The notes under the pieces: model-generated
What the model was told of the DNA's origin: nothing
Database searches by the model: none
The model's input: only the letters and a program-made list of their open reading frames with translations
Shown here: in pieces, positions 1 through 64,000 of the stretch
How the letters are laid out: the number at the start of each line of letters is the position of its first letter
Numbering within the stretch: position 1 is the first letter of the stretch
DNA from: Myxococcota bacterium
GTDB lineage: Bacteria > Myxococcota_A > UBA9160 > UBA6930
Assembly: GCA_965223415.1 (NCBI GenBank)
Contig: OZ245002.1
Coordinates: 4,192,001-4,256,000, forward strand
Length of the DNA: 64,000 bases
Reading direction: 5' to 3'
Position numbers and translations under genes: made by a program

Positions 1-2
1 TT

Positions 3-623
3 CATCGCCGGAACCCTGTTCGGGAGATCGAGATCGTCCGCGGCTTCGAGGACGGCCCGTTCGTCTTTCTGCACGTCGTCCAGAACCTGAACAACGGCGA
101 GTTCCGATACGTGACTGCCGACATCTTCGAAACGGACGCCGATGCGAAGATGGTGGAGCACTGGGACATCATCGCCGAGATGGCGGATGAGACGGTCTCC
201 GGGCACACCCAAGTCGACGGCCCGACGGAGCCGGCGGACCTCGACAAGACGAACGCGAACAAGGCCCACGTCATCCGCTTCCTGAACGACGTTCTCAAGA
301 ACGGAGAGTACGACAAGCTCACTGACTACATCTCTCCGACGAGCTACACGCAGCACAACCCGGAGATCGGCGACGGGCTCGAGGGGCTCGGCGGGTTCGT
401 CGAAGCGCTGGCAGAAGAGGGCTCTTCCATGGTCTACGAAGAGATCCACCGGGTCATCGGCTGCGGAAGCTTCGTTGCGGCGCTTTCGAAGATGAGGCTC
501 GGGGGAGCCGAGATGGCGGTGATCGATCTCTTCCGAGTCGAAGATGGTCTCATCGTCGAGCACTGGGATGTGATGGAAGAGATTTCTCCGAGAGAGGATT
601 GGGTCAACAGTGGGAAGTTCTGA
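3..623 (+). CDS. SnoaL/NTF2-like two-domain protein, 5' partial
   Basis: The frame is open from base 3 (HRRNPVREIEIVRGFEDGPFVFLH...). Two repeats end in VEHWD, and YTQHNP..GDG is present, as in SnoaL-like proteins. Confidence 0.8.
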   Translation, partial: HRRNPVREIEIVRGFEDGPFVFLHVVQNLNNGEFRYVTADIFETDADAKMVEHWDIIAEMADETVSGHTQVDGPTEPADLDKTNANKAHVIRFLNDVLKNGEYDKLTDYISPTSYTQHNPEIGDGLEGLGGFVEALAEEGSSMVYEEIHRVIGCGSFVAALSKMRLGGAEMAVIDLFRVEDGLIVEHWDVMEEISPREDWVNSGKF

Positions 624-637
624 ACGGGGGCACCTAG

Positions 638-2162
638 CCCTGATCCGGCATTGCGAGGTGTAGGGAAAGCCCGGAATTGAAAGTGGCTCCGTCGGTGTGC
701 TTGATGGAAGTGCCAACCACCATCATGCCTCCGAGGAGCCACATTCGTGAAGCTAAGCAGACACCGGATTCGAGCCCGCGTCAAGGGCGAATTGTCGATC
801 GCCTTCACGGATGAGGCGCTGACGAGCTACGGCGGGCTGGAGCTGTTCCGGCGCTTCTTCGACCGCTTTTGGGCAGAGCGCCTGAAAGCGGCCTTTGCGG
901 ATCGGGCGTTCGACTCGGACTACGGATCCTTCCGCTGCATGCTGGTGGTGGTGGGGATGCTGCTGCTGGGAGGGAGCCGTCTCTCGCATGTCCGGGTGCT
1001 CGATCGGGATCCGTTGTTTCGGCGGTTCGTCCGATTGCAGCGGCTTCCGGACGAGCGGACCCTGGCGAGGAACCTGAAGGAGCTGACGTCGGGCTACCGC
1101 GATCGTCTGAACGAACTGCTGCGGGACATGGCCTATGGAACCCACACAGGGCTCGGCTTGGAGCGGGCCACGATCGAGCTGGACGGCACCGTGCTTCGGA
1201 CGGGCGAGTACGTGGACGGCGCCGAGCGCGGCTTCAACCCACATCACCCGAAGGACCCGTCCTACTACCCGCTGACGGCGCACCTGGCGCAGACGAGCCA
1301 GCTGCTCGGCGTATGGAACCGGCCGGGCAATGTGAACGATGCGGTGGGCGCTGCGGAGAAGCTGGCCTTTCTCCTGGGCGACGCGAAGCGGCGCCTCGAT
1401 CGGGTCCCGATCGAGGTGCGGCTCGATGGCGCCTTCTTCCAGAAGGCCGTTCTCGAGGTTCTCACGGCCTCTCGCGTGGAGTACGCCCTCAAGGTCCCCA
1501 TGTGGCGCTGGCTCGGCGTGCGTGAGAAGATCGCCGCCCGGAAGCGTTGGCACCGCGTCAACGCGAGCGTCGACGCCTTCTCCGTCGTCCACCGGATCCC
1601 ACAGTGGAAGCGCTGCGAGCGGATCGTGGTGTTCCGCAAGAAGGTCTCCGGGCGAAGCGCGAAGAACTTCCAGCTCGACCTCTTCACCCCGGACGATGGC
1701 CACTACGAGTACTCGATGGTCGCGACGAACAAGCGGACCAGCGAGGCCGCCGTCTGGGCCTTCATGGCCGGACGCGGCGGCCACGAGAAGACGCTGGCCG
1801 AGCTCAAACAGCACCTGGCGTTCGCCACCATCCCGACCCAGGACTGGGACGCCAACAGCAACTGGCAGCTGCTCAGTGCCCTGACCCACAACCTGGTGCG
1901 GGACTTCCAAGCCACGCTTGGCCTGCCAGAGCGACCCAACGGCCGAAAGCGGACCGCCCGGCTCCGCTTCCCCTCGCTCCGCACGCTCCGCTTCGAGCTG
2001 ATCCAGCTCCCTGGCCGCATCGCTCGGCCTGCCGGACGCGCTTCGCTCCGAATCGCCGCGTCCTCGCGCAGCCGCTCCACCATCCGGGCCGCCGAGACCG
2101 CGCTCGCCGCGTGAGCCCGCCAGACCTACGCTCGGATCCGTGATCTCAATGCCGGATCAGGG
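638..2162 (+). mobile_element. IS1380-family insertion sequence
   Basis: Terminal inverted repeats CCCTGATCCGGCATTG (638-653) and CAATGCCGGATCAGGG (2147-2162) are flanked by CTAG on both sides (634-637, 2163-2166) and enclose a DDE transposase. Confidence 0.9.
747..2114 (+). CDS. IS1380-family DDE transposase
   Basis: Motifs LTSYGGL, IELDGT (D), YYPL, RPGN, VRLDGAF (D) and RGGHEKTLAELK (E); 455 aa between TIRs. Confidence 0.9.
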   Translation: MKLSRHRIRARVKGELSIAFTDEALTSYGGLELFRRFFDRFWAERLKAAFADRAFDSDYGSFRCMLVVVGMLLLGGSRLSHVRVLDRDPLFRRFVRLQRLPDERTLARNLKELTSGYRDRLNELLRDMAYGTHTGLGLERATIELDGTVLRTGEYVDGAERGFNPHHPKDPSYYPLTAHLAQTSQLLGVWNRPGNVNDAVGAAEKLAFLLGDAKRRLDRVPIEVRLDGAFFQKAVLEVLTASRVEYALKVPMWRWLGVREKIAARKRWHRVNASVDAFSVVHRIPQWKRCERIVVFRKKVSGRSAKNFQLDLFTPDDGHYEYSMVATNKRTSEAAVWAFMAGRGGHEKTLAELKQHLAFATIPTQDWDANSNWQLLSALTHNLVRDFQATLGLPERPNGRKRTARLRFPSLRTLRFELIQLPGRIARPAGRASLRIAASSRSRSTIRAAETALAA

Positions 2163-2658
2163 CTAGGAACACCGGCATGAGCGAGACAGGTCTACCGAGC
2201 TGGAAGGCGACCGTCGCTGCGGCCATCGAAGTCGCGACGTCCGACCTGAAGCCGGCCGTCTCCATCAATGAGCTCCGCCCGCTGGACGAAGCAGTGGGGC
2301 TGCAGCACGTAGGGAAGCAGCCGGGCTTCGGCTCGCGGGAGTCTGCTGCAAGCAGCGGCGGCGCTCCCTGACGATGAACGGCTACGAGGCCAACGGATTC
2401 ACTCCCGCGGCCAGTGCCAGGTTCAGGGATCGCATCAGAGAAGGGGGTACGCGCCCCGCGAGAGTTCCTTGAGCATCTGCGCTCGCGGCCGCGACGTCGC
2501 TGCCCGACGTACCCCCCGTGGCTAGAGGCGTGGCGGAGCGAGGCTCCGGCGAGCTCAAGTGCCTGATGTTGCGGCGCAAACTCGAATCCACAGCGTGTTC
2601 GGTTCGCGCTGGATCGGAATCTGTCCGGGTAGCGAGGCCCTGCGGTAGCATGAGGTCC

Positions 2659-3063
2659 ATGTGCCGAACGAGGATCCCCATCCTGGGACTCTGCGTCCTC
2701 ACCGTCGCCCAGATGGGCTGCATGACGGCCATCGCGGCCTTCCAGCCCGAGATCGATGGGTCGACGATCGTCATCACGACCACCGATGCGGACGGGACCT
2801 CGCGCGAGCGGGTGCTGTCGCCCATCGACGACGACGGGCGGCTCTTCGTCGCCGCGAACCACTGGCCGCGCGCGTGGTACCGGCGCGCGCTCGCCGATCC
2901 GGAGGTGAGCGTTACCCGCGACGGCCAGACCACCGACTACCTCGCGGTCCCCGTCAGCGAGGAGGAGCGCGAGCGGCTCCTCGACGATTCCGGGTTCCCG
3001 CGGGTCGGCTACCTGTTCACCGGCTTTGCACCGAGGCAGTTCCTCCGGCTGGATCCGCGCTAG
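2659..3063 (+). CDS. Nitroreductase/deazaflavin-dependent (split-barrel, DUF385/DUF2255-like) protein with hydrophobic N-terminus
   Basis: ITTTDADG, WYRRALADPEVSV and FLRLDPR patterns. Start placed 7 nt after TAGCAT. Confidence 0.6.
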   Translation: MCRTRIPILGLCVLTVAQMGCMTAIAAFQPEIDGSTIVITTTDADGTSRERVLSPIDDDGRLFVAANHWPRAWYRRALADPEVSVTRDGQTTDYLAVPVSEEERERLLDDSGFPRVGYLFTGFAPRQFLRLDPR

Positions 3064-3198
3064 GGCCCCCGAGCCAGAGGCTCAACGTCGGGATTCGTCG
3101 AGTCCGAGCGCCCCCTTCCGCGCCCGCGCCAACGCTCTTTCCGACCCGGCTGCGCTAGAGCTCCCGGGTCTGCGAAGCGGCGCTTCGTTCGCCGAGCG

Positions 3199-3639
3199 TC
3201 AGCTCGGCGCGGCGGGGATCACCAGTACGGGCCGGTCGGACCGGTGTACCAGCTTGTTGGTCAGGGAACCCATCCCGAGACGGCCGGCGGCCCCGTGGCC
3301 CCGGCTGCCCACCACGATGACGGCGGCTTCCACCTCGTCGGCGTGGTCAAGGAGCGCCTGGCAGACGTCGCCGGCGCAGACGTGGGCCCGGGCCGGCACC
3401 TCCGCCTCGGCCAGGAGCAGCTCGAGGGCGCGGCGCGATTCCTCCGCCTGCTCTTCCTGGAGGCGCTCCACGGCGGCGCGGCTCCCCTTCGAGCTTCCGA
3501 ACAGGGGCCGGAGCTCCGGCCTCACGTGGACCAGCTCGACGCGGCCGCTCAAGTCCTCGGCCAGGCGGAACGCCGCGCGAGCCGCGGCCTCCGCATGGGT
3601 CGAGAAGTCCGTCGCCACCAGGATGACGCTGTCCTGCAT
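3199..3639 (-). CDS. Universal stress protein (UspA family)
   Basis: ILVATDFS, LVHV, VIVVGSRGHG, MGS...LVHRSDRPVLVIP. Confidence 0.9.
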   Translation of the reverse strand: MQDSVILVATDFSTHAEAAARAAFRLAEDLSGRVELVHVRPELRPLFGSSKGSRAAVERLQEEQAEESRRALELLLAEAEVPARAHVCAGDVCQALLDHADEVEAAVIVVGSRGHGAAGRLGMGSLTNKLVHRSDRPVLVIPAAPS

Positions 3640-3690
3640 GGTCGGGGAGACTAGCGGTCGTCGCCCCGGTCCAGAAGTTCGGGAGCCGGC

Positions 3691-5277
3691 GTGCGGCGCT
3701 ATGGTGGTTGGCCGAAGCTCAGCGAGCTCCTGAGGGAGAAGGGGGGCCGCAGCATCTCGCCGGGAGCGCCCGTCTCGGGGTCCGCAAACCCGCAGCTCCG
3801 GCTCGTCCTCGGGCGAGCCGTGGCCTTCCTCGGCTTGCTGCTTCTGGCCGGAGCCGCAGGGGCCGCCGGCGCGGAGGGCGAGGCCCACGGCGCAGCGAAC
3901 CACTCGGATCCCTTCGCCTTCGTCGTCCTCGGCCTGGCCGCCGTGATCACGGTCGCCATGATCGGGCGCTGGCTTGCCGGCCGATTCCGCCAACCCCCGG
4001 TGCTCGGGGAGCTGCTGATCGGCCTCGTCGTCGGCAACCTCGGCTACTGGCTCGGGCAGCCGATGTTCGCGCTGATCATGCACCTCGGCGACGCCCGCCC
4101 CGTCTTCAGGGAAGTCTTCCTCTCGGGCGAGGCCATCGCCGACGCGGCCGCGCGGGTACTGGGGCCCGAGAGCCTCGAAGACGGCGGACTCGCCGACGTG
4201 CTCCTCCCCCTCGTCACCGGTTCGGAGGGGCTGCCCCTGGTCTATGCGGGCTTCGCGCTGTCGCTCTTCTCGACGCTCGGGGTGCTGATCCTGGCCTTCA
4301 TGGTGGGGCTCCAATCCAGCGTCAGCGAGATGCGCGAGGTCGGTCGCCAGGCGAGCCTGGTGGCGATCGTCGGGGTGCTGGCGCCCTTCGTCCTCGGCCT
4401 CGGGGTCGCTCTCTGGCAGCTGCCCGAGGAGGGCATGCCCGCCCAGCTGTTCGTGGCCGCCACCCTGTGCGCCACCAGCGTCGGCATCACAGCGCGGGTG
4501 TTCATGGACCTCGACCGGATGCGGACCCCCGAGGCCCGCGTGATCCTCGGCGCCGCGGTGATCGACGACGTCCTGGGGCTCCTGCTGCTGGCCGTCGTGG
4601 CGGGCATCGCCGTCACGGGATACGCGGATCCCGTCGAGATGGCCCGGATCTCGGTGCTCGCGCTGCTCTTCCTGGGGACGGTGTTCTTCCTGGGCGAGCG
4701 CATCGCCCGAGGTGCCGCCTGGGTCTTCGAGCACCTGGACCGGCAGCAGGGGAAGCTCCTGTTCCCCCTTGCCCTCGCGTTCTTCCTGGCCTGGCTCGCG
4801 AATTCGATCCAGCTGGCCGCGATCGTGGGGGCCTTCGCGGCGGGGCTGATCGTCAGCGACGAGTACTTCGCCGAGGAGCCGAACGGGTGGAGGGTCGAGG
4901 ACCTGGTGCACCCCTTGGAGGCGATCTTCGCGCCGGTCTTCTTCGTCCTCATGGGGATGCAGGTGAATCTGGCTACGTTCTCCGAGCCCTCCACGCTGGC
5001 GATGGCGAGCGCCTTCACCGCGGCAGCCATCGTCGGCAAGCTGGCGGCGGGGGCACCGGCGGGCCGCGGCGTGGACCGGCTTTCGGTGGGATTGGGGATG
5101 ATCCCACGCGGCGAAGTTGGCCTCATCTTCGCGAGCATCGGCAAGGGGATCGGCGTCGTGAGCGACGCCGTCTTCTCGGCGATCGTGATCATGGTGATGG
5201 TGACCACCTTCCTCACGCCCGTCGCCCTGCGCTGGTCGATGGCCCGCGCGGAAGTGGCGCCCGCCGGCGCCGACTAG
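3691..5277 (+). CDS. Cation:proton antiporter, CPA2 (NapA/KefB-like); start uncertain
   Basis: QPPVLGELLIG, ATSVGITARV, GAAVIDDVLG, GMIPRGEVGLIFA; multiple TM segments. Confidence 0.9.
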   Translation: MRRYGGWPKLSELLREKGGRSISPGAPVSGSANPQLRLVLGRAVAFLGLLLLAGAAGAAGAEGEAHGAANHSDPFAFVVLGLAAVITVAMIGRWLAGRFRQPPVLGELLIGLVVGNLGYWLGQPMFALIMHLGDARPVFREVFLSGEAIADAAARVLGPESLEDGGLADVLLPLVTGSEGLPLVYAGFALSLFSTLGVLILAFMVGLQSSVSEMREVGRQASLVAIVGVLAPFVLGLGVALWQLPEEGMPAQLFVAATLCATSVGITARVFMDLDRMRTPEARVILGAAVIDDVLGLLLLAVVAGIAVTGYADPVEMARISVLALLFLGTVFFLGERIARGAAWVFEHLDRQQGKLLFPLALAFFLAWLANSIQLAAIVGAFAAGLIVSDEYFAEEPNGWRVEDLVHPLEAIFAPVFFVLMGMQVNLATFSEPSTLAMASAFTAAAIVGKLAAGAPAGRGVDRLSVGLGMIPRGEVGLIFASIGKGIGVVSDAVFSAIVIMVMVTTFLTPVALRWSMARAEVAPAGAD

Positions 5278-5481
5278 AAGATCGCGAGCACCACCGCGTC
5301 CTCGGGGACCAGGACCTGCGCGCCCAGCGGAGGACGACGGTCTCGATCGGGCCGGCGGGATCCGAGAACTTCCGGATCAGGCTCGGGCCGACCCCGTCCC
5401 CGCGGTGGGCCGAGACGAGCACGGCGGCGCTGCTGCGGCTTCCTCGGTCGCCCGCGCCATTCGGCCTGCTATGGATGGGAG

Positions 5482-6369
5482 ATGCCCTGGTTCAGCTACC
5501 ACGGAGGCCATTCGGGAGAGTTCTGCCGGCACGCCAAGGGCCGCCTCGAAGACGTGGTGGAGCGGGCCTGGCAGGCGGGCTTCACCCACTACGGCCTCAG
5601 CGAGCACTGTCCGCGGATCCGCACCGAAGACCTCTTCGACGACGAAGTCGATCTGGGCGTCGAGGGGCTCGAGCGGCTGTTTCGCGCCTACCGGATCGAG
5701 GCCCGAAGGCTGCAGGAGGCCTTCGGGGATCGGCTCGAGATCCTGGTCGGCTTCGAGACCGAGCGGCTCCCGCCCGACGGATGGGCCGGCACGATGAAGG
5801 GCCTACGCCACGACGTCGAGCCCGACTTCGTCATCGGCAGCGTCCACCACGTGGACGGCCGGTGCATCGACGAGTCGCGCGAGCGGACGGACGCGATCGC
5901 GCGAGCGCTCGGCGGCAGGACCGAGCTCCAGCGAGCCTACTTCGAGGACCTGGCGGAGCTCGTGACGACCCTTCGCCCCGAGGTGGTCGGCCACTTCGAC
6001 CTGGTCCGCAAGTTCGACGGGGAAGCGGCGGGCTTCGGCGACGACGTCTGGCCGGCGATCGCGCGCGCCCTCGAAGCCGTGCGCGAGACCGGCTCCGTTC
6101 TCGACGTGAACGCCGGCGCCCATCGCCGGGGGCTCTCGCCGGTCTACCCGCTGCCCGTGATCCTCGAGCGGGCCCGGGCCCTGGGGATCGGCGTCACCCT
6201 GGGCGACGACAGCCACGGCGCCCACGACGTGGGTGTCGGGCTCGACGCCTGTCTCGCCGCGATCGCCGCGGCCGGCTACACCGAGGTCGCGTACTTCGGC
6301 CGGGAGGGCGGGGGGCTCATCCGGCGCCACGCTCCTCTGGACGAGGTCGAGCCCCGCCCGCGCGCCTAG
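5482..6369 (+). CDS. Histidinol-phosphatase, PHP (HisJ) family
   Basis: HSGEFCRHA, GLSEH, GFETE, IGSVHH, GHFDL, GDDSH metal-binding motifs. Confidence 0.85.
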   Translation: MPWFSYHGGHSGEFCRHAKGRLEDVVERAWQAGFTHYGLSEHCPRIRTEDLFDDEVDLGVEGLERLFRAYRIEARRLQEAFGDRLEILVGFETERLPPDGWAGTMKGLRHDVEPDFVIGSVHHVDGRCIDESRERTDAIARALGGRTELQRAYFEDLAELVTTLRPEVVGHFDLVRKFDGEAAGFGDDVWPAIARALEAVRETGSVLDVNAGAHRRGLSPVYPLPVILERARALGIGVTLGDDSHGAHDVGVGLDACLAAIAAAGYTEVAYFGREGGGLIRRHAPLDEVEPRPRA

Positions 6370-6794
6370 GGGTGCATGTCCTCCCGCGCGACGTCCTTGA
6401 CGTGCGTCGCGAAGAACCACAGATGTCCCTCGGGATCCATGGCGCCGTAGCGACGATCCCCGTAGAACTGGTCCGCCGGAGGCTCGACGATCTCGGCACC
6501 GGCGGCCTTGGCCTTCGCGAAGTGCGCGTCGACGTCGTCCACATAGACGTAGATGTTGGCGGAGCCGGCGCCGGACTTCCTCGGGTTCTTGTAGTCGGGA
6601 CCCGGGTGCCCCATCATGATGCGCCCCTCGGCCAGGGTCATCTCCGCATGGGCGACCCCGCCGTCCGGCATCTCGATGCGCATGGCCTCGTCGAATCCGA
6701 ACGCCTCTCCGAGCCACGACAAGGCGGCGGCCACGTCTTCGTAGAGCAGGTAGGCACAGATGCGGGGCGTGTCTTCGGGCGGGTTCGCGGGCAT
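6366..6794 (-). CDS. VOC/glyoxalase-bleomycin resistance family protein
   Basis: AYLLYEDV, HAEM, YVYVDDVDAH, DQFYGDRRYGAMDPEGHLW. Confidence 0.9.
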   Translation of the reverse strand: MPANPPEDTPRICAYLLYEDVAAALSWLGEAFGFDEAMRIEMPDGGVAHAEMTLAEGRIMMGHPGPDYKNPRKSGAGSANIYVYVDDVDAHFAKAKAAGAEIVEPPADQFYGDRRYGAMDPEGHLWFFATHVKDVAREDMHP

Positions 6795-6837
6795 GGGGTC
6801 CTCCTGGATCGGGTGCTGGGAGGATTCCATCGATCGA

Positions 6838-6981
6838 TCGAATCGGCCAAGGCGGCTCACCGACGATGGCCTCGATCTGCTGCATTCCCATCTCCAGGAT
6901 TCTCCTCTCTTCCGCAACGCCGAGCGCGGTAGCTGTCTCGTGGACGTCGCCGTGATGGCCGATCTCGTGCCCCTTGCGTAG
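6838..6981 (-). pseudogene. Polysaccharide deacetylase (CE4/NodB-like) gene relic
   Basis: Intergenic frame reads LRKGHEIGHHGDVHETATALGVAEERRILEMGMQQIEAIVGEPP; the flanking domain parts are missing. Confidence 0.55.
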
Positions 6982-7083
6982 ATGGCTCCAGAGCCCGGGC
7001 GCGGAGCGTGATCGGACGGCCCGCGGCCTTCCGCCCCGGGCCCACGGCGGGTCGGATCGACCCTGTCCTGACCGCCAGCTCGC

Positions 7084-7776
7084 TCAGTCGCCGGTCGGCG
7101 TCGCAGCGGCCGTCGCGGCGAGGGCCTCCGGCGGGAGGTTCGCCGCCATGGCGGCTTCGTAGGCCGGGCGCGTCCGGATGCGCGCGACGTAGTCGTCCAG
7201 GGGCGCCGGCACCGGCGCCTTCACGAAGCGGGCCCACTCCAGGCAGGTCGTGAGGAGGAGGTCGGCGACCTGGAGGTGCTCGCCGAGCAGGCAGGGCCGG
7301 CCATCGGCCAGCCTCTTCGCCGCGACCGAGACCTGCCTCTCGAAGTAGCCGATCGACGACGCGACCGCGGCCGGCGCCTCGCCGTAGATCTCGGGAAGGC
7401 CGGCGTGGCGGCGCACGACGTAGAGCGCGGTCGCGTCCAGCTCCATGAGCACGAAGTGCACCCACTGGTCGTGGAGGCCGCGGTCCCGGGACCCGGCGGC
7501 GGGCTGGAAGCGGCCGGGGGCGTAGCGATCCGCCAGGTAGGACGTGATGGCCCCGCTCTCGGCCAGCACGAAGTCGTCCTCCACCAGCAGAGGGATCTTG
7601 CCGCGTGGATCGAGGGCGAGATACTCGGGCGTCCGGGTCTCCCCCGTCCGCGAGCCGATGGCGCGGCATGCGTAGTCGAGGTCGAGCTCCGCCAGCATCC
7701 AATGGACCCGGAGCGTGCGGGGCGTGCCGATGCCCCAGAGCGTGCGTTTTCGCACGGGGGCGACGGGGTCGGGCAT
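7084..7776 (-). CDS. Glutathione S-transferase family protein
   Basis: LRVHWMLAEL, PRGKIPLL, LAESGAI, VADLLL, RPAY. Confidence 0.9.
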   Translation of the reverse strand: MPDPVAPVRKRTLWGIGTPRTLRVHWMLAELDLDYACRAIGSRTGETRTPEYLALDPRGKIPLLVEDDFVLAESGAITSYLADRYAPGRFQPAAGSRDRGLHDQWVHFVLMELDATALYVVRRHAGLPEIYGEAPAAVASSIGYFERQVSVAAKRLADGRPCLLGEHLQVADLLLTTCLEWARFVKAPVPAPLDDYVARIRTRPAYEAAMAANLPPEALAATAAATPTGD

Positions 7777-7857
7777 CGGCGGTCTCCTCCTTCGGTGGAC
7801 AAGACTAGGCGACGCATCGATCGGGCGAGTCGCTAGCCTTCGGGAAGAGGGCGGGAC

Positions 7858-9009
7858 GTGAGCGGCGTCGGGAGCTTCGACTTCATCGTGATCGGCGCAG
7901 GGATCGCCGGCGCCTCGGCGGCCTACGAGCTGCAGCCCCACGGCGCGACGCTCCTGCTCGAGCGCGAGCCGCTGCCCGGCCAGCACACCACCGGGCGCTC
8001 CGCTGCCTTCCTGGTGGAGAGCTACGGCACCCGCACGGTGGGGCGCCTCACCCGAGGCGGCCGGGCGTTCCTCGAACGGCCACCGGACGGGTTCGCCGAG
8101 CATCCGCTGGTGACGCCGAGGCCCGTGCTGTGGGTCGCGCGCGACGATCAGCGCGAGAGCCTGGCGCGGGCGGCCCACGAGGGTCGCGACACCGGAGCCT
8201 CGATCGAGGCCGTCTCGCCCCGCGAGGCGAGGCAGCTGTGCCCGGCCCTCCGACCGGACTACCTGGCCGCCGCGCTCGTCGAGCCGAATGCCATGAGCAT
8301 CGATGTGGCGGGCCTGCTGGAGGGCTTCCTGCGCGGCCTGCGTCGCCGGGGCGGCGAGCTCGTCACCAAGGCCGACGTCGGCCGGATCGAGCGCGTGGCG
8401 GGGGCCTGGGAGGTCGAGGCCGGCGGTCGCCGCTGGCGTGCGCCGGTCGTCGTGAACGCAGCCGGCGCCTGGTGCGACGTGATGGCGGGGCTGGCCGGCG
8501 CGCGTCCGGTCGGTCTGCGGCCGCTGCGGCGCACCGCGGTCACCTTCGCCCCGCCCGCGGGCTGCGACATCCGCACCTGGCCCTGCGTGATCGACGCCGA
8601 CGAGGACTTCTACGTCAAGCCCGAGGGCGTGCAGCTGTTGGCGTCGCCCTGCGACGAGAGCCCTTCGGAGCCCTGTGACGCGGCGGCCGAGGACTACGAC
8701 GTGGCCCTGGCCGTCGATCGCGCGCAGCGGGCGCTGGACCTGGAGATCGTCAGCTTGTCCGGGCGCTGGGCGGGGCTGCGCAGCTTCGTCGCGGACCGCT
8801 CGCCGGTGATCGGCGCGGATCCGGAGCGGGCCGGGTTCTTCTGGCTGGCCGGGCAGGGCGGCTTCGGCATCATGACCTCTTCCGCCGCCGCCCGCGCCGC
8901 CGCCGGCCTGATCGTGGAGGGGCGCCTGCCGGACGACCTCGCTGCCCTGGGCCTCACTTCGCCAGATCTCTCGCCGGGGCGCGCCGCACTCTCCGCCTCG
9001 AGGAAGTGA
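7858..9009 (+). CDS. FAD-dependent oxidoreductase (DAO family, D-arginine dehydrogenase-like)
   Basis: IGAGIAG, TGRSAA, NAAGAW, WAGLRSF, AGQGGFGIMTS. Confidence 0.85.
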   Translation: MSGVGSFDFIVIGAGIAGASAAYELQPHGATLLLEREPLPGQHTTGRSAAFLVESYGTRTVGRLTRGGRAFLERPPDGFAEHPLVTPRPVLWVARDDQRESLARAAHEGRDTGASIEAVSPREARQLCPALRPDYLAAALVEPNAMSIDVAGLLEGFLRGLRRRGGELVTKADVGRIERVAGAWEVEAGGRRWRAPVVVNAAGAWCDVMAGLAGARPVGLRPLRRTAVTFAPPAGCDIRTWPCVIDADEDFYVKPEGVQLLASPCDESPSEPCDAAAEDYDVALAVDRAQRALDLEIVSLSGRWAGLRSFVADRSPVIGADPERAGFFWLAGQGGFGIMTSSAAARAAAGLIVEGRLPDDLAALGLTSPDLSPGRAALSASRK

Positions 9010-9056
9010 GGATTGTCCGATGGCGGGGGAGCGGCTCCCGGGCGTAGGATCCTCTC

Positions 9057-10850
9057 ATGATGACCCGATGGCTCCTCGTCCTGTGTGTGTGCGGGCTCGC
9101 GCTCGGCGCCCTTTCCGCTTGTGGCGATGGCGAGGGAGGGCTCGATGCGTCCCTCCCCACCGCGACCGATCCGGCCACCCTGCGCACGACCGGCCTGGGC
9201 CCGGTGGTGGGCGCGGTGACGCCCGCCGGCGCCCACGCCTGGCGCGGCATCCCTTTCGCCGAGCCCCCGGTCGGGGAGCTCCGCTGGCGTGCGCCCCGGT
9301 CGGCGACGGCCTGGTCGGGCACCCTCGAGGCACTCGAACATCCCCCGGCCTGTCCCCAGTACGCCGGTCTCGTGGCCGGACGCGACGGTGCCCAGCCCGG
9401 GGAGCTGACCGGCCAGGAGGACTGCCTCTACCTGAACGTGTTCGCGCCGGCCTGGGCGCCGGAGGCGGTGCCGGAAGGCGATGCCCGCGTGCCGGTGCTC
9501 GTTTGGATCCACGGTGGCGGCAACTCGATCGGCGACGCCGCGCCCTACGACGGCAGCGTGCTCGCGAAGGAGCACGGCGTCGTCGTCGTCGCCATGCACT
9601 ACCGGCTCGGCCCGCTCGGCTGGCTTCACCACCCCGCGTTGGCCCACGGCGGCTCGGCCGCGGACGCCTCGGGAAACTACGGCACGCTCGACCAGATCGA
9701 GGCCCTGCGCTTCGTCCGCGACCACATCTCCGCCTTCGGGGGCGACCCGGGCAACGTGACGATCTTCGGCGAGTCCGCCGGCGGCCGGAACGTCTTCACC
9801 CTCGTGCTCTCGCCGCTGGCCGGCGGGCTCTTCCACCGCGCGATCGCCCAGAGCGGCAGCGCCGGACTCACCCCGACGGACGAGGCCGGCCAGGCCATGG
9901 GCCGCGGGGGCCCGGACAACACGAGCAGCCGGATCGTCGCACGCCTGGTGCCGGACGCCTCCAGCGGCGACCTTGCGGCGGTCGCAGCGGCGTTGCGGGA
10001 GACCACTTCGGAGCAGGTGTTCGGCGCCGTCACCGGCGAGCCGCAGATGGGGATGGTCCGCTCGCCGCAGATCTTCGCCGACGGGCACGTGCTGCCCGCC
10101 ACGACGGCGCCCGCCGCCCTGGCGGCGGGCCACTACAACCAGGTGCCCTTCATCAGCGGCACGAACCGGGACGAGTCGAGGCTCTTCCTCTTCGGCGACC
10201 GGGAGCTGGTCCGCTGGTGGCTCGGCGTTCCCTGGGGCCCGCGGGATCCTGTGGCCTACGCGCGCATCGCCGACTACACGAGCCACTTCTGGAAGCTCCG
10301 GGCGGTCGACGAGCCCCTCCGGCACATGCGGGCGGCCCAGGGCCCGAGCGTCTATGGCTACCGCTTCGACTGGGACGAGGAGCCGCGCTTCCTGTGGCTC
10401 GACTTCTCGGAGCTGCTCGGCGCCGCTCACGCCCTCGAGATTCCCTTCGTCTTCGGCGGCTTCCGTCTCGGCTCGGCCACCCGCTTCGTCTTCGACGAGG
10501 AGGGTGCAGAGAGCCGCGAAGAGCTCGGACGCCGCATGCGTTCCTACTGGGCGCAGTTCGCGCGGACCGGCGACCCGGGGCGGGGCGTCGACGGAGACCT
10601 GCTCCGCTGGGAGCCCTGGAGCACGGAGCCCGACGCGGACCGCATGATCGTCTTCGACACCGAGCCGGACGGCGGCATCCGCATGACCCCGGAAGAGCTC
10701 ACCCAGCCGGGCCTGATCGGCCGGATCGCCTCGGACGCGCGCTTCGAGACCGCCGACGACCGCTGCAGGGTGCTGCGGGACGTGCGCGGGCCGAACGGAC
10801 GGCTCACGGAAACGGAGATCGCGGCAGGAGGGTGCACCACCGGGCCGTGA
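9057..10850 (+). CDS. Type B carboxylesterase, predicted lipoprotein
   Basis: Lipobox LSAC, GIPFA, EDCLYLNV, HGGG, FGESAGG (catalytic Ser), AAHALE. Confidence 0.92.
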   Translation: MMTRWLLVLCVCGLALGALSACGDGEGGLDASLPTATDPATLRTTGLGPVVGAVTPAGAHAWRGIPFAEPPVGELRWRAPRSATAWSGTLEALEHPPACPQYAGLVAGRDGAQPGELTGQEDCLYLNVFAPAWAPEAVPEGDARVPVLVWIHGGGNSIGDAAPYDGSVLAKEHGVVVVAMHYRLGPLGWLHHPALAHGGSAADASGNYGTLDQIEALRFVRDHISAFGGDPGNVTIFGESAGGRNVFTLVLSPLAGGLFHRAIAQSGSAGLTPTDEAGQAMGRGGPDNTSSRIVARLVPDASSGDLAAVAAALRETTSEQVFGAVTGEPQMGMVRSPQIFADGHVLPATTAPAALAAGHYNQVPFISGTNRDESRLFLFGDRELVRWWLGVPWGPRDPVAYARIADYTSHFWKLRAVDEPLRHMRAAQGPSVYGYRFDWDEEPRFLWLDFSELLGAAHALEIPFVFGGFRLGSATRFVFDEEGAESREELGRRMRSYWAQFARTGDPGRGVDGDLLRWEPWSTEPDADRMIVFDTEPDGGIRMTPEELTQPGLIGRIASDARFETADDRCRVLRDVRGPNGRLTETEIAAGGCTTGP

Positions 10851-10874
10851 GGCCGGAGGACCGGCGCTGGTTCA

Positions 10875-11804
10875 TCACCCGCCTTCCCGTTTCGGCGCCA
10901 ACGCCTCTTGGAGCAGCACCTCGAGGGTCTCGACCGCCTCGCGGTCGGCCTGGCGCCGCGCGGGTGTCTTCGGCATGCGCCCGCGGGCGGCGGCGATGCC
11001 CCGGGCCGCCACTCCCAGCCGGAAGCCGTCCGGGAAGTCGGCGGCGGCGAACAGGGCGTCGAACACGCCGCGCACCCGATCCTGGAGGGTGCGCGCCTCG
11101 TCGAGGTCGCCGCGGACGGTGGCGTCGTAGAGCGCGCGGGTCAGCTCCGGGACCACGCCGCTGCTGGCGTTGGTGCCGCCGTCGGCGCCCATCAGCAGCA
11201 TCGGGACGAGGGCCGGATCCCAGCCGGTCAGGAAGCTGAAATCCGGCCGCAGGGGGCGCACGGCCTGGATCATCTCCATCATGAAGGGCAGCTCGCCCGA
11301 GGAGTCCTTGATGGCGATGATGCGCGGACACTCGTCGGCGAGCCGTTGGATCGTCGGCACGTCGATCGGCGAGGCGAACATCGGGATGTTGTAGAGGGTG
11401 ACGTCGACGGGGGTGTGGTCGCCGATCTCCCGGAAGTAGGCGTAGACGCCGTCGGGCGACGTCCGGTAGTAGTGGGGCGAGACGATCGCTACGGCGCGCA
11501 CGCCGAGCTTGGCGTAGTGCTCGCATGCGCCAAGGGTCTCGCGCACGTCGGCCTCGGCGGCGCCGGCGAGGATGGGGACCCGGCCCGCGGTCTGGTCGAC
11601 CACGATCTCGATGACGCGGCGGCGCTCCTCCGGGGTGAAGCGCGTGAACTCGCCCGTCGAGCCGTTGGGGTAGAGGCCGTGGACGCCGTGATCGATCAAC
11701 CAGTCGACGTAGCGGCGCAGCTCGGCCTCGTCGACGCGCCGATCCTCGTCGAGGGGGACCACGTTGGGACAGAAGATACCGGACAGGTGCGTGGGCTCGT
11801 TCAT
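10875..11804 (-). CDS. DapA-family aldolase, probably 2-keto-3-deoxy-L-fuconate-type
   Basis: NGSTGEF, LYNIP, IKDSSG (Schiff-base Lys); last gene of the fucose-type operon. Confidence 0.8.
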
Positions 11805-12640
11805 GACCGCTCCTTTCCCAGAACGTAGGTGCGCCTGGCGTTCCCGCCGAGCACGGCGTCCCGGGCCGCGGGATCGAGCCCGGCCAGCAGCTCCTTGCTG
11901 GCCTCTTGCCAGCGCGCGTAGCCGCCGGCCGGGACCACCACTGGCCAGTCGCTGCCCCAGAGCAGCCGCTCCGGGCCGAAGCTCTCCAGCAGGTGGTCGA
12001 CGTAGGGCCGCAGGTCCCGGGCCGTCCAACCGGGCTTCGCTTCGCTCGCCAGGCCCGAGAGCTTGCAGCAGGCCTCGGTCTCGCGGGCGATGCGCGCCAG
12101 GTCGTCGGCCCAGGGCTGCCAGGCTCCGTCCCGGATGGCCGGCTTGGCGCCGTGGTCGACCACCGCCCGGAGTTCGGGATGGCGGCCCAGGAGTCGCAGC
12201 AGCGGCGGCAGGTGTCGCGGATGAACGAGGGCGTCGAAGCACAGTCCCAACGCGGCGACAGCCTCGAAGACCGGAGCCAGGGCCGGGCGCAGCATCCAGT
12301 CGGGATCCGGCAGGTCCTGGATCATCGGTCGCACGCCGACGCCCTTCGGATGCGCCGCCACCTGGGCGAGCTGCCCGTGGGCGTCGTCGGCCTCGAAGTC
12401 GATCCAGCCCACCACGCCGAGGACCCACGGCGTGGCCTCCGCCAGCCCCAGCAGGAAGCGGGTCTCCTCGAAGGTCGGCGCGGCCTGGACGACCAGCGTG
12501 GCGTCGACGCCCGCGGCGGCGAGCAGGGGGGCGAGATCCTCGGGCCCGTAGTCGCGGTAGAGGGCCCGCAGATCCGGCGTGAGCCAGCCGTAGTCGCCGC
12601 GATCGAGCTTCCAGAAGTGCTGGTGGGCGTCGATCCGCAT
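11801..12640 (-). CDS. Amidohydrolase, L-fuconolactonase-like
   Basis: [33 protein letters not shown]. Confidence 0.88.
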
Positions 12641-13671
12641 CAGCCCGCCGCTCCCGTCGGTGCATCCCGACGCAGCAGCCCCTCTTCCACGAGATCGCTC
12701 CACAGCGATGGGGGAATCGGTTGCGCCATGTGCTCGGCGTTCTGGCTCGCCTCGGCCGCGCTGCGCGCGCCGGGGATCACGCTCGCGACGATCGGATGAA
12801 GGAGCGGGAACTGGAGGGCCGCGCTGGCCAGGGGGACGCGGTGGGCTGCGCACACGGCGGCGATCGCCCGGGCGCGTGCGAGGACCTCCGGCGGCGCCGG
12901 CGCATAGTCGTAGCGGGCGCCTTCGCCCGGGGGGGCGGCCAGCAGGCCGGAGTTGAAGGGCCCACCCACGACGATCGACGTCCCGCGCTTCTCGCACTCG
13001 GGGAGCAGCCCGTCCAGGCCGCCCTGCTCGAGCAGGGTGTAGCGGCCCGCCAGCAGGATCACGTCCAGGTCCGCATGCCCCAACACCTCGAGGCACACCT
13101 CGCACTCGTTCACGCCCAGGCCGATCGCCCCGATGGAGCCCTCCGCGCGCAGCTCCTGGAGCGCGCGCAGGCCTCCGTCGAGGGCGACCCGGAGAAGCTC
13201 TCGGTGCCGGGGGCCGTGGGTCCGGGCGCCGACGTCGTGGAGCAGCAGCACGTCGACGTGATCGCGGCCGAGGCGGGCGCAGCTCGACTCGAAGGAGCGC
13301 ATCACCCCCTCGTGGGAGTAGTCGAAGACCGGATCGAAGGCGTGGGCCGCGACGAAGCCCTGGTCCTCGCGCGGGCCGCCCGGGCGGGGGACCAGCCGCC
13401 GGCCCACCTTCGAGGAGAGGGCGAAGGGCTCGTTGGCGGCGGCGAGGCCGCGCCCGAGCCGTTCCTCCGCGAGGCCGTAGCCGTAGTAGGGCGCCGTATC
13501 GAAGTAGCGCACGCCGCCGGCCCAGGCGGCGCGCAGCGTGCCCTCGGCGTCGGCGTCGGAGACCGGCGCGAACAGGTTGCCCAGCGCCGCTCCGCCGAAG
13601 CCCAGCGTCGTCACTTCGACCCGGGACCGCCCCAGGGGCCGGCGGGGCAGGGGACGCTTCGCTTCGGCCAC
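12640..13671 (-). CDS. Aldo/keto reductase, L-fucose (D-threo-aldose) dehydrogenase-like
   Basis: [41 protein letters not shown] start chosen 6 nt after TACGAT. Confidence 0.85.
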
Positions 13672-13696
13672 GGCGAGATCGTATACCCTCCTTGCG
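13672..13696. promoter_or_regulatory. Putative bidirectional leaderless promoter core
   Basis: TACGAT (- strand, 13678-13683) abuts TACCCT (+ strand, 13684-13689), 6 and 7 nt from the two divergent start codons. Confidence 0.55.
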
Positions 13697-15007
13697 ATGG
13701 CGCGCATCGTCCGGCTGGAGACCTTCGATCTCCGCTTCCCGACCTCCGACGGGCTGGACGGCTCCGACGCCATGAATCCGGAGCCCGACTACTCGGCGGC
13801 GACCGTGGTGATCCACACCGACGTCCCGGGGCTGGAAGGCTGCGGGCTCGCCTTCACGATCGGGCGCGGCAATGAGGTGTGCGTCGCCGGCATCGAGGCC
13901 TACGCGCCCCTCGTGGTCGGCCGACGGCTCGACGAGATCGAGGCCGATCCGGGCCGCTTCTGGCGGGAGCTGGCCGGCGACAGCCAGCTCCGCTGGCTCG
14001 GGCCGGACAAGGGCGCCGTGCACCTGGCCCTCGCCGCGGTCACCAACGGGGTGTGGGACCTGCTGGCCAAGCGCGCCGGCCAGCCCCTGTGGCGCTACCT
14101 GGCGGAGCTGCCCGCCGAGACGCTGGTGGGCGCGGTCGACTTCCGGCACCTGCGCGACGCCATGGGCGAGCAGCAGGCCCTCGACCTGCTCGCGGCCGCT
14201 TCGGCCGGACGCGAGGCGCGCGAGCGGGAGCTCCGGTCCCACGGACATCCCGCCTACATCACGTCGGCCGGCTGGCTGGGCTACGACGACGGCAAGATCC
14301 GCGAGCGTTGCCGCGAAGCCCTCGGCCGCGGCTTCGACGCCTTCAAGATGAAGGTCGGCCGCGACCTGGAGGACGACCTCCGGCGGGCGCGCATCCTGCG
14401 CCAGGAGATCGGACCCCATCGCATGCTGATGCTCGACGCGAACCAGGTGTGGGGCGTCGAGGAGGCGATCGCGGCCATGGAGCGCCTGGCCGAGTGCGAT
14501 CCGCTCTGGATCGAGGAGCCGACCCACCCGGACGACGTGCTGGGACACGCGCGGATCGCCCGGGCGGTGGCACCGGTCCGCGTGGCGACCGGGGAGCACT
14601 GCGCCAATGCGGTGATGGTGAAACAGCTGCTCCAGGCCGAGGCCACCGGCTTCCTGCAGATCGACGGCTGCCGCCTCGGCGGTGTGAACGAGGTGATCGC
14701 GGCGCTCCTCCTCGCCGCCCGCTTCGACGTGCCGGTGTGCCCGCACGCGGGCGGCGTCGGCCTGTGTCAGCAGGTCCAGCACTGGTCGGTCTTCGATCGG
14801 CTTCGCGTGAGCCCGGACGGCCGCGACCGCCGCATCGAGTACGCCGACCACCTGCACGAGCACTTCCAGACCCCGCTGGTCGTCCGCGGCGGTGCCTATC
14901 GCCTGCCCGAGACGCCGGGCATTGGCCTCGACTTCCGCCCCGAGAGCCGGGCGCGCTACCGCTATCCGGACGGCGAGGTCTGGAAGGCTCGCCGGGGCGA
15001 GGAGTGA
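13697..15007 (+). CDS. fucD: L-fuconate dehydratase (enolase superfamily)
   Basis: DLRFPTS..LDGSDAMN, GDSQLRWLGPDKG, KMKVG, DANQ, WIEEP, TGEH, CPHAGGVGL, HLHEHF. Confidence 0.9.
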   Translation: MARIVRLETFDLRFPTSDGLDGSDAMNPEPDYSAATVVIHTDVPGLEGCGLAFTIGRGNEVCVAGIEAYAPLVVGRRLDEIEADPGRFWRELAGDSQLRWLGPDKGAVHLALAAVTNGVWDLLAKRAGQPLWRYLAELPAETLVGAVDFRHLRDAMGEQQALDLLAAASAGREARERELRSHGHPAYITSAGWLGYDDGKIRERCREALGRGFDAFKMKVGRDLEDDLRRARILRQEIGPHRMLMLDANQVWGVEEAIAAMERLAECDPLWIEEPTHPDDVLGHARIARAVAPVRVATGEHCANAVMVKQLLQAEATGFLQIDGCRLGGVNEVIAALLLAARFDVPVCPHAGGVGLCQQVQHWSVFDRLRVSPDGRDRRIEYADHLHEHFQTPLVVRGGAYRLPETPGIGLDFRPESRARYRYPDGEVWKARRGEE

Positions 15008-15008
15008 C

Positions 15009-15458
15009 ATGCTGCGAACCACCCTGATCCACCCGGAGCTCTCCGCCGCCCTGGCGCGCGCCGGCCACGGCTCCCGCGTCCTGATCTCCGACGGCAACTA
15101 TCCCCACGCGACGGCGCACGGCCCCCGCGCGGAGCGAGTCTGGCTCAACCTCTCGCCGGGCGTGGTCACCGTCGCCCAGGCCCTTCGCGCCATTGCCTCG
15201 GCGGTGCCGATCGAGGCCGCCGCGGTGATGGACTGGAAGCAGGACGACTACGTGTCCGAAGATCCGCCGGTCTGGCGGACCTTCGCGCAGGTCCTCCGGG
15301 AAGAGGCGGCCTTCGCCGGCCCCTTCGAGCGCATTGCCCGCCCCGCCTTCTACGAGACCTGCCGCGGCGAGGACCTGGCCGTGCTCGTCGCCACCGGCGA
15401 TCAGGCGCTCTACGCGAACCTGCTGCTCACGATCGGCGTGCGCCCGGCGGAGAGCTGA
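15009..15458 (+). CDS. RbsD/FucU family sugar mutarotase
   Basis: LARAGHGSRVLISDGNYP, ATGDQALYANLLLTIGV. Confidence 0.88.
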   Translation: MLRTTLIHPELSAALARAGHGSRVLISDGNYPHATAHGPRAERVWLNLSPGVVTVAQALRAIASAVPIEAAAVMDWKQDDYVSEDPPVWRTFAQVLREEAAFAGPFERIARPAFYETCRGEDLAVLVATGDQALYANLLLTIGVRPAES

Positions 15459-15462
15459 GGCC

Positions 15463-15822
15463 CTAGAACGGGACGTCGTCGTCCGGCATCGGCGGGGCTC
15501 CTTCCCCCGCGAAGGGGTCCGCGGTGCCGGCCGCCTCTCCCGAGCGCTCCAAGGTCCAGACGTCGAGGGAGTTGAAGTAGCGGACGTCGCCCTTGGGGCT
15601 CGTCCACTCCCGGCCTCGCAGGCTGAACTCGACCCGCACCTCGTCGCCCACGGCGTGGCCGTCGAGCTGCTCGCAGCGATCGCCGGTGAGCTGGAAGATC
15701 ACGTACTGCGGGTACCGCGGGTTCTCGACCAGCTCGAGCACGAACTCGCGCAGGCGGAACCGCTCCGTCTTCTGCTGGGTGTCGAAGGTGGCGTGGATCC
15801 TTCCGGAGGCGTGCATCCTCAT
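15463..15822 (-). CDS. DUF3127-type OB-fold protein with SSB-like tail
   Basis: FRLREFVL, YPQY, FSLRGREW, YFNSLDVW; ends DDDVPF. Confidence 0.8.
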   Translation of the reverse strand: MRMHASGRIHATFDTQQKTERFRLREFVLELVENPRYPQYVIFQLTGDRCEQLDGHAVGDEVRVEFSLRGREWTSPKGDVRYFNSLDVWTLERSGEAAGTADPFAGEGAPPMPDDDVPF

Positions 15823-16245
15823 GCGCCCAATGTACCCCCGTCGGCGGGCTCGCGGGACGGGTCCGGCGCGGCGGCCCGCCCGCGCGGCAGAAGGCGCCCG
15901 TAGGTAGCGCAGCGCCACAGCCACTGGGCGGGCCGAAAGCGAAGGGGCGGAGCGAGGGCCGCGCCACCCACGCCTGCATCGCGAACACCGCCCGTTCCGT
16001 CATGTCGCGTGGCTCGACGACGCGCTCGTCCGGCGCCGGCCGGCCGAGGCCTGGGCCGGCACACCCCAGGTCGCGATCGACCTCCACACGCTCCTCAGCG
16101 ACGACGCCGCGGAGACCGAAGTGGCGGCCGTCCGGCACGGCGACGGGACCCTCCGCGTGCTGGGCACGGTCCGGACCGCCCCTCGGACCGAGCTCGGCAC
16201 CTCGCGAGCCGTGATCTGGGAGGCGCCTCTCGCCTCCTGAGGCCC

Positions 16246-16872
16246 CTACGGGCAGGGCCCCAGGGAATCGCCATGGGCCAGGTGGGCCTTCACGGCGGGG
16301 CTCGCAATCGAGATCGTCTTGGGGTCGCTCGGGTCGTGGCAGACCAGCGCCTTGTGGGACACGGCTCGTGCCGGAACGCGATCGGTGTCGACACTCACCT
16401 CGCCGGTCGCCCCGGTCGCCGTCTGGGTTCGGCTCACGGTCACGCCGGCTCCGCTCGCCTCGATCACCAGCACGCCCTGGATGTAGGCGGAGGCGGGCGG
16501 GCTGCCCCTGAAGTCGAAGTCGCTGCCCATCAGCTCCGCGCAGCTCACCTGGAGCGCCGCGCCCGCCGGCAGGGTGTCCTGCCGTGCCTCGGACACGTCG
16601 CCTGCACCGAGCGCGCCCGGCGGGAAGCTCAACGCGAGGCGCTGGATCAGCACCGCATCGACGTCGCTCGGGTTGTGCACGTCGATCGACACCGCGTAGT
16701 CGCCGGGCACGGCCCGCACCATGTCGGCTGCGTTCGTTCCGCAGGTGAAGGGAACCGAGAACTGCTGCCAGGAGAGCCTGAGCTTCTTCTTCTTGGCGAG
16801 GCCGGCCGTCGGCATCATCAATGCGAGGGCGACCAACACCGAGCAGCTCGCGACCAGGACACTTCGGAGCAT
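16246..16872 (-). CDS. Secreted hypothetical protein with C-terminal Cys/His mini-domain
   Basis: Signal peptide, FTCG and VHNP motifs, C-terminus VCH...AHLAHGDSLGPCP; RBS GGAGGAG. Confidence 0.7.
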   Translation of the reverse strand: MLRSVLVASCSVLVALALMMPTAGLAKKKKLRLSWQQFSVPFTCGTNAADMVRAVPGDYAVSIDVHNPSDVDAVLIQRLALSFPPGALGAGDVSEARQDTLPAGAALQVSCAELMGSDFDFRGSPPASAYIQGVLVIEASGAGVTVSRTQTATGATGEVSVDTDRVPARAVSHKALVCHDPSDPKTISIASPAVKAHLAHGDSLGPCP

Positions 16873-16970
16873 GGCTCTCTCCTCCCGAACGATCGGTATG
16901 AAGAGGGCGTGTCGGCCATCACGGCGGGCGACTGGACCCCGCGGGGAAGGGCGTGGAGCGTCCAGGGTAC

Positions 16971-17759
16971 TCAGCCGGAATCCGCTGTCGCTTGCAGGTG
17001 CCGAGCGACGTCCGCATTCGACGGCAGCTTCCGCGTCGACGTGCCGCCGTCGATGTTGATGACCTGGCCCGTGATGTAGGAGGCGTCGTCGCTGGCGAGC
17101 CAGAGCACGGTCTGGCTCACGTCGTCCGGCTGGCCCATGCGGCCGATGGGTGTCTGCTCCAGGAACGCGGAGGTGACGGCGGGGATGGCAAGCAGGTGGG
17201 CGGTCATCGGCGTCTCGATGACGGACGGCGCCACCGCGTTGACGCGCAGGCCGTCGGGCCCGTACTCGCTCGCGGCGACGCGGGTCACGTGGTTGATGCC
17301 GGCCTTGGCGCCGGCATAGGCCGCGTAGTTCTCCGGGGGCAGCACGCCGGTGAGCGAGGAGATCGTGATGAGCGATCCGCCGCGCTCGAGCACGGCCGCC
17401 AGGTGCCGCAAGAAGTAGACGGCGCCGGTGAACTGCACGGCGACCATCGGCTCGAGGGTCTCCGGGGTGATGTCGCGGATGGCCGTCTGCTGCTCGAAGC
17501 CGGCGGAGTTGACCGCCACGTGCACCGGGCCCAGCGCCTCGGCGGCTCCCACGGCGAGGGCCGCCAGGCTCTCGAAGTCGGTGATGTCCGCCGCGATCGG
17601 GATGGCGCCGATCTCGGCGGCGGCCGCCTCCAGCCGGTCCACCCCGCGGCCCGAGATCACCACCCGCGCTCCTTCGTCGACGAAGGCCTTCGCCAGGTGG
17701 AGCCCCAGCCCGCTCGAGCCTCCGGCCACCACGACCCCCCGGCCGTCGAATTTTCCCAT
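16971..17759 (-). CDS. SDR family oxidoreductase
   Basis: GGSSGLG, NSAG, YAGAK, RVNAVAP, ITGQVINIDGG. Confidence 0.92.
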   Translation of the reverse strand: MGKFDGRGVVVAGGSSGLGLHLAKAFVDEGARVVISGRGVDRLEAAAAEIGAIPIAADITDFESLAALAVGAAEALGPVHVAVNSAGFEQQTAIRDITPETLEPMVAVQFTGAVYFLRHLAAVLERGGSLITISSLTGVLPPENYAAYAGAKAGINHVTRVAASEYGPDGLRVNAVAPSVIETPMTAHLLAIPAVTSAFLEQTPIGRMGQPDDVSQTVLWLASDDASYITGQVINIDGGTSTRKLPSNADVARHLQATADSG

Positions 17760-17789
17760 GGGTTCTCCTCGTCTCGCTGCCGACACCGG

Positions 17790-17851
17790 TCAGCCGCTCG
17801 TGACCCTTCTCGCGGCGGATGCGGTTCAGCCGCTCGTGACCCCTTCTCGCG
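17790..17851. repeat. 25/26-bp direct repeat duplicating a gene 3' end
   Basis: TCAGCCGCTCGTGACCC(C)TTCTCGCG at 17790-17814 and 17826-17851. Confidence 0.8.
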
Positions 17852-18323
17852 CGATCGCCGCGGCGAGCTTCAGGCCGTCGTAGCTGATCATCTTCACCGG
17901 CGCGAGCTCGAGCACCACCCGGCGCGGCGTGTCCAGCATGGCCGCGAGTCCCCGCCGCGCCCCTTCGTCCTCGGGATGGAGCGCCTTCGAGAAGGCGTCG
18001 AAGAACCACTCCAGGGTGGCGCGATCGTCGTGGATCGTGCAGGTCGTCTTGAGCGTGATCGTGCGATCGGGGCCGATCTCGGTTCCGTCCCCCGAGACGA
18101 TCACGCAGCTCTGCGGACGCTCGCGCAGGGCGGCGACGCGGTGGCGCTGGCCGCTGGTCGTCACCCAGATGCGTCCGCGCTCCCAGACATAGCGGTGGGT
18201 CACGCCGACCGGCCACCCGTCGCGCGTGGTCCAGCACACGGCGCAGATGCGCTGCAGCGCGAAGAGCTTCTCGCGGTCGGCCTCGTCGAGGGTGTAGGCG
18301 GAGACTTCTTCCAGGCTGGCCAT
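17826..18323 (-). CDS. Pyridoxamine 5'-phosphate oxidase-like (PPOX) flavin/F420-binding protein
   Basis: CWTTRDGWPVGV, IWVT, RVVLELAPVKMISYDG. Confidence 0.75.
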   Translation of the reverse strand: MASLEEVSAYTLDEADREKLFALQRICAVCWTTRDGWPVGVTHRYVWERGRIWVTTSGQRHRVAALRERPQSCVIVSGDGTEIGPDRTITLKTTCTIHDDRATLEWFFDAFSKALHPEDEGARRGLAAMLDTPRRVVLELAPVKMISYDGLKLAAAIAREGVTSG

Positions 18324-18348
18324 CGGAGGGCGCTCCTTGTCGGGTCCG

Positions 18349-18780
18349 TCAGTCCGCGGGGCTTCGGGCCGGAGCCTCGGGCAGCGCGACCCAGGCGCGA
18401 GCGGTGACGCTTCGCACGCCGTCCTGGCGGTCGAGCCACACCTCGCACTCGGCGACGGTCTCTCCGGCCTCGGTAGAGAGCGCCACCACCCGGCCTCCGG
18501 CGCTGACCGAGTCGCCATCGAAGACCGGCTCCGGGAACTCGGTCCGTATGCGTCTCACGGAGGTCGGCCCGGCCCACTCCAGCAGCATGTTGATTACGTA
18601 CCCGAGGTTGATGGGGCTCTGGTTGAGCAGCCGGCCCTCGAAGCCCATGGCCCGGGTCGCCTCGCGATCCCAGTGGACCGGGAACGGGTCGCGGAAGATG
18701 GCCGCGACCGTCTTCATGCGCTCCGGCGTGACGCGCTCGAGGCGGAAAGGCGGAATGGCGTCTCCGACGGCGACCTTCAC
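18349..18780 (-). CDS. MaoC-family hot-dog dehydratase
   Basis: DPFPVHWD, PVFDGD..AGGRV; GTGA overlap with the upstream gene. Confidence 0.8.
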   Translation of the reverse strand: MKVAVGDAIPPFRLERVTPERMKTVAAIFRDPFPVHWDREATRAMGFEGRLLNQSPINLGYVINMLLEWAGPTSVRRIRTEFPEPVFDGDSVSAGGRVVALSTEAGETVAECEVWLDRQDGVRSVTARAWVALPEAPARSPAD

Positions 18781-19232
18781 GCGCCTTCTCCCGGGTCGAG
18801 GCGCCAGAAGCGCCAGCCGAACGCGACCTCGGCCACGGGCTCGCCGTCTTCGTCGCCGAGGGCGATCTCGTAGCGAAACGCATCGGAGACGGTCCCCTGC
18901 CGGCCCGTCCTTCGCTCGAAGCCCGTGATCCCGCCGGCCACGTGGTAGGACTCGTCCTCGCGCAGGGGCTGGTGGATCCGCCAGTCGTAGTAGTCGATGC
19001 TCACCGGAGCGCCGGGGGGCGACCCGGCGAGCCGGAACAGCTCGCTGATGCTGGTGCCCACGCCGTTGATCGCCACGTGGAAGAGATGGGCCGGGTGGGC
19101 GAGGCGGTCCGGCAAGGGCGCCGCGCCGGTGGCATCGCTGAGCAGGAAGTTCTCCCAGTGCTCGATGCGATAGGTGCCGCCGGGGAAGCGACGGCCCACC
19201 AGCGCCTGTAGCGCCGCCTCGGACGGCATCAT
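18777..19232 (-). CDS. Hot-dog-fold (MaoC N-terminal-like) partner protein
   Basis: IHQPLR..ESYHVAGGITGFERRTG; coupled to the MaoC gene. Confidence 0.6.
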   Translation of the reverse strand: MMPSEAALQALVGRRFPGGTYRIEHWENFLLSDATGAAPLPDRLAHPAHLFHVAINGVGTSISELFRLAGSPPGAPVSIDYYDWRIHQPLREDESYHVAGGITGFERRTGRQGTVSDAFRYEIALGDEDGEPVAEVAFGWRFWRLDPGEGA

Positions 19233-21361
19233 CGGGTGCTCTCCTTCGGCACCGCGATCGCCCGGGCGCCCTCCGCGTCGAGTCCGACGTGGAGAGCGAT
19301 CGGCGACGACTCCCGGGTCCACCCGCCTCCCGTACGAACGGCGAGCATCCGGTGGTCGATGGCGATCTCGATCCGTTCCGACGCGCCGGCGGGCAGGCGC
19401 ACGCGCTGGAAGCCCACGAGCCTTCGGGGCGGGCGCTCGTAGGCGGACTGCGGAAGCGAGGCGTACACCTGGACGACGGTCGAGCCGGAGCGATCGCCGC
19501 GGTTCCGGACGGTGACCTGGACTGCGGCGGCGGACGAGCTCGCGTCCGCCAGCTCGAAGGAGGTGTAGCCGAGCCCGAAGCCGAACGGACGGTGGGCCCG
19601 GGTGCCCCGGGCATCGAGCCACCACTGGCCGTGCAGGAGGCCGTAGGTCTCCTGCTCGGCCTCTGCACGGAAGGGCACCAGGTCTTCTTCACGCCGCGGG
19701 ATGGCGAAGGGGAGGCGGCCCCCGGGCTCGGCGGCGCCGGTGAGGACAAGGCCCAGCGCGTGGCCTCCCTCCATGCCCGGGTACCAGAGCAGGACGGCCG
19801 CTGGAACCCGCTCGAGCCAGGGCATCACGACTGCGCTGCCGGCCATCACGGCCACCACCACTCGTTCATGCCGATCCGCGGCCGCCAGGATCAGCTCCTC
19901 GTCCTCGGGGCGGAGCCGCAGTGAGCGGCGATCGCCGCCGGCGGCGAAGCCCGGGCGCGTCCCACCCTCCTGTCTCGGTGCCTGGAAGTCCGGAGGGAAG
20001 CCGGCCACGGGATGATCCGTCGGCGGGAAGAGCCCCCGGAGCTTCGCGAACGCGTTCGGATCGATGTACTCCCCCTCGTCCTCGGCGGTGTAGCCGACGA
20101 CGACCACCACCGTGTCGGCTCCCTCGATCACCTCGAGGTCGTGCGCCGCGTGAACCACCTCCGCGTCGGAGAAGGCGGCCCGGAGGCCCGCAAGGGGCGT
20201 CGTCACGTCCGGCTGAAGCACGTTGCTGCTGCCGCCGTCGCCGAGATTCGGGATGTCCGCGAGCCTGCCCAGCACGGCCAGCCGGCGCGTCCTGGCGGCG
20301 ACCAGTGGGAGCATCCCGTTCTCGTTGCGGAGGAGGACCATGGACGCGCAGGCGGCCTCCCGCGCGAGGGCGCGATGCTCGGCGCAGGCGACGACCTCGG
20401 CGCCCGGCGCGTCCCGGAACACCCGGGCGAAGCGCAGCAACGTCGCCAGGGTTTCCGCGACGCGCTGGTCCACCGCGTTGATCGAGAGCTCGCCCCCGGC
20501 GACGGCCTCCGGAAGCGCGACCGCACGCTGCTGGCGGAACGGCATCTCGACGTTGCACCCCGCTTCCACGGATTTCACCGGATCGCGCAGCCCGAACGAG
20601 AAATCTGTGATGACGAAACCCTCGAAGCCCCACTCCTCCCGCAGGATCGACGTCAGCAGCGCCGCGTTCTCGCCGCACCACTCGCCGTTCAGCGAGTTGT
20701 AGGCGCTCATCACACTCGCGACGCCCGCCTCGCAGACGCGACGGAAGTGCGGCAGGTACACCTCGTGGAGGGTGCGCTCGTCCGCGCGGACGTCCACCTG
20801 GAACCTCGCGTTCTCCATCGAGTTCAGGGCGAAGTGCTTCATGCACGCCATCACGTGGCGCTGCAGCCCCTCGGTGAGGGCGGCCGCCATCTCGCCCACG
20901 TGGTGCGGATCCTCTCCGTAGGTTTCCTGGGCGCGGCCCCAGGCCGGGTGCCGGAGGAGGTTGAGACACACGGCGCCCGTGAAGGTCGCACCCTGGGCCC
21001 GCAGCTCGCGGCCGATCGCGTCACCGATGCGGCGCTCGAGGTCCGGATCGAAGCTCGCGCCGCGAGCCATCGGCACGGGGAACGCGGTGGAGGGGCCGAC
21101 GACGCAGCCGCGGGGACCGTCCGCGAACTGGAGGCCGGGGATGCCGAGCCGCGGCACCCGGGCCGCCGGCCACGGGTGGGCGTGGTAGCCGCCTTGCCCC
21201 ATGTCGACGGTCCCGGGCCAGAAGGGGACGTCCCCGTCGAGGCAACCGAGCTTCTCGTCCAGGGTCAGCTCGGCGACGAGCCCACGGGCCTCGGCCGCCG
21301 GATCCGCACCGGCAGCCACCCGGTCGACCGCCTCGTCGAATCGGGCCTCGTTCCGCGGCAA
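19229..21361 (-). CDS. GH3 beta-glucosidase, cytoplasmic
   Basis: DGPRG, WGRAQETYGEDP, KHFALN, MSAYN, GFVITD (nucleophile), GDGGSS, PFGFGLGYT, FnIII tail. TTG start inferred. Confidence 0.9.
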   Translation of the reverse strand: MPRNEARFDEAVDRVAAGADPAAEARGLVAELTLDEKLGCLDGDVPFWPGTVDMGQGGYHAHPWPAARVPRLGIPGLQFADGPRGCVVGPSTAFPVPMARGASFDPDLERRIGDAIGRELRAQGATFTGAVCLNLLRHPAWGRAQETYGEDPHHVGEMAAALTEGLQRHVMACMKHFALNSMENARFQVDVRADERTLHEVYLPHFRRVCEAGVASVMSAYNSLNGEWCGENAALLTSILREEWGFEGFVITDFSFGLRDPVKSVEAGCNVEMPFRQQRAVALPEAVAGGELSINAVDQRVAETLATLLRFARVFRDAPGAEVVACAEHRALAREAACASMVLLRNENGMLPLVAARTRRLAVLGRLADIPNLGDGGSSNVLQPDVTTPLAGLRAAFSDAEVVHAAHDLEVIEGADTVVVVVGYTAEDEGEYIDPNAFAKLRGLFPPTDHPVAGFPPDFQAPRQEGGTRPGFAAGGDRRSLRLRPEDEELILAAADRHERVVVAVMAGSAVVMPWLERVPAAVLLWYPGMEGGHALGLVLTGAAEPGGRLPFAIPRREEDLVPFRAEAEQETYGLLHGQWWLDARGTRAHRPFGFGLGYTSFELADASSSAAAVQVTVRNRGDRSGSTVVQVYASLPQSAYERPPRRLVGFQRVRLPAGASERIEIAIDHRMLAVRTGGGWTRESSPIALHVGLDAEGARAIAVPKESTR

Positions 21362-21363
21362 CC

Positions 21364-22341
21364 TCAGGCCGACTGGAGCCGCACGAGACGTTCGTTGATG
21401 ATGCTCTCCGCCTCGCTCATGATGCGATCGATCAGCTCCTTCACCGTCGGCACGTCGTGGATGAGGCCCGCGACCATGCCACAGGACCATGCGCCTGCCT
21501 CCACGTCGCCCTCCTGCATCACCTTCGGATAGATTCCAGCGACCTCCGGGATGATGTCCTCGAACTTCAGGTCTGCACCGAGCGCCTTCTCCTTCTCGAT
21601 CAGACGTTCGACGCCGGCGTTGGCTAGCACCCGCTCGGTGTTGCGCAGCCCGCGCATGATGAGGCGCGTATCGAGCTCCGAGGCGTCGACCAGGGCCTGC
21701 TTCACGTTCCAGTGGACGGGGGCCTCCTGGGTTGCGATGAAGCGTGTGCCCATGTTCATGCCCTCCGCGCCCATGGCCAGGGAGGCCACCAGGCTGCGGG
21801 CATCCGCCATGCCGCCAGAGGAGATGAAGGGGATCTCCAGCTCCTCGGCCGCGCGAGGCAGGAGGATGAAGTTCGGCACGTCGTCCTCGCCCGGATGGCC
21901 ACCGCACTCGAACCCGTCGACGGACACCGCATCGCAGCCGATCCGCTGCGCCTTCAGGGCGTGGCGGACGGAGGTGCACTTGTGAACGACCTTGATGTCG
22001 GCCTCCTTCAGCATCGGGAGCCACTCGACGGGGTTGTTCCCGGCGGTTTCCACCACCTTGACGCCGCTCTCGACGATGACCTTGAAGAGCCCGGGATAGT
22101 CCGGCGGCTTCAGCGAGGGAAGAAAGGTCATGTTCACGCCGAAGGGCTTGTCGGTCATTTCCCGGCAACGGGCGATCTCGGCCTCGAGCTTCTCGGGCGT
22201 GCCCTGGGTGAGCCCGGTGATGATGCCAAGGCCGCCGGCGTTCGAGACCGCGGCCGCCAGCTCCGCCAGGCCGACGAAGTGCATTCCGCCCTGGACGATC
22301 GGGTGCTCGATTCCCAGCATCTCGGTGATTCGCGTCTTCAT
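21364..22341 (-). CDS. Nitronate monooxygenase / FabK-like flavoprotein
   Basis: PIVQGGM, VSNAGGLG, DGFECGGHPGEDD, GMNMGTRF. Confidence 0.9.
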   Translation of the reverse strand: MKTRITEMLGIEHPIVQGGMHFVGLAELAAAVSNAGGLGIITGLTQGTPEKLEAEIARCREMTDKPFGVNMTFLPSLKPPDYPGLFKVIVESGVKVVETAGNNPVEWLPMLKEADIKVVHKCTSVRHALKAQRIGCDAVSVDGFECGGHPGEDDVPNFILLPRAAEELEIPFISSGGMADARSLVASLAMGAEGMNMGTRFIATQEAPVHWNVKQALVDASELDTRLIMRGLRNTERVLANAGVERLIEKEKALGADLKFEDIIPEVAGIYPKVMQEGDVEAGAWSCGMVAGLIHDVPTVKELIDRIMSEAESIINERLVRLQSA

Positions 22342-22464
22342 CTCGGATCGGTCTCCTGGTGGTAGGTGCCGGCGGGCACCCCATTCTAGGGCAGGGCCCC
22401 TCGGAGGACAGCCTTCGCTCGATGGGCGACCATGAGCCGACCCGAGGACACGAAAGGAAGATCC

Positions 22465-23307
22465 GTGACCGACTCGAACTCGTACACCCCGCCGAAGGTC
22501 TGGAAGTGGGATGCCGAGAGCGGCGGGCGCTTCGCCAAGATCAACCGTCCGATCGCGGGAGCGACCCACGAGAAGGAGCTCCCGGTCGGCGAGCACCCGA
22601 TTCAGCTCTACTCCCTCGCGACGCCGAACGGCGTGAAGGTGACGGTGCTCCTGGAGGAGCTGCTGGCGCTCGGCCGGGAGGGGGCCCAGTACGATGCCTA
22701 CCTCGTCAACATCGGCGAGGGAGATCAGTTCGGCAGCGGCTTCGTCGCGGCGAACCCCAACAGCAAGATTCCCGCCCTCGTCGACCACGGCACATCGCCT
22801 CCGACGCGCGTCTTCGAGTCCGGAGCGATCCTGGTCTACCTGGCCGAGAAGTTCGACGCCTTCCTGTCGAAGGAGCCGAGTTCGCGCGCCGAGTGTATGT
22901 CCTGGCTCTTCTGGCAGATGGGCGGCACGCCATTCCTGGGCGGCGGCTTCGGGCACTTCTATGCTTATGCCCCGGAGAAGTTCGAGTACCCCATCAACCG
23001 CTACGCCATGGAGGTGAAGCGCCAGCTCGACGTGCTCGACCGCAACCTGGCCGACAGGAAATACCTCGTCGGCGACGAGTACACGATCGCCGACATGGCC
23101 ACCTGGCCCTGGTACGGCGGTCTCGTGCTGCACAACCTGTACGACGCGGCGGTGTTCCTCGACGTCGCGTCCTACGCGAACGTGACGCGCTGGGCCACGG
23201 AGATCCAGGAGCGCCCGGCGGTGAAGCGCGGGCAGCGGGTCAACAAGGCCTGGGGGCCCGAGGAGGAGCGGGTGCCCGAACGCCACAAGGCCAGCGACCT
23301 GGGCTGA
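22465..23307 (+). CDS. yghU: Glutathione-dependent disulfide-bond oxidoreductase (Nu-class GST)
   Basis: YTPPKVWKW, INRPIAGATHEK, ATPNGVK, NPNSKIP, GGGFGHFYAYAPEK. Confidence 0.93.
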   Translation: MTDSNSYTPPKVWKWDAESGGRFAKINRPIAGATHEKELPVGEHPIQLYSLATPNGVKVTVLLEELLALGREGAQYDAYLVNIGEGDQFGSGFVAANPNSKIPALVDHGTSPPTRVFESGAILVYLAEKFDAFLSKEPSSRAECMSWLFWQMGGTPFLGGGFGHFYAYAPEKFEYPINRYAMEVKRQLDVLDRNLADRKYLVGDEYTIADMATWPWYGGLVLHNLYDAAVFLDVASYANVTRWATEIQERPAVKRGQRVNKAWGPEEERVPERHKASDLG

Positions 23308-23321
23308 GGAAGCACCCAGCG

Positions 23322-24476
23322 ATGTCGGCCGACGCCCCCTACGTCCTCTACGGCTCCCATGCCTCCTACGCCACCGCGAAGTCGCGGAGCTACCTGCGAA
23401 AGAAGGGCATCCCCTTCGTCGAGCGGTTGCCGTCGGCGCCTCGCTTTCGCGAGTACGTGCGACCCACCAGCGAGAATCACCGAATCCCGCAGCTGGAAGC
23501 GCCGGACGGCACGGTGGTGCAGGACACCACCGCCATCTTCGACTACCTGGAAGCGCGCTTTCCCGAGCCCGCGGCCTACCCCGCCGGGCCCCGTCAGCAG
23601 CTCGTCGCGCGGCTGTTCGAGGTGCTGCTCGACGCGGAGCTGGGCCGCGTCGCCTGGCACTACCGCTGGAACTACATGGACGAGAACTACGCCTTCGTCG
23701 GTCGGGAGTTCGGGCGCTCGTTCCGGCCCCAGGGCAGCGACGAGGAGCTCGACCACTACGGCGCCGTGATCGCCGAGCGCATGGAGAGCAAGCGCGCGGG
23801 TCTCGGCGATAGCGGGGCGCTCCGGCCGGTCCTCGAGACCATCTACCTGGAGGTGCTCGAGCTCCTGGAGACGCACTTCACCCGGCTCCCGTACCTGTTC
23901 GGTGGGCTCCCCTCGATCGCGGATCACGTGCTGATGGGCTCGCTCTTCGGGCACTTGGCCCGCGACCCGGAGCCGTCACGGCTGATGAAGCTCCGCGCGC
24001 CGCGGGTCTTCCGTTGGACCGAGCACATGAACACGCCGGAGATCCAGTCCCCGGAGTTCGCGGACCACCCGATGGCGTACCTGCCCGATGACGAGCTTCC
24101 CGAGGCGACGGAGGCGCTCTTGCGGCTCTGCATCTCGGACTGCGCGACGGGCCTCGTGCGCTCCGCCGAGATCTTCGACGCCTGGGCCGAGGAGCGGGCT
24201 GATCGCCCGACCGGCGACGTCATCTCACCGGAAGGCCACGACGAAGCCGTGGTCGGCCGCTTCGACGACGAGCTGCGCGGTGTCGCCCTCCCGGCGGGAG
24301 CGGCGACCTACCCGCTGTGGGTGCTCCAGCGCGGGCTCGACTGGTACCGCGCCCAGGGCGAGGCCGATCGGGACGCGGGCCGCGAGCTGCTCGAGCGCTG
24401 CGGCGGGAAAGCGCTGCTGGAGATCGGGCCTCGCCGGCGCCTCACGCGGGTCGGCAGCTGGATGGCCCTGGCCTGA
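23322..24476 (+). CDS. Extended GST-family protein
   Basis: SYATAKSRSYLRKKG, RIPQL, QDTTAI, HYRW, HLARDP. Confidence 0.8.
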   Translation: MSADAPYVLYGSHASYATAKSRSYLRKKGIPFVERLPSAPRFREYVRPTSENHRIPQLEAPDGTVVQDTTAIFDYLEARFPEPAAYPAGPRQQLVARLFEVLLDAELGRVAWHYRWNYMDENYAFVGREFGRSFRPQGSDEELDHYGAVIAERMESKRAGLGDSGALRPVLETIYLEVLELLETHFTRLPYLFGGLPSIADHVLMGSLFGHLARDPEPSRLMKLRAPRVFRWTEHMNTPEIQSPEFADHPMAYLPDDELPEATEALLRLCISDCATGLVRSAEIFDAWAEERADRPTGDVISPEGHDEAVVGRFDDELRGVALPAGAATYPLWVLQRGLDWYRAQGEADRDAGRELLERCGGKALLEIGPRRRLTRVGSWMALA

Positions 24477-24550
24477 GAGGCGCTTCGCGGGCCGCTCCCG
24501 AACCTGGGTGTTCGTGATAGCGTAGGGCTTCCCCTGCGACGGAGGCTCCG

Positions 24551-25753
24551 ATGCCGCTTCGCGTCCTGTGCGCTCTCCCCATGCTCCTGCTGCTCGCGGT
24601 TCCGGCGATGGCCCAGGAGGGGCTGCCTCCGGACGCGCCGGGGCCCTGGTCCGTGGGCTTCCGCAGCGAGGTCGCGATCGACGTCGATCGCGACGATCGC
24701 CCGCTTCCGCTCGCCGTCTGGTACCCGGTCGATCCGGGCGAGGAGAGCGGCGTGCCCGTCACCTACCCGCTGCTTCTCGCCCTCGGCATCCCCTCCGACC
24801 TTGCCAGCCAGGGTCCTCCCGTCAGCGACGACGGCCGCCGCCCCCTGATCGTCTTCTCCCACGGCTCCGGCGGAATCAACATCCAGTCGGTCCAGCTCTG
24901 CGAAGTCCTGGCGAGTCACGGCTTCGTCGTCGTCGCGCCGGCCCACACGGGCAACACGACCCAGGACGCCCAGGACGGCACGAGCGTGCCCTTCCTCCAA
25001 TCGGCGCTCGATCGTCCGCTGGACGTGAGCTTCGTCGCCGACCACTTCGTGAAGCGATCGGGCACGCCGGGCGATCCGTTCGAGGATCGCGTGCGGACGA
25101 GCGCCTTCGGCGTCGCCGGCCACTCCTTCGGCGGCTACACGGCCCTCGCGATGGCGTCCGGCTGGTCCGGCGGGGTGCTGCCGGATCCGCGCTTCCGGGC
25201 GATCATGGCCATCTCCCCCGCCAGCGGTGCGCTCTCCGACGACGAGCTGCGATCGATCTCGCGGCCCCTCCTGCTCCTCTCCGGCACCCTGGACACGACG
25301 ACGCCCATCGATCCCGACACCCTGCGCCCGTGGAACCTGGCGTCTCCGGCCCGCGTGTATCGGGCCGACATCGTCGGCGCGACCCACACCCACTTCGCCA
25401 ACATCTGCTCGATCGCGGACGCGCTGATCTCGGCCGGCATCGGGCCCAATGCGTGGCAGTACATCGGGGCCGGAGCGCTCCTGCAACCCTACCTCGATAC
25501 CTGTGTGCCGCCCGCGTTCCCCCTCGACGAGGCGCTCCGCATCCAGGATCTCTACGCGGTAGCCTTCTTCCGGCGCCATCTGCTCTGGCAGCAGACCTAC
25601 GACTCGTTCCTCACCGAGGCCTACGCCCTCGCCAACGAGCCGGACGTCCAGTACTTCCGGCGGGAGACCACTGGCTGCGGCCTCGGGTTCGAGCTCGTCT
25701 TGGTGCTGCTGCCGATCCGGGCGTGGCGCCGGAGCCGTCGCATCGGGCGCTAG
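24551..25753 (+). CDS. Secreted alpha/beta hydrolase with C-terminal CGLGFEL-TM-basic tail
   Basis: Signal peptide, FSHGSGG, GHSFGG, GTLD, THTHF; tail GCGLGFELVLVLLPIRAWRRSRR. Confidence 0.85.
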   Translation: MPLRVLCALPMLLLLAVPAMAQEGLPPDAPGPWSVGFRSEVAIDVDRDDRPLPLAVWYPVDPGEESGVPVTYPLLLALGIPSDLASQGPPVSDDGRRPLIVFSHGSGGINIQSVQLCEVLASHGFVVVAPAHTGNTTQDAQDGTSVPFLQSALDRPLDVSFVADHFVKRSGTPGDPFEDRVRTSAFGVAGHSFGGYTALAMASGWSGGVLPDPRFRAIMAISPASGALSDDELRSISRPLLLLSGTLDTTTPIDPDTLRPWNLASPARVYRADIVGATHTHFANICSIADALISAGIGPNAWQYIGAGALLQPYLDTCVPPAFPLDEALRIQDLYAVAFFRRHLLWQQTYDSFLTEAYALANEPDVQYFRRETTGCGLGFELVLVLLPIRAWRRSRRIGR

Positions 25754-26047
25754 CCGCCCGCCGCGTCCTCCTGGCGAAAGCCGCGAAGGGGCACGGAGGT
25801 GCCCGCCCTTCACCACGCAATACTTGACGTAGAAGTCGCCGACCAGGGAAGAGGCACCGATCAGCGCCAGGAGTGCGAGCCCGCCGGCCGGAGGAGCACC
25901 GTCCCTCCGTAGAAGGCCGCCCGCCCGATTGGCCGCCGCGAGGTAGAGCAGCACCAGCACCGCCGTCGATGCCACGACCCAGAGCTTGATGGCCCCGACC
26001 GGCGCGAAGTCGAAGGTCGCGCCGCTCGCTTGGGCCGGCGGGCGGCG

Positions 26048-26695
26048 TCACCTCGCGTCGTCCGGCGCCAAGCCCTCGCTCTTCGCCCAGGCCTCGAGCC
26101 CGTCGACCCGCTCCAGCTCCACGTGGAAGCCGAGCTCGAGCGCTTCGTGGGGACGGGCGATGAGCCCCCCGGCCACCGTGGGTACCTCGATTCCGAAGAC
26201 CTCGAAGGTCGTGGCGAGTACGCCGGCTGCGTAGTGGCGGCCGCCGAGCTCACTCAGCTCGACCGGGAGCTCGACAGGGAACTCCCGGGCGCCGAAGCTC
26301 AGGGTGCCGGCCAACGCGAAGCTGCCGCTCGAGATCCCGCCGCCCAGGACGGTCGGGTCGAGGGGGGCCGAGGTGAAGCGCAGCTCCGGCTGGTCCTCCG
26401 CTCCGAGCAGCTCGGCCACGACGCCGTCGCGGAAACCGCTCCTGGAGTCCAGGCTCGCGATCGGCAGCGTGACCGAGATCCGTGGGGGGCCACCTGCCGC
26501 GGGGACTTCGAGGGCCGCCGTCGCCTCGCAGCTCTTGCCGACGATCGGCGTGTCGACGAAGAACCACATGTCCTTCACCGTTCGATAGGCCACGCAGTGA
26601 TCGTTCGGCTCGAAGAGCTCGTCCTCGGCGCCAGCGTCGGCCGGAGCCCCGAGCAGGAGAAGGAGCGCACCGAGTGCGGTGACGAGGAACCCCAA
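26048..26695 (-). CDS. YceI-family periplasmic lipid-binding protein
   Basis: Signal peptide, SLDSRSGFRD, PELRF, GTLSFG, FGIEVP; TTG start after AGGGAG. Confidence 0.75.
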   Translation of the reverse strand: MGFLVTALGALLLLLGAPADAGAEDELFEPNDHCVAYRTVKDMWFFVDTPIVGKSCEATAALEVPAAGGPPRISVTLPIASLDSRSGFRDGVVAELLGAEDQPELRFTSAPLDPTVLGGGISSGSFALAGTLSFGAREFPVELPVELSELGGRHYAAGVLATTFEVFGIEVPTVAGGLIARPHEALELGFHVELERVDGLEAWAKSEGLAPDDAR

Positions 26696-26903
26696 TGCCG
26701 TCTCCCTTCGAGTGCGGACTACCAGCCCGATGCCCGCCCGTGCGGAGCAAGACGCATGCCCACGCGCGCCGGCCGTAGGCCACCAGAGCCCGCCGCCGTG
26801 GGGCTCCGTGACTCGGGGGTGGGGCGTTCGCGGACTCGCTCCGAGAGCGGCGGGAGCGCTTCCGCGCGAAAGGGCACACACTCCTCGGCAAAGGAGGACT
26901 CCG

Positions 26904-27617
26904 ATGTCCCAGCTCACGAGACGCAGCTTCCTGCTCGCTTCATCCGGTGCGGCCGTGGGGAACGTCGTCGCCTCCGGTCCCGCTCTCGCCACGGATCCAG
27001 GCCGCATCGACTTCTCCGCCAGCGGCCTGGTCACGGGCCGCCCGAAGCCGCTCCGTCGGAAGTCGGTTCCCGGATTCCTGAGCGCCGAGCAGATCGCGCC
27101 CCACCACGCGGCCCACTACGGCGGGGCCTTGAAGGGCTACATCGCCGCGGACGAGCGGATCGAGCATTCGAACCGCTCGGGCAAGCTGCCGGACGCGCCG
27201 ACCTTCGGGGCGCTCAAGCGGGCGATCGCCAGCAAGGCCAACAGCGTGGTCCTCCACGAGCTCTACTTCGACGGCATCGGTCCGAAGGGCGCGGATCCGG
27301 GAGGCGGATTGCAGGCGGCGATCACGGCGCGTTTCGGATCCATCGAAGGCTGGGCGGCGGACTTCGCGGCGTCCGCCAACGCGTCCGCCGGCTGGGCGAT
27401 GCTCGTCCGGCATCCCGCCAACGGAAAGCTCTACAACCTCGTCAGCGACGATCACGCCGCGGGCCCGCTGTGGATGGCGACCCCCCTGATCGTGGTCGAT
27501 ACCTACGAGCACGCCTTCTACATCGACTACCAGAACCGCAAGGCGGACTACGTGGAGCGGTTCCTGGATCACATCGACTGGAAGGAGGCGGACCAGCGCT
27601 TCCGGTCGACCGGGTGA
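26904..27617 (+). CDS. Fe/Mn superoxide dismutase family protein with Tat signal
   Basis: TRRSFL..ALA signal; HHAAHY, LHELYF and DTYEHAFY ligand motifs; RBS AGGAGG. Confidence 0.85.
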   Translation: MSQLTRRSFLLASSGAAVGNVVASGPALATDPGRIDFSASGLVTGRPKPLRRKSVPGFLSAEQIAPHHAAHYGGALKGYIAADERIEHSNRSGKLPDAPTFGALKRAIASKANSVVLHELYFDGIGPKGADPGGGLQAAITARFGSIEGWAADFAASANASAGWAMLVRHPANGKLYNLVSDDHAAGPLWMATPLIVVDTYEHAFYIDYQNRKADYVERFLDHIDWKEADQRFRSTG

Positions 27618-27633
27618 GGTGGGGCGCCTGCCC

Positions 27634-28377
27634 TCAGCGCCAGCTCACGAGGGTCTTCTCGATCTCCTCCCGCGCCCTGGTGAGGACGGCCATCGGGTCT
27701 TCCTCCGGGTGGCGCGCGACGGGGGCCCCGATGTGCACGCGAACCCGCGTTCCGAAGGGGACGGGCAGCAGGTTGAAGCGCAGCAGCCGCCACGATTCGT
27801 CGATGGCGATGGGCACGACCGGCACGTCCGGGGCCGCCTCCAGCAGGGCCAGCGCTCCCGCCGGGCGGAAGGGCCCGAGCTCGCCGGCGCGCGCCCGGGT
27901 GCCCTCGGGATAGATGACGGCCGACACCCCACGCTCCCGAACCCGCTCGCCCAGCTCGCGGATCGCCCGGGTCGCCTGCTCCCGGTCCCGGCGATCGATG
28001 ATCGCGTTCCCGCCGCGCCGGAGGTTGTAGGAGATGCTCGGGATCCAGTGGGCGAGCTCGCGCTTCGACACGTACTTGGGGAAGTTCGAGAACAGCAGCG
28101 CGCCAAGGATCGGGATGTCGAACATGCTCTGGTGGTTCGCGATGAAGACGTAAGGGGTGTGCGTGCGTACCTCGGCGGAGCGATCCACGACGATCCGCGT
28201 GCCCGCCAGGCGGAACGCCTGGACGAGAGCGATCTGGAGCCAGCCTGCGACGATCTCCTGCGGTCGCTGGCCGGCCAGGCGGGCGATGCGTTGGAGCGGA
28301 TCGAAGACGAGGAGGATCCCCCCGAAGCCGATGAGGAAGGGAAGGGTGAAGATCCAGTCGACGGGCCGACCGCGCAT
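27634..28377 (-). CDS. 1-acyl-sn-glycerol-3-phosphate acyltransferase (PlsC family)
   Basis: NHQSMFD, IDR, YPEGTR motifs. Confidence 0.9.
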   Translation of the reverse strand: MRGRPVDWIFTLPFLIGFGGILLVFDPLQRIARLAGQRPQEIVAGWLQIALVQAFRLAGTRIVVDRSAEVRTHTPYVFIANHQSMFDIPILGALLFSNFPKYVSKRELAHWIPSISYNLRRGGNAIIDRRDREQATRAIRELGERVRERGVSAVIYPEGTRARAGELGPFRPAGALALLEAAPDVPVVPIAIDESWRLLRFNLLPVPFGTRVRVHIGAPVARHPEEDPMAVLTRAREEIEKTLVSWR

Positions 28378-28421
28378 GACCGGAGTTTGACAGCCGGGAG
28401 CCGCTGCGCACCCCGGCGGCG

Positions 28422-28604
28422 TCAGCCGCGGCCAATCACCTCGAGCCGGTACTCACAGGTGAGACATCGGCGCATCGCGCGCTGGGTGCGCTCGTTCCGG
28501 GCCTCGAGCCGCTCGACCTCGGTGCGCAGCCGCTCGATCTCGCGCTGCTGGGCCAGGAGCCGTCGCTCCCGGGCGAAGAACCTCGTCCACTTCCGCATGG
28601 CCAT
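28422..28604 (-). CDS. Small coiled-coil protein with CxxC
   Basis: 60 aa, heptad-rich EIERLRTEVERLEARNER, then CLTCEY; fills the gap between co-oriented genes. Confidence 0.55.
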   Translation of the reverse strand: MAMRKWTRFFARERRLLAQQREIERLRTEVERLEARNERTQRAMRRCLTCEYRLEVIGRG

Positions 28605-28614
28605 GGCGGGCCGA

Positions 28615-29448
28615 TCAGGCCGAGCCTCCGGCCTTCCAACCCATCCGGACCGTGCAGGAGGTGTCGGGCAGGTGCGGTTCGAACTCCATCGAGAGGCCGC
28701 CGCCGGCGCCGGCGAAGAGCCGCTCGAAGGCTCCCTTGCAGATCAAGAGGCAGCCCTCCTCGGGTAGCGCGTCCGGGTTCGGCAGGGAGTCGGCCCTGGG
28801 GCACACGTGCCAGGCACAATCCGGCACCTCCATTACCACCGAGCCTGCGGCGGGATCGAACTCGGTGATCTCGGCGGGGCCGGTGAGGAAGCCGGCCGGG
28901 TTGAACATCTCGAAGGCGAGCTTCTGGAAGCCGCGCGGCGGGCCCGCCGGGCCTGCGGAGGCCGGCTTCGAGCGCGCCTTCTCGGACATGCTGTTCATCA
29001 TCGCGAGGAAATCGGGAGAGTTCTCGTAAGCGAGGGCGACGCTCGTACCGACGACGATCTCCTCGTACTGCTCGCGGGAGAAGTGCTTGCGCAGCTCCAG
29101 CAGGCACCACTCGGCCTCGCGAACGAAGTTGCCGTAGCGCTTGCGCCAGCGCTCTCGGGGCGAGTCGAGGCGGCGCACCTCCTCCCGCCGGTCGCGGATC
29201 CCGGCGAAGCGCCGGTCGATGTCCTCCGGGTCGCCGACCAGGCGGAGGATCGGGAGGAAGGTGTAGTGCACCATCGGCCACGCCCGCTCCACGATCATCT
29301 TCTTCGACATGAACATGTCGATCCACGCCTGGGGCCCGTACTCGTAGAGGAGGCCGCGGGTGCCGGCCGCCTTGCGCCGTGCGGGCAGGGTGGTGGTCCG
29401 CGGCCCAGCGGGCCGCGCGTCCTGCAGGGGAGGGGGCTCGGTTGCCAT
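28615..29448 (-). CDS. Hypothetical protein with Cys-rich V4R/ATC-hydrolase-like C-terminal domain
   Basis: VPDCAWHVC...CLLICK...SCTV; RBS AGGAG. Confidence 0.6.
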   Translation of the reverse strand: MATEPPPLQDARPAGPRTTTLPARRKAAGTRGLLYEYGPQAWIDMFMSKKMIVERAWPMVHYTFLPILRLVGDPEDIDRRFAGIRDRREEVRRLDSPRERWRKRYGNFVREAEWCLLELRKHFSREQYEEIVVGTSVALAYENSPDFLAMMNSMSEKARSKPASAGPAGPPRGFQKLAFEMFNPAGFLTGPAEITEFDPAAGSVVMEVPDCAWHVCPRADSLPNPDALPEEGCLLICKGAFERLFAGAGGGLSMEFEPHLPDTSCTVRMGWKAGGSA

Positions 29449-29497
29449 GGCGTGCTCCTGATCGGCTCCCGAGCAGGCTAGCAGCCTCGGCGGCGGG

Positions 29498-29884
29498 TCA
29501 GTGCGGAAGCGTCCAGCGCTGGTCGCTGGCGCTCTCGAGCCGCCGCTCGGTGCGGGAGTAGCGGAGGGGCGCGGCGGCGAAGGGATCCTCCGGCACGTGG
29601 ACGAGGTAGTCCGGAACGAGGGCGCCCAGGGTCTCGGGCAGCTCGCCGCGATCCGCCTGTCAGGCCCGGAGGCCGGCCTGGGCGAGATGCGCGGAGCGCT
29701 GGGCCTGGGTCTCGCACCCGCGGCGCCGTTAGCGGGAGAAGTCGGGCACGGCGATCGAGGCGAGCACGCGCCCGATGCCGTTGGGGCCCGGCGCGGCCTC
29801 ACCCTCCAGGATGCGGTAGATTCCCACGGCGAGCGCGCCGAAGAGCAGGCAGCCCGCGGCCAGAACGGTCAGCAAGGCTCTCAT
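29498..29884 (-). pseudogene. Membrane protein with pseudopilin-like LP..L..LVP.YL..VP.DP motif and two in-frame stops
   Basis: A single frame of 129 codons is interrupted by TAA (29729-29731) and TGA (29660-29662). Confidence 0.65.
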
Positions 29885-29994
29885 GGCCACCGCAACGGCA
29901 GCCCGCTACCGCCGGTTGAAGCGCACGCTGCCGACCGGCCTCGAGCCGGTCGAAGTGTCCGGAGCTGCCGGGACCCGGTTGCGCTGGATCCGGC

Positions 29995-31947
29995 CTAGCG
30001 GCCCGCCACCCGTCGGCCTCGCGACTTGCCCGCGCCCGCCTTGCGCTTGGATCCATTCCTGCGGTCGTGTCGCGCCTTCTTCTTCGCCGGGCGTCGCGGG
30101 CTCGCTTCGGCCCGCTGTCGACCACGCCTCTCGCGAGGCTCGGCCTTCGGCCGCGCATTCCGCTTGGCCATCTTTCGCGAGCTCCGCTCCGGGCGACGCG
30201 CCCGCTCGCGCCCTCCCTTGCGCTTCTCGGCGGCTACCTGCTTCGGACGTGTCCTGCGCTTCTTCGTCGCGGCCTGCTTGGAGTGTCCTCGGCGCTTCTT
30301 CGCCGTGACCCGCTTCGGCTCCGAACGGCGCTTCTTCGCGACGGTCCGCTTGGTCCGCTGGCGCTCCTTCGCGACGGTCCGCTTGGTCCGCTGGCGCTTC
30401 TTCGCCGTCATCTCCTCGCGAGAGGAGCCCCGTCCGCTGGCCTTCGCGCGCTCGCGCCGTGCCTTGCGCGCTCGGGTCTCGCGATTCCCGGGCTGGCCGT
30501 CGCTCCGCTCGACCTTGCCTCTCCGCCGGCCGTCGCTCCGGGCGGCCTTGCCCCTGCGGCGGCCGTTGCGGCGGTCGTCGAGCTCCGCTCCTCGCCTCTT
30601 TGGGGCCAGCCGGGCATGTCGACGCGGGCGGCGGTCGCGGTCGTCGCGCCCGGCCCGGCGTTGATCCTTCCGGTCGAAGTGGCGCCGGTGCTCGTCGTGG
30701 CGGTCGAATCGGCGCCCGCGATCGTCGTGCCGGTCTAGGTGGCGCCGGCGATCGCGGTGTCGATCGGCGTGATGTCGGCGATCGTGGTGACGGTGGGATC
30801 GGTGGGCGTGGTGCGCTCGGCGGATCCCCTCGGCGTGGTGGACGTGCCGCACACGGTGGTGATGGGAATAGCGCCGCACGTAGTGGTGGCTCGGATGATG
30901 AGCACGCAGCCAATAGAGGAAGGGGAAGGACGGCGCCGCGAACACGACCAGCGAGTGCCCGTGACCGTGGAAGCCGAGATGGCCCCACGTGGCCCGCGGG
31001 TACCAGAGCGCGTGGGCGTGGGCCGCGGGCACGAAGAAGTCGCAGCAACGCGCGGGGTAGCCGTACCAGTAGGGGTAGGGCCGAACGCGGGAGGCGAGGG
31101 ACCGGCCCTCCCGATGGCCCTCCTCGTAGCCGTCCTCGAATCCCTGGTCGTAGTCGTCCCAGCGGGGCCCGACCTGCGCCTCCCAATCCGCGGCGACCGT
31201 GGTCACCTGCTCCCGCAGCACCGGGTCTTCGCGGATCGCCTCGGACCACTCGTCGCGCTCCCGCTCGTCGTTCGCGGCGACCTCCACCGACAGCTCGGCC
31301 AGCCACTCCTGCACCTCGGCCGGCCGGCTGGCGTAGGCCTCGCCCAGGGCCACCGTGGTCCGGAGGTTCTCCGCGAGCACGCTCAGCAGCGCCGGCTCGT
31401 CGGCGACGCGCTCGAGGGCGTCGGCCAGCGAGGGCTCGAGCCCTTCGAGCAGGTCAGCGAACGCCGCTTCGATCTCGTCGTGGAGCGCGTCCATCTCGAC
31501 GAGCGCGGGGTGGGACCCGGAGGCCGCGCGGCGGGCGGCGTCTTCCACGTTCTCGGCAATCCGGTCCAGGATCTCCCGGGCTTCCGTCGCGTCCTCGCGA
31601 GCCAGGGCGGAGACGAGCGCGGGGTGGCGCGCGAGCTCCCACAGATCGTCGCGCTCCTGCTGGCTGCGGCCCTCCAGGATCTCCTCGAAGCTGCGGCCAG
31701 ACCAGGCGCGGATGTTCTCGACGCCGACGATCAGATCCGGGTGCCCACTCACCCGCAGGGCGTCGTCCCGCAACGCCCCGGGCTGGCGCGCGATGGCTTC
31801 CAGGGCTTCGCGCTCCGCCGCATCGCGGGGCAGCTCGTCCCAATCGGGCGCGGCGACGCCCGGCGCGGCCCACCCGAGGGTGAGCACACAGCACGCCCAC
31901 AGGAAGGGAAGGAAGGGGGCTCGCCGAGGGTGTCGAACAGGGGGCAT
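29995..31947 (-). CDS. Secreted hypothetical protein: acidic helical domain, His-rich segment and Arg/Lys repeat tail
   Basis: Signal peptide, E/D-rich helical N-half, PYPYWYGYP, HHYVRRYSHHH, then AKKR-type repeats. Confidence 0.7.
   Translation of the reverse strand: MPPVRHPRRAPFLPFLWACCVLTLGWAAPGVAAPDWDELPRDAAEREALEAIARQPGALRDDALRVSGHPDLIVGVENIRAWSGRSFEEILEGRSQQERDDLWELARHPALVSALAREDATEAREILDRIAENVEDAARRAASGSHPALVEMDALHDEIEAAFADLLEGLEPSLADALERVADEPALLSVLAENLRTTVALGEAYASRPAEVQEWLAELSVEVAANDERERDEWSEAIREDPVLREQVTTVAADWEAQVGPRWDDYDQGFEDGYEEGHREGRSLASRVRPYPYWYGYPARCCDFFVPAAHAHALWYPRATWGHLGFHGHGHSLVVFAAPSFPFLYWLRAHHPSHHYVRRYSHHHRVRHVHHAEGIRRAHHAHRSHRHHDRRHHADRHRDRRRHLDRHDDRGRRFDRHDEHRRHFDRKDQRRAGRDDRDRRPRRHARLAPKRRGAELDDRRNGRRRGKAARSDGRRRGKVERSDGQPGNRETRARKARRERAKASGRGSSREEMTAKKRQRTKRTVAKERQRTKRTVAKKRRSEPKRVTAKKRRGHSKQAATKKRRTRPKQVAAEKRKGGRERARRPERSSRKMAKRNARPKAEPRERRGRQRAEASPRRPAKKKARHDRRNGSKRKAGAGKSRGRRVAGR
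30329..30406. repeat. 33-bp coding tandem repeat
   Basis: CGCT(T/C)CTTCGCGACGGTCCGCTTGGTCCGCTGG in two copies plus a partial, encoding AK(K/E)RQRTKRTV. Confidence 0.8.
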
Positions 31948-32391
31948 CGCTCGCTCCTCTCCCTGCGAAGGGGTTCGCAGGCTTCGACGCAACGCCCGTC
32001 CGTAGATTCGAGTGTGGCAGGTTCCGGCCCGGATGCCGCCCCGCGGGGCAAGCCCCGGGGCAGGGGAGGTCCCCGTTCGCCGTCTCCCGGTCGTGCAGCC
32101 CCCCCCTCCCCGACCTCCGGGTCGACGCGCTTCGACCCGAAGGCGCCGATGAAGGCGCAAGCGGCGTAGCCGCGGATGTGCGGCTCCTGCGCCTCCTGCC
32201 AGCTGCGGTAGACCCGCTCCTCCTCCGGATCCCGGGACGGGGCACGGGCGCCGGGTCTCGGCGATCCGCAACGCCAGAACTTCGGCGTGAGCCGCGCGGG
32301 CAAGCGCATCTGTCCGCCGCACCGGTGGAGGTAGAGCGTACACTGTTCCGCGTCGAGGATGCGATGACTTCCTGCCCACGGAGGCCCCGCC

Positions 32392-33561
32392 ATGCCCGCC
32401 GAGCGCCCGGTGATCATCTCCTGCGACGGCCACGCGACCGGTCGTCCCCAGGACTACCTGCCCTACGTGGATCCGGCCTACCGCAGCCGGTACGAGGAGT
32501 TCGTCCGCGAGTTCAAGGCCCAGCAGGAGAAACAGGCGAAGGCCAGACGAGAGGGGAAGTCCCTCTTCACCGACGACGGAAGCTTCGCCTTCAACGAGGA
32601 GCGCGGCGACGACCGTGACGGCGAGTGGAACTCGTCGGTGCGAACCGAGGTGCTGGAGCGGGAGGGCATCGTGGCGGAGGTGCTCTTCCCGAACGGCGGC
32701 GTGCCCTTCGGCGGCTTCGGCGAATCCGCCGAGCACGAGCTGCGGGGCGTCGGCAACCGGGCCTACGATCGCTGGCTGGTCGACTTCGCGAACGATCTCC
32801 CGGGCCGGCGCGCAGCGCTGGCGATGCTCACGGTCCACGACCTGGACGCGACCTGTCGCGAGATCCGATGGGCCGCCGAGCACGGCATGAAGGGCGTCAT
32901 CATCCCGACCGTGCCGGGCAAGGGGCTCCCTCCCTACTACGACGACTGCTACGACCCGCTCTGGGCCACCTGTCAGGACACGGAGCTTCCGGTCCACGTC
33001 CACGGCGGCGGCGGCACGCCGGACTACGGCGACTACGGCGTGGTGAGCATGCTCATGTACGCCACCGAGGCCACCTTCTTTTCCCAGCGCAACCTCTGGG
33101 TCTTGATCTGGGGCGGCGTCCTGGAGCGCTTCCCGCGTCTGCAGTTCGTCTTCACCGAGACCCGGGCCGACTGGGTGCCGGGCACCCTCGCCCTCCTCGA
33201 CGGCATCCACCGCGCCCCCTTCTTCCGGAACATCGGGGACACGGCGCGGCTCGCGCCGAGCGCGTACTTCGAGCGCCAGTGCCACGTCGCGGCCAGCTCC
33301 ATGGGCTCCCACGAGACGAAGCTCCGCCACCAGATCGGCATCGACAAGCTGATGTGGGGCGCCGACTACCCCCACGTCGAGGGCACCTGGCCGGGAACGC
33401 AGAAGTCGCTGCGGCGCTGCTTCGAGGGCGTGCCGGCGGAGGACGTGCGCACGATCCTCACGACCAATCCCGCCCAGCTCTACGGCTTCGACGAGGAGGC
33501 CCTGCAGCCGATCGCCGACCGGGTGGGGCCGACGGCGGAGGAGCTCGTCGGGGCGAGCTGA
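32392..33561 (+). CDS. Amidohydrolase_2 family protein
   Basis: ISCDGH, AEVLFPN, VHVHGG, VLERFP, MWGADYPHVEGTWP. Confidence 0.88.
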   Translation: MPAERPVIISCDGHATGRPQDYLPYVDPAYRSRYEEFVREFKAQQEKQAKARREGKSLFTDDGSFAFNEERGDDRDGEWNSSVRTEVLEREGIVAEVLFPNGGVPFGGFGESAEHELRGVGNRAYDRWLVDFANDLPGRRAALAMLTVHDLDATCREIRWAAEHGMKGVIIPTVPGKGLPPYYDDCYDPLWATCQDTELPVHVHGGGGTPDYGDYGVVSMLMYATEATFFSQRNLWVLIWGGVLERFPRLQFVFTETRADWVPGTLALLDGIHRAPFFRNIGDTARLAPSAYFERQCHVAASSMGSHETKLRHQIGIDKLMWGADYPHVEGTWPGTQKSLRRCFEGVPAEDVRTILTTNPAQLYGFDEEALQPIADRVGPTAEELVGAS

Positions 33562-33572
33562 ACGGGGGTCGG

Positions 33573-34595
33573 TCAGTCGATCGGGCGCCCCGCGGCTCGC
33601 AGCACGTAGAGCGCGTCGGCGGTGACCCACTCGTTCGTGCGGCGCTTGCTCGCAGGGCCCCAGTCGAAGAGCTCGGTCCCGGCCTGCGGTGGGGTCGACA
33701 TCCGGAAGAAGCGCTTCTCGGCGGGCCAGCCGCCGTCGCGGAGACGCTTCGCCTCGAGCGTGTCCAGGGCCTCCCGACAGCGCGGGTCGTGGACGAGGCC
33801 GGCCTCGGCCATCACGACCAGACCGGCCAGGAAGTCGTAGTGCCAGTAGAGCGGATAGTGGAGCTCGAGGAAGCCACTCCTCATGACCGCACCGTCCGAT
33901 CTGCGTCGGAACAGGTGGCGCTCGAGGAAGATCTCCGCTGCGCGGCGCGCTGCGTCTTCGGCATCCGGGCGGCCCGTCTCCCGCGCGACGAGCGAAAGGG
34001 CCCGCAGGGGAATCAGGCTCTCCATGAACGACGACCTGGACGCGTCCGGCCGCTTGTCGCAGTTCCACCCTCCGTCGGGCCACTGCCAGTGCAGGAGACG
34101 CTCGATCAGGTCCTCGGCACGCCGATCCGCCAGCCCGAGGGAGACGACGCTGAACAGCGCGTTGCCCTGTTGGGATGCGCAACGGCGGTGGCGCCCCTGC
34201 ATCAGGGGCACTCCCTCTCGCCGGTAGACCTGGCTCCTCGTCGTGGCTTCGAACTCCGCGAAGTAGCGATCGGCGAGCCAGCGCTCCATGAGCTGATCCC
34301 GGATCGGCAGGAGCGCGCGGTCGCCGCGCGGGTACCCGGTATCGGCGAGAGCGGCCATCACCCAGTGGGCGCCGAACCACTTCGCGTAGACCTCCGGGCT
34401 CGGGCGCGTGATGCGTCCGCTCCCCTCTCGGCCGGAGAGCAGTCGCCGGACCCGAAGCGAATCGCGGATCTCTCGCTGGAGCCGACGGATCGCCGCAGAT
34501 GTCGGGCTCTCCCCCAGCACGCGGACGCGAACCTTCCAGCGAATCGCCGGCTCTTTCGAGGAGAGAAGGCGATCCAGGATCTCGGGCTTCGCCAT
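33573..34595 (-). CDS. Prenyltransferase/squalene-oxidase-repeat (alpha/alpha barrel) hypothetical protein
   Basis: WQWPDGGWNCD, YPLYWHYD, KRLRDGGW, NEWVT..AL. Confidence 0.7.
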   Translation of the reverse strand: MAKPEILDRLLSSKEPAIRWKVRVRVLGESPTSAAIRRLQREIRDSLRVRRLLSGREGSGRITRPSPEVYAKWFGAHWVMAALADTGYPRGDRALLPIRDQLMERWLADRYFAEFEATTRSQVYRREGVPLMQGRHRRCASQQGNALFSVVSLGLADRRAEDLIERLLHWQWPDGGWNCDKRPDASRSSFMESLIPLRALSLVARETGRPDAEDAARRAAEIFLERHLFRRRSDGAVMRSGFLELHYPLYWHYDFLAGLVVMAEAGLVHDPRCREALDTLEAKRLRDGGWPAEKRFFRMSTPPQAGTELFDWGPASKRRTNEWVTADALYVLRAAGRPID

Positions 34596-34847
34596 GGGAC
34601 GGCTCCTCTTCGCCCAACGCCAGCATAGTCGACTTCCTGCCCCGCGGGCGCGGCGGCTCGCCGGCCCGGAGGAAGAACGGTGAAGCTCGTCACGTGACGG
34701 GTGATCACCCTCGGCCACGGCTTCGTCGGAATCGGCGTGTCGTGCGATCGCATTGCGTCGGTGATTTTCCCGGATCCGGTGAGTCGGGTCACCGCGCTCG
34801 ACCGGTGTCTCCACATAACGTCGCCCGACACGTCATGGAGGACCCCG

Positions 34848-35054
34848 ATGAAGTACGCGATCCACGCCATTGCTCTTGCAATCGGACTGGCCTTCGCCTT
34901 CGCGGCCGCCGCCACCGGGCAGGAGGCCGGGACGAAGACCTGCACCTGGGCCGGCCAGGAGTACCAGCCCGGCGAGAAGGTCAGCGTCGGCGACGATGAG
35001 CTGGTCTGCGACGGCACGACCGGCGAATGGGTGCGACCCGAGGCCAGCGAGTAG
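34848..35054 (+). CDS. Small secreted disulfide protein (DUF1496-like)
   Basis: RBS GGAGG, signal peptide, CTWAGQEYQPGE...LVC. Confidence 0.7.
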   Translation: MKYAIHAIALAIGLAFAFAAAATGQEAGTKTCTWAGQEYQPGEKVSVGDDELVCDGTTGEWVRPEASE

Positions 35055-35227
35055 CACCCATGTCCGCCCTCTCCGCCTCGCCGAGACCCGCAAGGCCCCT
35101 TCCCGGGGCGGAGAGGGCCCAGGCCCGCGAAACCGGCCATGGCTTCCGAGCGTACCAACGGGCATTCGGCGGCCCGCCGGAGCGTCGCGCTCGGCGAGCC
35201 GTTCCGGATGCTCGAGGAGGGGCCCGC

Positions 35228-35347
35228 GTGAGCGCGGCGGCGAAGCGCGTCGACGTCTTCCGACTGCTGGTAGCGGTGGCCGGGCTCGTGGCTTATCTCG
35301 CGCCGCTGGCCGTGATCGCGGTCTCGCTGCTGATGATCGCGTGGTGA
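35228..35347 (+). CDS. Small single-TM membrane protein (39 aa)
   Basis: GAGGAGG RBS before GTG; hydrophobic LLVAVAGLVAYLAPLAVIAVSLLMIAW. Confidence 0.45.
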   Translation: MSAAAKRVDVFRLLVAVAGLVAYLAPLAVIAVSLLMIAW

Positions 35348-35351
35348 AGTC

Positions 35352-37259
35352 CTAGGCGGGGAGGATTCGTGCGCCCGCTACCCGGCGGATGCGTCGCCGG
35401 GCTCGCAGCGGCAGGTGTCCGAGCGAGACGGCGAGCCAGTCGTGGGGAAAGGTCACCTCGTCGAAGAGGCGGCGGAGAACGTCTGCTTCGTGAAAGGCGC
35501 CCTGGAAGCGCCACCAGGCCTTGCGCTCGATCTTCACCGCGATCAGGTACTGCGGGTGTTCCGCGAGGTGCTTCAGCTCGCGGCGCACGAGGTAGGCGCG
35601 CGTGATGCCGCCCGCCTCGCGCAGCTGGCTCACCAGGCGCTCGACGATCGGGTTCCCCAGCTCGTGGGGCGCGAAGCGCGTTTGCGCCCCGATGGACTCG
35701 CGCTCGGCGGCGGCCTCGTCGAGGGATTCCTGCTGCTGTAGGAGGTCGACGTGGATGGCGTCGGCCCGGGAGCCCTCGCCGGTCTCGCGCCACCACTGCT
35801 GCTGCAGAGCCGTGAACGCCGGCCCGTGGACCGGGTCGTTCTGGGCGGCGCGCTCCGCCCAGCCGAGGCAAGCCGCGTCGCCGTCGTCGTAGAGGAGCGT
35901 CGCGAGCCAGAGGCAGGCGTCGGCATGGTCCCCGTGGCGGGCCAGGAAGTCCTCGAGGGCGCCGCGACCCGCCTCAGGGCCCTCGCGCTGGGCGATCAGG
36001 CCCACGTGCTCCCACTCCTCCTCCACCTCGAGCGGCGGCCCGGACCCGGCGGCCCGACGGGCGAGCTCGCTGGCGCGCTCGTGGGCGGCCGCGGCTTGCC
36101 TACGCGCCTCCTCCCAGGTCTCGTCCATCTCCTTCCTCGCCTCGGCGTCACCGGTGGCGACCAGGGCGGAGGGATCCGCTGCGAGCTGTTCGATGGCGTT
36201 GGGACCGGCGGTGGCGGCGAGCAGCGCCAGAGCGCGGTCCACCGCGGCTTCGGGCTCCGCGTTCCGATCGACGATCCGGAGCTCGCGGAGGCGATCGAAC
36301 AGGGTCGGATGGGTGTCCTCCAGGTCCGTCGACTCGCCATAGGCGGCGCGCAGCGCTCGCCGCACGAGCGGCCCGTCCTGGGGCTGGCTCCGCAGGAACG
36401 CCACGGCGCGGGTCATCGCGTCCGCCGGCGGCTCCGGGTCCATCGCCGTGGTGCGGGCGAACTCCTCGACGAACCGGGTCTCGAAGCCGGTCGCGCCGAG
36501 CTGGATGCGCACCAGGGCCGCCCCGACGGCTTCCCTTCCGACCGTCTCCGCCGCATGGGCGTCCGCCTCGAACTCCTGGCGCCGTCCGTGCACCGACATG
36601 GCCGCGGCGAGTCGGGCGCCGAACAGCAGGTCGAAGGGCACCAGCAGGAGCCCCGGCAGCCCGGCGTGGCGCAGGGCGTTCCAGGACTCGCCGAAGCGGT
36701 AGAGGGAGGGGCCCCAATGGCCGTGCCGTTTCGCGAAGTGGGCGAGCTCGTGGGCGACGATCGCCCGGGCGGTGCCGAGCGGGACGACGGCCAGGAGGGG
36801 AAGGCCCAGCACGAGGTGATGCCGCGCGAAGCCCGCGAGACCGAAGAGCGGGCGCTGGGAGGCGGCCGCGTTGAACTGGCCGTCGAGCCACACCGAGCTC
36901 AGCTCGCCGACGCCCATCCTGCGCCGCAGGTCGTCGAGCAGCTCGAAGAGCCCCGGTGCATCTTCCGGCGCGAGCCGGTGGCCCCCCGGGCCTTGGACCT
37001 TCGAGACCAGCCCGACCGCCGCCGAGAAGAGGCCCAGCACCGAGAAGATGCCCACGAGGGCCAGGGCGCCCGAGCCCCCGCCCGCGGCGAAGGTGGCCAC
37101 GACCCACGCGGCGACCCCGGCGAGCAGCGCCAGCACACCGGCGAAGTAGATCAGCGCCCCGCCCACCAGGAGCCCCAGGCGGCGCCGGAAAGCGGCCGGC
37201 GCGTGGACCGAGAGCTGGGTGTACTGCTCCACCAGGCCGTGGAATCGGATGCGGCTCAC
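35352..37259 (-). CDS. M48-family membrane metallopeptidase with helical/TPR-like C-terminal extension
   Basis: FNAAA, AHELAH, RRQEFEAD, THPTL; N-terminal TM helices. Confidence 0.88.
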   Translation of the reverse strand: MSRIRFHGLVEQYTQLSVHAPAAFRRRLGLLVGGALIYFAGVLALLAGVAAWVVATFAAGGGSGALALVGIFSVLGLFSAAVGLVSKVQGPGGHRLAPEDAPGLFELLDDLRRRMGVGELSSVWLDGQFNAAASQRPLFGLAGFARHHLVLGLPLLAVVPLGTARAIVAHELAHFAKRHGHWGPSLYRFGESWNALRHAGLPGLLLVPFDLLFGARLAAAMSVHGRRQEFEADAHAAETVGREAVGAALVRIQLGATGFETRFVEEFARTTAMDPEPPADAMTRAVAFLRSQPQDGPLVRRALRAAYGESTDLEDTHPTLFDRLRELRIVDRNAEPEAAVDRALALLAATAGPNAIEQLAADPSALVATGDAEARKEMDETWEEARRQAAAAHERASELARRAAGSGPPLEVEEEWEHVGLIAQREGPEAGRGALEDFLARHGDHADACLWLATLLYDDGDAACLGWAERAAQNDPVHGPAFTALQQQWWRETGEGSRADAIHVDLLQQQESLDEAAAERESIGAQTRFAPHELGNPIVERLVSQLREAGGITRAYLVRRELKHLAEHPQYLIAVKIERKAWWRFQGAFHEADVLRRLFDEVTFPHDWLAVSLGHLPLRARRRIRRVAGARILPA

Positions 37260-37409
37260 CGGCAACCTCCCAAGGGCGCCCATCGGCCGCCCGGGGCCTC
37301 TTCGAGAGCCCCGGGGCGCCCCGCGTCGAGATGACGCCGGCGTTGCGGTGGGGCCGCAGCCGGGCGAGGCTGGCGCCTCCGGAGCGCAAGGAACAGGAAG
37401 GAGCATGGG

Positions 37410-38219
37410 ATGGAGGACTTCGAAGGCCGGATCGCCGTGGTCACCGGCGGCGCCAGCGGCATCGGGCGGGGCATCGCCGAGGCGCTCGCCGCCGAAGGGG
37501 CCCACGTCGTCGTGGCCGACATCGACGAGGCGAGGGCGGGGGACACCGCCGAGGGCCTTCGCGGGCGCGGCGTGCGGAGCTTCGCCGTCCGAACCGACGT
37601 GCGCGACACCGCTTCCGTCGACGATCTCGCCGCCGCGACGCTGAAGGAGTTCGATGGCGTCGACCTCCTCGTCAACAACGCCGGCGTCTACCTCGGCGGC
37701 GAGATGCGCGATGTCACCGAGGACGACTGGCGCTTTGTCCTGGGCGTGAACCTGGACGGCGTGTTCCGGGTCGGACAGACCTTCTCGCGAATCCTCCGCG
37801 AGCAGGGCCGCGGCGGCCACGTGGTGAACACGGCCTCGGTGGGCGGCTTCGTCGCCCACGGCGCCGGGCTCGCCTACGGCGTCAGCAAGTTCGGCGTCGT
37901 GGCGTACAGCGAGGCAATGCGGGCGGACCTCGAGCCCGAGGGGATCGGCGTCTCGACCCTTTGTCCGGGGCCGGTGGCGACCAACCTTCCCGCCTCGGAT
38001 CGGCTGCGCGGTGCCCAGGAGGCGGCCGGCGGCTTCTCCGAGGCCCTCTCTCCCTTCATTCGCGAAGGCCTCTCACCGGAGGAGGTGGGGCCGATCGTGC
38101 TGCGCGGTATCCGCGCCAATCTGCCCTACATCTTCACCGACGACAGCCTGCGCGAGCTCTTCGCCCAGCGCTTCCAGACCATCCTGGCCGGCTTCGACCA
38201 GATCACGCCGCCCGCCTAG
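37410..38219 (+). CDS. SDR family oxidoreductase
   Basis: TGGASGIG, NNAG, NTAS, YGVSK, LCPG. Confidence 0.92.
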   Translation: MEDFEGRIAVVTGGASGIGRGIAEALAAEGAHVVVADIDEARAGDTAEGLRGRGVRSFAVRTDVRDTASVDDLAAATLKEFDGVDLLVNNAGVYLGGEMRDVTEDDWRFVLGVNLDGVFRVGQTFSRILREQGRGGHVVNTASVGGFVAHGAGLAYGVSKFGVVAYSEAMRADLEPEGIGVSTLCPGPVATNLPASDRLRGAQEAAGGFSEALSPFIREGLSPEEVGPIVLRGIRANLPYIFTDDSLRELFAQRFQTILAGFDQITPPA

Positions 38220-38250
38220 GCGTCGGTCGGCGCGGGAAGAGGGGATCGCG

Positions 38251-39138
38251 ATGGACATCGGGCGGGTGGGCGTGTGGAGCCGGACCGACGGCCTCTCGGC
38301 CGGCGAAGCGGCGGCCTTCGCCCGGCGCGTCGAGGCCCTGGGCTACGGCGCCCTCTGGATCCCCGACGCCTTCGGACGCGATCCCTTCGCCCATGCCGGC
38401 TGGCTCTTCGCCCACACCGAGCGCCTGGTGGTGGCGACCGGCGTGGTGAACATCCATCTCCGGGAGGCCCAAGCGACGGCCTGCGCTCAGCGTGAGCTGC
38501 ACGACCAGTCAGGCGGGAGGTTCCTTCTCGGTCTGGGCGTGTCCCACGGCACCGTCGTGGAGGCGATGTTCCGCAAGGCGTACCCGAAGCCCGTGCCGAG
38601 CATGCGCGAGTACCTGGACAAGCTCGACGCCGCGCCCTGGTGGGGTCCCGCCCTGGAGGGCGAGCCGCCCATCGTGCTGGCCGCCCTCGGGCCGCGGATG
38701 CTGGAGCTGGCCGCCGAGCGGACCTGCGGCGCCCACCCCTTTTTCGCGCCGCCCTCGAACACCGCCCGCTCCCGCGAGATCATGGGCCCCGGCCCCTGGC
38801 TGTGTCCCGAGCAGAAGCTCCTGCTCGAGACCGATCCCGAGAAGGCGCGAGCGCGCGCTCGGAAGTCGATGGCCGGGCCCCTCGGCATGCCCAACTACCG
38901 CCGGAACCTGGTTCGCGCGGGCTTCGCCGAGCACGAGCTCGACCAGTGCGGTAGCGACCCGGTCGTCGACGCCGTGGTGGCCTGGGGCGACGTGGACGCT
39001 CTCGTCCGCCGCGTCCAGGAGCACCTGCACGCGGGCGCCTCCCATGTCTGCATCCAGCCCCTGTCCGTGGACGATCCGGCCCGACCCGACGTGGAGCTGC
39101 TCGAGAAGCTCGCGCCGCGTCTGTGCGGAGGCGGTTAG
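38251..39138 (+). CDS. LLM-class, putatively F420-dependent oxidoreductase
   Basis: GYGALW, VATGVVNI, LGLGVSH, LAALGPRML, GAHP, NYRRN. Confidence 0.85.
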   Translation: MDIGRVGVWSRTDGLSAGEAAAFARRVEALGYGALWIPDAFGRDPFAHAGWLFAHTERLVVATGVVNIHLREAQATACAQRELHDQSGGRFLLGLGVSHGTVVEAMFRKAYPKPVPSMREYLDKLDAAPWWGPALEGEPPIVLAALGPRMLELAAERTCGAHPFFAPPSNTARSREIMGPGPWLCPEQKLLLETDPEKARARARKSMAGPLGMPNYRRNLVRAGFAEHELDQCGSDPVVDAVVAWGDVDALVRRVQEHLHAGASHVCIQPLSVDDPARPDVELLEKLAPRLCGGG

Positions 39139-40436
39139 GCGGCCGGTCGCACCGGCAGCCGATGGATCGCGGACACGTGCAGGTTCGGCACCCGCTCCGG
39201 CGGCCCGGCGGCCTCGAAGCGGTGCAGGATCGGGATGAGCGCCCGGAGCGCCGCCCGCAGCTCCCAGCGCGCCAGGTTCGCGCCGAGACAGAAGTGGGCC
39301 CCGAAGCCGCCGAAGGCCAGGTGGTGGTTCGGCCAGCGGGTGACGTCGAAACGGTAGGGATCCGGGAAGACGGTCTCGTCGCGGTTGGCGGACGGGTACC
39401 ACATGCCCACGTCTTCGCCGGCGCGGATGCGCGTGTCGGCGATCTCGATGTCGCGCACTGCGGTGCGGGCGAACTGGACCACCGGCGACGTCCAGCGCAG
39501 GATCTCCTCGGCGGCGGTCGCCACCAGGTCCGGGTTCCCGCACAGCAGGTCGCGCTGCGCCGGGTGCTCCAGCAGCGCGGAGACCCCGCCGCTGATCGCG
39601 TTCTGGGTGGTCTCGTTGCCCGCCGCCAGGATCACGAACAGGAAGCCCTGGAGCTGCTGCTCGGTCAGCGGCTTGCCGTCGACCCGCCCGTGCACGATCA
39701 CGCTCGAGAGGTCGTCGCCTCCGGGGCCCCGCGCCCGCCGATCCCGGGCGAGCTCCACCATGTAGTCGGTGATCTCTCCGTAGGCCCGGGCCACGCCCTG
39801 GTTGCGCTCCTCGCCCGGCTCGAAGAAGCCCGGCTCCGGCGCGCCGATGAGCACGTTGGTGAGCTGTTTCAGTCGCATCCAGTCGCCGGCGGGCAGGCCC
39901 ATCATCTCGCCGATGGCGGCGAGGGGGAGCTTCTGGGCGAAGCTCCGGACGAAGTCGCAGAGCTCACCCTCCTCGGCCGCTCGCTCGAGCTCCGCGGCGA
40001 ACTCGTCGGCGAACTTCCGCGCCAGATCGTCGAAGTGCCCCTCGAGCTTGCGCAGGGCCGCGGGGGTGAAGCGCCGCGCCACCACGAGCCGGAACTCGCG
40101 GTGGCGCGGGTCGTCCATGTAGATGAAGTCCGGCGGTTCCTTCGGGTCCCAGCCGTGGGCCTCGGTCCGCAGGCGCATGGAGGTCTCCATGCGCGCGTCC
40201 TCTTCGCGGGTCATGAGGCGCAAGCGCCGGCTGTTCACGAAGACGTCGGACCGGCGCGAGACCTCGAGCACGTCCGCGTGGCGGGTGATCGCCCAGAATG
40301 GCGCCATCTCTTCCCGCTCGTACCAGAACACCGGGGCCTCCCGGCGCAGCAGGTCCCACTCCCGCCAGGGGTAGCCCTCGCGCACGTAACGGTCGGTGCT
40401 GTGGATGTCGAGGGTCGCAAGCGTCGGCTCGGGCAT
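39135..40436 (-). CDS. Cytochrome P450 (CYP124/125/142-like)
   Basis: AGNETT, EEILRW, SANRDE, FGGFGAHFCLG heme motif. Confidence 0.93.
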   Translation of the reverse strand: MPEPTLATLDIHSTDRYVREGYPWREWDLLRREAPVFWYEREEMAPFWAITRHADVLEVSRRSDVFVNSRRLRLMTREEDARMETSMRLRTEAHGWDPKEPPDFIYMDDPRHREFRLVVARRFTPAALRKLEGHFDDLARKFADEFAAELERAAEEGELCDFVRSFAQKLPLAAIGEMMGLPAGDWMRLKQLTNVLIGAPEPGFFEPGEERNQGVARAYGEITDYMVELARDRRARGPGGDDLSSVIVHGRVDGKPLTEQQLQGFLFVILAAGNETTQNAISGGVSALLEHPAQRDLLCGNPDLVATAAEEILRWTSPVVQFARTAVRDIEIADTRIRAGEDVGMWYPSANRDETVFPDPYRFDVTRWPNHHLAFGGFGAHFCLGANLARWELRAALRALIPILHRFEAAGPPERVPNLHVSAIHRLPVRPAA

Positions 40437-40500
40437 GGGGCCACTGTGGGCTAGAATGCCCGCTTCGTCCAGAAGGCCGGGCTCGGCCGGGAGGCATCTC

Positions 40501-41382
40501 ATGGCGACCGCTCTCGCATCCGACGTGCTCGAGGTCACGCGTCTCACGGGCTCGCTCGGCGCCGAGGTCCGGGGAATCGCCCTGGGCCAGGCCGGTCCGG
40601 AGGAGGCCGAGGCGCTGAAGGAGCTGATGGCGGAGCATCTGGTCCTCTTCTTCCCGGACCAGCACCTCACGCCCGACGCCCACATTGCCTTCGGGCGCCT
40701 CTTCGGGGAGCTCGAGGCCCACCCGAACCTCCACCTCGACGCCGAGCGGCCCGAGTTCTTCGAGCTCCACGCCACCGGCGGCGCCGGCGCCATCGCCGAC
40801 GAATGGCACAGCGATCTCACCTGTCAGGAGGAGCCGTCGGTGATGGCGATCCTGCAAATGGTGAAGTGCCCGCCCTTCGGCGGTGACACGCTCTGGGCGA
40901 ACGCCTACAAGGCCTACGACGAGCTCTCGCCGCCGATGAAGGAGCTCTGCGAGGGGCTCACCGCTCTCCACGACGCCCATCCCCACGGCAAGCCAGAGAA
41001 CATGGCGATCCATCCCGTCGTGCGAACCCACCCGGTGACCGGCCGCAAGTCCCTCTTCGTGAACGAGCACTTCACCCGCCGCATCGTCGAGATGGGCCAC
41101 CAGGAGAGCGAGGCCCTGCTCGGGTTCCTGACCGGTTGGATCACGAGCCCGAACTTCACGGTCCGCTACCACTGGAGCGAAGGCACGATCGCGATGTGGG
41201 ACAACCGCTGCACGCAGCACTGCGTGCTGAACGACTTCGAGGGTGAGCGGGTCATCCAGCGCGTCACCGTGATGGGCGATCGGCCCGAGGCCGCTGCTCC
41301 GCTGCGCTGGGAACCCTTCGTCAAGCCCTTCAGCGCCGCGAGCCGGCACGACCGCCAGCTCAAGACGTTCCTGCACCGCTAG
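40501..41382 (+). CDS. TauD/TfdA alpha-ketoglutarate dioxygenase
   Basis: WHSD, GGDT, HPVVRTHP, WDNRCTQH. Confidence 0.92.
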   Translation: MATALASDVLEVTRLTGSLGAEVRGIALGQAGPEEAEALKELMAEHLVLFFPDQHLTPDAHIAFGRLFGELEAHPNLHLDAERPEFFELHATGGAGAIADEWHSDLTCQEEPSVMAILQMVKCPPFGGDTLWANAYKAYDELSPPMKELCEGLTALHDAHPHGKPENMAIHPVVRTHPVTGRKSLFVNEHFTRRIVEMGHQESEALLGFLTGWITSPNFTVRYHWSEGTIAMWDNRCTQHCVLNDFEGERVIQRVTVMGDRPEAAAPLRWEPFVKPFSAASRHDRQLKTFLHR

Positions 41383-43495
41383 GCGGATCGCCCTGCGGGC
41401 GCGCCAGGCCCTGGGGCGTGAGCTCGGCCTCGGCGGGAACCGCTTCGCCCGCCAGGATCGCCTCCACGCGATCGAGCAGCTCCGGCAGCGGGTAGGGGCG
41501 CGCCGGGTGGCCGGTGAAGGGCTCGGTCGTCACGAACGGCTGGGTCAGGAAGCGGAGGAGCCTCTGGGCGCGCGCGGTCTCCTCCGGATCCGCGTCGGCG
41601 ATCGTCGCCGGATCCGGAAGCGCGAGGTCCGGGTCGCACCGCTCGTAGTCGATCAGGAGCGCCCGGGCTCGCTCGGACACGCGCGCATGTCGCGGGCTCG
41701 CGAACGCTCCAGGCTCGCTGCGGACGTGGCTGCCGACCGGATCCACGGCCGGATAGAGGCCGCGCCGGGCGCGTCGCCGGTCGAGGGTGACCCGCGCGTC
41801 CCAGGGAGCGACGAGGGCCGAGCGGCCATCCTCCTCCTGGTTCTCGAACGGGGAGACGACGAGCGTGGTCATGGATCCAGCCGGCGCCGGCGTCCGCAAG
41901 CGGGTGAAGCTCGCCTCAGCGTCGATCTCGAATCCCGTCTGCGTGAGCAGGACGACGAGCACGTCCCGCCCCTCTTTCCGAAGCTCCTCGGCGTGGTCGA
42001 TGCCTTCCGCGAAGGTCTTGCGACGGGCGTCCGGCGGGTTCTCCCGGGGCGCGAGGTGCACGGCCACGTTCCGGGCGAGTCCGGCCTCCCGTAGCTCCGC
42101 CCGCAGGTCGTCCGGGTCGAAGGGGCCCTGGGCGATCCCGGTCCATAGCGCCGCCCCGTCGGGCCGGTTCGCCCAGCGATGGCTCAGCTCGTTCAGCAGC
42201 ACGACCATGCCGCAGCCGGCGCGGAAGGGGACCCGGACGAGGGCGCCGCGGGCGAGGGGCACGAACAGGTCCACCGCGCGGATGCCCGTCGCGGAGGTTC
42301 GCGCTTCCCCGGCCGGAACGGCCAGGGGACGGGGTGCCTCGTCCTCCCGCTCCGGAAGCCGCGCCGCGACCTGCGCGTGCCCCTTCGCCAGTGCCCAGGC
42401 TCGCGCTGTGCGTCCGGCCCGGTCGGGGAGGTCCGAGCGGGCGCCGTGCTCGAGCAGGAGGGCGACGAGATCCTCGCGTCCCCGCATGGCCGCCACGTGG
42501 ATGGGAGCGTTGCCCGTCGCCGCCCGCCGGTTCGGGTCGGCGCCGGCCTCGAGGAGCCGGCGTACGATCTCCATCTCCTCGAGGAGGACGGCGGCCCAGA
42601 GCGGGGATTCTCCGGTCGCGCATCCGCACCGCCCGTCGGCGACGGCGCCGCGAGCGAGGAGGAGCTCGGTCATGTCGAGGTCTCCCCGTTCGACGGCAGT
42701 GACGAGCGGCGTGGCCCGGGAGGCGAAGGGGAGCACGCCTTCGTAGACGAGCTCCGGATCCCAGCGCTGCTCCGTCTCCACGAGCTCCGGCATGCGCGTG
42801 AGCATGCGCGCTACCTCGTCGTGGTCGCCCGCGCGAAGCGCGAGAAAGAACTGCACGGCAGCGCTGAAACGCGGGTCCCGGGAGGGGCGCAGGGGTGTGG
42901 GCTCGGCCATGGGGTTCTCCTCCGATCCCGGCGCACCGGGCTCGCCGGGCAATGGGTAGGCCTCCCGGAGCCGCGCCCTGGCCCTTCGCAGGCGCTTCTT
43001 CAGGCTCGGCAACGAGAGCTCGAGGAACGATGCGAGGGCCGGCTGCGGCTCGCCGGCGAAGTAGTGGAGGACGAGGGGGAGGCGTTCGGACCGGGGCAGG
43101 GCCTCGACGGCACGCCGGAGCTGCTCGGCCTCGCGCCGGTCCTCGAGAGCGGCGTCGGGCAGGGGGCCGCTCGCCGTTCTCTCGCGGGGCTCCCGAGTGG
43201 CCACCTCGAGTCGTCCGCGGCGCGTCACCCGGTCGCAGTGCTTGAGCACGATGCGCCGGAGCCAACCCGGGAAGGCCGCCGGCTCCTCGAGCTGCCGAAG
43301 GGCGACGTGGGCGTTCGCGAAGCTCTCCTGGGCCACGTCCCGCGCGAGCTCGATGTCACCCAGCCAGCCGAAGGCCGTCCCCACGACCATGTCCTGGAAC
43401 GCGACGACCAGCTCGCCGAAGGCGGCCAGCTCCCCGGCCTGGGCGCGCTCGACCTGGGCGACGTAGGGCTGGGGGCTTGCGTCGGGTTCCTGCAT
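41360..43495 (-). CDS. ECF sigma factor fused to ankyrin repeats and a degenerate F1-ATPase beta-like domain
   Basis: Sigma2 (AFGELV..DVAQE..FPGWL), sigma4 (LP..ER..LHYF..KKRLRRAR), ankyrin (TPLVTA, SPLWAA, GADPN, APIHVAA), F1-beta motifs (TGIRAVDLF, YPAVDP, FLTQPF, FTG). Confidence 0.88.
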   Translation of the reverse strand: MQEPDASPQPYVAQVERAQAGELAAFGELVVAFQDMVVGTAFGWLGDIELARDVAQESFANAHVALRQLEEPAAFPGWLRRIVLKHCDRVTRRGRLEVATREPRERTASGPLPDAALEDRREAEQLRRAVEALPRSERLPLVLHYFAGEPQPALASFLELSLPSLKKRLRRARARLREAYPLPGEPGAPGSEENPMAEPTPLRPSRDPRFSAAVQFFLALRAGDHDEVARMLTRMPELVETEQRWDPELVYEGVLPFASRATPLVTAVERGDLDMTELLLARGAVADGRCGCATGESPLWAAVLLEEMEIVRRLLEAGADPNRRAATGNAPIHVAAMRGREDLVALLLEHGARSDLPDRAGRTARAWALAKGHAQVAARLPEREDEAPRPLAVPAGEARTSATGIRAVDLFVPLARGALVRVPFRAGCGMVVLLNELSHRWANRPDGAALWTGIAQGPFDPDDLRAELREAGLARNVAVHLAPRENPPDARRKTFAEGIDHAEELRKEGRDVLVVLLTQTGFEIDAEASFTRLRTPAPAGSMTTLVVSPFENQEEDGRSALVAPWDARVTLDRRRARRGLYPAVDPVGSHVRSEPGAFASPRHARVSERARALLIDYERCDPDLALPDPATIADADPEETARAQRLLRFLTQPFVTTEPFTGHPARPYPLPELLDRVEAILAGEAVPAEAELTPQGLARPQGDPPSGAGTS

Positions 43496-43655
43496 GACGT
43501 GGGAGAGGACCCGGTCGAGGGCCGGGCGGATACCCCCGAGAACGGCCCCGGCTTCCTTCGGCCGCCTGCAGAGGGTAGGCGAGCGGCGCCCGGGTGGGGA
43601 CCCCGCCCGCGCGGCACCAGGGCGGCTGGCATCCACCATCGCCTAGACTGCCCGG

Positions 43656-44492
43656 ATGGCCATCCTCGACGACAAGGTGGCGATCGTCACCGGCGCAGCC
43701 TCGGGCATCGGCAAGGCGACGGCGCAGCTCCTGGCCAAGGAGGGCGCTGCGGTCCTGGTGGCCGATCTCGACGAGGCCGGCGCCAAGACGGTGGCCGGCG
43801 AGATCGCCGACGCCGGCGGCCGCGCCCTGGGTCACGCCGTCGACGTCTCGGACGAGGCGGCGGTGCGGGGGATGATCGACGCCGCCGTGGCGGCCTTCGG
43901 CGGCCTCGACGTCCTGCACAACAACGCGGCGGCCATCGGCGCGGCGAGCCCCGGCCGGGACATGGACGTCGCCGCGATCGACGTCGAGGTCTGGGATCGC
44001 ACGATGGCCGTCAACCTGCGCGGCGTCATGCTCGGCTGCAAGCACGCGATCCCCCGGATGCTCGAGCGCGGCGGGGGGGCCATCGTCAACACCTCGTCGG
44101 GCTCCTCCCAGCGCGGCGACCTGACGATCCCCTCCTACGCGGTCTCGAAAGGCGGAGTCGACACGCTGACCCTCTACGTCGCCGCCCAGTACGGCAAGCG
44201 CGGCATCCGCTGCAACGCCATCGCCCCGGGCTTGATCCTGACCCATCCGGTGGAGCAGTTTGGTGGTGCCGAGTACGTCGGCATGCTGGAGGAGCACCAC
44301 CTGACCCCCCGGGTCGGACAGCCGGAAGACATCGCCCAGGCCGTCCTCTTCCTCGTTTCCGACGCCGCCGGGTTCATCACCGGCCAGATCGTCAACGTCG
44401 ACGGTGGCATCCTGAGCCATGCGCCGCCGGTCGCGGACATTCGGCGCATGGCGGCGATGGCCGCCTGGGCGAAGCAGGCTCCGAAGGGGTAG
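43656..44492 (+). CDS. SDR family oxidoreductase
   Basis: TGAASGIG, HNNAA, YAVSK, CNAIAPG, ITGQ..VDGG. Confidence 0.92.
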   Translation: MAILDDKVAIVTGAASGIGKATAQLLAKEGAAVLVADLDEAGAKTVAGEIADAGGRALGHAVDVSDEAAVRGMIDAAVAAFGGLDVLHNNAAAIGAASPGRDMDVAAIDVEVWDRTMAVNLRGVMLGCKHAIPRMLERGGGAIVNTSSGSSQRGDLTIPSYAVSKGGVDTLTLYVAAQYGKRGIRCNAIAPGLILTHPVEQFGGAEYVGMLEEHHLTPRVGQPEDIAQAVLFLVSDAAGFITGQIVNVDGGILSHAPPVADIRRMAAMAAWAKQAPKG

Positions 44493-44606
44493 GGCGCGCC
44501 CCGGGGCCCGCTGGCGGCGGACGGGATTCGTGGCTACCACGGGCTGGGCGCGGCCGTCCCGCGCTTCCCGACCCTACCCGACGCGAACCGAACTGGAGAC
44601 GCACCC

Positions 44607-44903
44607 ATGCCTGCCTACCTGATCGTGAACTACAAGGTCGAGAACCCGGAGCTCTACGGCGAGTATGCCGCCGCAGCCGGGCCCGCCATGGGGATCGGCG
44701 ACCAGTGCCAGCTGCTGGCGTTCGACGCCAAGTCGGAGCAGATCGAAGGCGAGGACGCCGGCCACCAGACCGTGCTCCTCAAGTTCGACTCCAAGGAGAA
44801 GGCCCGCGAGGTCTACGAGTCCGGTGACTACCAGGCGGTGGTCGGCAAGCGGCTCGAGGCCACCTCCAGCCACTTCGCCATCCTGGTCGACGGAATGGCC
44901 TGA
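44607..44903 (+). CDS. DUF1330-family protein
   Basis: MPAYLI, IEG, LKFDS..A..YES.DYQ. Confidence 0.85.
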   Translation: MPAYLIVNYKVENPELYGEYAAAAGPAMGIGDQCQLLAFDAKSEQIEGEDAGHQTVLLKFDSKEKAREVYESGDYQAVVGKRLEATSSHFAILVDGMA

Positions 44904-44904
44904 A

Positions 44905-45702
44905 GTGCGGCTCGAAGGCAAGGCGGCCATCGTCACCGGCTCCGCTCGCGGCACCGGCGAGGCCATCGCGCGGCTCTTCGTGGAAGAGGGCGCCCGGGTG
45001 ATGGTGTCGGACGTGCTTCACGACCGCGGCGAGGCGCTGGCCAAGCATCTCGGCGAGGCGGCGATCTACCAGCCGCTGGACGTGTCCCAGGCCCGCGACT
45101 GGGACACGGCGGTCGCCCGTGCGCGGGACGTGTTCGGAGGCATCGACGTGCTGGTGAACAATGCGGCGGTGCTGGTCATCCGGGGCATCGAGGACACGCA
45201 GCCCGAGGAGCTCGAGCGGCTCTTCCGCGTGAACCAGCTCGGCCCCTTCCTCGGCATCCGTGCCGTGGCCGGGCCGATGCGCGAGCGCGGCGGCGGGGCG
45301 ATCGTGAACGTCGCCTCCTCCGATGGCGTGAAGGGGATGAACGGCGTCGTCGGCTACGCCTCCACGAAGTGGGCCCTGCGCGGCATCACCAAGGCCGCCG
45401 CCATGGAGCTCGCGCGCGATCGCATCCGCGTCAACGCGGTGTGCCCCGAGGCCGGCAACCACGAGATGTCCGCCCCCTTCCTGCCCGCGGGCATCGACTC
45501 GCGTATGGCTGCCGAGCACAACGTGGGGCAGCTGCTGCGCCCGCCGGAGGGCTACGACCTCGACGACCACGTGCGCGACGTGGCGCGCGCCGTGCTGTTC
45601 CTGGCCTCGGACGACTGCCCCACTGCGACCGCCGCCGATCTCGTCGTCGACGGTGGCCTCACGGCCGGCTACATCCAGCGCGGGCTGCCCGGCTCCGATT
45701 GA
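44905..45702 (+). CDS. SDR, 3alpha/20beta-hydroxysteroid dehydrogenase-like
   Basis: TGSARGTG, NNAA, YASTKWALRG, RVNAVCP. Confidence 0.88.
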   Translation: MRLEGKAAIVTGSARGTGEAIARLFVEEGARVMVSDVLHDRGEALAKHLGEAAIYQPLDVSQARDWDTAVARARDVFGGIDVLVNNAAVLVIRGIEDTQPEELERLFRVNQLGPFLGIRAVAGPMRERGGGAIVNVASSDGVKGMNGVVGYASTKWALRGITKAAAMELARDRIRVNAVCPEAGNHEMSAPFLPAGIDSRMAAEHNVGQLLRPPEGYDLDDHVRDVARAVLFLASDDCPTATAADLVVDGGLTAGYIQRGLPGSD

Positions 45703-45703
45703 C

Positions 45704-46165
45704 TCAGCCGGGGGGCTCGCACACGAAGATCGGGATGTCCCGATCCGTGCGTTCCCGGTACTCGGCGTAGGGTGCGTAGTGCTGGTCGCAGAGGGGCCAG
45801 AGCGCGGGCTTCTCCTCGGCGCCCGCCAGCCGCGCCCGCAGCTTCATCTTGCGCCCCCGGTGGTTCACCTCGATGTCAGGGTGCTTCACCAGGTTGCCGT
45901 ACCACACCGGATTCTTCGGCGCTCCGCCCTGGGAGGCCACGAGGAGAACGCCCTCCCCGTAGGGCACGTACATCAGCGGGATCGTGATGCGCTTCCCGCT
46001 CCGGGCACCGGTCATCGTGACGAAGCACACCTCGTCGCCGCCGAGGGTGTTGAGGAAGCGTCCGCCGAAGAGGCGGTGCAGGAAGACGTGGGTGCGGGTC
46101 ATCGTCTTCAGCACCCAGCGCGGCGGCGGCGAGCCGGATCCGGAAGAGGGGGCTTCGCTGGCCAT
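45704..46165 (-). CDS. Deazaflavin (F420)-dependent nitroreductase, Ddn/DUF385 family
   Basis: TGARSG, VASQGGAPKNPVWYGNL, YRERTDRDIPIF. Confidence 0.9.
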   Translation of the reverse strand: MASEAPSSGSGSPPPRWVLKTMTRTHVFLHRLFGGRFLNTLGGDEVCFVTMTGARSGKRITIPLMYVPYGEGVLLVASQGGAPKNPVWYGNLVKHPDIEVNHRGRKMKLRARLAGAEEKPALWPLCDQHYAPYAEYRERTDRDIPIFVCEPPG

Positions 46166-46217
46166 GGGAATCCTCCGAGGGGTAGAGTGACGGCGCTCCC
46201 AGGAGGCTACCGCACAG

Positions 46218-46907
46218 GTGAACCCCTTCCCGGCGTTGCGGGGCGATGCCGCGCTGGCCGTCTACCTCGATCTCAAGAGCCCCTACGCGTTCATCGCCTT
46301 GGAGCCCACCCGCGCCATGGCCCGGGCGGCAGGCGTCGCGATCGACTGGCGCCCCTTTACCCTCGACATCCCCAGCTACCTGGGCTCGGCGCGCCTCGAC
46401 GGGAAGGGCCGCGTCGCCGAGAGCCGGCGCACGCCCCAGCAGTGGACCGGCGTGCGCTACGCCTACCGGGACGCGCGTCGCTACGCGAGCCTGCGTGGCA
46501 AGACGCTGCGGGGCACGGTCAAAATCTGGGACTCGAGCCTGGCGGGCATCGCCATGCTGTGGGCCAAGCAGCAGGGCCCCGAGCGCTTCGACCGCTTCGT
46601 CGACGAAGCCTACGCCCGCTTCTGGCGGCGTGAGCTCGACATCGAGGACGCGGGCGTGCTCGAGGCGCTGCTGGCGGAGACCGGCGCCGACGCGGCGGGC
46701 TTCCACGCCTTCGCCGACGGCCCCGGCCGCGCGGCCCACGACGTCCTGAACCAGGCCGCCTTCGACGCCGGCGTCTTCGGTGTCCCCACGTACCTCGTCG
46801 GAGACGAGATGTGGTTCGGCCGCGAGCACTTGCCGCGGGTCGCCTGGCTGCTGGGCGGTGCCGTCGGTCCTGCGCCCGAAGCGGCGAACCGGAGCTTCGA
46901 CCCGTGA
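46218..46907 (+). CDS. HCCA isomerase / kappa-GST (DsbA-like) protein
   Basis: DLKSPYAF, GVFGVPTY, FGREHL. Confidence 0.85.
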   Translation: MNPFPALRGDAALAVYLDLKSPYAFIALEPTRAMARAAGVAIDWRPFTLDIPSYLGSARLDGKGRVAESRRTPQQWTGVRYAYRDARRYASLRGKTLRGTVKIWDSSLAGIAMLWAKQQGPERFDRFVDEAYARFWRRELDIEDAGVLEALLAETGADAAGFHAFADGPGRAAHDVLNQAAFDAGVFGVPTYLVGDEMWFGREHLPRVAWLLGGAVGPAPEAANRSFDP

Positions 46908-47524
46908 GCCGTCTCACCGTCGCGCTGGACCTCCGGCACCCGCTCGCCTACCTGGCCCTCCAGCCCACCGTCGCACTCGCCCGGGAGCTCTCTCTCGACG
47001 TCGACTGGCTGCCGCTCTCGGTGCCAACGCTGCGTCCGCCGAGTGCGCGCCAGGCGGGCGACGACCGGGGCGTTCGCCACCGGCGCTACCGCGCCCAGGC
47101 CATCGCCCGCGAGATCGAGGCCTACGGCGCGGTCCAGGGGCTCGTGCTGCGCGAGCCGTACCGCAGCGCGGAGGTCGATGCGGCGATTCTCGGCTGGCTG
47201 TGGGTCCGGGAGCACCAGCCCGGCCGGCTGCCCGCCTTCCTGGGAGCCCTGTTCGCCGGCTATTGGTCCCTCGATCTCGACGCGGCCCGGGTCGACGCGG
47301 TCGCGGGCCTGGTCGAGACCGTCTCGGCGGATGCCACCGCCTTCCTCGAATGGGCGGTCGGGGAGGGACCGGAGCGTGCCCGCGCAGTGGCTGCCGAGCT
47401 GGAGGAGCGGGGCCTCTTCCAGGTGCCTGCCTACGCCGTGGAAGACGAGGTGTTCTACGGTCGGCAGCACCTGCCCATGATTCGCTGGATCCTCGAGGGA
47501 CGGTCCGGTCCCGGACCCATCTAG
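46904..47524 (+). CDS. Second, divergent HCCA isomerase/DsbA-like protein
   Basis: DLRHPLAY, GLFQVPAY, YGRQHLPMIRW; GTGA coupling. Confidence 0.75.
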   Translation: MSRLTVALDLRHPLAYLALQPTVALARELSLDVDWLPLSVPTLRPPSARQAGDDRGVRHRRYRAQAIAREIEAYGAVQGLVLREPYRSAEVDAAILGWLWVREHQPGRLPAFLGALFAGYWSLDLDAARVDAVAGLVETVSADATAFLEWAVGEGPERARAVAAELEERGLFQVPAYAVEDEVFYGRQHLPMIRWILEGRSGPGPI

Positions 47525-47545
47525 GATCCGGGAGGAGGTGGCCCC

Positions 47546-48016
47546 ATGGCAGACCAGGACAGAGCCGCGGTCCGGTTCCCGCCGCCGTTCGTTCCCCTGA
47601 TTGCGCTGGCGCTGGGCGTGGCGCTCCACCGGTGGGTGTGGCCGGCGCCCCTGCCGGTGAAGGGGCTGCTGCGCTGGGGCGCGACCGCGCTGCTCCTGGG
47701 CGGTGGACTGGCACTGATGGGTGCGGCCGCGGGCCTCTTCCGACGCACCGGTCAGGATCCGAAGCCGTGGGTGAGCACGCCGGAGATCATCGAATCCGGC
47801 GTCTACGGATTCACGCGCAATCCCATGTACGTGGCGATGGGTCTGCTGCAGGCGGGACTCGGCGTCGCCCTCGCCAACGGCTGGGTCGTCGGGCTGGTCC
47901 CGGTCACCTGCGCCGTCATCCAGCTCATCGCGATCCGCCATGAGGAGGCCTACCTCGAGCGGAAGTTCGGCAGCACCTACACCGCCTACAAGGCGCGCGT
48001 CCGGCGTTGGCTCTGA
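47546..48016 (+). CDS. Isoprenylcysteine carboxyl methyltransferase / PEMT family protein
   Basis: FPPP, TRNPMY, EEAYL..KFG..Y..YKARVRRW. Confidence 0.88.
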   Translation: MADQDRAAVRFPPPFVPLIALALGVALHRWVWPAPLPVKGLLRWGATALLLGGGLALMGAAAGLFRRTGQDPKPWVSTPEIIESGVYGFTRNPMYVAMGLLQAGLGVALANGWVVGLVPVTCAVIQLIAIRHEEAYLERKFGSTYTAYKARVRRWL

Positions 48017-48312
48017 CCGTGGCGGCGCCGTGCGAGGGCAACGGCGGCGCCTAGCAGCGGCAGGGTGATGGCGACTGCCCGCTGGGATGGCGGGACGATC
48101 CAGAAGGGGCTGCGAGGGTCGTCCGTCAGGAACGCGAGCCGGCCGCAGGGCGTGGCCTCCGCGCCGGTGAGTCCGGGCCAATCGAGGGTGGTGCAGGTGC
48201 CGTCGTAGGTCCGCAGCGCGGCCCCGACGTCGGCGAGGAGCAGCGCCAGCACGACCAGGAGGCCGGCGGCGAAGCCCTGGGCGGCCGTCCGGAGAGAGGG
48301 GGGAGATTCCAT
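47986..48312 (-). CDS. Hypothetical two-TM membrane protein
   Basis: Two hydrophobic helices flanking a Cys-containing loop. Confidence 0.5.
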   Translation of the reverse strand: MESPPSLRTAAQGFAAGLLVVLALLLADVGAALRTYDGTCTTLDWPGLTGAEATPCGRLAFLTDDPRSPFWIVPPSQRAVAITLPLLGAAVALARRRHGQSQRRTRAL

Positions 48313-48418
48313 GGGGCCCCAGAGAGCAAGCGGCGTGCCGCCGGAGGGGCGCTCTCGGCGGCGCCTGGGTGGCGCGGGCGTTCACCGGATGGCCCCGCCA
48401 TGCACGCGGTGACCGGGC

Positions 48419-49954
48419 TCAGTTGATCCCCTTCTCCATCCCCTCCCAGTAGGGCTTGCGCAGCTTGTACTTCTGCAGCTTGCCGGTGGCGGTGCGCGCC
48501 AGCTCGTCCCGGAACTCGATGGAGGTCGGGCACTTGTAGTGGGCGATCTTCTCCCGGCAGTGGTCGATCAGCGTCTTCTCGTCGGCCTCGCTGCCCGGTG
48601 CCAGCACCACCAGCGCCTTCACGGTCTCTCCCCACTTCTCGTGGGGCACGCCGATCACCGCCACCTCGGCGACGGCGGGGTGGGCGAAGAGCGCGTCCTC
48701 CACCTCGATGGAGGAGACGTTCTCGCCGCCGGAGATGATCACGTCCTTCTTGCGGTCCGTGATGGCGAAATAGCCGTCGTCGTCCAGGTAGCCCCCGTCG
48801 CCGCTGTGGAACCAGCCGTCCCGGATGGCCTCGCCGGTGGCGTCGGGCTGGTCCCAGTAGCCCTCCAGCACGTGGTTGGTGCGGGCCAGGAGCTCGCCCT
48901 CGTCGTCCACGCGCACCCGCACGCCGAGGGCCGGGGCGCCGGCGCGGCCCAGCTTCTGGGCGCGCTCCGCGGGGCTGAGGCCGTCCCACTCGGCGCGGGT
49001 GCGGTTCATCGTCAGGAGAGGCGCCGTCTCGGTGAGGCCGTAGATCTGGATGAACTCCCAGCCGAGCTCGGTCTCCACCCGCTCGATCGTTCGCGTCGGC
49101 GGCGGAGCGCCGGCCACGACGATGCGCACACGGCCGGAGCCGGGGATGGGCCCGTCCCACTCGGCGGCCGCGTCGAGGATCGCAGCGACCACCGCGGGCG
49201 CACCGCACAGCAAGGTGACGCCATGCTCCTCGACGCGGCGCAGGATCTCGGGCCCGTCCACCTTGCGCAGCACGACCTGTCTGGCGCCCATGCCGACCAG
49301 GGCATAGGGCATGCCCCAGCCGTTGCAGTGGAACTGGGGCAGGGTGTGGAGGTAGACGTCCCGGTCGTTGACCCCGCTCTGCCAGCCGAAGACCGCCGCG
49401 TTCAGCCACAGGCTCCGATGGGTCTGCTCCACACCCTTGGGCCGGGCGGTCGTGCCGGAGGTGTAGTTGATCACCGCGGTATGGTCCTCGTCCGGCTCCC
49501 ACGGCTGGGGCTCGGCGCCCGGGGCGAGCATGCGGGCATCGGACTCCTCTCCGAGCACGAAGCGGTGCTTGCACCCGACGCCCGCGAGGGTCTCGTCGAG
49601 CTCCGGATCGACGAGCAGCACGTCGGCGCCGCAGTGGCCGACGATGTACTCCACCTCCTCCCGCGAGAGCCGGAAGTTGATCGGCACGAAGATGCGGCCG
49701 TGCCCGCTCACACCCCAGAAGCAGGTGAGCAGGCGGGACGCGTTCTGGGAGACCATGGCCACGCGCCCGCCGACCGGCAGGCCCAGGCGGTCGAGGCCCG
49801 CGCCCATGGCCTGGGAGAGGGCGCCCAGCTCCCGGAAGGTCGTCTCGCCCAGGGAGGGGGCCGGCTGGTCCGGCTCGTCGACGAAGGCCACCCGATCCGG
49901 GTAGACGGCGAGGGCGCGGTCGAGGTGGTCGCGAATGGTCAGCGGGACCCGCAT
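48419..49954 (-). CDS. AMP-binding acyl-CoA synthetase
   Basis: YTSGTTARPKG, YGLTE, FHSGD, DRKKD, TGKLQK. Confidence 0.93.
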   Translation of the reverse strand: MRVPLTIRDHLDRALAVYPDRVAFVDEPDQPAPSLGETTFRELGALSQAMGAGLDRLGLPVGGRVAMVSQNASRLLTCFWGVSGHGRIFVPINFRLSREEVEYIVGHCGADVLLVDPELDETLAGVGCKHRFVLGEESDARMLAPGAEPQPWEPDEDHTAVINYTSGTTARPKGVEQTHRSLWLNAAVFGWQSGVNDRDVYLHTLPQFHCNGWGMPYALVGMGARQVVLRKVDGPEILRRVEEHGVTLLCGAPAVVAAILDAAAEWDGPIPGSGRVRIVVAGAPPPTRTIERVETELGWEFIQIYGLTETAPLLTMNRTRAEWDGLSPAERAQKLGRAGAPALGVRVRVDDEGELLARTNHVLEGYWDQPDATGEAIRDGWFHSGDGGYLDDDGYFAITDRKKDVIISGGENVSSIEVEDALFAHPAVAEVAVIGVPHEKWGETVKALVVLAPGSEADEKTLIDHCREKIAHYKCPTSIEFRDELARTATGKLQKYKLRKPYWEGMEKGIN

Positions 49955-50002
49955 AGGCTGCCTCCTGCTTCTGGCTGGATCGGCAGGGTAACCGAGGACG
50001 GG

Positions 50003-51820
50003 TCAGCTGCCCGAGCGGTAGGCGCGGGCCTGGATCTCGTACAGCTCCGCGTAGGTGCCGCCGTGTGCCATCAGCTCCTCGTGGCTCCCCACCTCCACGA
50101 CCCGCGCGCCGTCCAGCACGACGATCCGGTCCGCCATGCGCACGGTGCTGAAGCGGTGGGAGACGAGCAGGGTGATGCGCCCGTCCGGGGCGAGCTGTTC
50201 GGAGGCGCCGTCCCCGGCGACCGCCGCGTAGCGTTCGAAGAGGGCGTGCTCGGTCTCGGCGTCGAGGGCGGCGGTGGGCTCGTCGAGGGCGAGCAGCAGG
50301 GGCCGGTCGCGCATGAAGCCGCGGGCCAGGGCGAGCTTCTGCCACTGGCCGAAGCTCACCTCGACGCCCTCGGGCCAGGTGGGGCCGAGCTGGGTGTCGA
50401 GGCCCGCGACGAGCTGCTCTACCACGTCGTCGGCGCCGGCCCGTCCGACGGCGGCGCCGACCGCCGGCCGCTCCTCGATGCGGGGGACGTCGCCGACGCC
50501 CACGGTCTGCAGGGCGCGGAACTCGAAGCGGAAGAAGTCCTGGAAGGCGCCGGCCAGGCGCGTCCTCCACGCCTCGGCGGGCATGCGTGCCAGGTCGGCT
50601 CCGTCCACCAGGATGCGTCCCTTCGAGGGCCGGTAGAGGCGGGCGAGCAGCTTCACCAGCGTGGTCTTGCCGGCGCCGTTCTCGCCCACGATGGCCACGA
50701 CCGTGCCCGCCGGCAGGTGCAGATCCACGTCCTCCAGGACGAAGCGATCGGTGCCCGGATAGGCGAAGGACACGCCCTTGAAGCGGATGCCGTCCTTCAG
50801 CGCTTCCGGGACCGGGACGTCCGCGTCCTCCTCCAGCCGGGCTGCGTAATCCTCGAGCCAGGCCATGCGCCGTGAGCCGTCCATCCAGATCCCGCGCAGG
50901 AAGCCGATCTCGCCGACGGTGGCGCCGATGTAGGCCGAGAGCCGCGAGCCGGCGGCGAGCACGAGCAGCACGTTGCCCGGGGTCTCTCCGAGGCCCGAGG
51001 AGACGAACACCACCGCGCCGACGAAGGCGGCGCCGAAGACCAGCCAGGCCAAGGCGTGCCAGACCGCGCTGCCCCAGCGCGCGCCGGCCACCGGGCCGTA
51101 CCAGCGCTCCCAGGCCTCCCGGCGGCGGAGGGCCAGGCGCTCGCCCAGGCCCGTCACCCGCACCTCCTTGCCCGGCGGCGCGGTGGTGGCGAGGTCGAAG
51201 AGGTGGCGCGCCAAACGGTTCGCCGGAGCGCCCCGCTCCTCGGCGGCGCGCTCCACGCCCGGGCGCCAGGTGGAGGTGAGCACGGTCGGCAGGGCGAAGG
51301 CCGCCAGCAGCACCAGCACCGGATGGATCGAGACCAGGAGCGCCACGGTCACGCCGAGCCGCAGGATCCAGCCGCCGGTGCTGAACAGCGACATGTACAT
51401 GTGGTCGAGGACGAAGACCTGGTCCCGCAGCACCGCCAGCCGGTCGAGATGCTCCGGGCGCTCGTGGTGCTCGATCGTCGACACCGAAGCCTGCAGGCGG
51501 GCCACGTGGGTCTCGAGGGCGATGGTCACCTGGTCGCGGAAGCGGCGCTGGGTGCGGTCGCTGATCACCCGCAGGAACCAGGTGGCGGCGGCCGACACAC
51601 CCAGGCCGACGGCGGCGACGCTGACGAGGGTGCCGTCGTCGCCCAGTACGCCGTCCGCCAGTAGCTTGAGCCACAGGGCGAGGAGCGCATCGGGCAGCGC
51701 CGCGAGGAGGGACAGACCGAAGGCCACGACGAGGAGCCTCGGCTCGGCCTCGTAGCCGCGCTTCAGCGCTCGCCACATCGAGGAGAGGGCCGGCGGCAGC
51801 TCGTCGTCAGTCGAGGACAT
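50003..51820 (-). CDS. ABC exporter subunit (TMD+NBD) with degenerate signature
   Basis: GENGAGKT, VSFGQ, LDEPT, SHR. Confidence 0.92.
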   Translation of the reverse strand: MSSTDDELPPALSSMWRALKRGYEAEPRLLVVAFGLSLLAALPDALLALWLKLLADGVLGDDGTLVSVAAVGLGVSAAATWFLRVISDRTQRRFRDQVTIALETHVARLQASVSTIEHHERPEHLDRLAVLRDQVFVLDHMYMSLFSTGGWILRLGVTVALLVSIHPVLVLLAAFALPTVLTSTWRPGVERAAEERGAPANRLARHLFDLATTAPPGKEVRVTGLGERLALRRREAWERWYGPVAGARWGSAVWHALAWLVFGAAFVGAVVFVSSGLGETPGNVLLVLAAGSRLSAYIGATVGEIGFLRGIWMDGSRRMAWLEDYAARLEEDADVPVPEALKDGIRFKGVSFAYPGTDRFVLEDVDLHLPAGTVVAIVGENGAGKTTLVKLLARLYRPSKGRILVDGADLARMPAEAWRTRLAGAFQDFFRFEFRALQTVGVGDVPRIEERPAVGAAVGRAGADDVVEQLVAGLDTQLGPTWPEGVEVSFGQWQKLALARGFMRDRPLLLALDEPTAALDAETEHALFERYAAVAGDGASEQLAPDGRITLLVSHRFSTVRMADRIVVLDGARVVEVGSHEELMAHGGTYAELYEIQARAYRSGS

Positions 51821-53603
51821 CGAGCTCCTCTCCTTCCTCGTCTTCGCCGAAGCGCTGTGCCTGGAGCTCGAACATCGTGCAGTAGCGACCGCCCAGGGCC
51901 ATCAGCTCGTCGTGGCTGCCCAGCTCGACGACCTTGCCGTGCTCGAGCACACAGATGCGATCGGCGTGCCGTACGGTCGAGAAGCGGTGGGAGATCAGGA
52001 TCGTCGTCGTGTGCCGGGTGGCCGCGAGGATGCGCTCGAAGATCTCCGCCTCGCCGCGCACGTCGAGCTGGGCGGTCGGCTCGTCGAGGAGCACGAGCCC
52101 GGCGCCCTGGCGCACGGCGCAGAGCGTCCGGGCGAGGGCGATGCGCTGCCACTGCCCTCCGGAGAGGTCGGTGCCGCCCTCGTAGCCCCGCGCAAGGATG
52201 GTATCGAGATCGGCCAGGCTGCCGGCGCCGGCCTCGGCGAGGGCCGCACGCACGACCTCGTCGGGGGCGCCCGCCGGCGCGACGTTCTCGCGGAGCGACA
52301 GCTCGAAGCGGATGAAGTCCTGGAAGACCGCCGTGACCCGCAAGCGCCAGCTCTCGATGTCGAGGGTCGTGAGGTCGAGGCCGTCCACCTCGATCGCGCC
52401 GGACTGGGGCTCGTAGAGCCGGCAGAGGAGCTTCGCGAGGGTCGTCTTGCCCGCGCCGTTCTGGCCGACGATGGCGAGGGACGAGCCCGCTGGGATCGTG
52501 AGGTCGAAGCCCGCGAGGACGGGCTCGCCGGTGGCCGGGTAGGCGAAGCTGACGTCCCGGAAGCGGATCTCCCGGGCGGGCAGGCCCTCGGCGGAAGCCT
52601 CGCCGCGGGTGAGCGCACCACCCCGGGCCATGCTCTCCCGGAGCCGCACGACGGCGGCGGCCGGCGCGGCGGCCCCGTCCAGGGCCCAGGAGAGGCCGCC
52701 GAACGCGATCATGCTGGTGCTGATGGCGGCGCTGGCGAAGGTGACGAGACGGTCCAGGGCAAGCGCGCCGTCGGACGCGGCTGCGGCCATCGAAGCGAAC
52801 ACGATCAGGTTGGCGCCGAGCACGAGCAGCAGGCTCCACACGACCGGCCGCTCGCGAAGCCGCGTGGCCTCCCAGCGCAGGTCATGGAGCTGGCGCCGCC
52901 GCGCGCGGAACCGCTCGACGGTCCAGCCCGCCAGGCCGAACAGCCGCAGCTCCTTCGCCGCGGGCGGCTCGACCGCGAGCCTGTAGGTGTAGTCGGCGTG
53001 GCGCTGGGCCTCGCGCACCTCGTCGGTGTTGCGGTCCCTCCACACGGCGCTCTCGCGCAGCAGCCAGTGGGTCGCCAGCCAGGCGCCGCCGAGCACGAGG
53101 GGCGCCCACCAGGCGTAGGCCGCCAGCACCGCGGCGGAGGCGAGCCCGCCCACCATCTCGACCAGGCCCGAGGCGATGAAGTCCATGGAGATGTTGAGCG
53201 GGGGGCCGCTGATGCCGAGATCGAAGTCGCGGCCCATGGTGAGATCGTTCGTGAGCTCGGGATTCTCCAGGTGGCCCATGCCCGGCGGGCCGACACAGGC
53301 TCGCGAGAGCTGGTCGTAGAGCCAGGCGGCAGTTCGGCTTCCGAGGTTGGCGGAGAGCGCCTGGTGCAGGGGGGCGAGCACCTGGAGCAGGACGAACACC
53401 ACGCCCACGAGGGCGAGGGGCGCAGCCAGGCTCTCTTCCCGCTCGACCGCGCCGATCAGCCCGCCCATGGCGATGGCGAAGAAGGCGGGCAGCAGGCCGC
53501 GGAGAACCAGGACCGTCCACCAGCCGAAGGCGAGGGCGCGGTCCGCCGAGGGCAGCAGGGCGAAGAAGCCCCATTCGTCGCTCGCCCTCAGGCGCCCGAT
53601 CAC
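51807..53603 (-). CDS. ABC exporter subunit (TMD+NBD)
   Basis: GQNGAGKT, LSGGQ, LDEPT, SHR; GTG start after GGAGGAGG. Confidence 0.92.
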   Translation of the reverse strand: MIGRLRASDEWGFFALLPSADRALAFGWWTVLVLRGLLPAFFAIAMGGLIGAVEREESLAAPLALVGVVFVLLQVLAPLHQALSANLGSRTAAWLYDQLSRACVGPPGMGHLENPELTNDLTMGRDFDLGISGPPLNISMDFIASGLVEMVGGLASAAVLAAYAWWAPLVLGGAWLATHWLLRESAVWRDRNTDEVREAQRHADYTYRLAVEPPAAKELRLFGLAGWTVERFRARRRQLHDLRWEATRLRERPVVWSLLLVLGANLIVFASMAAAASDGALALDRLVTFASAAISTSMIAFGGLSWALDGAAAPAAAVVRLRESMARGGALTRGEASAEGLPAREIRFRDVSFAYPATGEPVLAGFDLTIPAGSSLAIVGQNGAGKTTLAKLLCRLYEPQSGAIEVDGLDLTTLDIESWRLRVTAVFQDFIRFELSLRENVAPAGAPDEVVRAALAEAGAGSLADLDTILARGYEGGTDLSGGQWQRIALARTLCAVRQGAGLVLLDEPTAQLDVRGEAEIFERILAATRHTTTILISHRFSTVRHADRICVLEHGKVVELGSHDELMALGGRYCTMFELQAQRFGEDEEGEELDVLD

Positions 53604-53705
53604 CGCTGCGGCCTCCTCCCCTTTCCGATTCGCGCCAGGGCGAGCCGGAGGCCCATTAGGCCACAGCTCCGGGCCCGGGTCCATACCGGTTCCTATGCTG
53701 CGGCC

Positions 53706-53963
53706 ATGGCTGCACGCCTCGCTCACGTGTTCGTTCTCGGGCTCGTCGCCGCGACCCTCGGCTGCGCATCCACGGTTCCGCTCGAGCAGCATCAGGCCCT
53801 GGAGGCGCGGCTGGGCGAGCTCCAGGAGGGGCAGGAGCTGCTCCGCGGCGAGCTCGGCGAGCTGGAGGAGCGCAACGAGCAGCTCACGGCGATGGTCGCG
53901 GCCCAGCGGATGATCATCCGCGACCTCCGCTGCCGCCCTCAGCTCACGATCGAGGCCGAGTAG
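53706..53963 (+). CDS. Small coiled-coil lipoprotein
   Basis: Lipobox TLGC followed by a heptad coiled coil; TATGCT 6 nt before ATG. Confidence 0.7.
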   Translation: MAARLAHVFVLGLVAATLGCASTVPLEQHQALEARLGELQEGQELLRGELGELEERNEQLTAMVAAQRMIIRDLRCRPQLTIEAE

Positions 53964-54756
53964 CGGGGTCGGGCCGGCCGGGCTCCAGGTGGACGCGCTG
54001 GACCCGCATCATGCGGGGCTCGCGGCCGGCGTTGTCCGAGGTGGCGTGGAGGATCCACGGGTGACACAAGATCACGTCCCCCGCCTCGGCGCACAGCTCG
54101 GCGACCCGGACCGGGAGGCCGCCGATGACGCGCTCGCTCCCGAGGAAGCGCCCCACGCGATCGTCGCCGTCGCTCTCGGTGGAGAGCGCCCGCAGCCATG
54201 GATCGCTCGCGAGGAAGGCGAGCCGGGTCACCTTCATCTTTTCGCCGGGCCGCGGCGCGCGCCGCTCGAGGAAGCGCTCCATCAGGCGGTGGGAGCCCTC
54301 GACCACCAGCGTGCCTCCTCCTCGCGGCGGGACGTCGGCCAGGAAGCTGAAGAGCAGGGTGCCGGCCAGCGGGCGCTGGGGGAGCTGGAAGCCGAAGTCG
54401 GTGTGCCAGACCCGATGGGGAACGTCCCAGCCGCCCTCGGAGGCGGACGGAAACGAGATCAGGAACTGGCCCCAATCCCTGGGCACGTGCCAGCGGCCGG
54501 CGCCGAGGAGCTGGTCGAGGCTCGTGACCAGGCGCTCGCCGCCGATCGGATCGAAGACGGCCTGTCGCTTCAGATCCTGCATCTTCCACACCGCACCGGG
54601 CGTCCAGGTGTCCGGTGCGTCGCGCAGGACGCCCCGTCGGCCGAGGGTCTTCCACACCCGCTCCTCCATGGCCCGGGCTTCCCCCTTCGAGAAGACGCCG
54701 GAGAGGCGGACGAATCCGCGCTCCTCGAAGGCCTGGCACTGCTCCCGGCTCAGCAT
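53944..54756 (-). CDS. Phytanoyl-CoA dioxygenase (PhyH) family protein
   Basis: FEERGFV, WHTD, GGT..GSH, AGDV, LH...N...R. Confidence 0.85.
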   Translation of the reverse strand: MLSREQCQAFEERGFVRLSGVFSKGEARAMEERVWKTLGRRGVLRDAPDTWTPGAVWKMQDLKRQAVFDPIGGERLVTSLDQLLGAGRWHVPRDWGQFLISFPSASEGGWDVPHRVWHTDFGFQLPQRPLAGTLLFSFLADVPPRGGGTLVVEGSHRLMERFLERRAPRPGEKMKVTRLAFLASDPWLRALSTESDGDDRVGRFLGSERVIGGLPVRVAELCAEAGDVILCHPWILHATSDNAGREPRMMRVQRVHLEPGRPDPATRPRS

Positions 54757-54844
54757 CCGGGGGAGATACCGAAAGGCCCGCCGGTTTGCAGGAGGGCTTC
54801 GCGCGGGCCTACCCTGGCCGCGTCGGGGGACGAGGAGCACGCTC

Positions 54845-56422
54845 ATGAGGTTGCCGCTGCACGCGATCGCCGTTTTCTCCCTGCTGGCCGTTCCGGTCCT
54901 CCTGGGCTTCCAATGTACGCAGCTCGAGCCGGGCCTTCGCGCCGGCACCTGCCTGCGCGACATCACGCCGGTCACGCCCTCCCTGGCGCCTGCCTACCAA
55001 GCCGCGTTCGGGCACGCGGCCCCGGTGAACCACACGGACCCGGTCTACCTGGCCGGCTTCGGCGGCGACCGCCGGGCCACCGGCTACCACGACCGGCTGT
55101 GGGCCCGGGGCGTCGTGCTCGACGGGCCCGGCGGGCGCATCGCCGTCGTCGCCCTGGACCTGGTCGGCTACTTCTCGGCCGAGGTCGAGACGATCCGGGG
55201 GCTCGTCGCCCCCGAGTCCGCCGTCGACTACCTGGTCGTTCACAGCACCCACCAGCACGAGGGTCCGGACACCCTGGGCATCTGGGGGCCCACGCCGCTC
55301 ACCAGCGGCATCGACATGGGCTACCTGGACTTCGTGAACGACGCGGTGGCGAGCTGCGTCGACGAAGCGGTGGCGAACCTCGAGGTGGCGCGGGTCCGCT
55401 ACGCCACCGCCCACGGCGAGGGGCTCTCGCTCGGCGTCGACGCCGAGGACGACGGGCTCGGCGTCGCTGACGGCAAGGTGCTGGCCGGCGACGACCTGCT
55501 CGCCCCGGCCACCGGCGGCCGCATCGTCGATCCGCGCATCGCGGTGATGCACGTGCGCGAGCGCTCCCATCCTTTCGAGACCCTCGCGACCCTCGTCAAC
55601 TTCGCGAGCCACCCGGAGAGCCTCGGCAGCAACAACACACTCGTCACCTCGGACTTCCCGCACTACGTGCGGGAGCGCATCGAGAGCCAGCTCGGCGGCC
55701 TGGCGATCTGGGTGAGCGGCGATCTCGGCGTGCTCCAGGGCCCCCTCGACATCGACGTGCTCGATCCCGCCACCGGCCTCCCGGCGCCGCGTCGCACTTT
55801 CCGCTTCGCCGAGGTCCACGGCGCACAGATCGCCGACCGCGTGGTCGCCCATCTCGACGTTCTCACGCCGGCGGGGGACGCCACGCCGGACATCGCTTTC
55901 GGCACGGTGCGTCCCGTGGCGGTGCCGCTCGCGAACCCCTTCTTCCGCTTCTTCATCGCCGGCGGCGTGCTGAACACCCGGGGCGCGACCCTGTTCACGA
56001 ACGGCGTGCCCGATCCGGCCCTGGGCCAGCCCTTCCCGCCGCCCTTCCAGTGGATCCCCCAGGCCCTCGGCGAGGACGTTCACACCGAGGTCGGCGCCTT
56101 CCGCGTGGGTGAGGCCAGCTTCGGGGTGGTGCCGACGGAGCTCGATCCCCAGATCGGCGAGGCCTACCGGGCCGAGATGCAGGGCGCCGCCCATACCTTC
56201 CTCATCGGCCTGGGCAACGACGAGATCGGATACCAGGTGCCCGTGGCGAAGTTCGACTCGAGCTGTCAAGTGTGCGCGCCCTACGCCCTGGCCAACGTGA
56301 TCGACCAGTGCCCCCTGTACCCGAACATCGATTGCAGCACGGTCTTCCAGAACAACGTCGGGCCGGGCGTGGATCCGGCGGTGTCGGCGGAGATGATCCC
56401 CCTGTTGCAGCAGCTCCACTGA
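54845..56422 (+). CDS. Secreted neutral/alkaline ceramidase-like hydrolase
   Basis: YLAGF, HDRLWAR, STHQHEGPDT, NFASHPE, GLGNDEIGY. Confidence 0.75.
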   Translation: MRLPLHAIAVFSLLAVPVLLGFQCTQLEPGLRAGTCLRDITPVTPSLAPAYQAAFGHAAPVNHTDPVYLAGFGGDRRATGYHDRLWARGVVLDGPGGRIAVVALDLVGYFSAEVETIRGLVAPESAVDYLVVHSTHQHEGPDTLGIWGPTPLTSGIDMGYLDFVNDAVASCVDEAVANLEVARVRYATAHGEGLSLGVDAEDDGLGVADGKVLAGDDLLAPATGGRIVDPRIAVMHVRERSHPFETLATLVNFASHPESLGSNNTLVTSDFPHYVRERIESQLGGLAIWVSGDLGVLQGPLDIDVLDPATGLPAPRRTFRFAEVHGAQIADRVVAHLDVLTPAGDATPDIAFGTVRPVAVPLANPFFRFFIAGGVLNTRGATLFTNGVPDPALGQPFPPPFQWIPQALGEDVHTEVGAFRVGEASFGVVPTELDPQIGEAYRAEMQGAAHTFLIGLGNDEIGYQVPVAKFDSSCQVCAPYALANVIDQCPLYPNIDCSTVFQNNVGPGVDPAVSAEMIPLLQQLH

Positions 56423-57483
56423 GGCTCCGTTGCGCGCTGGCCGCGGCGCTCTGGGCGCTGGCGGCGGGGCCCGCCCTGGCCCATGTGGTGCTCGGCCGCG
56501 CGAGCCTGCGAGAGCATGTGGCTTTCGCGGAGGCGGTCGTGCTCGGACGGGTCGTCGAAGCGGAGGTGCGGGTGGGGCCGCCGGACCGGCGGCGCCCGGC
56601 GGTCACCGTGGTGGTCACCGAGGTCCTGAAGGGTTCGCTCTCGCCCGGGCCGCTGCGCTTCCTCCAGCACGGGCACGGCGTTGCGACCTTTCGAACGGGG
56701 GAAGAGGTGCTGCTCTTCCTGAGGCGGACGGAGAACGTCGCCGAGCTGGCGGATCCGCGCCTTGCGGAGGCGGCGCCCTGGACGTCGCTCCAGGAGCACG
56801 ACGATCGCTTTCCCCTGAACGGCGCTCACCGGCAGCCCACGCTCGCGGCGGCGCGACGCTATGTGGCGCTGGCACGGCTCCCCCGCGACGACCAGGCGGA
56901 CGCGCTTCGCGCCCTCACCGTCGACCTGCTGCTCGGGGTGGACACCCGACTCGCCGAGCTCGCGCTCCCGGACCTGGCGGTCTCCGCGGTGGTCCCGAAG
57001 CTGACGGACGAGGACGTGACGCGCCTCGCGCGCCGTATCGACGACGCGGGCGCGTCGATCGGGCTGCGCGTCGGTCTGCTCGTGGAGCTCTCGCGCCGGG
57101 GCCACCTCGAGGCCGGGCCGCGCTGGGTGCGTCTCCTGCAAGCGACCGAGGGGGGCGATCTGGTGGCCGCCTGCCGCGCTGCCGGGCGACATCCGAGCCC
57201 GCCCGTGACCGCCGAGCTGATCCGCATCCTGCAGGGCGGTGGCGCTGCCGCGCCGGCCGCCGCCCGCGCCCTGGGCGGGCCGGCCCATCGCTCCGCCGTC
57301 ACGGCCCTCGCCGCCGCCCTGGACGCCGACGACCCCTCCCTCCGGCACGCCGCCATCCGTGCCCTCGGCCAGATCGGCGACCGCTCCGCGCGCGCTCCGC
57401 TCGAGCGTGCAGCCGCCTCCCACCCCGACCTGGCCACCCGCCGCCGCGCGCGCGCCGAGCTCACCGCCCGCTTCGCCCCCTGA
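56419..57483 (+). CDS. Secreted HEAT-repeat protein; start uncertain (CTG?)
   Basis: Signal-like ALAAALWALAAGPALA, C-terminal LRHAAIRALGQIGD repeats. Confidence 0.7.
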   Translation: MRLRCALAAALWALAAGPALAHVVLGRASLREHVAFAEAVVLGRVVEAEVRVGPPDRRRPAVTVVVTEVLKGSLSPGPLRFLQHGHGVATFRTGEEVLLFLRRTENVAELADPRLAEAAPWTSLQEHDDRFPLNGAHRQPTLAAARRYVALARLPRDDQADALRALTVDLLLGVDTRLAELALPDLAVSAVVPKLTDEDVTRLARRIDDAGASIGLRVGLLVELSRRGHLEAGPRWVRLLQATEGGDLVAACRAAGRHPSPPVTAELIRILQGGGAAAPAAARALGGPAHRSAVTALAAALDADDPSLRHAAIRALGQIGDRSARAPLERAAASHPDLATRRRARAELTARFAP

Positions 57484-57659
57484 ACGCAACGCCGGGGACG
57501 TTCCTTGCATCTTGCGAACTCCCGCAACGCGGGAGGAACGGAACCTGCAACGGGTGGGGTTCAGGCACGCGGAAGCGCCTCGAAAGGCCGGTTCCGCGGC
57601 ATGGCGCCCCACAGCGGGGCGGATGCGGACAAGCCCCAGCCCGTGACGAGGAGGATGTC

Positions 57660-58055
57660 ATGGCAGCTCGCAAGACCGCTCGAAAGAAGGCGGCTCGGAA
57701 GAAGGCGACGCGGCGGAAGGCGCCCGCGCGCAAGAAGACGGCGCGCAAGAAGACGACGAGGAAGAAGGCGACCCGGAAGAAGGCCGCGGCGAAGAGCGCG
57801 TTCGCGGAGGAGCTCCCGAAGTCGCTCAAGCAGTTCCGCCGGGCAGTGGAGCGAGAGCTCACGGCCGTGGAGCGGCAGGTGGAGACGGCCGGGCGCGATG
57901 CGCGCCGGCGACTCACGCGCCTCGTTCGCGACGCGGCTCGGCACCTGGGCCAGCTGGAGGCGAGCGGCGAGCGCCAGTGGCGCAAGCTCACCCGCGCCGC
58001 CCGCAGCGACGCCCAACGCATGTACAAGAGGCTCCAGAACGCCTCCAAGCGCTGA
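57660..58055 (+). CDS. Histone H1/HC2-like basic protein with coiled C-terminus
   Basis: RBS GAGGAGG; (A/T)RKK repeats followed by an amphipathic helical domain. Confidence 0.75.
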   Translation: MAARKTARKKAARKKATRRKAPARKKTARKKTTRKKATRKKAAAKSAFAEELPKSLKQFRRAVERELTAVERQVETAGRDARRRLTRLVRDAARHLGQLEASGERQWRKLTRAARSDAQRMYKRLQNASKR

Positions 58056-58082
58056 CCGAGCGAACGAAGCTAGCCTCTCGGC

Positions 58083-59297
58083 GTGGAGATCTGGAAGACG
58101 GCCTGGCGGAACGTGCTGCGCAGCCGGCGCCGCACCTTCGTCACCGTGTCGGCGATGACCTTCGCCCTGTGGGTGATGATCCTCTACTCGGGGCTTGTCG
58201 CCGGCTACCTGCGCGACATGGAGCAGAGCATCCTCGACCTCGAGCTCGGGGACATGCAGATCCATGCCGCCGAGTACCGGGACGATCCTTCTCTCTACGC
58301 GCGAATCGATGATCCGGATGCCCTGGTCGGGGCCCTGCGCGAGCGGGGCTACCGGGCCACGCCGCGGTTGCTCGCCTGGGGCATGGCGGCGGCGGAGGAG
58401 TCCAGCGCCGGCGTCGCCTTCCGCGGGGTCGAGGTGAGCCGGGACGCCGAGGTGAGCCGCATCCACGAGCACGTGCTGGCGGGCACCTGGCTCGACCCCC
58501 AGGAGCCCAAGGGCGTCGTGCTGGGCCGCCGCCTGGCCCGCATGCTCGGCGTCGAGCCCGGCTCCGAGCTTGTTGTGCTGAGCCAGGGAGCGGACGGGGC
58601 CACCGCCGCCGATCTCTACCAGGTGCGCGGCGTCCTTCAGAGCGTCGGCGACGCCACCGATCGCGCGGGGGTCTTCATGACCGCCGGCGCGTTTCGCGAG
58701 CTCTTCGTGGTGCCGGCCGGCGCCCACCAGATCGTCGTGCGCCGCCCCACCGAAACCGAGCTCGCCGTGGCGGCGGACACGGTCGGCGAGCTCGCACCGG
58801 ACCTCGACGTGCAGACCTGGCGCGACCTGATGCCCACCCTGGCCTCGCTCCTCGACTCCGCCCGCAGCGCGATGCTGGCGATGTTCTTCATCGTCTACCT
58901 CGCCATCGCGGTCCTGATCCTGAACGCGATGCTGATGGCGGTGTTCGAGCGCATCCGCGAGCTCGGCGTGTTGAAGGCGCTGGGGGTGGGGCCACTCGGG
59001 ATCCTCGGGCTGATGCTCGCGGAGGCGGGCATCCTGACGGGTCTCGCCGTCGCCGCCGGCGTCGCGCTCGGCGTCCCGACCCTCTGGTACCTCTCCGTCC
59101 ACGGCATCGAGCTGACGACCGTCGCCGGCATGTCGATCATGGGCATCGCCATGGATCCGGTGTGGCGCGCGGACATGAGCGCGCCGACGGTGCTCGCGCC
59201 GGTGGGAGCCCTCGTCGCCATCGTGACCGTGGCCGTGATCTATCCTTCGCTGAAGGCGGCGCTGATCGATCCGGTGCGGGCCATCTACCACCGGTAG
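58083..59297 (+). CDS. ABC permease, FtsX/LolC/MacB family
   Basis: AWRNVLR..RRT, FERIRELGVLKALG, YP..KAA..DPV. Confidence 0.9.
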   Translation: MEIWKTAWRNVLRSRRRTFVTVSAMTFALWVMILYSGLVAGYLRDMEQSILDLELGDMQIHAAEYRDDPSLYARIDDPDALVGALRERGYRATPRLLAWGMAAAEESSAGVAFRGVEVSRDAEVSRIHEHVLAGTWLDPQEPKGVVLGRRLARMLGVEPGSELVVLSQGADGATAADLYQVRGVLQSVGDATDRAGVFMTAGAFRELFVVPAGAHQIVVRRPTETELAVAADTVGELAPDLDVQTWRDLMPTLASLLDSARSAMLAMFFIVYLAIAVLILNAMLMAVFERIRELGVLKALGVGPLGILGLMLAEAGILTGLAVAAGVALGVPTLWYLSVHGIELTTVAGMSIMGIAMDPVWRADMSAPTVLAPVGALVAIVTVAVIYPSLKAALIDPVRAIYHR

Positions 59298-59305
59298 GAG
59301 CTCCC

Positions 59306-60568
59306 ATGAGAGGACCTCATCTGTTCGCTCTCGCCTGGCGCAACCTCTGGCGCCACCGGAGGCGCACCCTCCTGACGCTTTCTTCGATCGCATTCGGCAC
59401 GATGTTCGCGTGGATGTTCACCGGGCTCGGCGACGCCAACTGGCGCGAGATGATCGACCTGGCTGCGCGGATGGGCGGCGGCCACGTGACCCTCCAGCAC
59501 GCCGAGTACCTCGAATCGCCGACCCTCTCGCGAAGCGTTCCCCAGGTGGAGCCTCTCCACGCCATCGCCGTCCAGGATCCGGAGGTCGCCCGGGCGGTGA
59601 CGCGCATCTCCGGCAACCTGATCCTGGCCTCCGCGGCCCGAAACCAGGGCGCGGGGTTCATCGCCTTCGACGCCGCGGCGGAGGACATCGGCACCCTCTC
59701 CATCCTCGAGGCGGTCGAGGATGGGCGGCTCTGGACCGGCGAGAACGGCGGGGGCATCGTGCTCGGCGTGAAGCTGGCCGAGCAGCTCCGGGTCGAGGTC
59801 GGTCACAAGGTCGTGTACACGGTCACCGACAAGGACGGGGAGATCGTCCAGGAGGCGGTGCGGGTGTCGGGCCTGCTCGAGACCGGCTCGCCCACCGTCG
59901 ACGGCCGCCTGGCGCTCCTGCCCATCGACGTGATGCGCGCCTCCCTGGGCTACGCCCCCGGCGAGGCCGGGCAGGTGGCGGTGTTCCTCCAGGATCAGCG
60001 GGCGGCGGATCGCGTGGCGGCGCGGCTCGGAAAGCGGATTGCGGCCCACCGGGATGGAGACGTCTCGGCGATTCCCTGGCACGCGCTCCAGCCGGAGCTC
60101 GCCGGGTTCATCGCGATGAAGGTGGGCGGTACCTGGGTGATGGAGGTGATCATCATGCTCTTGGTCGCCGCCGGCATCTTCAACACGATCTTCGTGAGCG
60201 TGATGGAGCGGATGCGGGAGTTCGGCATCCTGCGCGCGATCGGCTGGAGCCCCGGACAGCTCGCGCGGCTGGTGATGGCGGAGAGCGTGTGGCTCGCCGT
60301 GGTCGGCCTGCTGCTGGGTCTGGCGTTGACCGCCTGGCCCTATTGGTACATGCACACGGTCGGCATCGACCTGATGGCCGCGGTCGGCGTGGGCGCCGAC
60401 GCGGAGGTGGCGGGGGTGGCCATGACGAAGCTGATGCGGGTCGACATCTATCCCGAGAACGCGCTGCTGATCGGCGGGGCCGCGGTGCTGGCGACGCTGC
60501 TCTCGGGCATCTACCCGGCCTGGAAGGCGGGCCACGTCGACCCGGCCGAGACGATCCGGTTGGTCTAG
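59306..60568 (+). CDS. ABC permease, FtsX/LolE/MacB family
   Basis: LAWRNLWR..RRT, MERMREFGILRAIG, YPAWKA. Confidence 0.9.
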   Translation: MRGPHLFALAWRNLWRHRRRTLLTLSSIAFGTMFAWMFTGLGDANWREMIDLAARMGGGHVTLQHAEYLESPTLSRSVPQVEPLHAIAVQDPEVARAVTRISGNLILASAARNQGAGFIAFDAAAEDIGTLSILEAVEDGRLWTGENGGGIVLGVKLAEQLRVEVGHKVVYTVTDKDGEIVQEAVRVSGLLETGSPTVDGRLALLPIDVMRASLGYAPGEAGQVAVFLQDQRAADRVAARLGKRIAAHRDGDVSAIPWHALQPELAGFIAMKVGGTWVMEVIIMLLVAAGIFNTIFVSVMERMREFGILRAIGWSPGQLARLVMAESVWLAVVGLLLGLALTAWPYWYMHTVGIDLMAAVGVGADAEVAGVAMTKLMRVDIYPENALLIGGAAVLATLLSGIYPAWKAGHVDPAETIRLV

Positions 60569-60579
60569 GAGCCAGGAAG

Positions 60580-61275
60580 ATGTCCGATCAAGCCCTCGTC
60601 GAGCTCGACTCCGTGAACAAGGTCTACGAGCAGGGTGCCCTCGAGGTGCGCGCGCTGCGGGATCTCTCCCTCACGATCGAGGCGGGAGAGTTCACGGCGG
60701 TGTGCGGGCCCTCGGGCTCGGGGAAGACCACGCTCCTCAACCTGATCGGCGCCCTCGACCGCCCGACCTCGGGAACGATCCGGATCGAGGGACGGGATCT
60801 CGGCGCCATGAGCCAACGGGAGCGCAGCCACCTGCGCCGGGACCGTATCGGCTTCGTCTTCCAGGCCTACAACCTGATGCCGGTACTGACCGCCTACGAG
60901 AACGCGGAGATGGTGCTCGCCCTCCAGGGCGTCGACAAGGAGGCGCGGCGGGAGCAGGTGATGCGGGTGCTGAAGGACGTCGGTCTCGAGGACCTCGAGC
61001 ACCGCCGGCCCGACGAGCTCTCCGGTGGCCAGCAGCAGCGCGTGGCGATCGCCCGGGCCATTGCCTCGAACCCGGCGGTCGTCCTGGCCGACGAGCCCAC
61101 CGCGAACCTCGACTCCGAGAACGCCGTCCACCTGCTCGACATCATGGAGCAGCTCAACCTGGATCGCGGCGTCACCTTCCTCTTCTCTACCCACGATCCG
61201 CGCGTGATGGAACGGGCCCGCCGCCTGATCCGCGTCGTCGACGGCCAGATCGAAACCGACGAACATCGGAGTTGA
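60580..61275 (+). CDS. ABC ATP-binding protein, LolD-like
   Basis: GPSGSGKT, GFVFQ, LSGGQQQR, LADEPT, THD. Confidence 0.93.
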   Translation: MSDQALVELDSVNKVYEQGALEVRALRDLSLTIEAGEFTAVCGPSGSGKTTLLNLIGALDRPTSGTIRIEGRDLGAMSQRERSHLRRDRIGFVFQAYNLMPVLTAYENAEMVLALQGVDKEARREQVMRVLKDVGLEDLEHRRPDELSGGQQQRVAIARAIASNPAVVLADEPTANLDSENAVHLLDIMEQLNLDRGVTFLFSTHDPRVMERARRLIRVVDGQIETDEHRS

Positions 61276-61341
61276 GAAACGGGGCCAGAGTTAAGAATTC
61301 AGTTCTGAAAGAACTGAATTCTTAACTCTGGCCCCGTTTCT
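61275..61341. repeat. Perfect 32-bp inverted repeat with 3-nt loop (REP/MITE-like)
   Basis: AGAAACGGGGCCAGAGTTAAGAATTCAGTTCT (61275-61306), loop GAA, exact reverse complement at 61310-61341. Confidence 0.95.
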
Positions 61342-61422
61342 TCATTCTGGGGCAGGGCGCCACGGGTGAGGCGGCGAGGGGCAATGGTGTCGCGCGGAGG
61401 GGCGCGAGCGTGGGTGGTGGGA

Positions 61423-61438
61423 TGGTCCCTTCCTTGCA
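61423..61438 (+). promoter_or_regulatory. Putative sigma-54 promoter of the nor operon
   Basis: TGGTCCCTTCCTTGCA has the GG-N10-GC spacing with TTGC, 27 nt before the norC ATG. Confidence 0.55.
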
Positions 61439-61465
61439 CGGCAGTCGCGCGGAAGGAGGGAGCCG

Positions 61466-62155
61466 ATGCTCTCGAAGTCGCAGGCGCGGTGGTTCTTCGT
61501 GGGGGGGACGATCTTCTTCTCCGCGATCTTCCTGTTCCTCACCGTGGACACCCTACGGGAGATCCCGGCCCGTCAGAACTCGGACGCCCTCACCGAGTCG
61601 GTGGTGCGGGGGAAGCACCTGTGGGATTCCAACAACTGCATGGGCTGCCACACGATCCTGGGGGAGGGCGCCTACTACGCGCCGGAGCTCACCCGGGTCG
61701 TCGAGCGCCGCGGCAAGGAGTGGCTCGCGATCTTCCTGCGCGATCCCGAGGCCATGTTCCCCGGCCAGCGGCGCATGGTGCAGTACGACTTCAGCGACCA
61801 GCAGATCGAGGACGTGATCGCCTTCCTGGAGTGGATCGGCGGCATCGACACCAACGGTTTCCCGCCGGATCCGGACATGGCTCCCGCCAGCGCCCCGATC
61901 GCCGCGGCGGCCTTTACCGCGCCGGCGGCGCCGGAGTACTTCGGCCAGGTCTGCGTCGCCTGTCACGCCGTCTCGGGTAGTGGTGGCACGGTCGGGCCGG
62001 CCCTCGACGGCGTCGGCGGCCGCATGGCCCGTAGCGAGCTCGATCGCTGGCTCGCCGACCCGCAGACGGTGCGCCCGGGCACGGCCATGCCGAACCTGGC
62101 GCTCCCCGATTCCACCCGTGCCGAGCTGGTCGACTGGCTCGTGACCCTCCGTTAG
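61466..62155 (+). CDS. norC: Nitric oxide reductase cytochrome c subunit with a second cytochrome c domain
   Basis: N-terminal [24 protein letters not shown]; extra CVACH...GPAL...MP domain. Confidence 0.9.
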
Positions 62156-62170
62156 GCGAAGGAGACGATC

Positions 62171-63502
62171 GTGAAGTACAAGTCCCAGCGCGTGGCCTAC
62201 CTCTTCTTCGCCACTTCGCTCCTGCTCTTCGGCCTGCAGATCGTGTTCGGCTTCATCATGGGCTTCGCCCACATGGGCTACGACGTCCTGCACGAGTGGA
62301 TTCCCTTCAACGCGGCTCGCGCCAGCCATCTCAACCTGCTCGTCGTGTGGCTGCTCTCGGGCTTCATGGGGGCCGCCTACTACATCATCCCCGCCGAGGC
62401 GGAGCGCGAGCTATGGAGCGAGAAGCTCGCGATCGTGCAGTGGGCGGCGCTGGTGATCGTCGGGGTGATCGCCATCGCCGGCTTCCACGTCGGCTGGTGG
62501 GAAGGCCGCAAGTTCCTCGAGATCCCGCGGCCCCTCGACTACCTGGTCGTGGTCGACGTCCTGCTCTTCATCTTCAACATCGGGATGACCGCCTGGAACG
62601 GCAAGCGCTTCACGACCACCGGGATCGTGCTGCTCGTCGGCCTCACGGCGGCGGCGCTCCTCTACCTGCCGGGCATGATCACCTTCGAGAGCCAGGTGCT
62701 CGATTCCTACTTCCGCTGGTGGGTCGTCCACCTGTGGGTGGAAGGCGTCTGGGAGCTGATCATGGGCGGCATCATGGCCTTCCTGCTGATCCAGCTCACC
62801 GGAATCGATCGCGAGGTGATCGAGAAGTGGCTCTACGTGATCGTGGGCTTCACCTTCCTGTCCGGCATCCTCGGCACGGGTCACCACTACTACTACATCG
62901 GCACCCCGGAGTACTGGCTCTGGATCGGAGGGATCTTCTCGGGCCTCGAGCCGCTGGCCTTCCTCGGCATGGCGCTCTACGCCGTGACCATGGCGAGGCG
63001 CGGGGGCATGAACCACCCGAACCGCATCGCGCTGTTCTGGATCGTCGGCTGCGGCGTCATGTCCTTCGTCGGCGCCGGCTTCCTCGGCTTCGCTCACACC
63101 CTGCCCCAGGTAAACCTCTGGACCCACGGCACTATCATCACCGCCATGCACGGCCACATGGCCTTCTGGGGCGCCTACGCGATGCTGGTCTTGGCGATGA
63201 TTGCCTACGCCATGCCCCAGATGACCGGCCGCAAGCTCTACGCCGGCTGGCTGCCGGAGGCGGCCTTCTGGACCAGCAACGTCGGGATGATGGGCATGAC
63301 CGGCGCCTTCGCCGTGGCCGGCATCAGCCAGGTGTACATGGAGCGGCGGATCGGCATGGACTTCCTCGCGGTGCAGGACGCCGTGAGTATTCACTTCGGA
63401 GGCGTGGTGCTGGCGGCCTGTCTGCTCACTGTCGGGATCGCCATGTACGCGTGGAACTTCGCCCAGTACGGCCTGCCGAACGACGAGGCGATCGAACCCT
63501 GA
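62171..63502 (+). CDS. norB: Nitric oxide reductase catalytic subunit (cNOR)
   Basis: [41 protein letters not shown]. Confidence 0.95.
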
Positions 63503-64000
63503 TGGCGGCCGAAGAGCTCCCCAGCCCGGACGCGCTCCTGCCGTACTACCGGGCGGTCGGCGACGAGTGCGCTCTCTTCGAGAAGGCGGCAGCGGAGGGG
63601 CTCCCCCTCCTGCTCAAGGGTCCAACCGGCTGCGGCAAGTCCCGGCTCGTGGAGCACATGGCGGCCCGCCTCGGGCGGCCGCTCGTCACGGTCGCATGCC
63701 ACGACGAGACCAGCGCCGTCGACCTGACCGGCCGCTGGCTCGTCCGCGGCGGCGAGACGCTGTGGCAGGACGGTCCCGTCACCCGCGCCGTGCGGGAGGG
63801 CGCGATCCTGTATCTCGACGAGTTTGCCGAAGCGCGCAGCGACGTGGTCGTCGTGATCCATCCGCTGACGGACCACCGTCGCACCCTCTACGTGGAGCGC
63901 CACGACGAGGTGGTGCAGGCCGCGCCGGGATTCCTGCTCGTGGTGAGCTTCAACCCGGGCTACCAGCGGGGTCTGAAGGAGCTGAAGCCCTCGACCCGGC
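63502..64000 (+). CDS. norQ: NorQ/CbbQ/NirQ AAA+ ATPase, 3' partial
   Basis: Read manually: [48 protein letters not shown]. Confidence 0.92.

Follow-up and report, generated by a model that had tools for sequence, protein, structure and literature searches.

The window, by which we mean the whole 64-kb stretch of DNA that was analysed, contains a gene on the reverse strand that translates as a single open frame of 711 aa, in which an ECF sigma factor is followed by ankyrin repeats and by a domain resembling the beta subunit of F1 ATP synthase (Table 1). All the motifs quoted in an earlier note on this DNA are present in the translation: TGIRAVDLFVPL, ENPPDAR, AEELRKEGRDVL, GLYPAVDP, RAQRLLRFLTQPF..EPFTG, FRAGCGMV, DVLVVLL and CGC. 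The frame continues open upstream as far as an ATG at 43639, which gives an ORF of 759 aa, and there is no further ATG, GTG or TTG in the first 18 codons of the 711-aa frame. A promoter conserved in all the relatives falls inside this upstream extension, so the start is placed at 43495, as the earlier note had it. Pfam models were scored on the 759-aa ORF; residue positions are quoted in the 711-aa numbering. There is no transmembrane segment in the fusion protein (maximum hydropathy 1.43).

Table 1. Features of the fusion gene and its flanks, in window coordinates
Feature	Position	Strand	Details
TauD-family gene	40396-41382	+	convergent neighbour
Fusion CDS (P0001): ECF sigma, ankyrin repeats, pseudo-F1-beta	41360..43495	-	711 aa plus stop; translation, Pfam, NCBIfam
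Pseudo-F1-beta domain	41426..42298	-	residues 400-690; nucleotide-binding-domain remnant and C-terminal helical domain, without N-terminal barrel
Walker B remnant DVLVVLL	41945..41965	-	residues 511-517; the next 20 residues of F1 beta are deleted here
Degenerate P-loop FRAGCGMV, in place of GGAGVGKT	42203..42226	-	residues 424-431; alignment with 16 true beta subunits
Ankyrin-repeat domain	42341..42865	-	residues ~211-385, ~5 repeats by eye; Pfam Ank, Ank_2, Ank_3, Ank_4 and Ank_5 over cut-offs
C290-G-C292	42620-42628	-	conserved loop joining ankyrin repeats 2 and 3
Sigma region 4	42968..43126	-	residues 124-176; Pfam Sigma70_r4_2
Sigma region 2	43217..43411	-	residues 29-93; Pfam Sigma70_r2; contains conserved helix WLRRIVLKHCDRVTRR with H86/C87
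C87 codon	43235-43237	-	on the sigma-2 helix; Cys in 53/79 members
ECF-type promoter-like element GTATCC-N15-GGGTC	43508..43533	-	-35-like GTATCC 43528-43533; -10-like GGGTC 43508-43512
SDR gene	43656-44492	+	divergent neighbour

The three-domain architecture (ECF sigma, ankyrin, F1-beta-like) proposed earlier is real by Pfam, NCBIfam and phmmer against the PDB, and Sigma70_r2, Sigma70_r4_2, Ank and ATP-synt_ab all score above their Pfam cut-offs. Sigma70_r2 gives 26.5 bits against a cut-off of 24, Sigma70_r4_2 gives 35.7 bits against 25.7 and the NCBIfam sigma70-ECF model (TIGR02937) gives 56.3 bits against 42.9. The best solved relatives are ECF sigma factors, with AlgU-type sigma-H (6in7_B, E 4e-13) first and then SigE, SigW and RpoE. 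There is no Pfam match to the other sigma regions (1.1 and 3) in the fusion protein. Judged by these matches, the sigma part is a normal ECF (group 4) core with region 2 and region 4 only. Ankyrin repeats, which are a protein-binding scaffold, are matched most strongly by Ank_2 (E 5.4e-18, 65.8 bits, cut-off 27.3) and by Ank in three stretches (E 5.6e-16, 58.2 bits, cut-off 21.1).

The claim that the C-terminal domain is homologous to ATP synthase beta also held. ATP-synt_ab (PF00006) matches residues 404-516 (E 2.5e-14, 53.9 bits, cut-off 29.5), and a phmmer search of the PDB with residues 400-711 returned 58 chains at E <= 1e-10, the best being 2qe7_D (1.2e-31). Of these chains, 57 are named as F1/ATP-synthase beta or F1-ATPase, the remaining one being a G1-ATPase beta subunit. 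The identity of this pseudo-beta domain with true beta is about 30%. The NCBIfam models for alternate-F1 beta (TIGR03305; 1e-32, 113.5 bits) and atpD (5.9e-28, 97.9 bits) match far under their equivalog cut-offs of 752 and 462.85, respectively, and the atpD score therefore places the fusion protein outside the F1-beta enzyme family. Homology and colinearity with F1 beta (atpD and the N-ATPase 'alternate' beta) extend over its nucleotide-binding and C-terminal domains, and TGIKxxDL, PPxxR, (Y)PAVDP and RFLTQPFxxxExFTG are shared with it. In phylogenetic trees the true betas form one clade and every pseudo-beta lies on the other side (support 100 and 99).

In contrast with F1 beta, the pseudo-beta domain lacks the Walker A Lys and Thr, the catalytic Glu and Arg, the Walker B Asp, the N-terminal barrel, the VPADD loop and an atp operon. 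Of 79 aligned members of the fusion family, 7 keep the Walker A Lys, 3 the Thr and 78 the last Gly; the Lys is replaced mostly by Met, Gln, Arg or Leu and the Thr by Val, Met or Leu (Met and Val in the window protein). The catalytic Glu is retained in 6/79 members and the neighbouring Arg in 14/79, and the catalytic Glu-Arg loop is swapped for W-T-G-F-x-Q-x-P-F-D, which reads AQGPFD in the window protein. The Walker B Asp is found in 10/79, the NIFRF...GxMP segment (the 20 residues after Walker B) is absent in 79/79 and no member of the 79 has the complete Lys/Thr/Glu/Arg/Asp catalytic set. The gap between the Ank match and the beta match is 5 residues only in the window protein, from which the barrel is absent, and the Pfam barrel model (ATP-synt_ab_N) matches 0/8 long-linker members tested. 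The VPADDxTDP segment is deleted or degenerate, and the columns of the DELSEED region are gapped and unconserved in the family alignment. Well conserved, on the other hand, are the TGIKxxDLxAPL segment and the C-terminal domain; 69/79 fusions keep the aromatic position of (Y/F/W)PA(V/I)DP, and the QPF and E-x-F-T segments are retained as well. The degenerate Walker motifs and the retained aromatic and QPF segments that had been seen in the one protein are borne out by the family alignment, and the loss of the catalytic Glu and Arg is to be added to them. Taken together, these comparisons indicate that the pseudo-beta domain is descended from F1 beta and is catalytically dead, with no capacity to hydrolyse ATP, here and across the family.

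The same architecture is found well beyond the window. All three domains are present in 85 of the best 150 listed 50%-identity cluster representatives, with 64 near full length, and in 15 further members from the 90%-identity collection. There are 22 genome loci with the gene (20 Gammaproteobacteria, one unclassified Pseudomonadota and one Myxococcota MAG), and the commonest phylum in two Atlas clusters (~700 aa, Ank and Sigma70_r4_2) is Chloroflexota. For the 10 closest locus pairs, dN/dS is 0.06-0.15 for the sigma domain, 0.08-0.18 for the ankyrin domain and 0.12-0.20 for pseudo-beta, values that mark purifying selection on each of the three. The ORFs are intact in 21/21 loci examined, a count from which one locus (L022) was excluded because the gene looks disrupted. 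The pairwise divergences of the domains are correlated (Mantel r 0.53-0.75, p 0.001), and the data show that the three domains evolved together under purifying selection. An assembly chimera, a pseudogene or a decaying fusion with a functionless extension, which the earlier note had named among the dangers to its reading together with a lack of homologues and of purifying selection, is ruled out by this spread over cluster representatives and independent loci, by the intact ORFs and by the dN/dS values, and its probability is negligible.

The neighbours of the fusion gene are the TauD-family and SDR genes, and neither an atp gene nor a recognisable anti-sigma gene was found adjoining it, as noted earlier. 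The neighbour calls come from a heuristic ORF caller set to a minimum of 90 aa (50 aa downstream). No atp or energy-metabolism genes were found near any of the 23 loci (the 22 related loci and the window). There is no conserved neighbour across clades, gene clusters accompanying the sigma gene only among close kin, and no conserved same-strand downstream ORF of at least 50 aa at the loci. Anti-sigma factors are sometimes encoded elsewhere in the genome.

There is an ECF-type promoter-like element, GTATCC-N15-GGGTC, immediately upstream of the gene. This is the single match in the 64-kb window, in comparison with 0.10 expected by chance, and the element is in the same place just upstream at 23/23 loci, with a spacer of 14 in L022. 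There is no match elsewhere in 341 kb of related loci and the 64-kb window, no second copy within ±8 kb of any locus and no match to a sigma-70-type promoter across 41000-43800. The distance between GGGTC and the ATG is only 12 nt, so the fusion mRNA would be nearly leaderless. We infer that the fusion sigma would use this element itself and would be autoregulated.

An established class of ECFs has no anti-sigma factor and is controlled instead through an extension fused to the C-terminus (PMC7826278, PMC8999054). The same papers describe ECF41 and ECF56 (SnoaL-like), ECF42 (TPR), ECF57 (WD40-like) and ECF238 CorE (Cys-rich) as having, like the present protein, a sigma2 and sigma4 core, a long C-terminal extension, no adjacent anti-sigma gene and their own upstream ECF-type promoter; the extensions of ECF42 and ECF57 are also repeat-type protein-interaction domains, as are the ankyrin repeats here (PMC7826278, PMC8999054). 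The fusion differs from all five in its extension of about 520 residues, made up of ankyrin repeats and a degenerate F1-beta. Ank-type families and ATP-synt_ab are the only Pfam families in it, and none of the SnoaL-like, TPR, WD40-like or short Cys-rich extensions by which ECF41, 42, 56, 57 and 238 are recognized is present. No ankyrin or F1-beta domain was found among the ECF extensions described in the available portions of PMC7826278, its supplement and PMC8999054. The earlier note knew of no characterized system with the sigma-ankyrin-pseudo-beta architecture, and a literature search likewise found no description of it.

An adjacent or co-transcribed anti-sigma gene, which is typical of ECFs but not universal, does not accompany the fusion gene. 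The extension of about 520 aa after sigma-4 is conserved in the 79 aligned members, well over the 50 aa that, together with the lack of an anti-sigma gene, marks a one-component ECF. The earlier idea of a one-component sigma fits the conserved self-promoter and the lack of a conserved partner gene in the 23 loci. The reading that we prefer, and to which we give about an even chance, is that the protein is a positively autoregulated, cytoplasmic one-component ECF sigma whose activity is gated post-translationally by its own extension of about 520 residues. The ankyrin repeats would hold the sigma domains or a partner. Pseudo-beta would be the input module, binding a ligand or partner in the remodelled, largely hydrophobic and aromatic cleft of the former active site, and binding would shift sigma between closed and RNA-polymerase-competent states. 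Sigma, once freed, would boost its own synthesis and turn on a regulon elsewhere in the genome. Control could also run the other way, with an extension that sigma needs in order to be active, as has been reported of ECF42.

A thiol or metal switch could coexist with the gated one-component reading, as its input. C87 (with H86) and C290-x-C292 would then be joined across the domains by zinc or a disulphide, clamping the ankyrin repeats onto sigma-2, and oxidation or metal loss would free sigma. C87, C290 (58/79) and C292 (57/79) are the only alignment columns in which 15 or more of the 79 members have Cys; all three occur together in 48/79 and the H-C-C-C pattern in 40/79, and in an alignment of 22 proteins of the loci and the window C87 and the CxC are kept in 22/22. 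In an exploratory MI-APC analysis, unreliable with 79 phylogenetically structured sequences, couplings were seen between sigma-4 and the ankyrin loop, and the C87-C292 pair ranked 13th among 53,567 inter-domain pairs. CorE and ECF57 are precedents for Cys-based control of ECFs (PMC8999054). However, the association of C87 with the CxC (Fisher p 5e-7) is inflated by shared ancestry and is not significant in a tree-aware test, in which CxC changes only 3 times and C87 8 times, too few independent events. All three cysteines are missing in 17/79 members, and H86/C87 sit in the -10-recognition helix, so that their conservation may serve promoter recognition. We therefore regard the switch as unlikely.

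The degenerate beta module is not confined to sigma factors. Proteins of ~355 aa in Paenibacillus, Alicyclobacillus, Symbiobacteriaceae and Chloroflexota carry the same module, likewise joined to a DNA-binding domain. They differ from the fusions in having an XRE-like HTH instead of an ECF sigma (Pfam HTH_31, E 4.5e-4, under the cut-off), in having no ankyrin repeats and in their taxa. The family gave 1175 matches at E <= 1e-10, the best 120 at 57-75% identity, and when 38 of these proteins were compared with the fusion family by hhalign, the probability was 100 (E 7e-51, 284 columns). W451, G521, D525 and D572 are derived residues common to both pseudo families and missing from true beta. In the HTH family the Walker A Lys is changed to Gln in 111/116 and the catch loop is missing in 116/116. 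The comparison of an HTH family nested in the fusions with one that is sister to them gave an AU p of 0.092. The recurrence of the module behind an HTH in a second large family suggests that pseudo-beta serves transcription factors in general as an input or regulatory domain. Only tentatively would we go further and propose that the F1-beta-derived pseudo-ATPase is an unrecognized, widespread signal-input domain of bacterial transcription factors, found on ECF sigmas via ankyrin (Gammaproteobacteria, Myxococcota and probably Chloroflexota) and on HTH domains (Paenibacillus, Chloroflexota), which keeps the adenine pocket of the ancestral enzyme and switches transcription in response to energy state or to a metabolite that contains adenine.

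In the narrower form put forward in the earlier note, pseudo-beta would still bind ATP, ADP or another adenine nucleotide without hydrolysis and would couple sigma to energy charge. The P-loop Gly kept in nearly all fusions is also present in 116/116 HTH proteins and the PA(V/I)DP aromatic in 110/116, and QPF and E-x-F-T are kept there too; these aromatic, QPF and E-x-F-T segments line the adenine pocket in F1 structures. Precedents are F1 alpha and V/A-type B, paralogues of the catalytic subunit with altered sites in which hydrolysis has been lost and the fold kept, and some of which bind nucleotide. They stay in the ATPase ring, unlike pseudo-beta, which has become part of a transcription factor and is without the N-terminal domain that forms the ring. 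Retention of the motifs need not mean ligand binding, because they also serve the fold as core and hinge elements. Moreover, the Walker A Lys and Thr have mostly given way to hydrophobic residues, the Glu, Arg and Walker B Asp are gone from most members, the Glu-Arg loop is replaced, the segment behind Walker B is gone throughout and no energy-metabolism gene is linked to the fusion gene. The nucleotide sensor is still a guess, and an improbable one.

It is quite improbable that pseudo-beta senses nothing and merely multimerizes, aiding DNA binding by the HTH and sequestering or localizing sigma. In the large HTH family the module follows immediately on the XRE-like HTH, and XRE-like HTH proteins usually need a dimerizing C-terminal domain; FliI and Rho, relatives of the F1-beta fold, form rings. 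Ring formation by FliI, however, needs an N-terminal domain that is missing here, and we know of no self-assembly of isolated F1 beta.

An F1-interacting module was the other function suggested in the earlier note; pseudo-beta would then dock on ATP synthase alpha, gamma or epsilon, with sigma reporting assembly or state. The descent of the domain from F1 beta and the well conserved TGIKxxDLxAPL segment and C-terminal domain would suit such a role. The N-terminal barrel, however, keeps the alpha3-beta3 crown of F1 together and is the part that has gone. The VPADDxTDP and DELSEED-region segments are those that contact gamma in F1 beta, and the loss of these contact loops argues against an interaction with F1. 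With atp genes near 0/23 loci in addition, we consider docking very improbable.

In bacterial signal transduction the ECF sigma factors make up the third major mode, and to our knowledge fused extensions are the least understood of their inputs. Ankyrin repeats with a dead catalytic subunit of ATP synthase would be a new type of extension for ECFs, none having been found in print. One of the most conserved enzymes of life would have lost its catalysis and been recruited to regulate transcription factors, and the module occurs with two different DNA-binding domains. Should an adenine compound or a protein partner prove to be what it senses, the module would also give synthetic gene switches a compact new part. 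The invariant self-promoter, the lack of a partner gene and the presence of the HTH form in cultured Paenibacillus species give an experimental handle. Annotations of the HTH proteins read 'hypothetical', 'ATP synthase beta subunit C-terminal domain-containing' or 'helix-turn-helix domain-containing'.

The open frame at 41360-43495 on the reverse strand encodes 711 residues, and its translation contains all the motifs that the earlier note had quoted. Pfam was run on the longest ORF, which starts from an ATG at 43639 and encodes 759 aa; residues are given here in the 711-aa numbering. The Pfam matches (see table) cover two sigma-70 regions, several ankyrin families and ATP-synt_ab. The N-terminus also exceeds the NCBIfam cut-off for sigma70-ECF (56.3 vs 42.9 bits), and the solved relatives of the sigma part are AlgU-type sigma-H, SigE, SigW and RpoE (best E 4e-13). 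The C-terminus matches the NCBIfam models of F1 beta TIGR03305 (1e-32) and atpD (5.9e-28) at scores that are far from reaching the equivalog cut-offs. When compared with solved structures by sequence, residues 400-711 have 58 matching chains (E <= 1e-10), and 57 of these are named F1/ATP-synthase beta (or F1-ATPase), the remaining one being the beta subunit of a G1-ATPase; the top match is 2qe7_D (E 1.2e-31). Taken together, the Pfam, NCBIfam and solved-structure matches are far beyond chance and bear out the architecture of sigma factor, ankyrin repeats and F1-beta-like domain that had been proposed from the sequence.

The window protein therefore belongs with the ECF sigma factors, in the class that carries a fused C-terminal extension, and it contains no hydrophobic segment. 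Its homology to F1 beta is clear, but every catalytic and contextual hallmark of an F1 beta subunit is lacking. As to whether it derives from canonical or from N-ATPase beta, the scores are mixed: TIGR03305 scores above atpD for the window protein and below it for the related protein P0105 (NCBIfam). There is also a weak match to NF041931 (47.5 bits vs a cut-off of 800), the model for MzaA, a sigma-70-family protein of the MZA anti-phage system, with its best-scoring stretch in the ankyrin part. A literature search for MzaA gave chance strings only, PADLOC gave only ankyrin-type matches, and an Atlas search with the beta part gave only generic ATP-synt_ab clusters.

Comparison of the DNA upstream of the window gene with that of 22 related genome loci shows a bipartite element, G-GTATCC-N15-GGGTC(T/C)T, in the identical place in 23/23 loci (with a spacer of 14 in the related locus L022). 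Each of the 22 related loci contains exactly one match and no second copy inside +-8 kb, the window likewise has a single copy, and GTATCC-N15-GGGTC is absent from L023, a Paenibacillus locus encoding an HTH-pseudo-beta protein. Such a spacing and a GTC-containing downstream half are expected of the -35 and -10 elements of ECF promoters, and no match to a sigma-70-type promoter was found in 41000-43800. This suggests that the element is the sigma-fusion gene's own autoregulated promoter, presumably used by the sigma factor that the gene encodes.

The element lies inside the upstream extension of the 759-aa ORF, which excludes the ATG at 43639 as start codon; the start at 43495 assumed in the earlier note is the correct one. 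The distance from GGGTC to the ATG at 43495 is 12 nt, suggesting that the sigma mRNA is nearly leaderless; the next 17 codons contain no other ATG, GTG or TTG. An intergenic region of 160 nt (43496-43655) separates the sigma gene from an SDR gene that runs divergently from 43656 (+). No element other than the ECF-type promoter can be recognised in it, and the position of this promoter gives the sigma mRNA a leader just a few nucleotides long. The gaps in the relatives are longer, and there the motif begins 38-103 nt ahead of the point where the protein match starts.

Features of the sigma-fusion gene, its product and related proteins (residues in 711-aa numbering; fractions are from the alignment of near-full-length fusions)
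Feature	Position	Strand	Evidence or conservation
Sigma70_r2	residues 29-93		Pfam 26.5 bits, cut-off 24
Sigma70_r4_2	residues 124-176		Pfam 35.7 bits, cut-off 25.7
Ankyrin families, several			Pfam: Ank_2 E 5.4e-18, Ank E 5.6e-16
ATP-synt_ab	residues 404-516		Pfam E 2.5e-14, 53.9 bits, cut-off 29.5
ECF-type promoter-like element	43508-43533	-	1 match in window vs 0.10 expected from shuffles
Walker A Lys			kept in 7/79
Walker A Thr			kept in 3/79
Catalytic Glu			kept in 6/79
Arg adjacent to catalytic Glu			kept in 14/79
Walker B Asp			kept in 10/79
All five catalytic residues together			0/79
20-residue segment after Walker B (NIFRF...GxMP)			missing from 79/79
Last P-loop Gly			kept in 78/79
Pro of YPAVDP			kept in 79/79
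Aromatic residue preceding YPAVDP Pro			kept in 69/79
QPF			Q 77/79, P 72/79, F 65/79
Glu of E-x-F-T-G			kept in 73/79
HTH-pseudo-beta set	proteins P0218, P0220, P0241, P0257-P0373; locus L023 7001-8059	+

All three domains are present in 85 of the 150 best-matching 50%-identity representatives listed, 64 of them near full length (579-778 aa); the others listed are 55 giant ankyrin proteins, seven proteins with ankyrin and beta parts only and three with sigma and ankyrin parts only. The family is larger than these 85. A 90%-identity collection holds 15 further proteins of the same architecture, one named 'sigma-70 family RNA polymerase sigma factor [Myxococcota bacterium]' and another labelled 'F-type H+-transporting ATPase subunit beta'. 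The genome collection was scanned with patterns specific to the window's subfamily and yielded 22 loci, all in MAGs: 20 from Gammaproteobacteria (including several Pseudomonadales and Ca. Azotimanducaceae), one from an unclassified Pseudomonadota and one from Myxococcota. Two Atlas clusters of ~700 aa with Ank and Sigma70_r4_2 have Chloroflexota as their commonest known phylum, and in the plasmid collection 0/115 records cover >= 80% of the window protein.

The ORF is intact in 21/21 loci examined. L022 (8001-9962) was left out as it looks disrupted: its tblastn E is 1e-57 vs about 1e-135 or lower elsewhere, and no long ORF was called. Nei-Gojobori dN/dS values for the ten closest pairs are 0.06-0.15 for the sigma part, 0.08-0.18 for the ankyrin part and 0.12-0.20 for the pseudo-beta domain, and the divergences of the three domains correlate pairwise (Mantel r 0.53, 0.68 and 0.75, p 0.001), which shows that the fusion is inherited as a unit. 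The recurrent architecture, intact ORFs, purifying selection and co-inheritance rule out chimeric assembly and decay. The fusion reported in the earlier note thus has homologues, and its beta-like domain is under purifying selection.

The beta-like domain was studied in an alignment of 79 near-full-length fusion proteins and 16 true beta subunits. The residues kept and lost (see table) indicate that it is a dead enzyme throughout the fusion family. W-T-G-I-A-Q-G-P-F-D is the catalytic loop of the window protein and FRAGCGMV its P-loop; judged from these residues, the former phosphate site is now largely hydrophobic. At the VPADD columns 63-67 of the 79 have gaps, and the DELSEED-equivalent region is gapped and unconserved. 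The N-terminal barrel has been lost, as only 5 residues separate the ankyrin and beta matches. In some distant members 57-97 additional residues lie between the two matches, and P0105 aligns to FliI/SctN profiles (NCBIfam) from ~50 residues upstream of the nucleotide-binding domain. The Pfam barrel family ATP-synt_ab_N was found in 0/8 long-linker members tested, so that a remnant of the barrel in them is unproven. Three short proteins with the pseudo-beta domain only, P0184 (288 aa), P0187 (376 aa) and P0197 (325 aa), are nested among the sigma fusions in the tree. They could be truncated gene calls, pieces of split genes or true stand-alone forms; in P0187 the Walker A Lys is retained, as is a portion of the N-terminal domain.

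A second family, large and uncharacterised, carries the same degenerate domain. These shorter relatives of the beta part, of ~355 aa, have it behind an XRE-like HTH (Pfam HTH_31, E 4.5e-4, below the cut-off), and their N-terminal 65 residues are nearly invariant. The scored candidates include 1175 matches at E <= 1e-10, the best 120 at 57-75% identity, and the hosts are cultured Paenibacillus species and Alicyclobacillus as well as MAGs of Symbiobacteriaceae and Chloroflexota. Annotations describe most of them as hypothetical or as fragments of ATP synthase beta, under source names such as 'hypothetical protein', 'ATP synthase beta subunit C-terminal domain-containing protein' and 'helix-turn-helix domain-containing protein'. 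One annotated locus, on a plasmid of Paenibacillus cellulositrophicus, gave no informative context. Profile-profile comparison with the sigma fusions gives a probability of 100 (E 7e-51, 284 columns). In the joint alignment the Walker A Lys is replaced by Gln in 111/116 and the catch loop is missing in 116/116, while the P-loop Gly (116/116), aromatic-PA(V/I)DP (aromatic in 110/116) and QPF...E are retained. W451, G521, D525 and D572 are derived residues common to both pseudo families and not found in true beta. Trees group the true betas in a single clade (support 100 in one tree and 99 in another) and put all pseudo-betas on the opposite side; for nesting of the HTH family within the sigma fusions vs a sister position, the AU p is 0.092. 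Two kinds of transcription factor therefore have a dead beta domain as the half that does not bind DNA, and this recurrence is the strongest hint that it may be an input or regulatory module.

The extensions described for ECFs in the available text of the ECF re-classification (PMC7826278) and of a review from 2022 (PMC8999054) are Cys-rich, SnoaL-like, TPR, WD40-like, transmembrane or fused anti-sigma, and DUF1835. An ankyrin or ATP-synthase-like extension is absent from the types given there, and later ECF groups may be in the supplement of PMC7826278. Full-text searches for an ECF or sigma factor with ankyrin, ATP synthase beta, pseudoenzyme or fusion returned nothing relevant, and the available text of PMC8195603 concerns other systems. 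The fusion is therefore rated as an ECF whose regulatory extension is of a new type, and the pseudo-beta module is apparently an undescribed transcription-factor domain. This agrees with the earlier note, which knew of no characterised system with the architecture; the literature searched gives no description of it.

The metabolic and redox genes around the sigma gene encode an M48 peptidase, SDRs, a luciferase-like monooxygenase, a P450, TauD, DUF1330, an F420H2-dependent quinone reductase, a DsbA-like protein and an acyl-CoA synthetase. Enzymes of redox or xenobiotic type form a dense run at 35352-49954, made up of three SDRs, a TauD dioxygenase and the other products just listed from the luciferase-like monooxygenase to the acyl-CoA synthetase, and the sigma promoter motif is absent from all of these genes. 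As noted earlier, there are no atp or anti-sigma genes adjacent in the window, and no neighbour is conserved beyond close relatives across the 23 loci. In 7/23 loci, the window among them, an SDR gene lies close to the sigma gene, in most cases directly upstream and divergent. It was dropped as a regulon member: the SDRs of the window and the related locus L006 share 35% identity, which is generic SDR similarity. GNAT, enoyl-CoA hydratase, ParA-like and luciferase-like neighbours were rejected as partners because their recurrence is confined to close kin, and the downstream same-strand ORFs that seem conserved only shadow a GNAT gene that lies antisense to them in one clade.

What has been shown, namely an ECF core, a self-promoter that is conserved, a pseudo-beta domain that is dead yet under selection, co-inherited domains and no conserved partner gene, is consistent with an autoregulated, extension-gated ECF sigma factor, a reading to which we give an even chance. 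Positive autoregulation calls for a brake on the sigma factor, and as there is no partner gene, the simplest candidate for this brake is the fused extension. In such a model the ankyrin repeats would engage either the sigma domains or a partner, the signal would be received by the pseudo-beta domain, and release would lead to self-amplification and to expression of a regulon encoded elsewhere. By analogy, the extension could be either inhibitory, as described for ECF41 in PMC8999054, or required for activity, as described there for ECF42.

As to the input, the nucleotide sensing proposed in the earlier note is possible in a reduced form only: the residues of the adenine pocket are kept, but the phosphate and Mg site is lost. 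A rival idea, a thiol or metal switch, places the input in C87 of the sigma-2 helix and C290-x-C292 of an ankyrin loop. These are the only conserved cysteines (53/79, 58/79 and 57/79, respectively) and they co-occur, with all three in 48/79 and none in 17/79 (Fisher p 5e-7). In a tree-aware test, however, there are too few independent changes for the co-occurrence to count as evidence, and C87 may serve promoter recognition instead. MI-APC couplings were dropped as they are dominated by one column (A147), probably a clade marker. Finally, the earlier suggestion of an F1-interacting module is disfavoured because the barrel and the two loops that contact gamma have been lost.

The G+C content of the window is ~71%, and it has 0 Rfam matches and 0 tRNA genes. 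The first 2 kb are lower in G+C (64% vs about 71%) and hold a DDE transposase ORF (705-2114, +; DDE_Tnp_1_4, E 8.5e-29). Two adjacent ORFs of 632 and 733 aa at 50003-54008 (-) have C-terminal ABC ATPase domains, and a cytochrome c and haem-copper oxidase subunit I pair lies near the window end (61370-63502, +).

Follow-up and report, generated by a model that had tools for sequence, protein, structure and literature searches.

A catalytically dead F1-ATPase beta module fused to an ankyrin-bearing ECF sigma factor in a Myxococcota bacterium: a candidate sensor domain shared with HTH proteins of Bacillota

In a 64,000-nucleotide stretch of a Myxococcota genome (contig OZ245002.1; hereafter the window), one reverse-strand gene (41360..43495) encodes a 711-residue protein, P0001, in which an ECF sigma factor (residues 10-179) is followed by about five ankyrin repeats (207-384) and a domain derived from the beta subunit of F1-ATPase (402-685). 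The beta-derived domain has lost its catalytic and ring-contact residues and has kept its adenine-pocket residues, and this pattern is found both in the sigma fusions and in a second sub-family fused to helix-turn-helix (HTH) proteins. Because the module moves between two DNA-binding outputs, it behaves as an input domain, and the dead beta subunit looks like an undescribed reusable sensor module.

The reading frame of P0001 contained no internal stops. The longest mechanical ORF at this locus could start at 43639 (759 residues), but homologue N-termini support the ATG at 43495 as the start, and so does a promoter motif whose last position is 43507. The original prediction had described sigma2 and sigma4 domains, ankyrins and an ATP synthase beta-like C-terminus in one 711-residue ORF, and this was confirmed by translation, Pfam, NCBIfam and structure. 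Sigma70_r2 (residues 29-93), Sigma70_r4_2 (124-176), Ank/Ank_2 and ATP-synt_ab (404-516, E 2e-14) all matched over their curated Pfam cut-offs. The NCBIfam sigma70-ECF model (TIGR02937) scored 56.5 bits (cut-off 42.9), while atpD (E 5e-28) and the alternate F1-beta model (E 8e-33) were both far under their cut-offs. An AF2 model of the whole protein had a pTM of 0.85.

The sigma part consists of sigma2 and sigma4 only (PF04542 26.7, cut-off 24; PF08281 35.9, cut-off 25.7), and both are intact in sequence. Sigma2 (residues 10-92, 43220..43468, reverse strand like all features of this gene) carries the clade motif EPAAFPGWLRRIVLKHCDR and is also supported by model helices and conservation; sigma4 covers residues 113-179 (42959..43159). 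The linker behind it (residues 180-206, 42878..42958) contains an M...RPS motif, identified from alignments and extension sequences, which precedes most of the differing extensions in the clade. In a tree whose ingroup was picked by profile similarity, the sigma core of the P0001 family, ECF264 and sigmas with many other extensions formed one clade, with four sigma-DUF1835 proteins (ECF264-like) nested among 34 clade sigmas as against 33 other ECFs (support 100/97). Many of these sigmas have ankyrins alone or unrelated extensions, and the beta module is thus dispensable for the clade. Others carry Pfam domains of PheRS-alpha, DnaE, Rho (RNA-binding), ClpX (zinc-finger), FliM or PilC/GspF, at one or two loci each.

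The descent of the C-terminal module (41441..42292) from F1-beta is supported by sequence and structure. Among the best 60 PDB matches listed for P0001, the top 58 were F1-type beta subunits, and the domain superposed on F1-beta 4q4l as anticipated (VIA-align Z 27.4, rmsd 3.1, 272 residues); an ESM Atlas search returned generic ATPase and ECF clusters only. The dead modules all fall into a single clade within beta (SH-aLRT 100) and branch with beta, not alpha. Profile scores favour N-type beta as the donor, while the tree favours neither F- nor N-type. Identity to canonical beta is only ~27-33%, and the dead modules share a deletion of ~24 residues (Asp256-Thr305 spans of 16-36 and 22-25, versus 49). 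What is left is the nucleotide-binding fold and the C-terminal helices, without the PSAVGY helix-loop, DELSEED or the N-terminal barrel. Absence of the barrel had been predicted, and is borne out by the lack of a PF02874 match and with an ankyrin-to-TGIK linker of <100 residues in 188/188 proteins. The beta motifs originally quoted are all present and colinear; the ENPPDAR/NEPPG correspondence, however, is not conserved in the family (first proline P in 25/188).

Catalytic residues have been replaced throughout. The P-loop reads FRAGCGMV (42203..42226), with the G161-equivalent kept, Lys changed to Met and Thr to Val, and the Walker B strand reads DVLVVLL (41945..41965), with Leu at the Asp256-equivalent, both exactly as claimed. 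The Walker A GK[TS], catalytic Glu/Arg and Walker B Asp positions are M430, V431, Q456, G457 and L517 in P0001. Among sigma fusions the P-loop Gly is present in 180/181 and Lys in 6/181. GK[TS] is found in 0/181, the six with Lys included; the Walker B Asp is present in 20/181 sigma fusions versus 113/115 HTH fusions. These data support the proposal of a repurposed, non-hydrolysing beta domain. The accompanying suggestion of an F1-interacting module is not supported, as every ring- or gamma-contact element checked was deleted in 181/181 members. GRxPSxxGY-like and DELSEED-like motifs were found in 0/181 sigma and 0/115 HTH fusions, versus 31 and 33 of 35 canonical betas, and equivalents of Arg260 and Tyr311 in no module member. 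Judged by its sequence, the beta module is neither an ATPase nor a partner in an alpha3beta3gamma ring. With hydrophobic residues in place of the Lys, Thr and Asp that make up the Mg/phosphate site, the module is unlikely to bind Mg-ATP in the ordinary way; nucleotide binding as such is plausible.

Retention of the aromatic adenine-pocket segments was also borne out. YPAVD (41741..41755) contains the equivalents of Tyr345 and Pro346, which form the adenine-pocket wall of beta; in the open and closed forms of beta, Tyr345 and Phe424 lie at different distances from each other (PMC5608556). In sigma fusions these positions are aromatic in 168/181 and Pro in 181/181; YP[AP] also persists in V-type B subunits (GIYPP). 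The beta-specific segment QPFVTTEPFTG (41510..41542) holds the equivalents of Phe418, Ala421, Phe424 and Thr425, with F418 in 165 of the 181 members, a small residue at 421 in 164, an aromatic at 424 in 163 and T/S425 in 156. The pocket set of Val164, Tyr345, Pro346, Phe418 and Phe424 corresponds to V432, Y581, P582, F654 and F660 of P0001, each position being kept in 163-181 of 181 members. Against a sensor reading, the retained residues also form the lobe-lobe junction, and fold stability alone could keep them.

The ankyrin stack (42344..42877) was identified by Pfam, VIA and AF2, and residues 209-384 matched DARPins (VIA Z 19.4). An AF2 model of sigma and ankyrins alone (residues 1-385) had a pTM of 0.84. 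This pTM, as sole support, suggests that the ankyrins may act as an in-cis anti-sigma that clamps sigma2 and sigma4. Fold searches with the same model returned ankyrin proteins only, with sigma:anti-sigma complexes not among the matches, and complex prediction for sigma (5-182) versus ankyrin plus beta (195-690) gave 0.24 (mark 0.32), which speaks neither for nor against the clamp. An ankyrin hairpin carries C290-G-C292 (42620..42628), a possible metal or redox site. The CxC motif is present in 150/187 scored members and is the trait of one large clade, with three changes on the tree; sigma C87 is present in 138/188. Covariation of CxC with C87 independent of clade was not significant, and clade signal dominated a mutual-information scan between domains (188 rows, Neff 129).

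The same domain order is common to 185 of 255 retrieved proteins, with a patchy distribution and a taxonomic range judged from a few named proteins. A P0001-type gene was present in 3/151 genomes of the class and 0/3 of the same genus; one homologue, P0006, is encoded by a genome of the same family. Family members are often misannotated as ATP synthase beta, and at loci L012 and L015 the beta module is a separate gene directly behind sigma-ankyrin. Scanning the genome contigs with a single protein identified three ordinary atpD loci and no others. An assembly chimera or decaying atpD remnant could be suggested by the lost catalytic residues and the relaxed dN/dS of the beta part (0.31 and 0.26 in two pairs, relative to 0.07 and 0.13 for sigma). 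However, dN/dS is well below 1, as expected for purifying selection, the module keeps invariant positions in the family alignment, and full-length open fusions recur in many independent assemblies at 29-67% identity. In addition, one contig from sequencing run X2 (probably the source sample) covers window positions 40000-45000 with no differences. This explanation is refuted, and we give it next to no credence.

In Bacillota (Paenibacillus and relatives) the dead module also occurs joined to a Cro/C1-like HTH, although the HTH Pfam matches are under cut-off (E 0.005-0.05). A GTAA-N6-TTAC palindrome lies just upstream in 5/8 HTH-fusion loci, and ABC exporter genes adjoin the fusion in 4/8. These exporter genes match those directly behind sigma-ank-beta at locus L042 (45-47% and 41% identity). 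The HTH fusion is a predicted autorepressor, sometimes with the same ABC exporter pair beside it.

Upstream of the P0001 gene we predicted a -35 element, GGTATCC (43528..43534), and a -10 element, GGGTCC (43507..43512), separated by 15 nt and ending 12 nt before the ATG, which would give a near-leaderless transcript. The predicted family motif, GGTAWCY-N15-GGNWCY, precedes 38/76 related sigma genes (shuffle rate 0.4%) and 24/59 of the loci outside motif derivation, with the 15-nt spacer in 37/38. The P0001 site fits the family matrix only weakly, at 15.3 bits versus 19-36 for training sites. The sole genome match to the strict motif was this site, and a matrix scan gave two sites >15 bits, one of them the autopromoter. 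With a relaxed pattern there were 57 matches at spacer 15 versus 37 (14) and 58 (16), that is, background. Among five other carrier genomes the autopromoter was present in three, and remaining match counts were at control level. A scan for sigma-70 promoters and terminators found none above chance. The analysis predicts a conserved autopromoter. It gave no second target in this genome that we find convincing; degenerate targets may exist.

The neighbours of the gene are a divergent SDR gene (43656..44492, forward strand; Pfam adh_short) and a convergent TauD-family dioxygenase gene (40396..41382, forward strand). The latter overlaps the 3' end of the sigma gene by 23 nt, leaving the sigma gene monocistronic. 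The SDR gene adjoins 3/26 compared loci, two of them near-identical. As originally noted, neither atp genes nor a separate anti-sigma gene are adjacent, the intact atpD being >2 Mb away (C1:2008520-2009944). Among the 26 sigma loci we found no recurring partner gene, no atp or recurring energy genes and one clear case of ABC linkage, which is not at P0001.

On balance, we lean towards P0001 being a self-inducing one-component sigma in which the ankyrins serve as in-cis anti-sigma and the pseudo-beta as ligand-gated input. The one-component part of the original prediction is supported by the conserved fusion and the lack of an anti-sigma-like neighbour, and none of the three outcomes originally named as refuting the proposal was observed. 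The sigma belongs to the enlarged ECF264-like clade, with the clade's predicted promoter ahead of its own gene, and the ankyrin stack would fix sigma2 and sigma4 relative to each other. The beta module would be a monomeric, two-lobed sensor, accepting an adenine-bearing or aromatic small molecule, Mg-free, in the retained pocket between the lobes. Ligand entry would shift the hinge that opens and closes the pocket in F1 and so loosen the clamp, allowing sigma to load RNA polymerase. The output would be its own mRNA and whatever lies downstream (the ABC exporter pair in one branch), with no large energy regulon. A sub-case, in which the module reads ATP/ADP/AMP and sigma starts an energy-stress response, draws on the kept adenine-pocket residues and P-loop Gly and on an ATP-binding ancestor. 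We consider it quite unlikely, and the energy sensing originally proposed is not supported, given the absent GK[TS] and rare Walker B Asp, a sole predicted target that is the gene itself (also preceded by the motif in three of five other carriers), no recurring energy genes and sporadic occurrence.

Alternatively, beta might be a ligand-free structural part of an inhibitory extension, with the signal arriving through CxC (metal or redox) or linker proteolysis. The frequency of CxC and C87 fits this, the beta residues may have been retained for the fold, and extension-bearing ECFs are known to be controlled through Cys-rich extensions or through proteolysis (PMC8999054). However, CxC belongs to one clade and does not covary independently with C87, branches without CxC keep the beta pocket, and so does the HTH fusion, which has no ankyrins at all; we regard this explanation as unlikely. 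Another reading is an integrated decoy or sponge, in which dead beta baits an attacker of F1-beta (a toxin, an antibiotic or a phage product) and bait binding frees sigma to make more bait, and exporter where present, in a clade that collects fragments of essential machines. The essential-machine domains on other clade sigmas, the self-only predicted regulon, the exporter linkage in one branch and the patchy distribution are compatible with this, but a bait is expected to stay near host beta, whereas identity is low and most surfaces have diverged, and each other captured domain occurs in very few loci. We hold it to be very unlikely. Descent from beta could also mean that the module binds alpha, gamma or epsilon and reports ATP-synthase assembly; this is highly improbable given the missing barrel, contact motifs and Arg260 and Tyr311 equivalents, and the lack of atp genes beside any of the 26 loci. 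A broader proposal, which we consider distinctly unlikely, is that dead F1-beta founds a mobile sensor-domain family in ECF sigmas and HTH repressors and, in addition, that the ECF264-like clade is a decoy-capturing platform. If the platform part were true, the F1-beta, PheRS, DnaE, Rho, ClpX, FliM and PilC fragments would be baits for attackers of those machines, and self-inducing sigmas with baits would be what integrated decoys are elsewhere, in bacterial form.

Few proteins in biology are as constrained as the beta subunit of rotary ATPases. The pseudo-beta shares with F1-ATPase beta (AtpD and alternate N-type; TIGR01039, TIGR03305) the fold, the helical C-terminal domain, the adenine pocket and the beta-specific QPF..E.FTG segment, but lacks the barrel, GKT, Glu188, Arg189, Asp256, Arg260, the PSAVGY helix-loop and DELSEED, and its genes lie outside atp operons. 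Mycoplasma F1-like ATPases (NF045858, NF045934; PDB 9io5) are likewise beta homologues reused outside ATP synthesis. They are, however, ring-forming active motors, whereas pseudo-beta is inactive and joined to a regulator, and P0001 scored far under their cut-offs (75.7 versus 850; 61 versus 570). By analogy, C-terminal ankyrins inhibit the fused transcription factor in NF-kB p100/p105, and plant NLR integrated domains are captured host domains used as sensors; these proteins are unrelated to P0001, with only the ankyrin fold in common (4ot9). We did not find a dead, ring-incompetent beta as regulator input in two unrelated transcription-factor chassis in the open-access literature. The question is now testable: there is a predicted promoter to work with, and cultured Paenibacillus encode the HTH form (for example WP_152404100.1, annotated 'hypothetical protein').

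Among ECFs with regulatory extensions, ECF41 (SnoaL), ECF42 (TPR), ECF57 (WD40) and ECF238/CorE (Cys-rich) follow the same one-component logic, in which a fused extension replaces the anti-sigma and acts by conformational change (PMC8999054). Their extensions differ, and none is described there with a dead housekeeping enzyme; 'ankyrin' is absent from the main texts of PMC7826278 and PMC8999054 and is not a domain term in the searched part of the Casas-Pastor supplement. The closest relative is ECF264, described as extension-regulated without an anti-sigma and with a promoter reported as GTAACCTT / GGCACATT (Casas-Pastor et al. 2021, PMC7826278), its mechanism being unassigned (table class 'Others', PMC8999054). 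In addition to clade membership, P0001 shares with it the promoter layout and consensus class (as the variant GGTATCC / GGGTCC; the ECF264-type promoter was present at 4/4 sigma-DUF1835 loci), a long soluble C-terminal extension and a context free of anti-sigma genes. The one neighbour reported for ECF264 is an ABC transporter, a linkage also seen in one sigma-ank-beta branch. In contrast, the ECF264 extension is ~350 residues with DUF1835 (PF08874), which was found neither in P0001 nor in its genome; across 201 genomes of the phylum, DUF1835 matched in seven, with 0/8 loci carrying a sigma. ECF264 was also defined in Firmicutes (Paenibacillaceae), whereas the host of P0001 is a myxococcotal bacterium; a sigma-domain query against plasmids found nothing at 1e-15. 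Our results extend ECF264 beyond its small Paenibacillaceae group, so that it becomes a clade whose members have a common promoter and swappable extensions.

The gene for P0001, the 711-residue protein under study, is a stop-free ORF on the minus strand (window:41360-43495). Its translation matched Sigma70_r2, Sigma70_r4_2, ankyrin models and ATP-synt_ab over the Pfam cut-offs, and sigma70-ECF over the NCBIfam cut-off; two NCBIfam F1-beta models gave E values of 8e-33 and 5e-28, both far under cut-off. The C-terminal third matched F1-beta by sequence and by fold (Foldseek), and comparison of the AF2 model (mean pLDDT 85.9, pTM 0.85) with F1-beta in VIA gave a Z score of 27.4 and an rmsd of 3.1 over 272 residues. 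This bears out the original prediction of an ECF sigma-ankyrin-F1-beta fusion. As a check on chimeric assembly, the region was spanned unchanged by one contig of a public sequencing run, probably from the source sample. The gene lies between a divergent SDR gene and a convergent TauD-family gene and is therefore monocistronic. An intact atpD is present in the same genome, >2 Mb away; the sole further beta paralogue besides atpA and atpD is a FliI-like ATPase (G000:C1:2158184-2159368). The surroundings (window:37410-48016) are a region of oxidative small-molecule metabolism, encoding SDRs, a cytochrome P450, a TauD dioxygenase, an F420-dependent quinone reductase, a DsbA-like protein and a DUF1330 protein. 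An ABC exporter gene pair lies ~6.5 kb from the P0001 gene (window:50003-53792, minus strand), with only distant likeness (~33% over the ATPase part) to the module-linked exporters described below.

Homologues comprised 255 distinct proteins (the best 120 of 166 word-index matches and the best 150 of an exhaustive search), whose domain order was assigned by profiles built from 47 members. Among these listed matches 185 had the sigma-ankyrin-beta order; the others were for the most part truncated copies or long ankyrin proteins of no relation. Named members in the list came from Myxococcota and Pseudomonadales; one relative, P0006, is encoded in a same-family genome that NCBI names 'Myxococcota bacterium'. 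Six of 401 phylum genomes were positive when two candidates were scored per genome, two of these matching the sigma-ankyrin part only. A class-wide query was positive in 3/151 genomes and missed G343, a genome found by profile; the same query did not find the fusion in three same-genus genomes. Occurrence across phylum and class is thus sporadic. In the only two pairs with >60% identity, dN/dS was 0.31 and 0.26 for the beta part versus 0.07 and 0.13 for sigma, consistent with purifying selection on the beta domain. No widely recurring neighbour gene was found among 26 loci.

The beta modules of 181 sigma fusions, some of them near-copies, were aligned with those of 115 HTH fusions (the same module behind an HTH-like domain, in Bacillota) and with 35 canonical betas; of 188 sigma fusions covering the whole of beta, seven that lacked the anchor motif were left out. 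Residue numbers are bovine-like, which we take to be those of the genome's own atpD with an offset of 22. Numbers so obtained (own atpD minus 22) fit the residues named in PMC5608556. Lys162 occurred in 6/181 sigma fusions (never followed by Thr/Ser), Thr163 in 11, Glu188 in 10 and Asp256 in 20, in keeping with the non-hydrolysing beta originally proposed. There is no space for the N-terminal beta-barrel, whose absence had been noted at the outset, and the Asp256-Thr305 stretch spans 16-36 residues versus the usual 49. The GRxPSxxGY loop (31/35 canonical betas) and DELSEED-like motifs (33/35) were each found in 0/181 sigma fusions, as were Arg260 and Tyr311. The elements lost correspond to the alpha- and gamma-contact surfaces of beta. 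From the alignment, the module is predicted to be neither an ATPase nor an F1 partner.

Other positions were kept: Gly161 in 180/181 sigma fusions, Val164 in 171, an aromatic at 345 in 168, Pro346 in all 181, Gln416 in 179, Phe418 in 165, a small residue at 421 in 164, an aromatic at 424 in 163 and Thr/Ser425 in 156. According to PMC5608556, Tyr345, Phe424, Pro346 and Phe418 line the adenine pocket of F1-beta, and open and closed beta differ in the 345-424 distance. V-type B subunits (control, four loci) keep GIYPP and lack the QPF..FTG segment; the YPA motif is therefore no evidence for binding, and for the beta-specific QPF..FTG segment a natural negative control is absent. The adenine pocket is thus retained, as first noted, with binding only putative.

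The module also occurs apart from sigma factors. A search for short relatives returned mostly atpD fragments, together with stand-alone dead betas and two proteins with an N-terminal HTH-like domain. These HTH fusions (Pfam HTH matches under cut-off) belong to a large family, with Paenibacillus, Alicyclobacillus, Caldalkalibacillus and Symbiobacteriaceae named among the best 120. Bacillota members (P0340, P0350, P0376-P0493; L135-L142; L169:5001-6059) usually carry the annotation ATP synthase beta or hypothetical; in them the Walker B Asp is retained, whereas Gln stands in place of the Walker A Lys. In a 75-row tree (quick search, long branches) all 50 dead modules grouped together inside the beta branch (SH-aLRT 100), and the HTH forms were placed among the sigma-fused modules (92, open fork); the shortened Asp256-Thr305 stretch that both forms share independently supports a probable single origin. 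A strict GTAA-N6-TTAC palindrome lay just 5' of the gene in 5/8 HTH loci, with a near match in 2/8. ABC exporter genes adjoin 4/8 HTH loci, and a matching pair lies directly behind the L042 sigma fusion (45-47% identity over ~495 residues; 41% over 470). One module with two DNA-binding outputs and, in one branch, a shared downstream operon suggests the pattern of a mobile input domain. Stand-alone dead betas lie directly behind sigma-ankyrin genes at L012:2746-3852 and L015:1485-2372; these, with P0283, P0306 and P0336, begin with a post-barrel stub of true beta. Other apparent splits may be frameshifts.

The pattern GGTAWCY-N15-GGNWCY was first seen by eye upstream of related sigma genes. Slightly widened, it preceded 38/76 such genes versus 0.4% in base shuffles, and 24/59 not used in its derivation; the spacer was 15 nt in 37/38 matches. 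The predicted P0001 autopromoter (window:43534-43507, minus strand, 12 nt 5' of the ATG) is a weak match, scoring under all training sites, and the sole strict 15-nt-spacer match in 5.8 Mb (other spacers, 1-3 matches). P0001 is the only clade sigma in its genome (225.7 bits; runner-up, 110.8). The motif lay directly 5' of the sigma gene in 3/5 other carriers, and further matches in the carriers were no commoner than in a reversed control. The predicted regulon is therefore the gene itself.

Residues 1-385 alone gave an AF2 pTM of 0.84, a value high enough, with three small domains, to imply that the model fixes the sigma/ankyrin arrangement with confidence, and in fold comparison the alignments of several ankyrin chains began within sigma2, a weak hint that sigma2 may abut the stack. 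On these grounds we propose that the ankyrins would clamp sigma in cis, that a small-molecule ligand of the adenine pocket would move the two-lobe hinge, and that freed sigma would act at the predicted promoter to transcribe its own gene, together with an exporter where one lies downstream. We lean towards this as a single reading. The energy-charge sensing originally proposed would be a sub-case, but we consider it unlikely, as regulon, gene context and distribution lend it no support. A ligand-free, structural beta module with input via CxC or proteolysis is doubtful; CxC is present in 150/187 members, but as a trait of one clade, which argues against it as the input. The boldest reading, a decoy role for the dead beta, is weakened by low identity to host beta and seems very unlikely. 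Least credible is binding to F1, also part of the original prediction, given the complete loss of the loop, DELSEED, Arg260 and Tyr311.

Other sigmas of the clade carry ankyrins alone or different extensions. Ten of 17 non-ankyrin-beta extensions scanned had a Pfam match: PheRS-alpha, DnaE, Rho RNA-binding, ClpX zinc finger, FliM, T2SSF and nucleotidyltransferase over cut-off, two GNAT and one DUF3471 under it. Clade sigmas with such domains (PilC/GspF, GNAT-like and DUF3471-like included) occur at L047, L074, L052, L055, L078, L034, L067, L071, L045, L048 and L080, each captured domain being known from one or two loci. Long extensions also occur at L033, L038, L060, L062, L070, L073, L077 and L079; the seven scanned (all except L038) had no Pfam match. 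Sigma-ankyrin genes without beta (L020, L025-L027, L035, L049, L053, L064, L066) have, in several cases, another ankyrin gene immediately behind them. A second, different long-extension ECF sigma lies behind the sigma-ankyrin-beta gene at L031:8164-9370 and L054:2485-3690. Bacillota ECF sigmas outside the clade (L143:64-2070, minus strand; L145:1471-3405, plus strand) have ~470-residue extensions, HEAT-repeat-like by eye.

ECF sigmas regulated through an extension are already established (PMC8999054, PMC7826278), and the passages of these papers that were covered do not mention ankyrin or ATP-synthase extensions. A wider search of the open-access literature returned nothing relevant, and within it ECF264 was found only in these two papers. 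PMC7826278 describes ECF264 as a Paenibacillaceae group with a DUF1835 extension, no anti-sigma and the motif GTAACCTT / GGCACATT, which resembles that of the P0001 clade. The sigma-core profile of the clade matched in 5/401 Bacillota genomes, four matches being sigma-DUF1835 proteins preceded by an ECF264-type promoter. In a tree of 71 cores (ingroup picked by similarity, outgroup limited, no root inferred), these four nested within the group of ankyrin-beta sigmas, and the split between the 38-row clade and 33 other ECFs had a support of 100/97. Promoter type and clade are common to both; thus P0001, by its sequence, belongs to the ECF264 clade and is predicted to work in the same way. However, it fails both the DUF1835 and the Firmicutes features stated for that group. 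What is new here is an undescribed pseudo-enzyme module on an otherwise known type of extension-bearing ECF.
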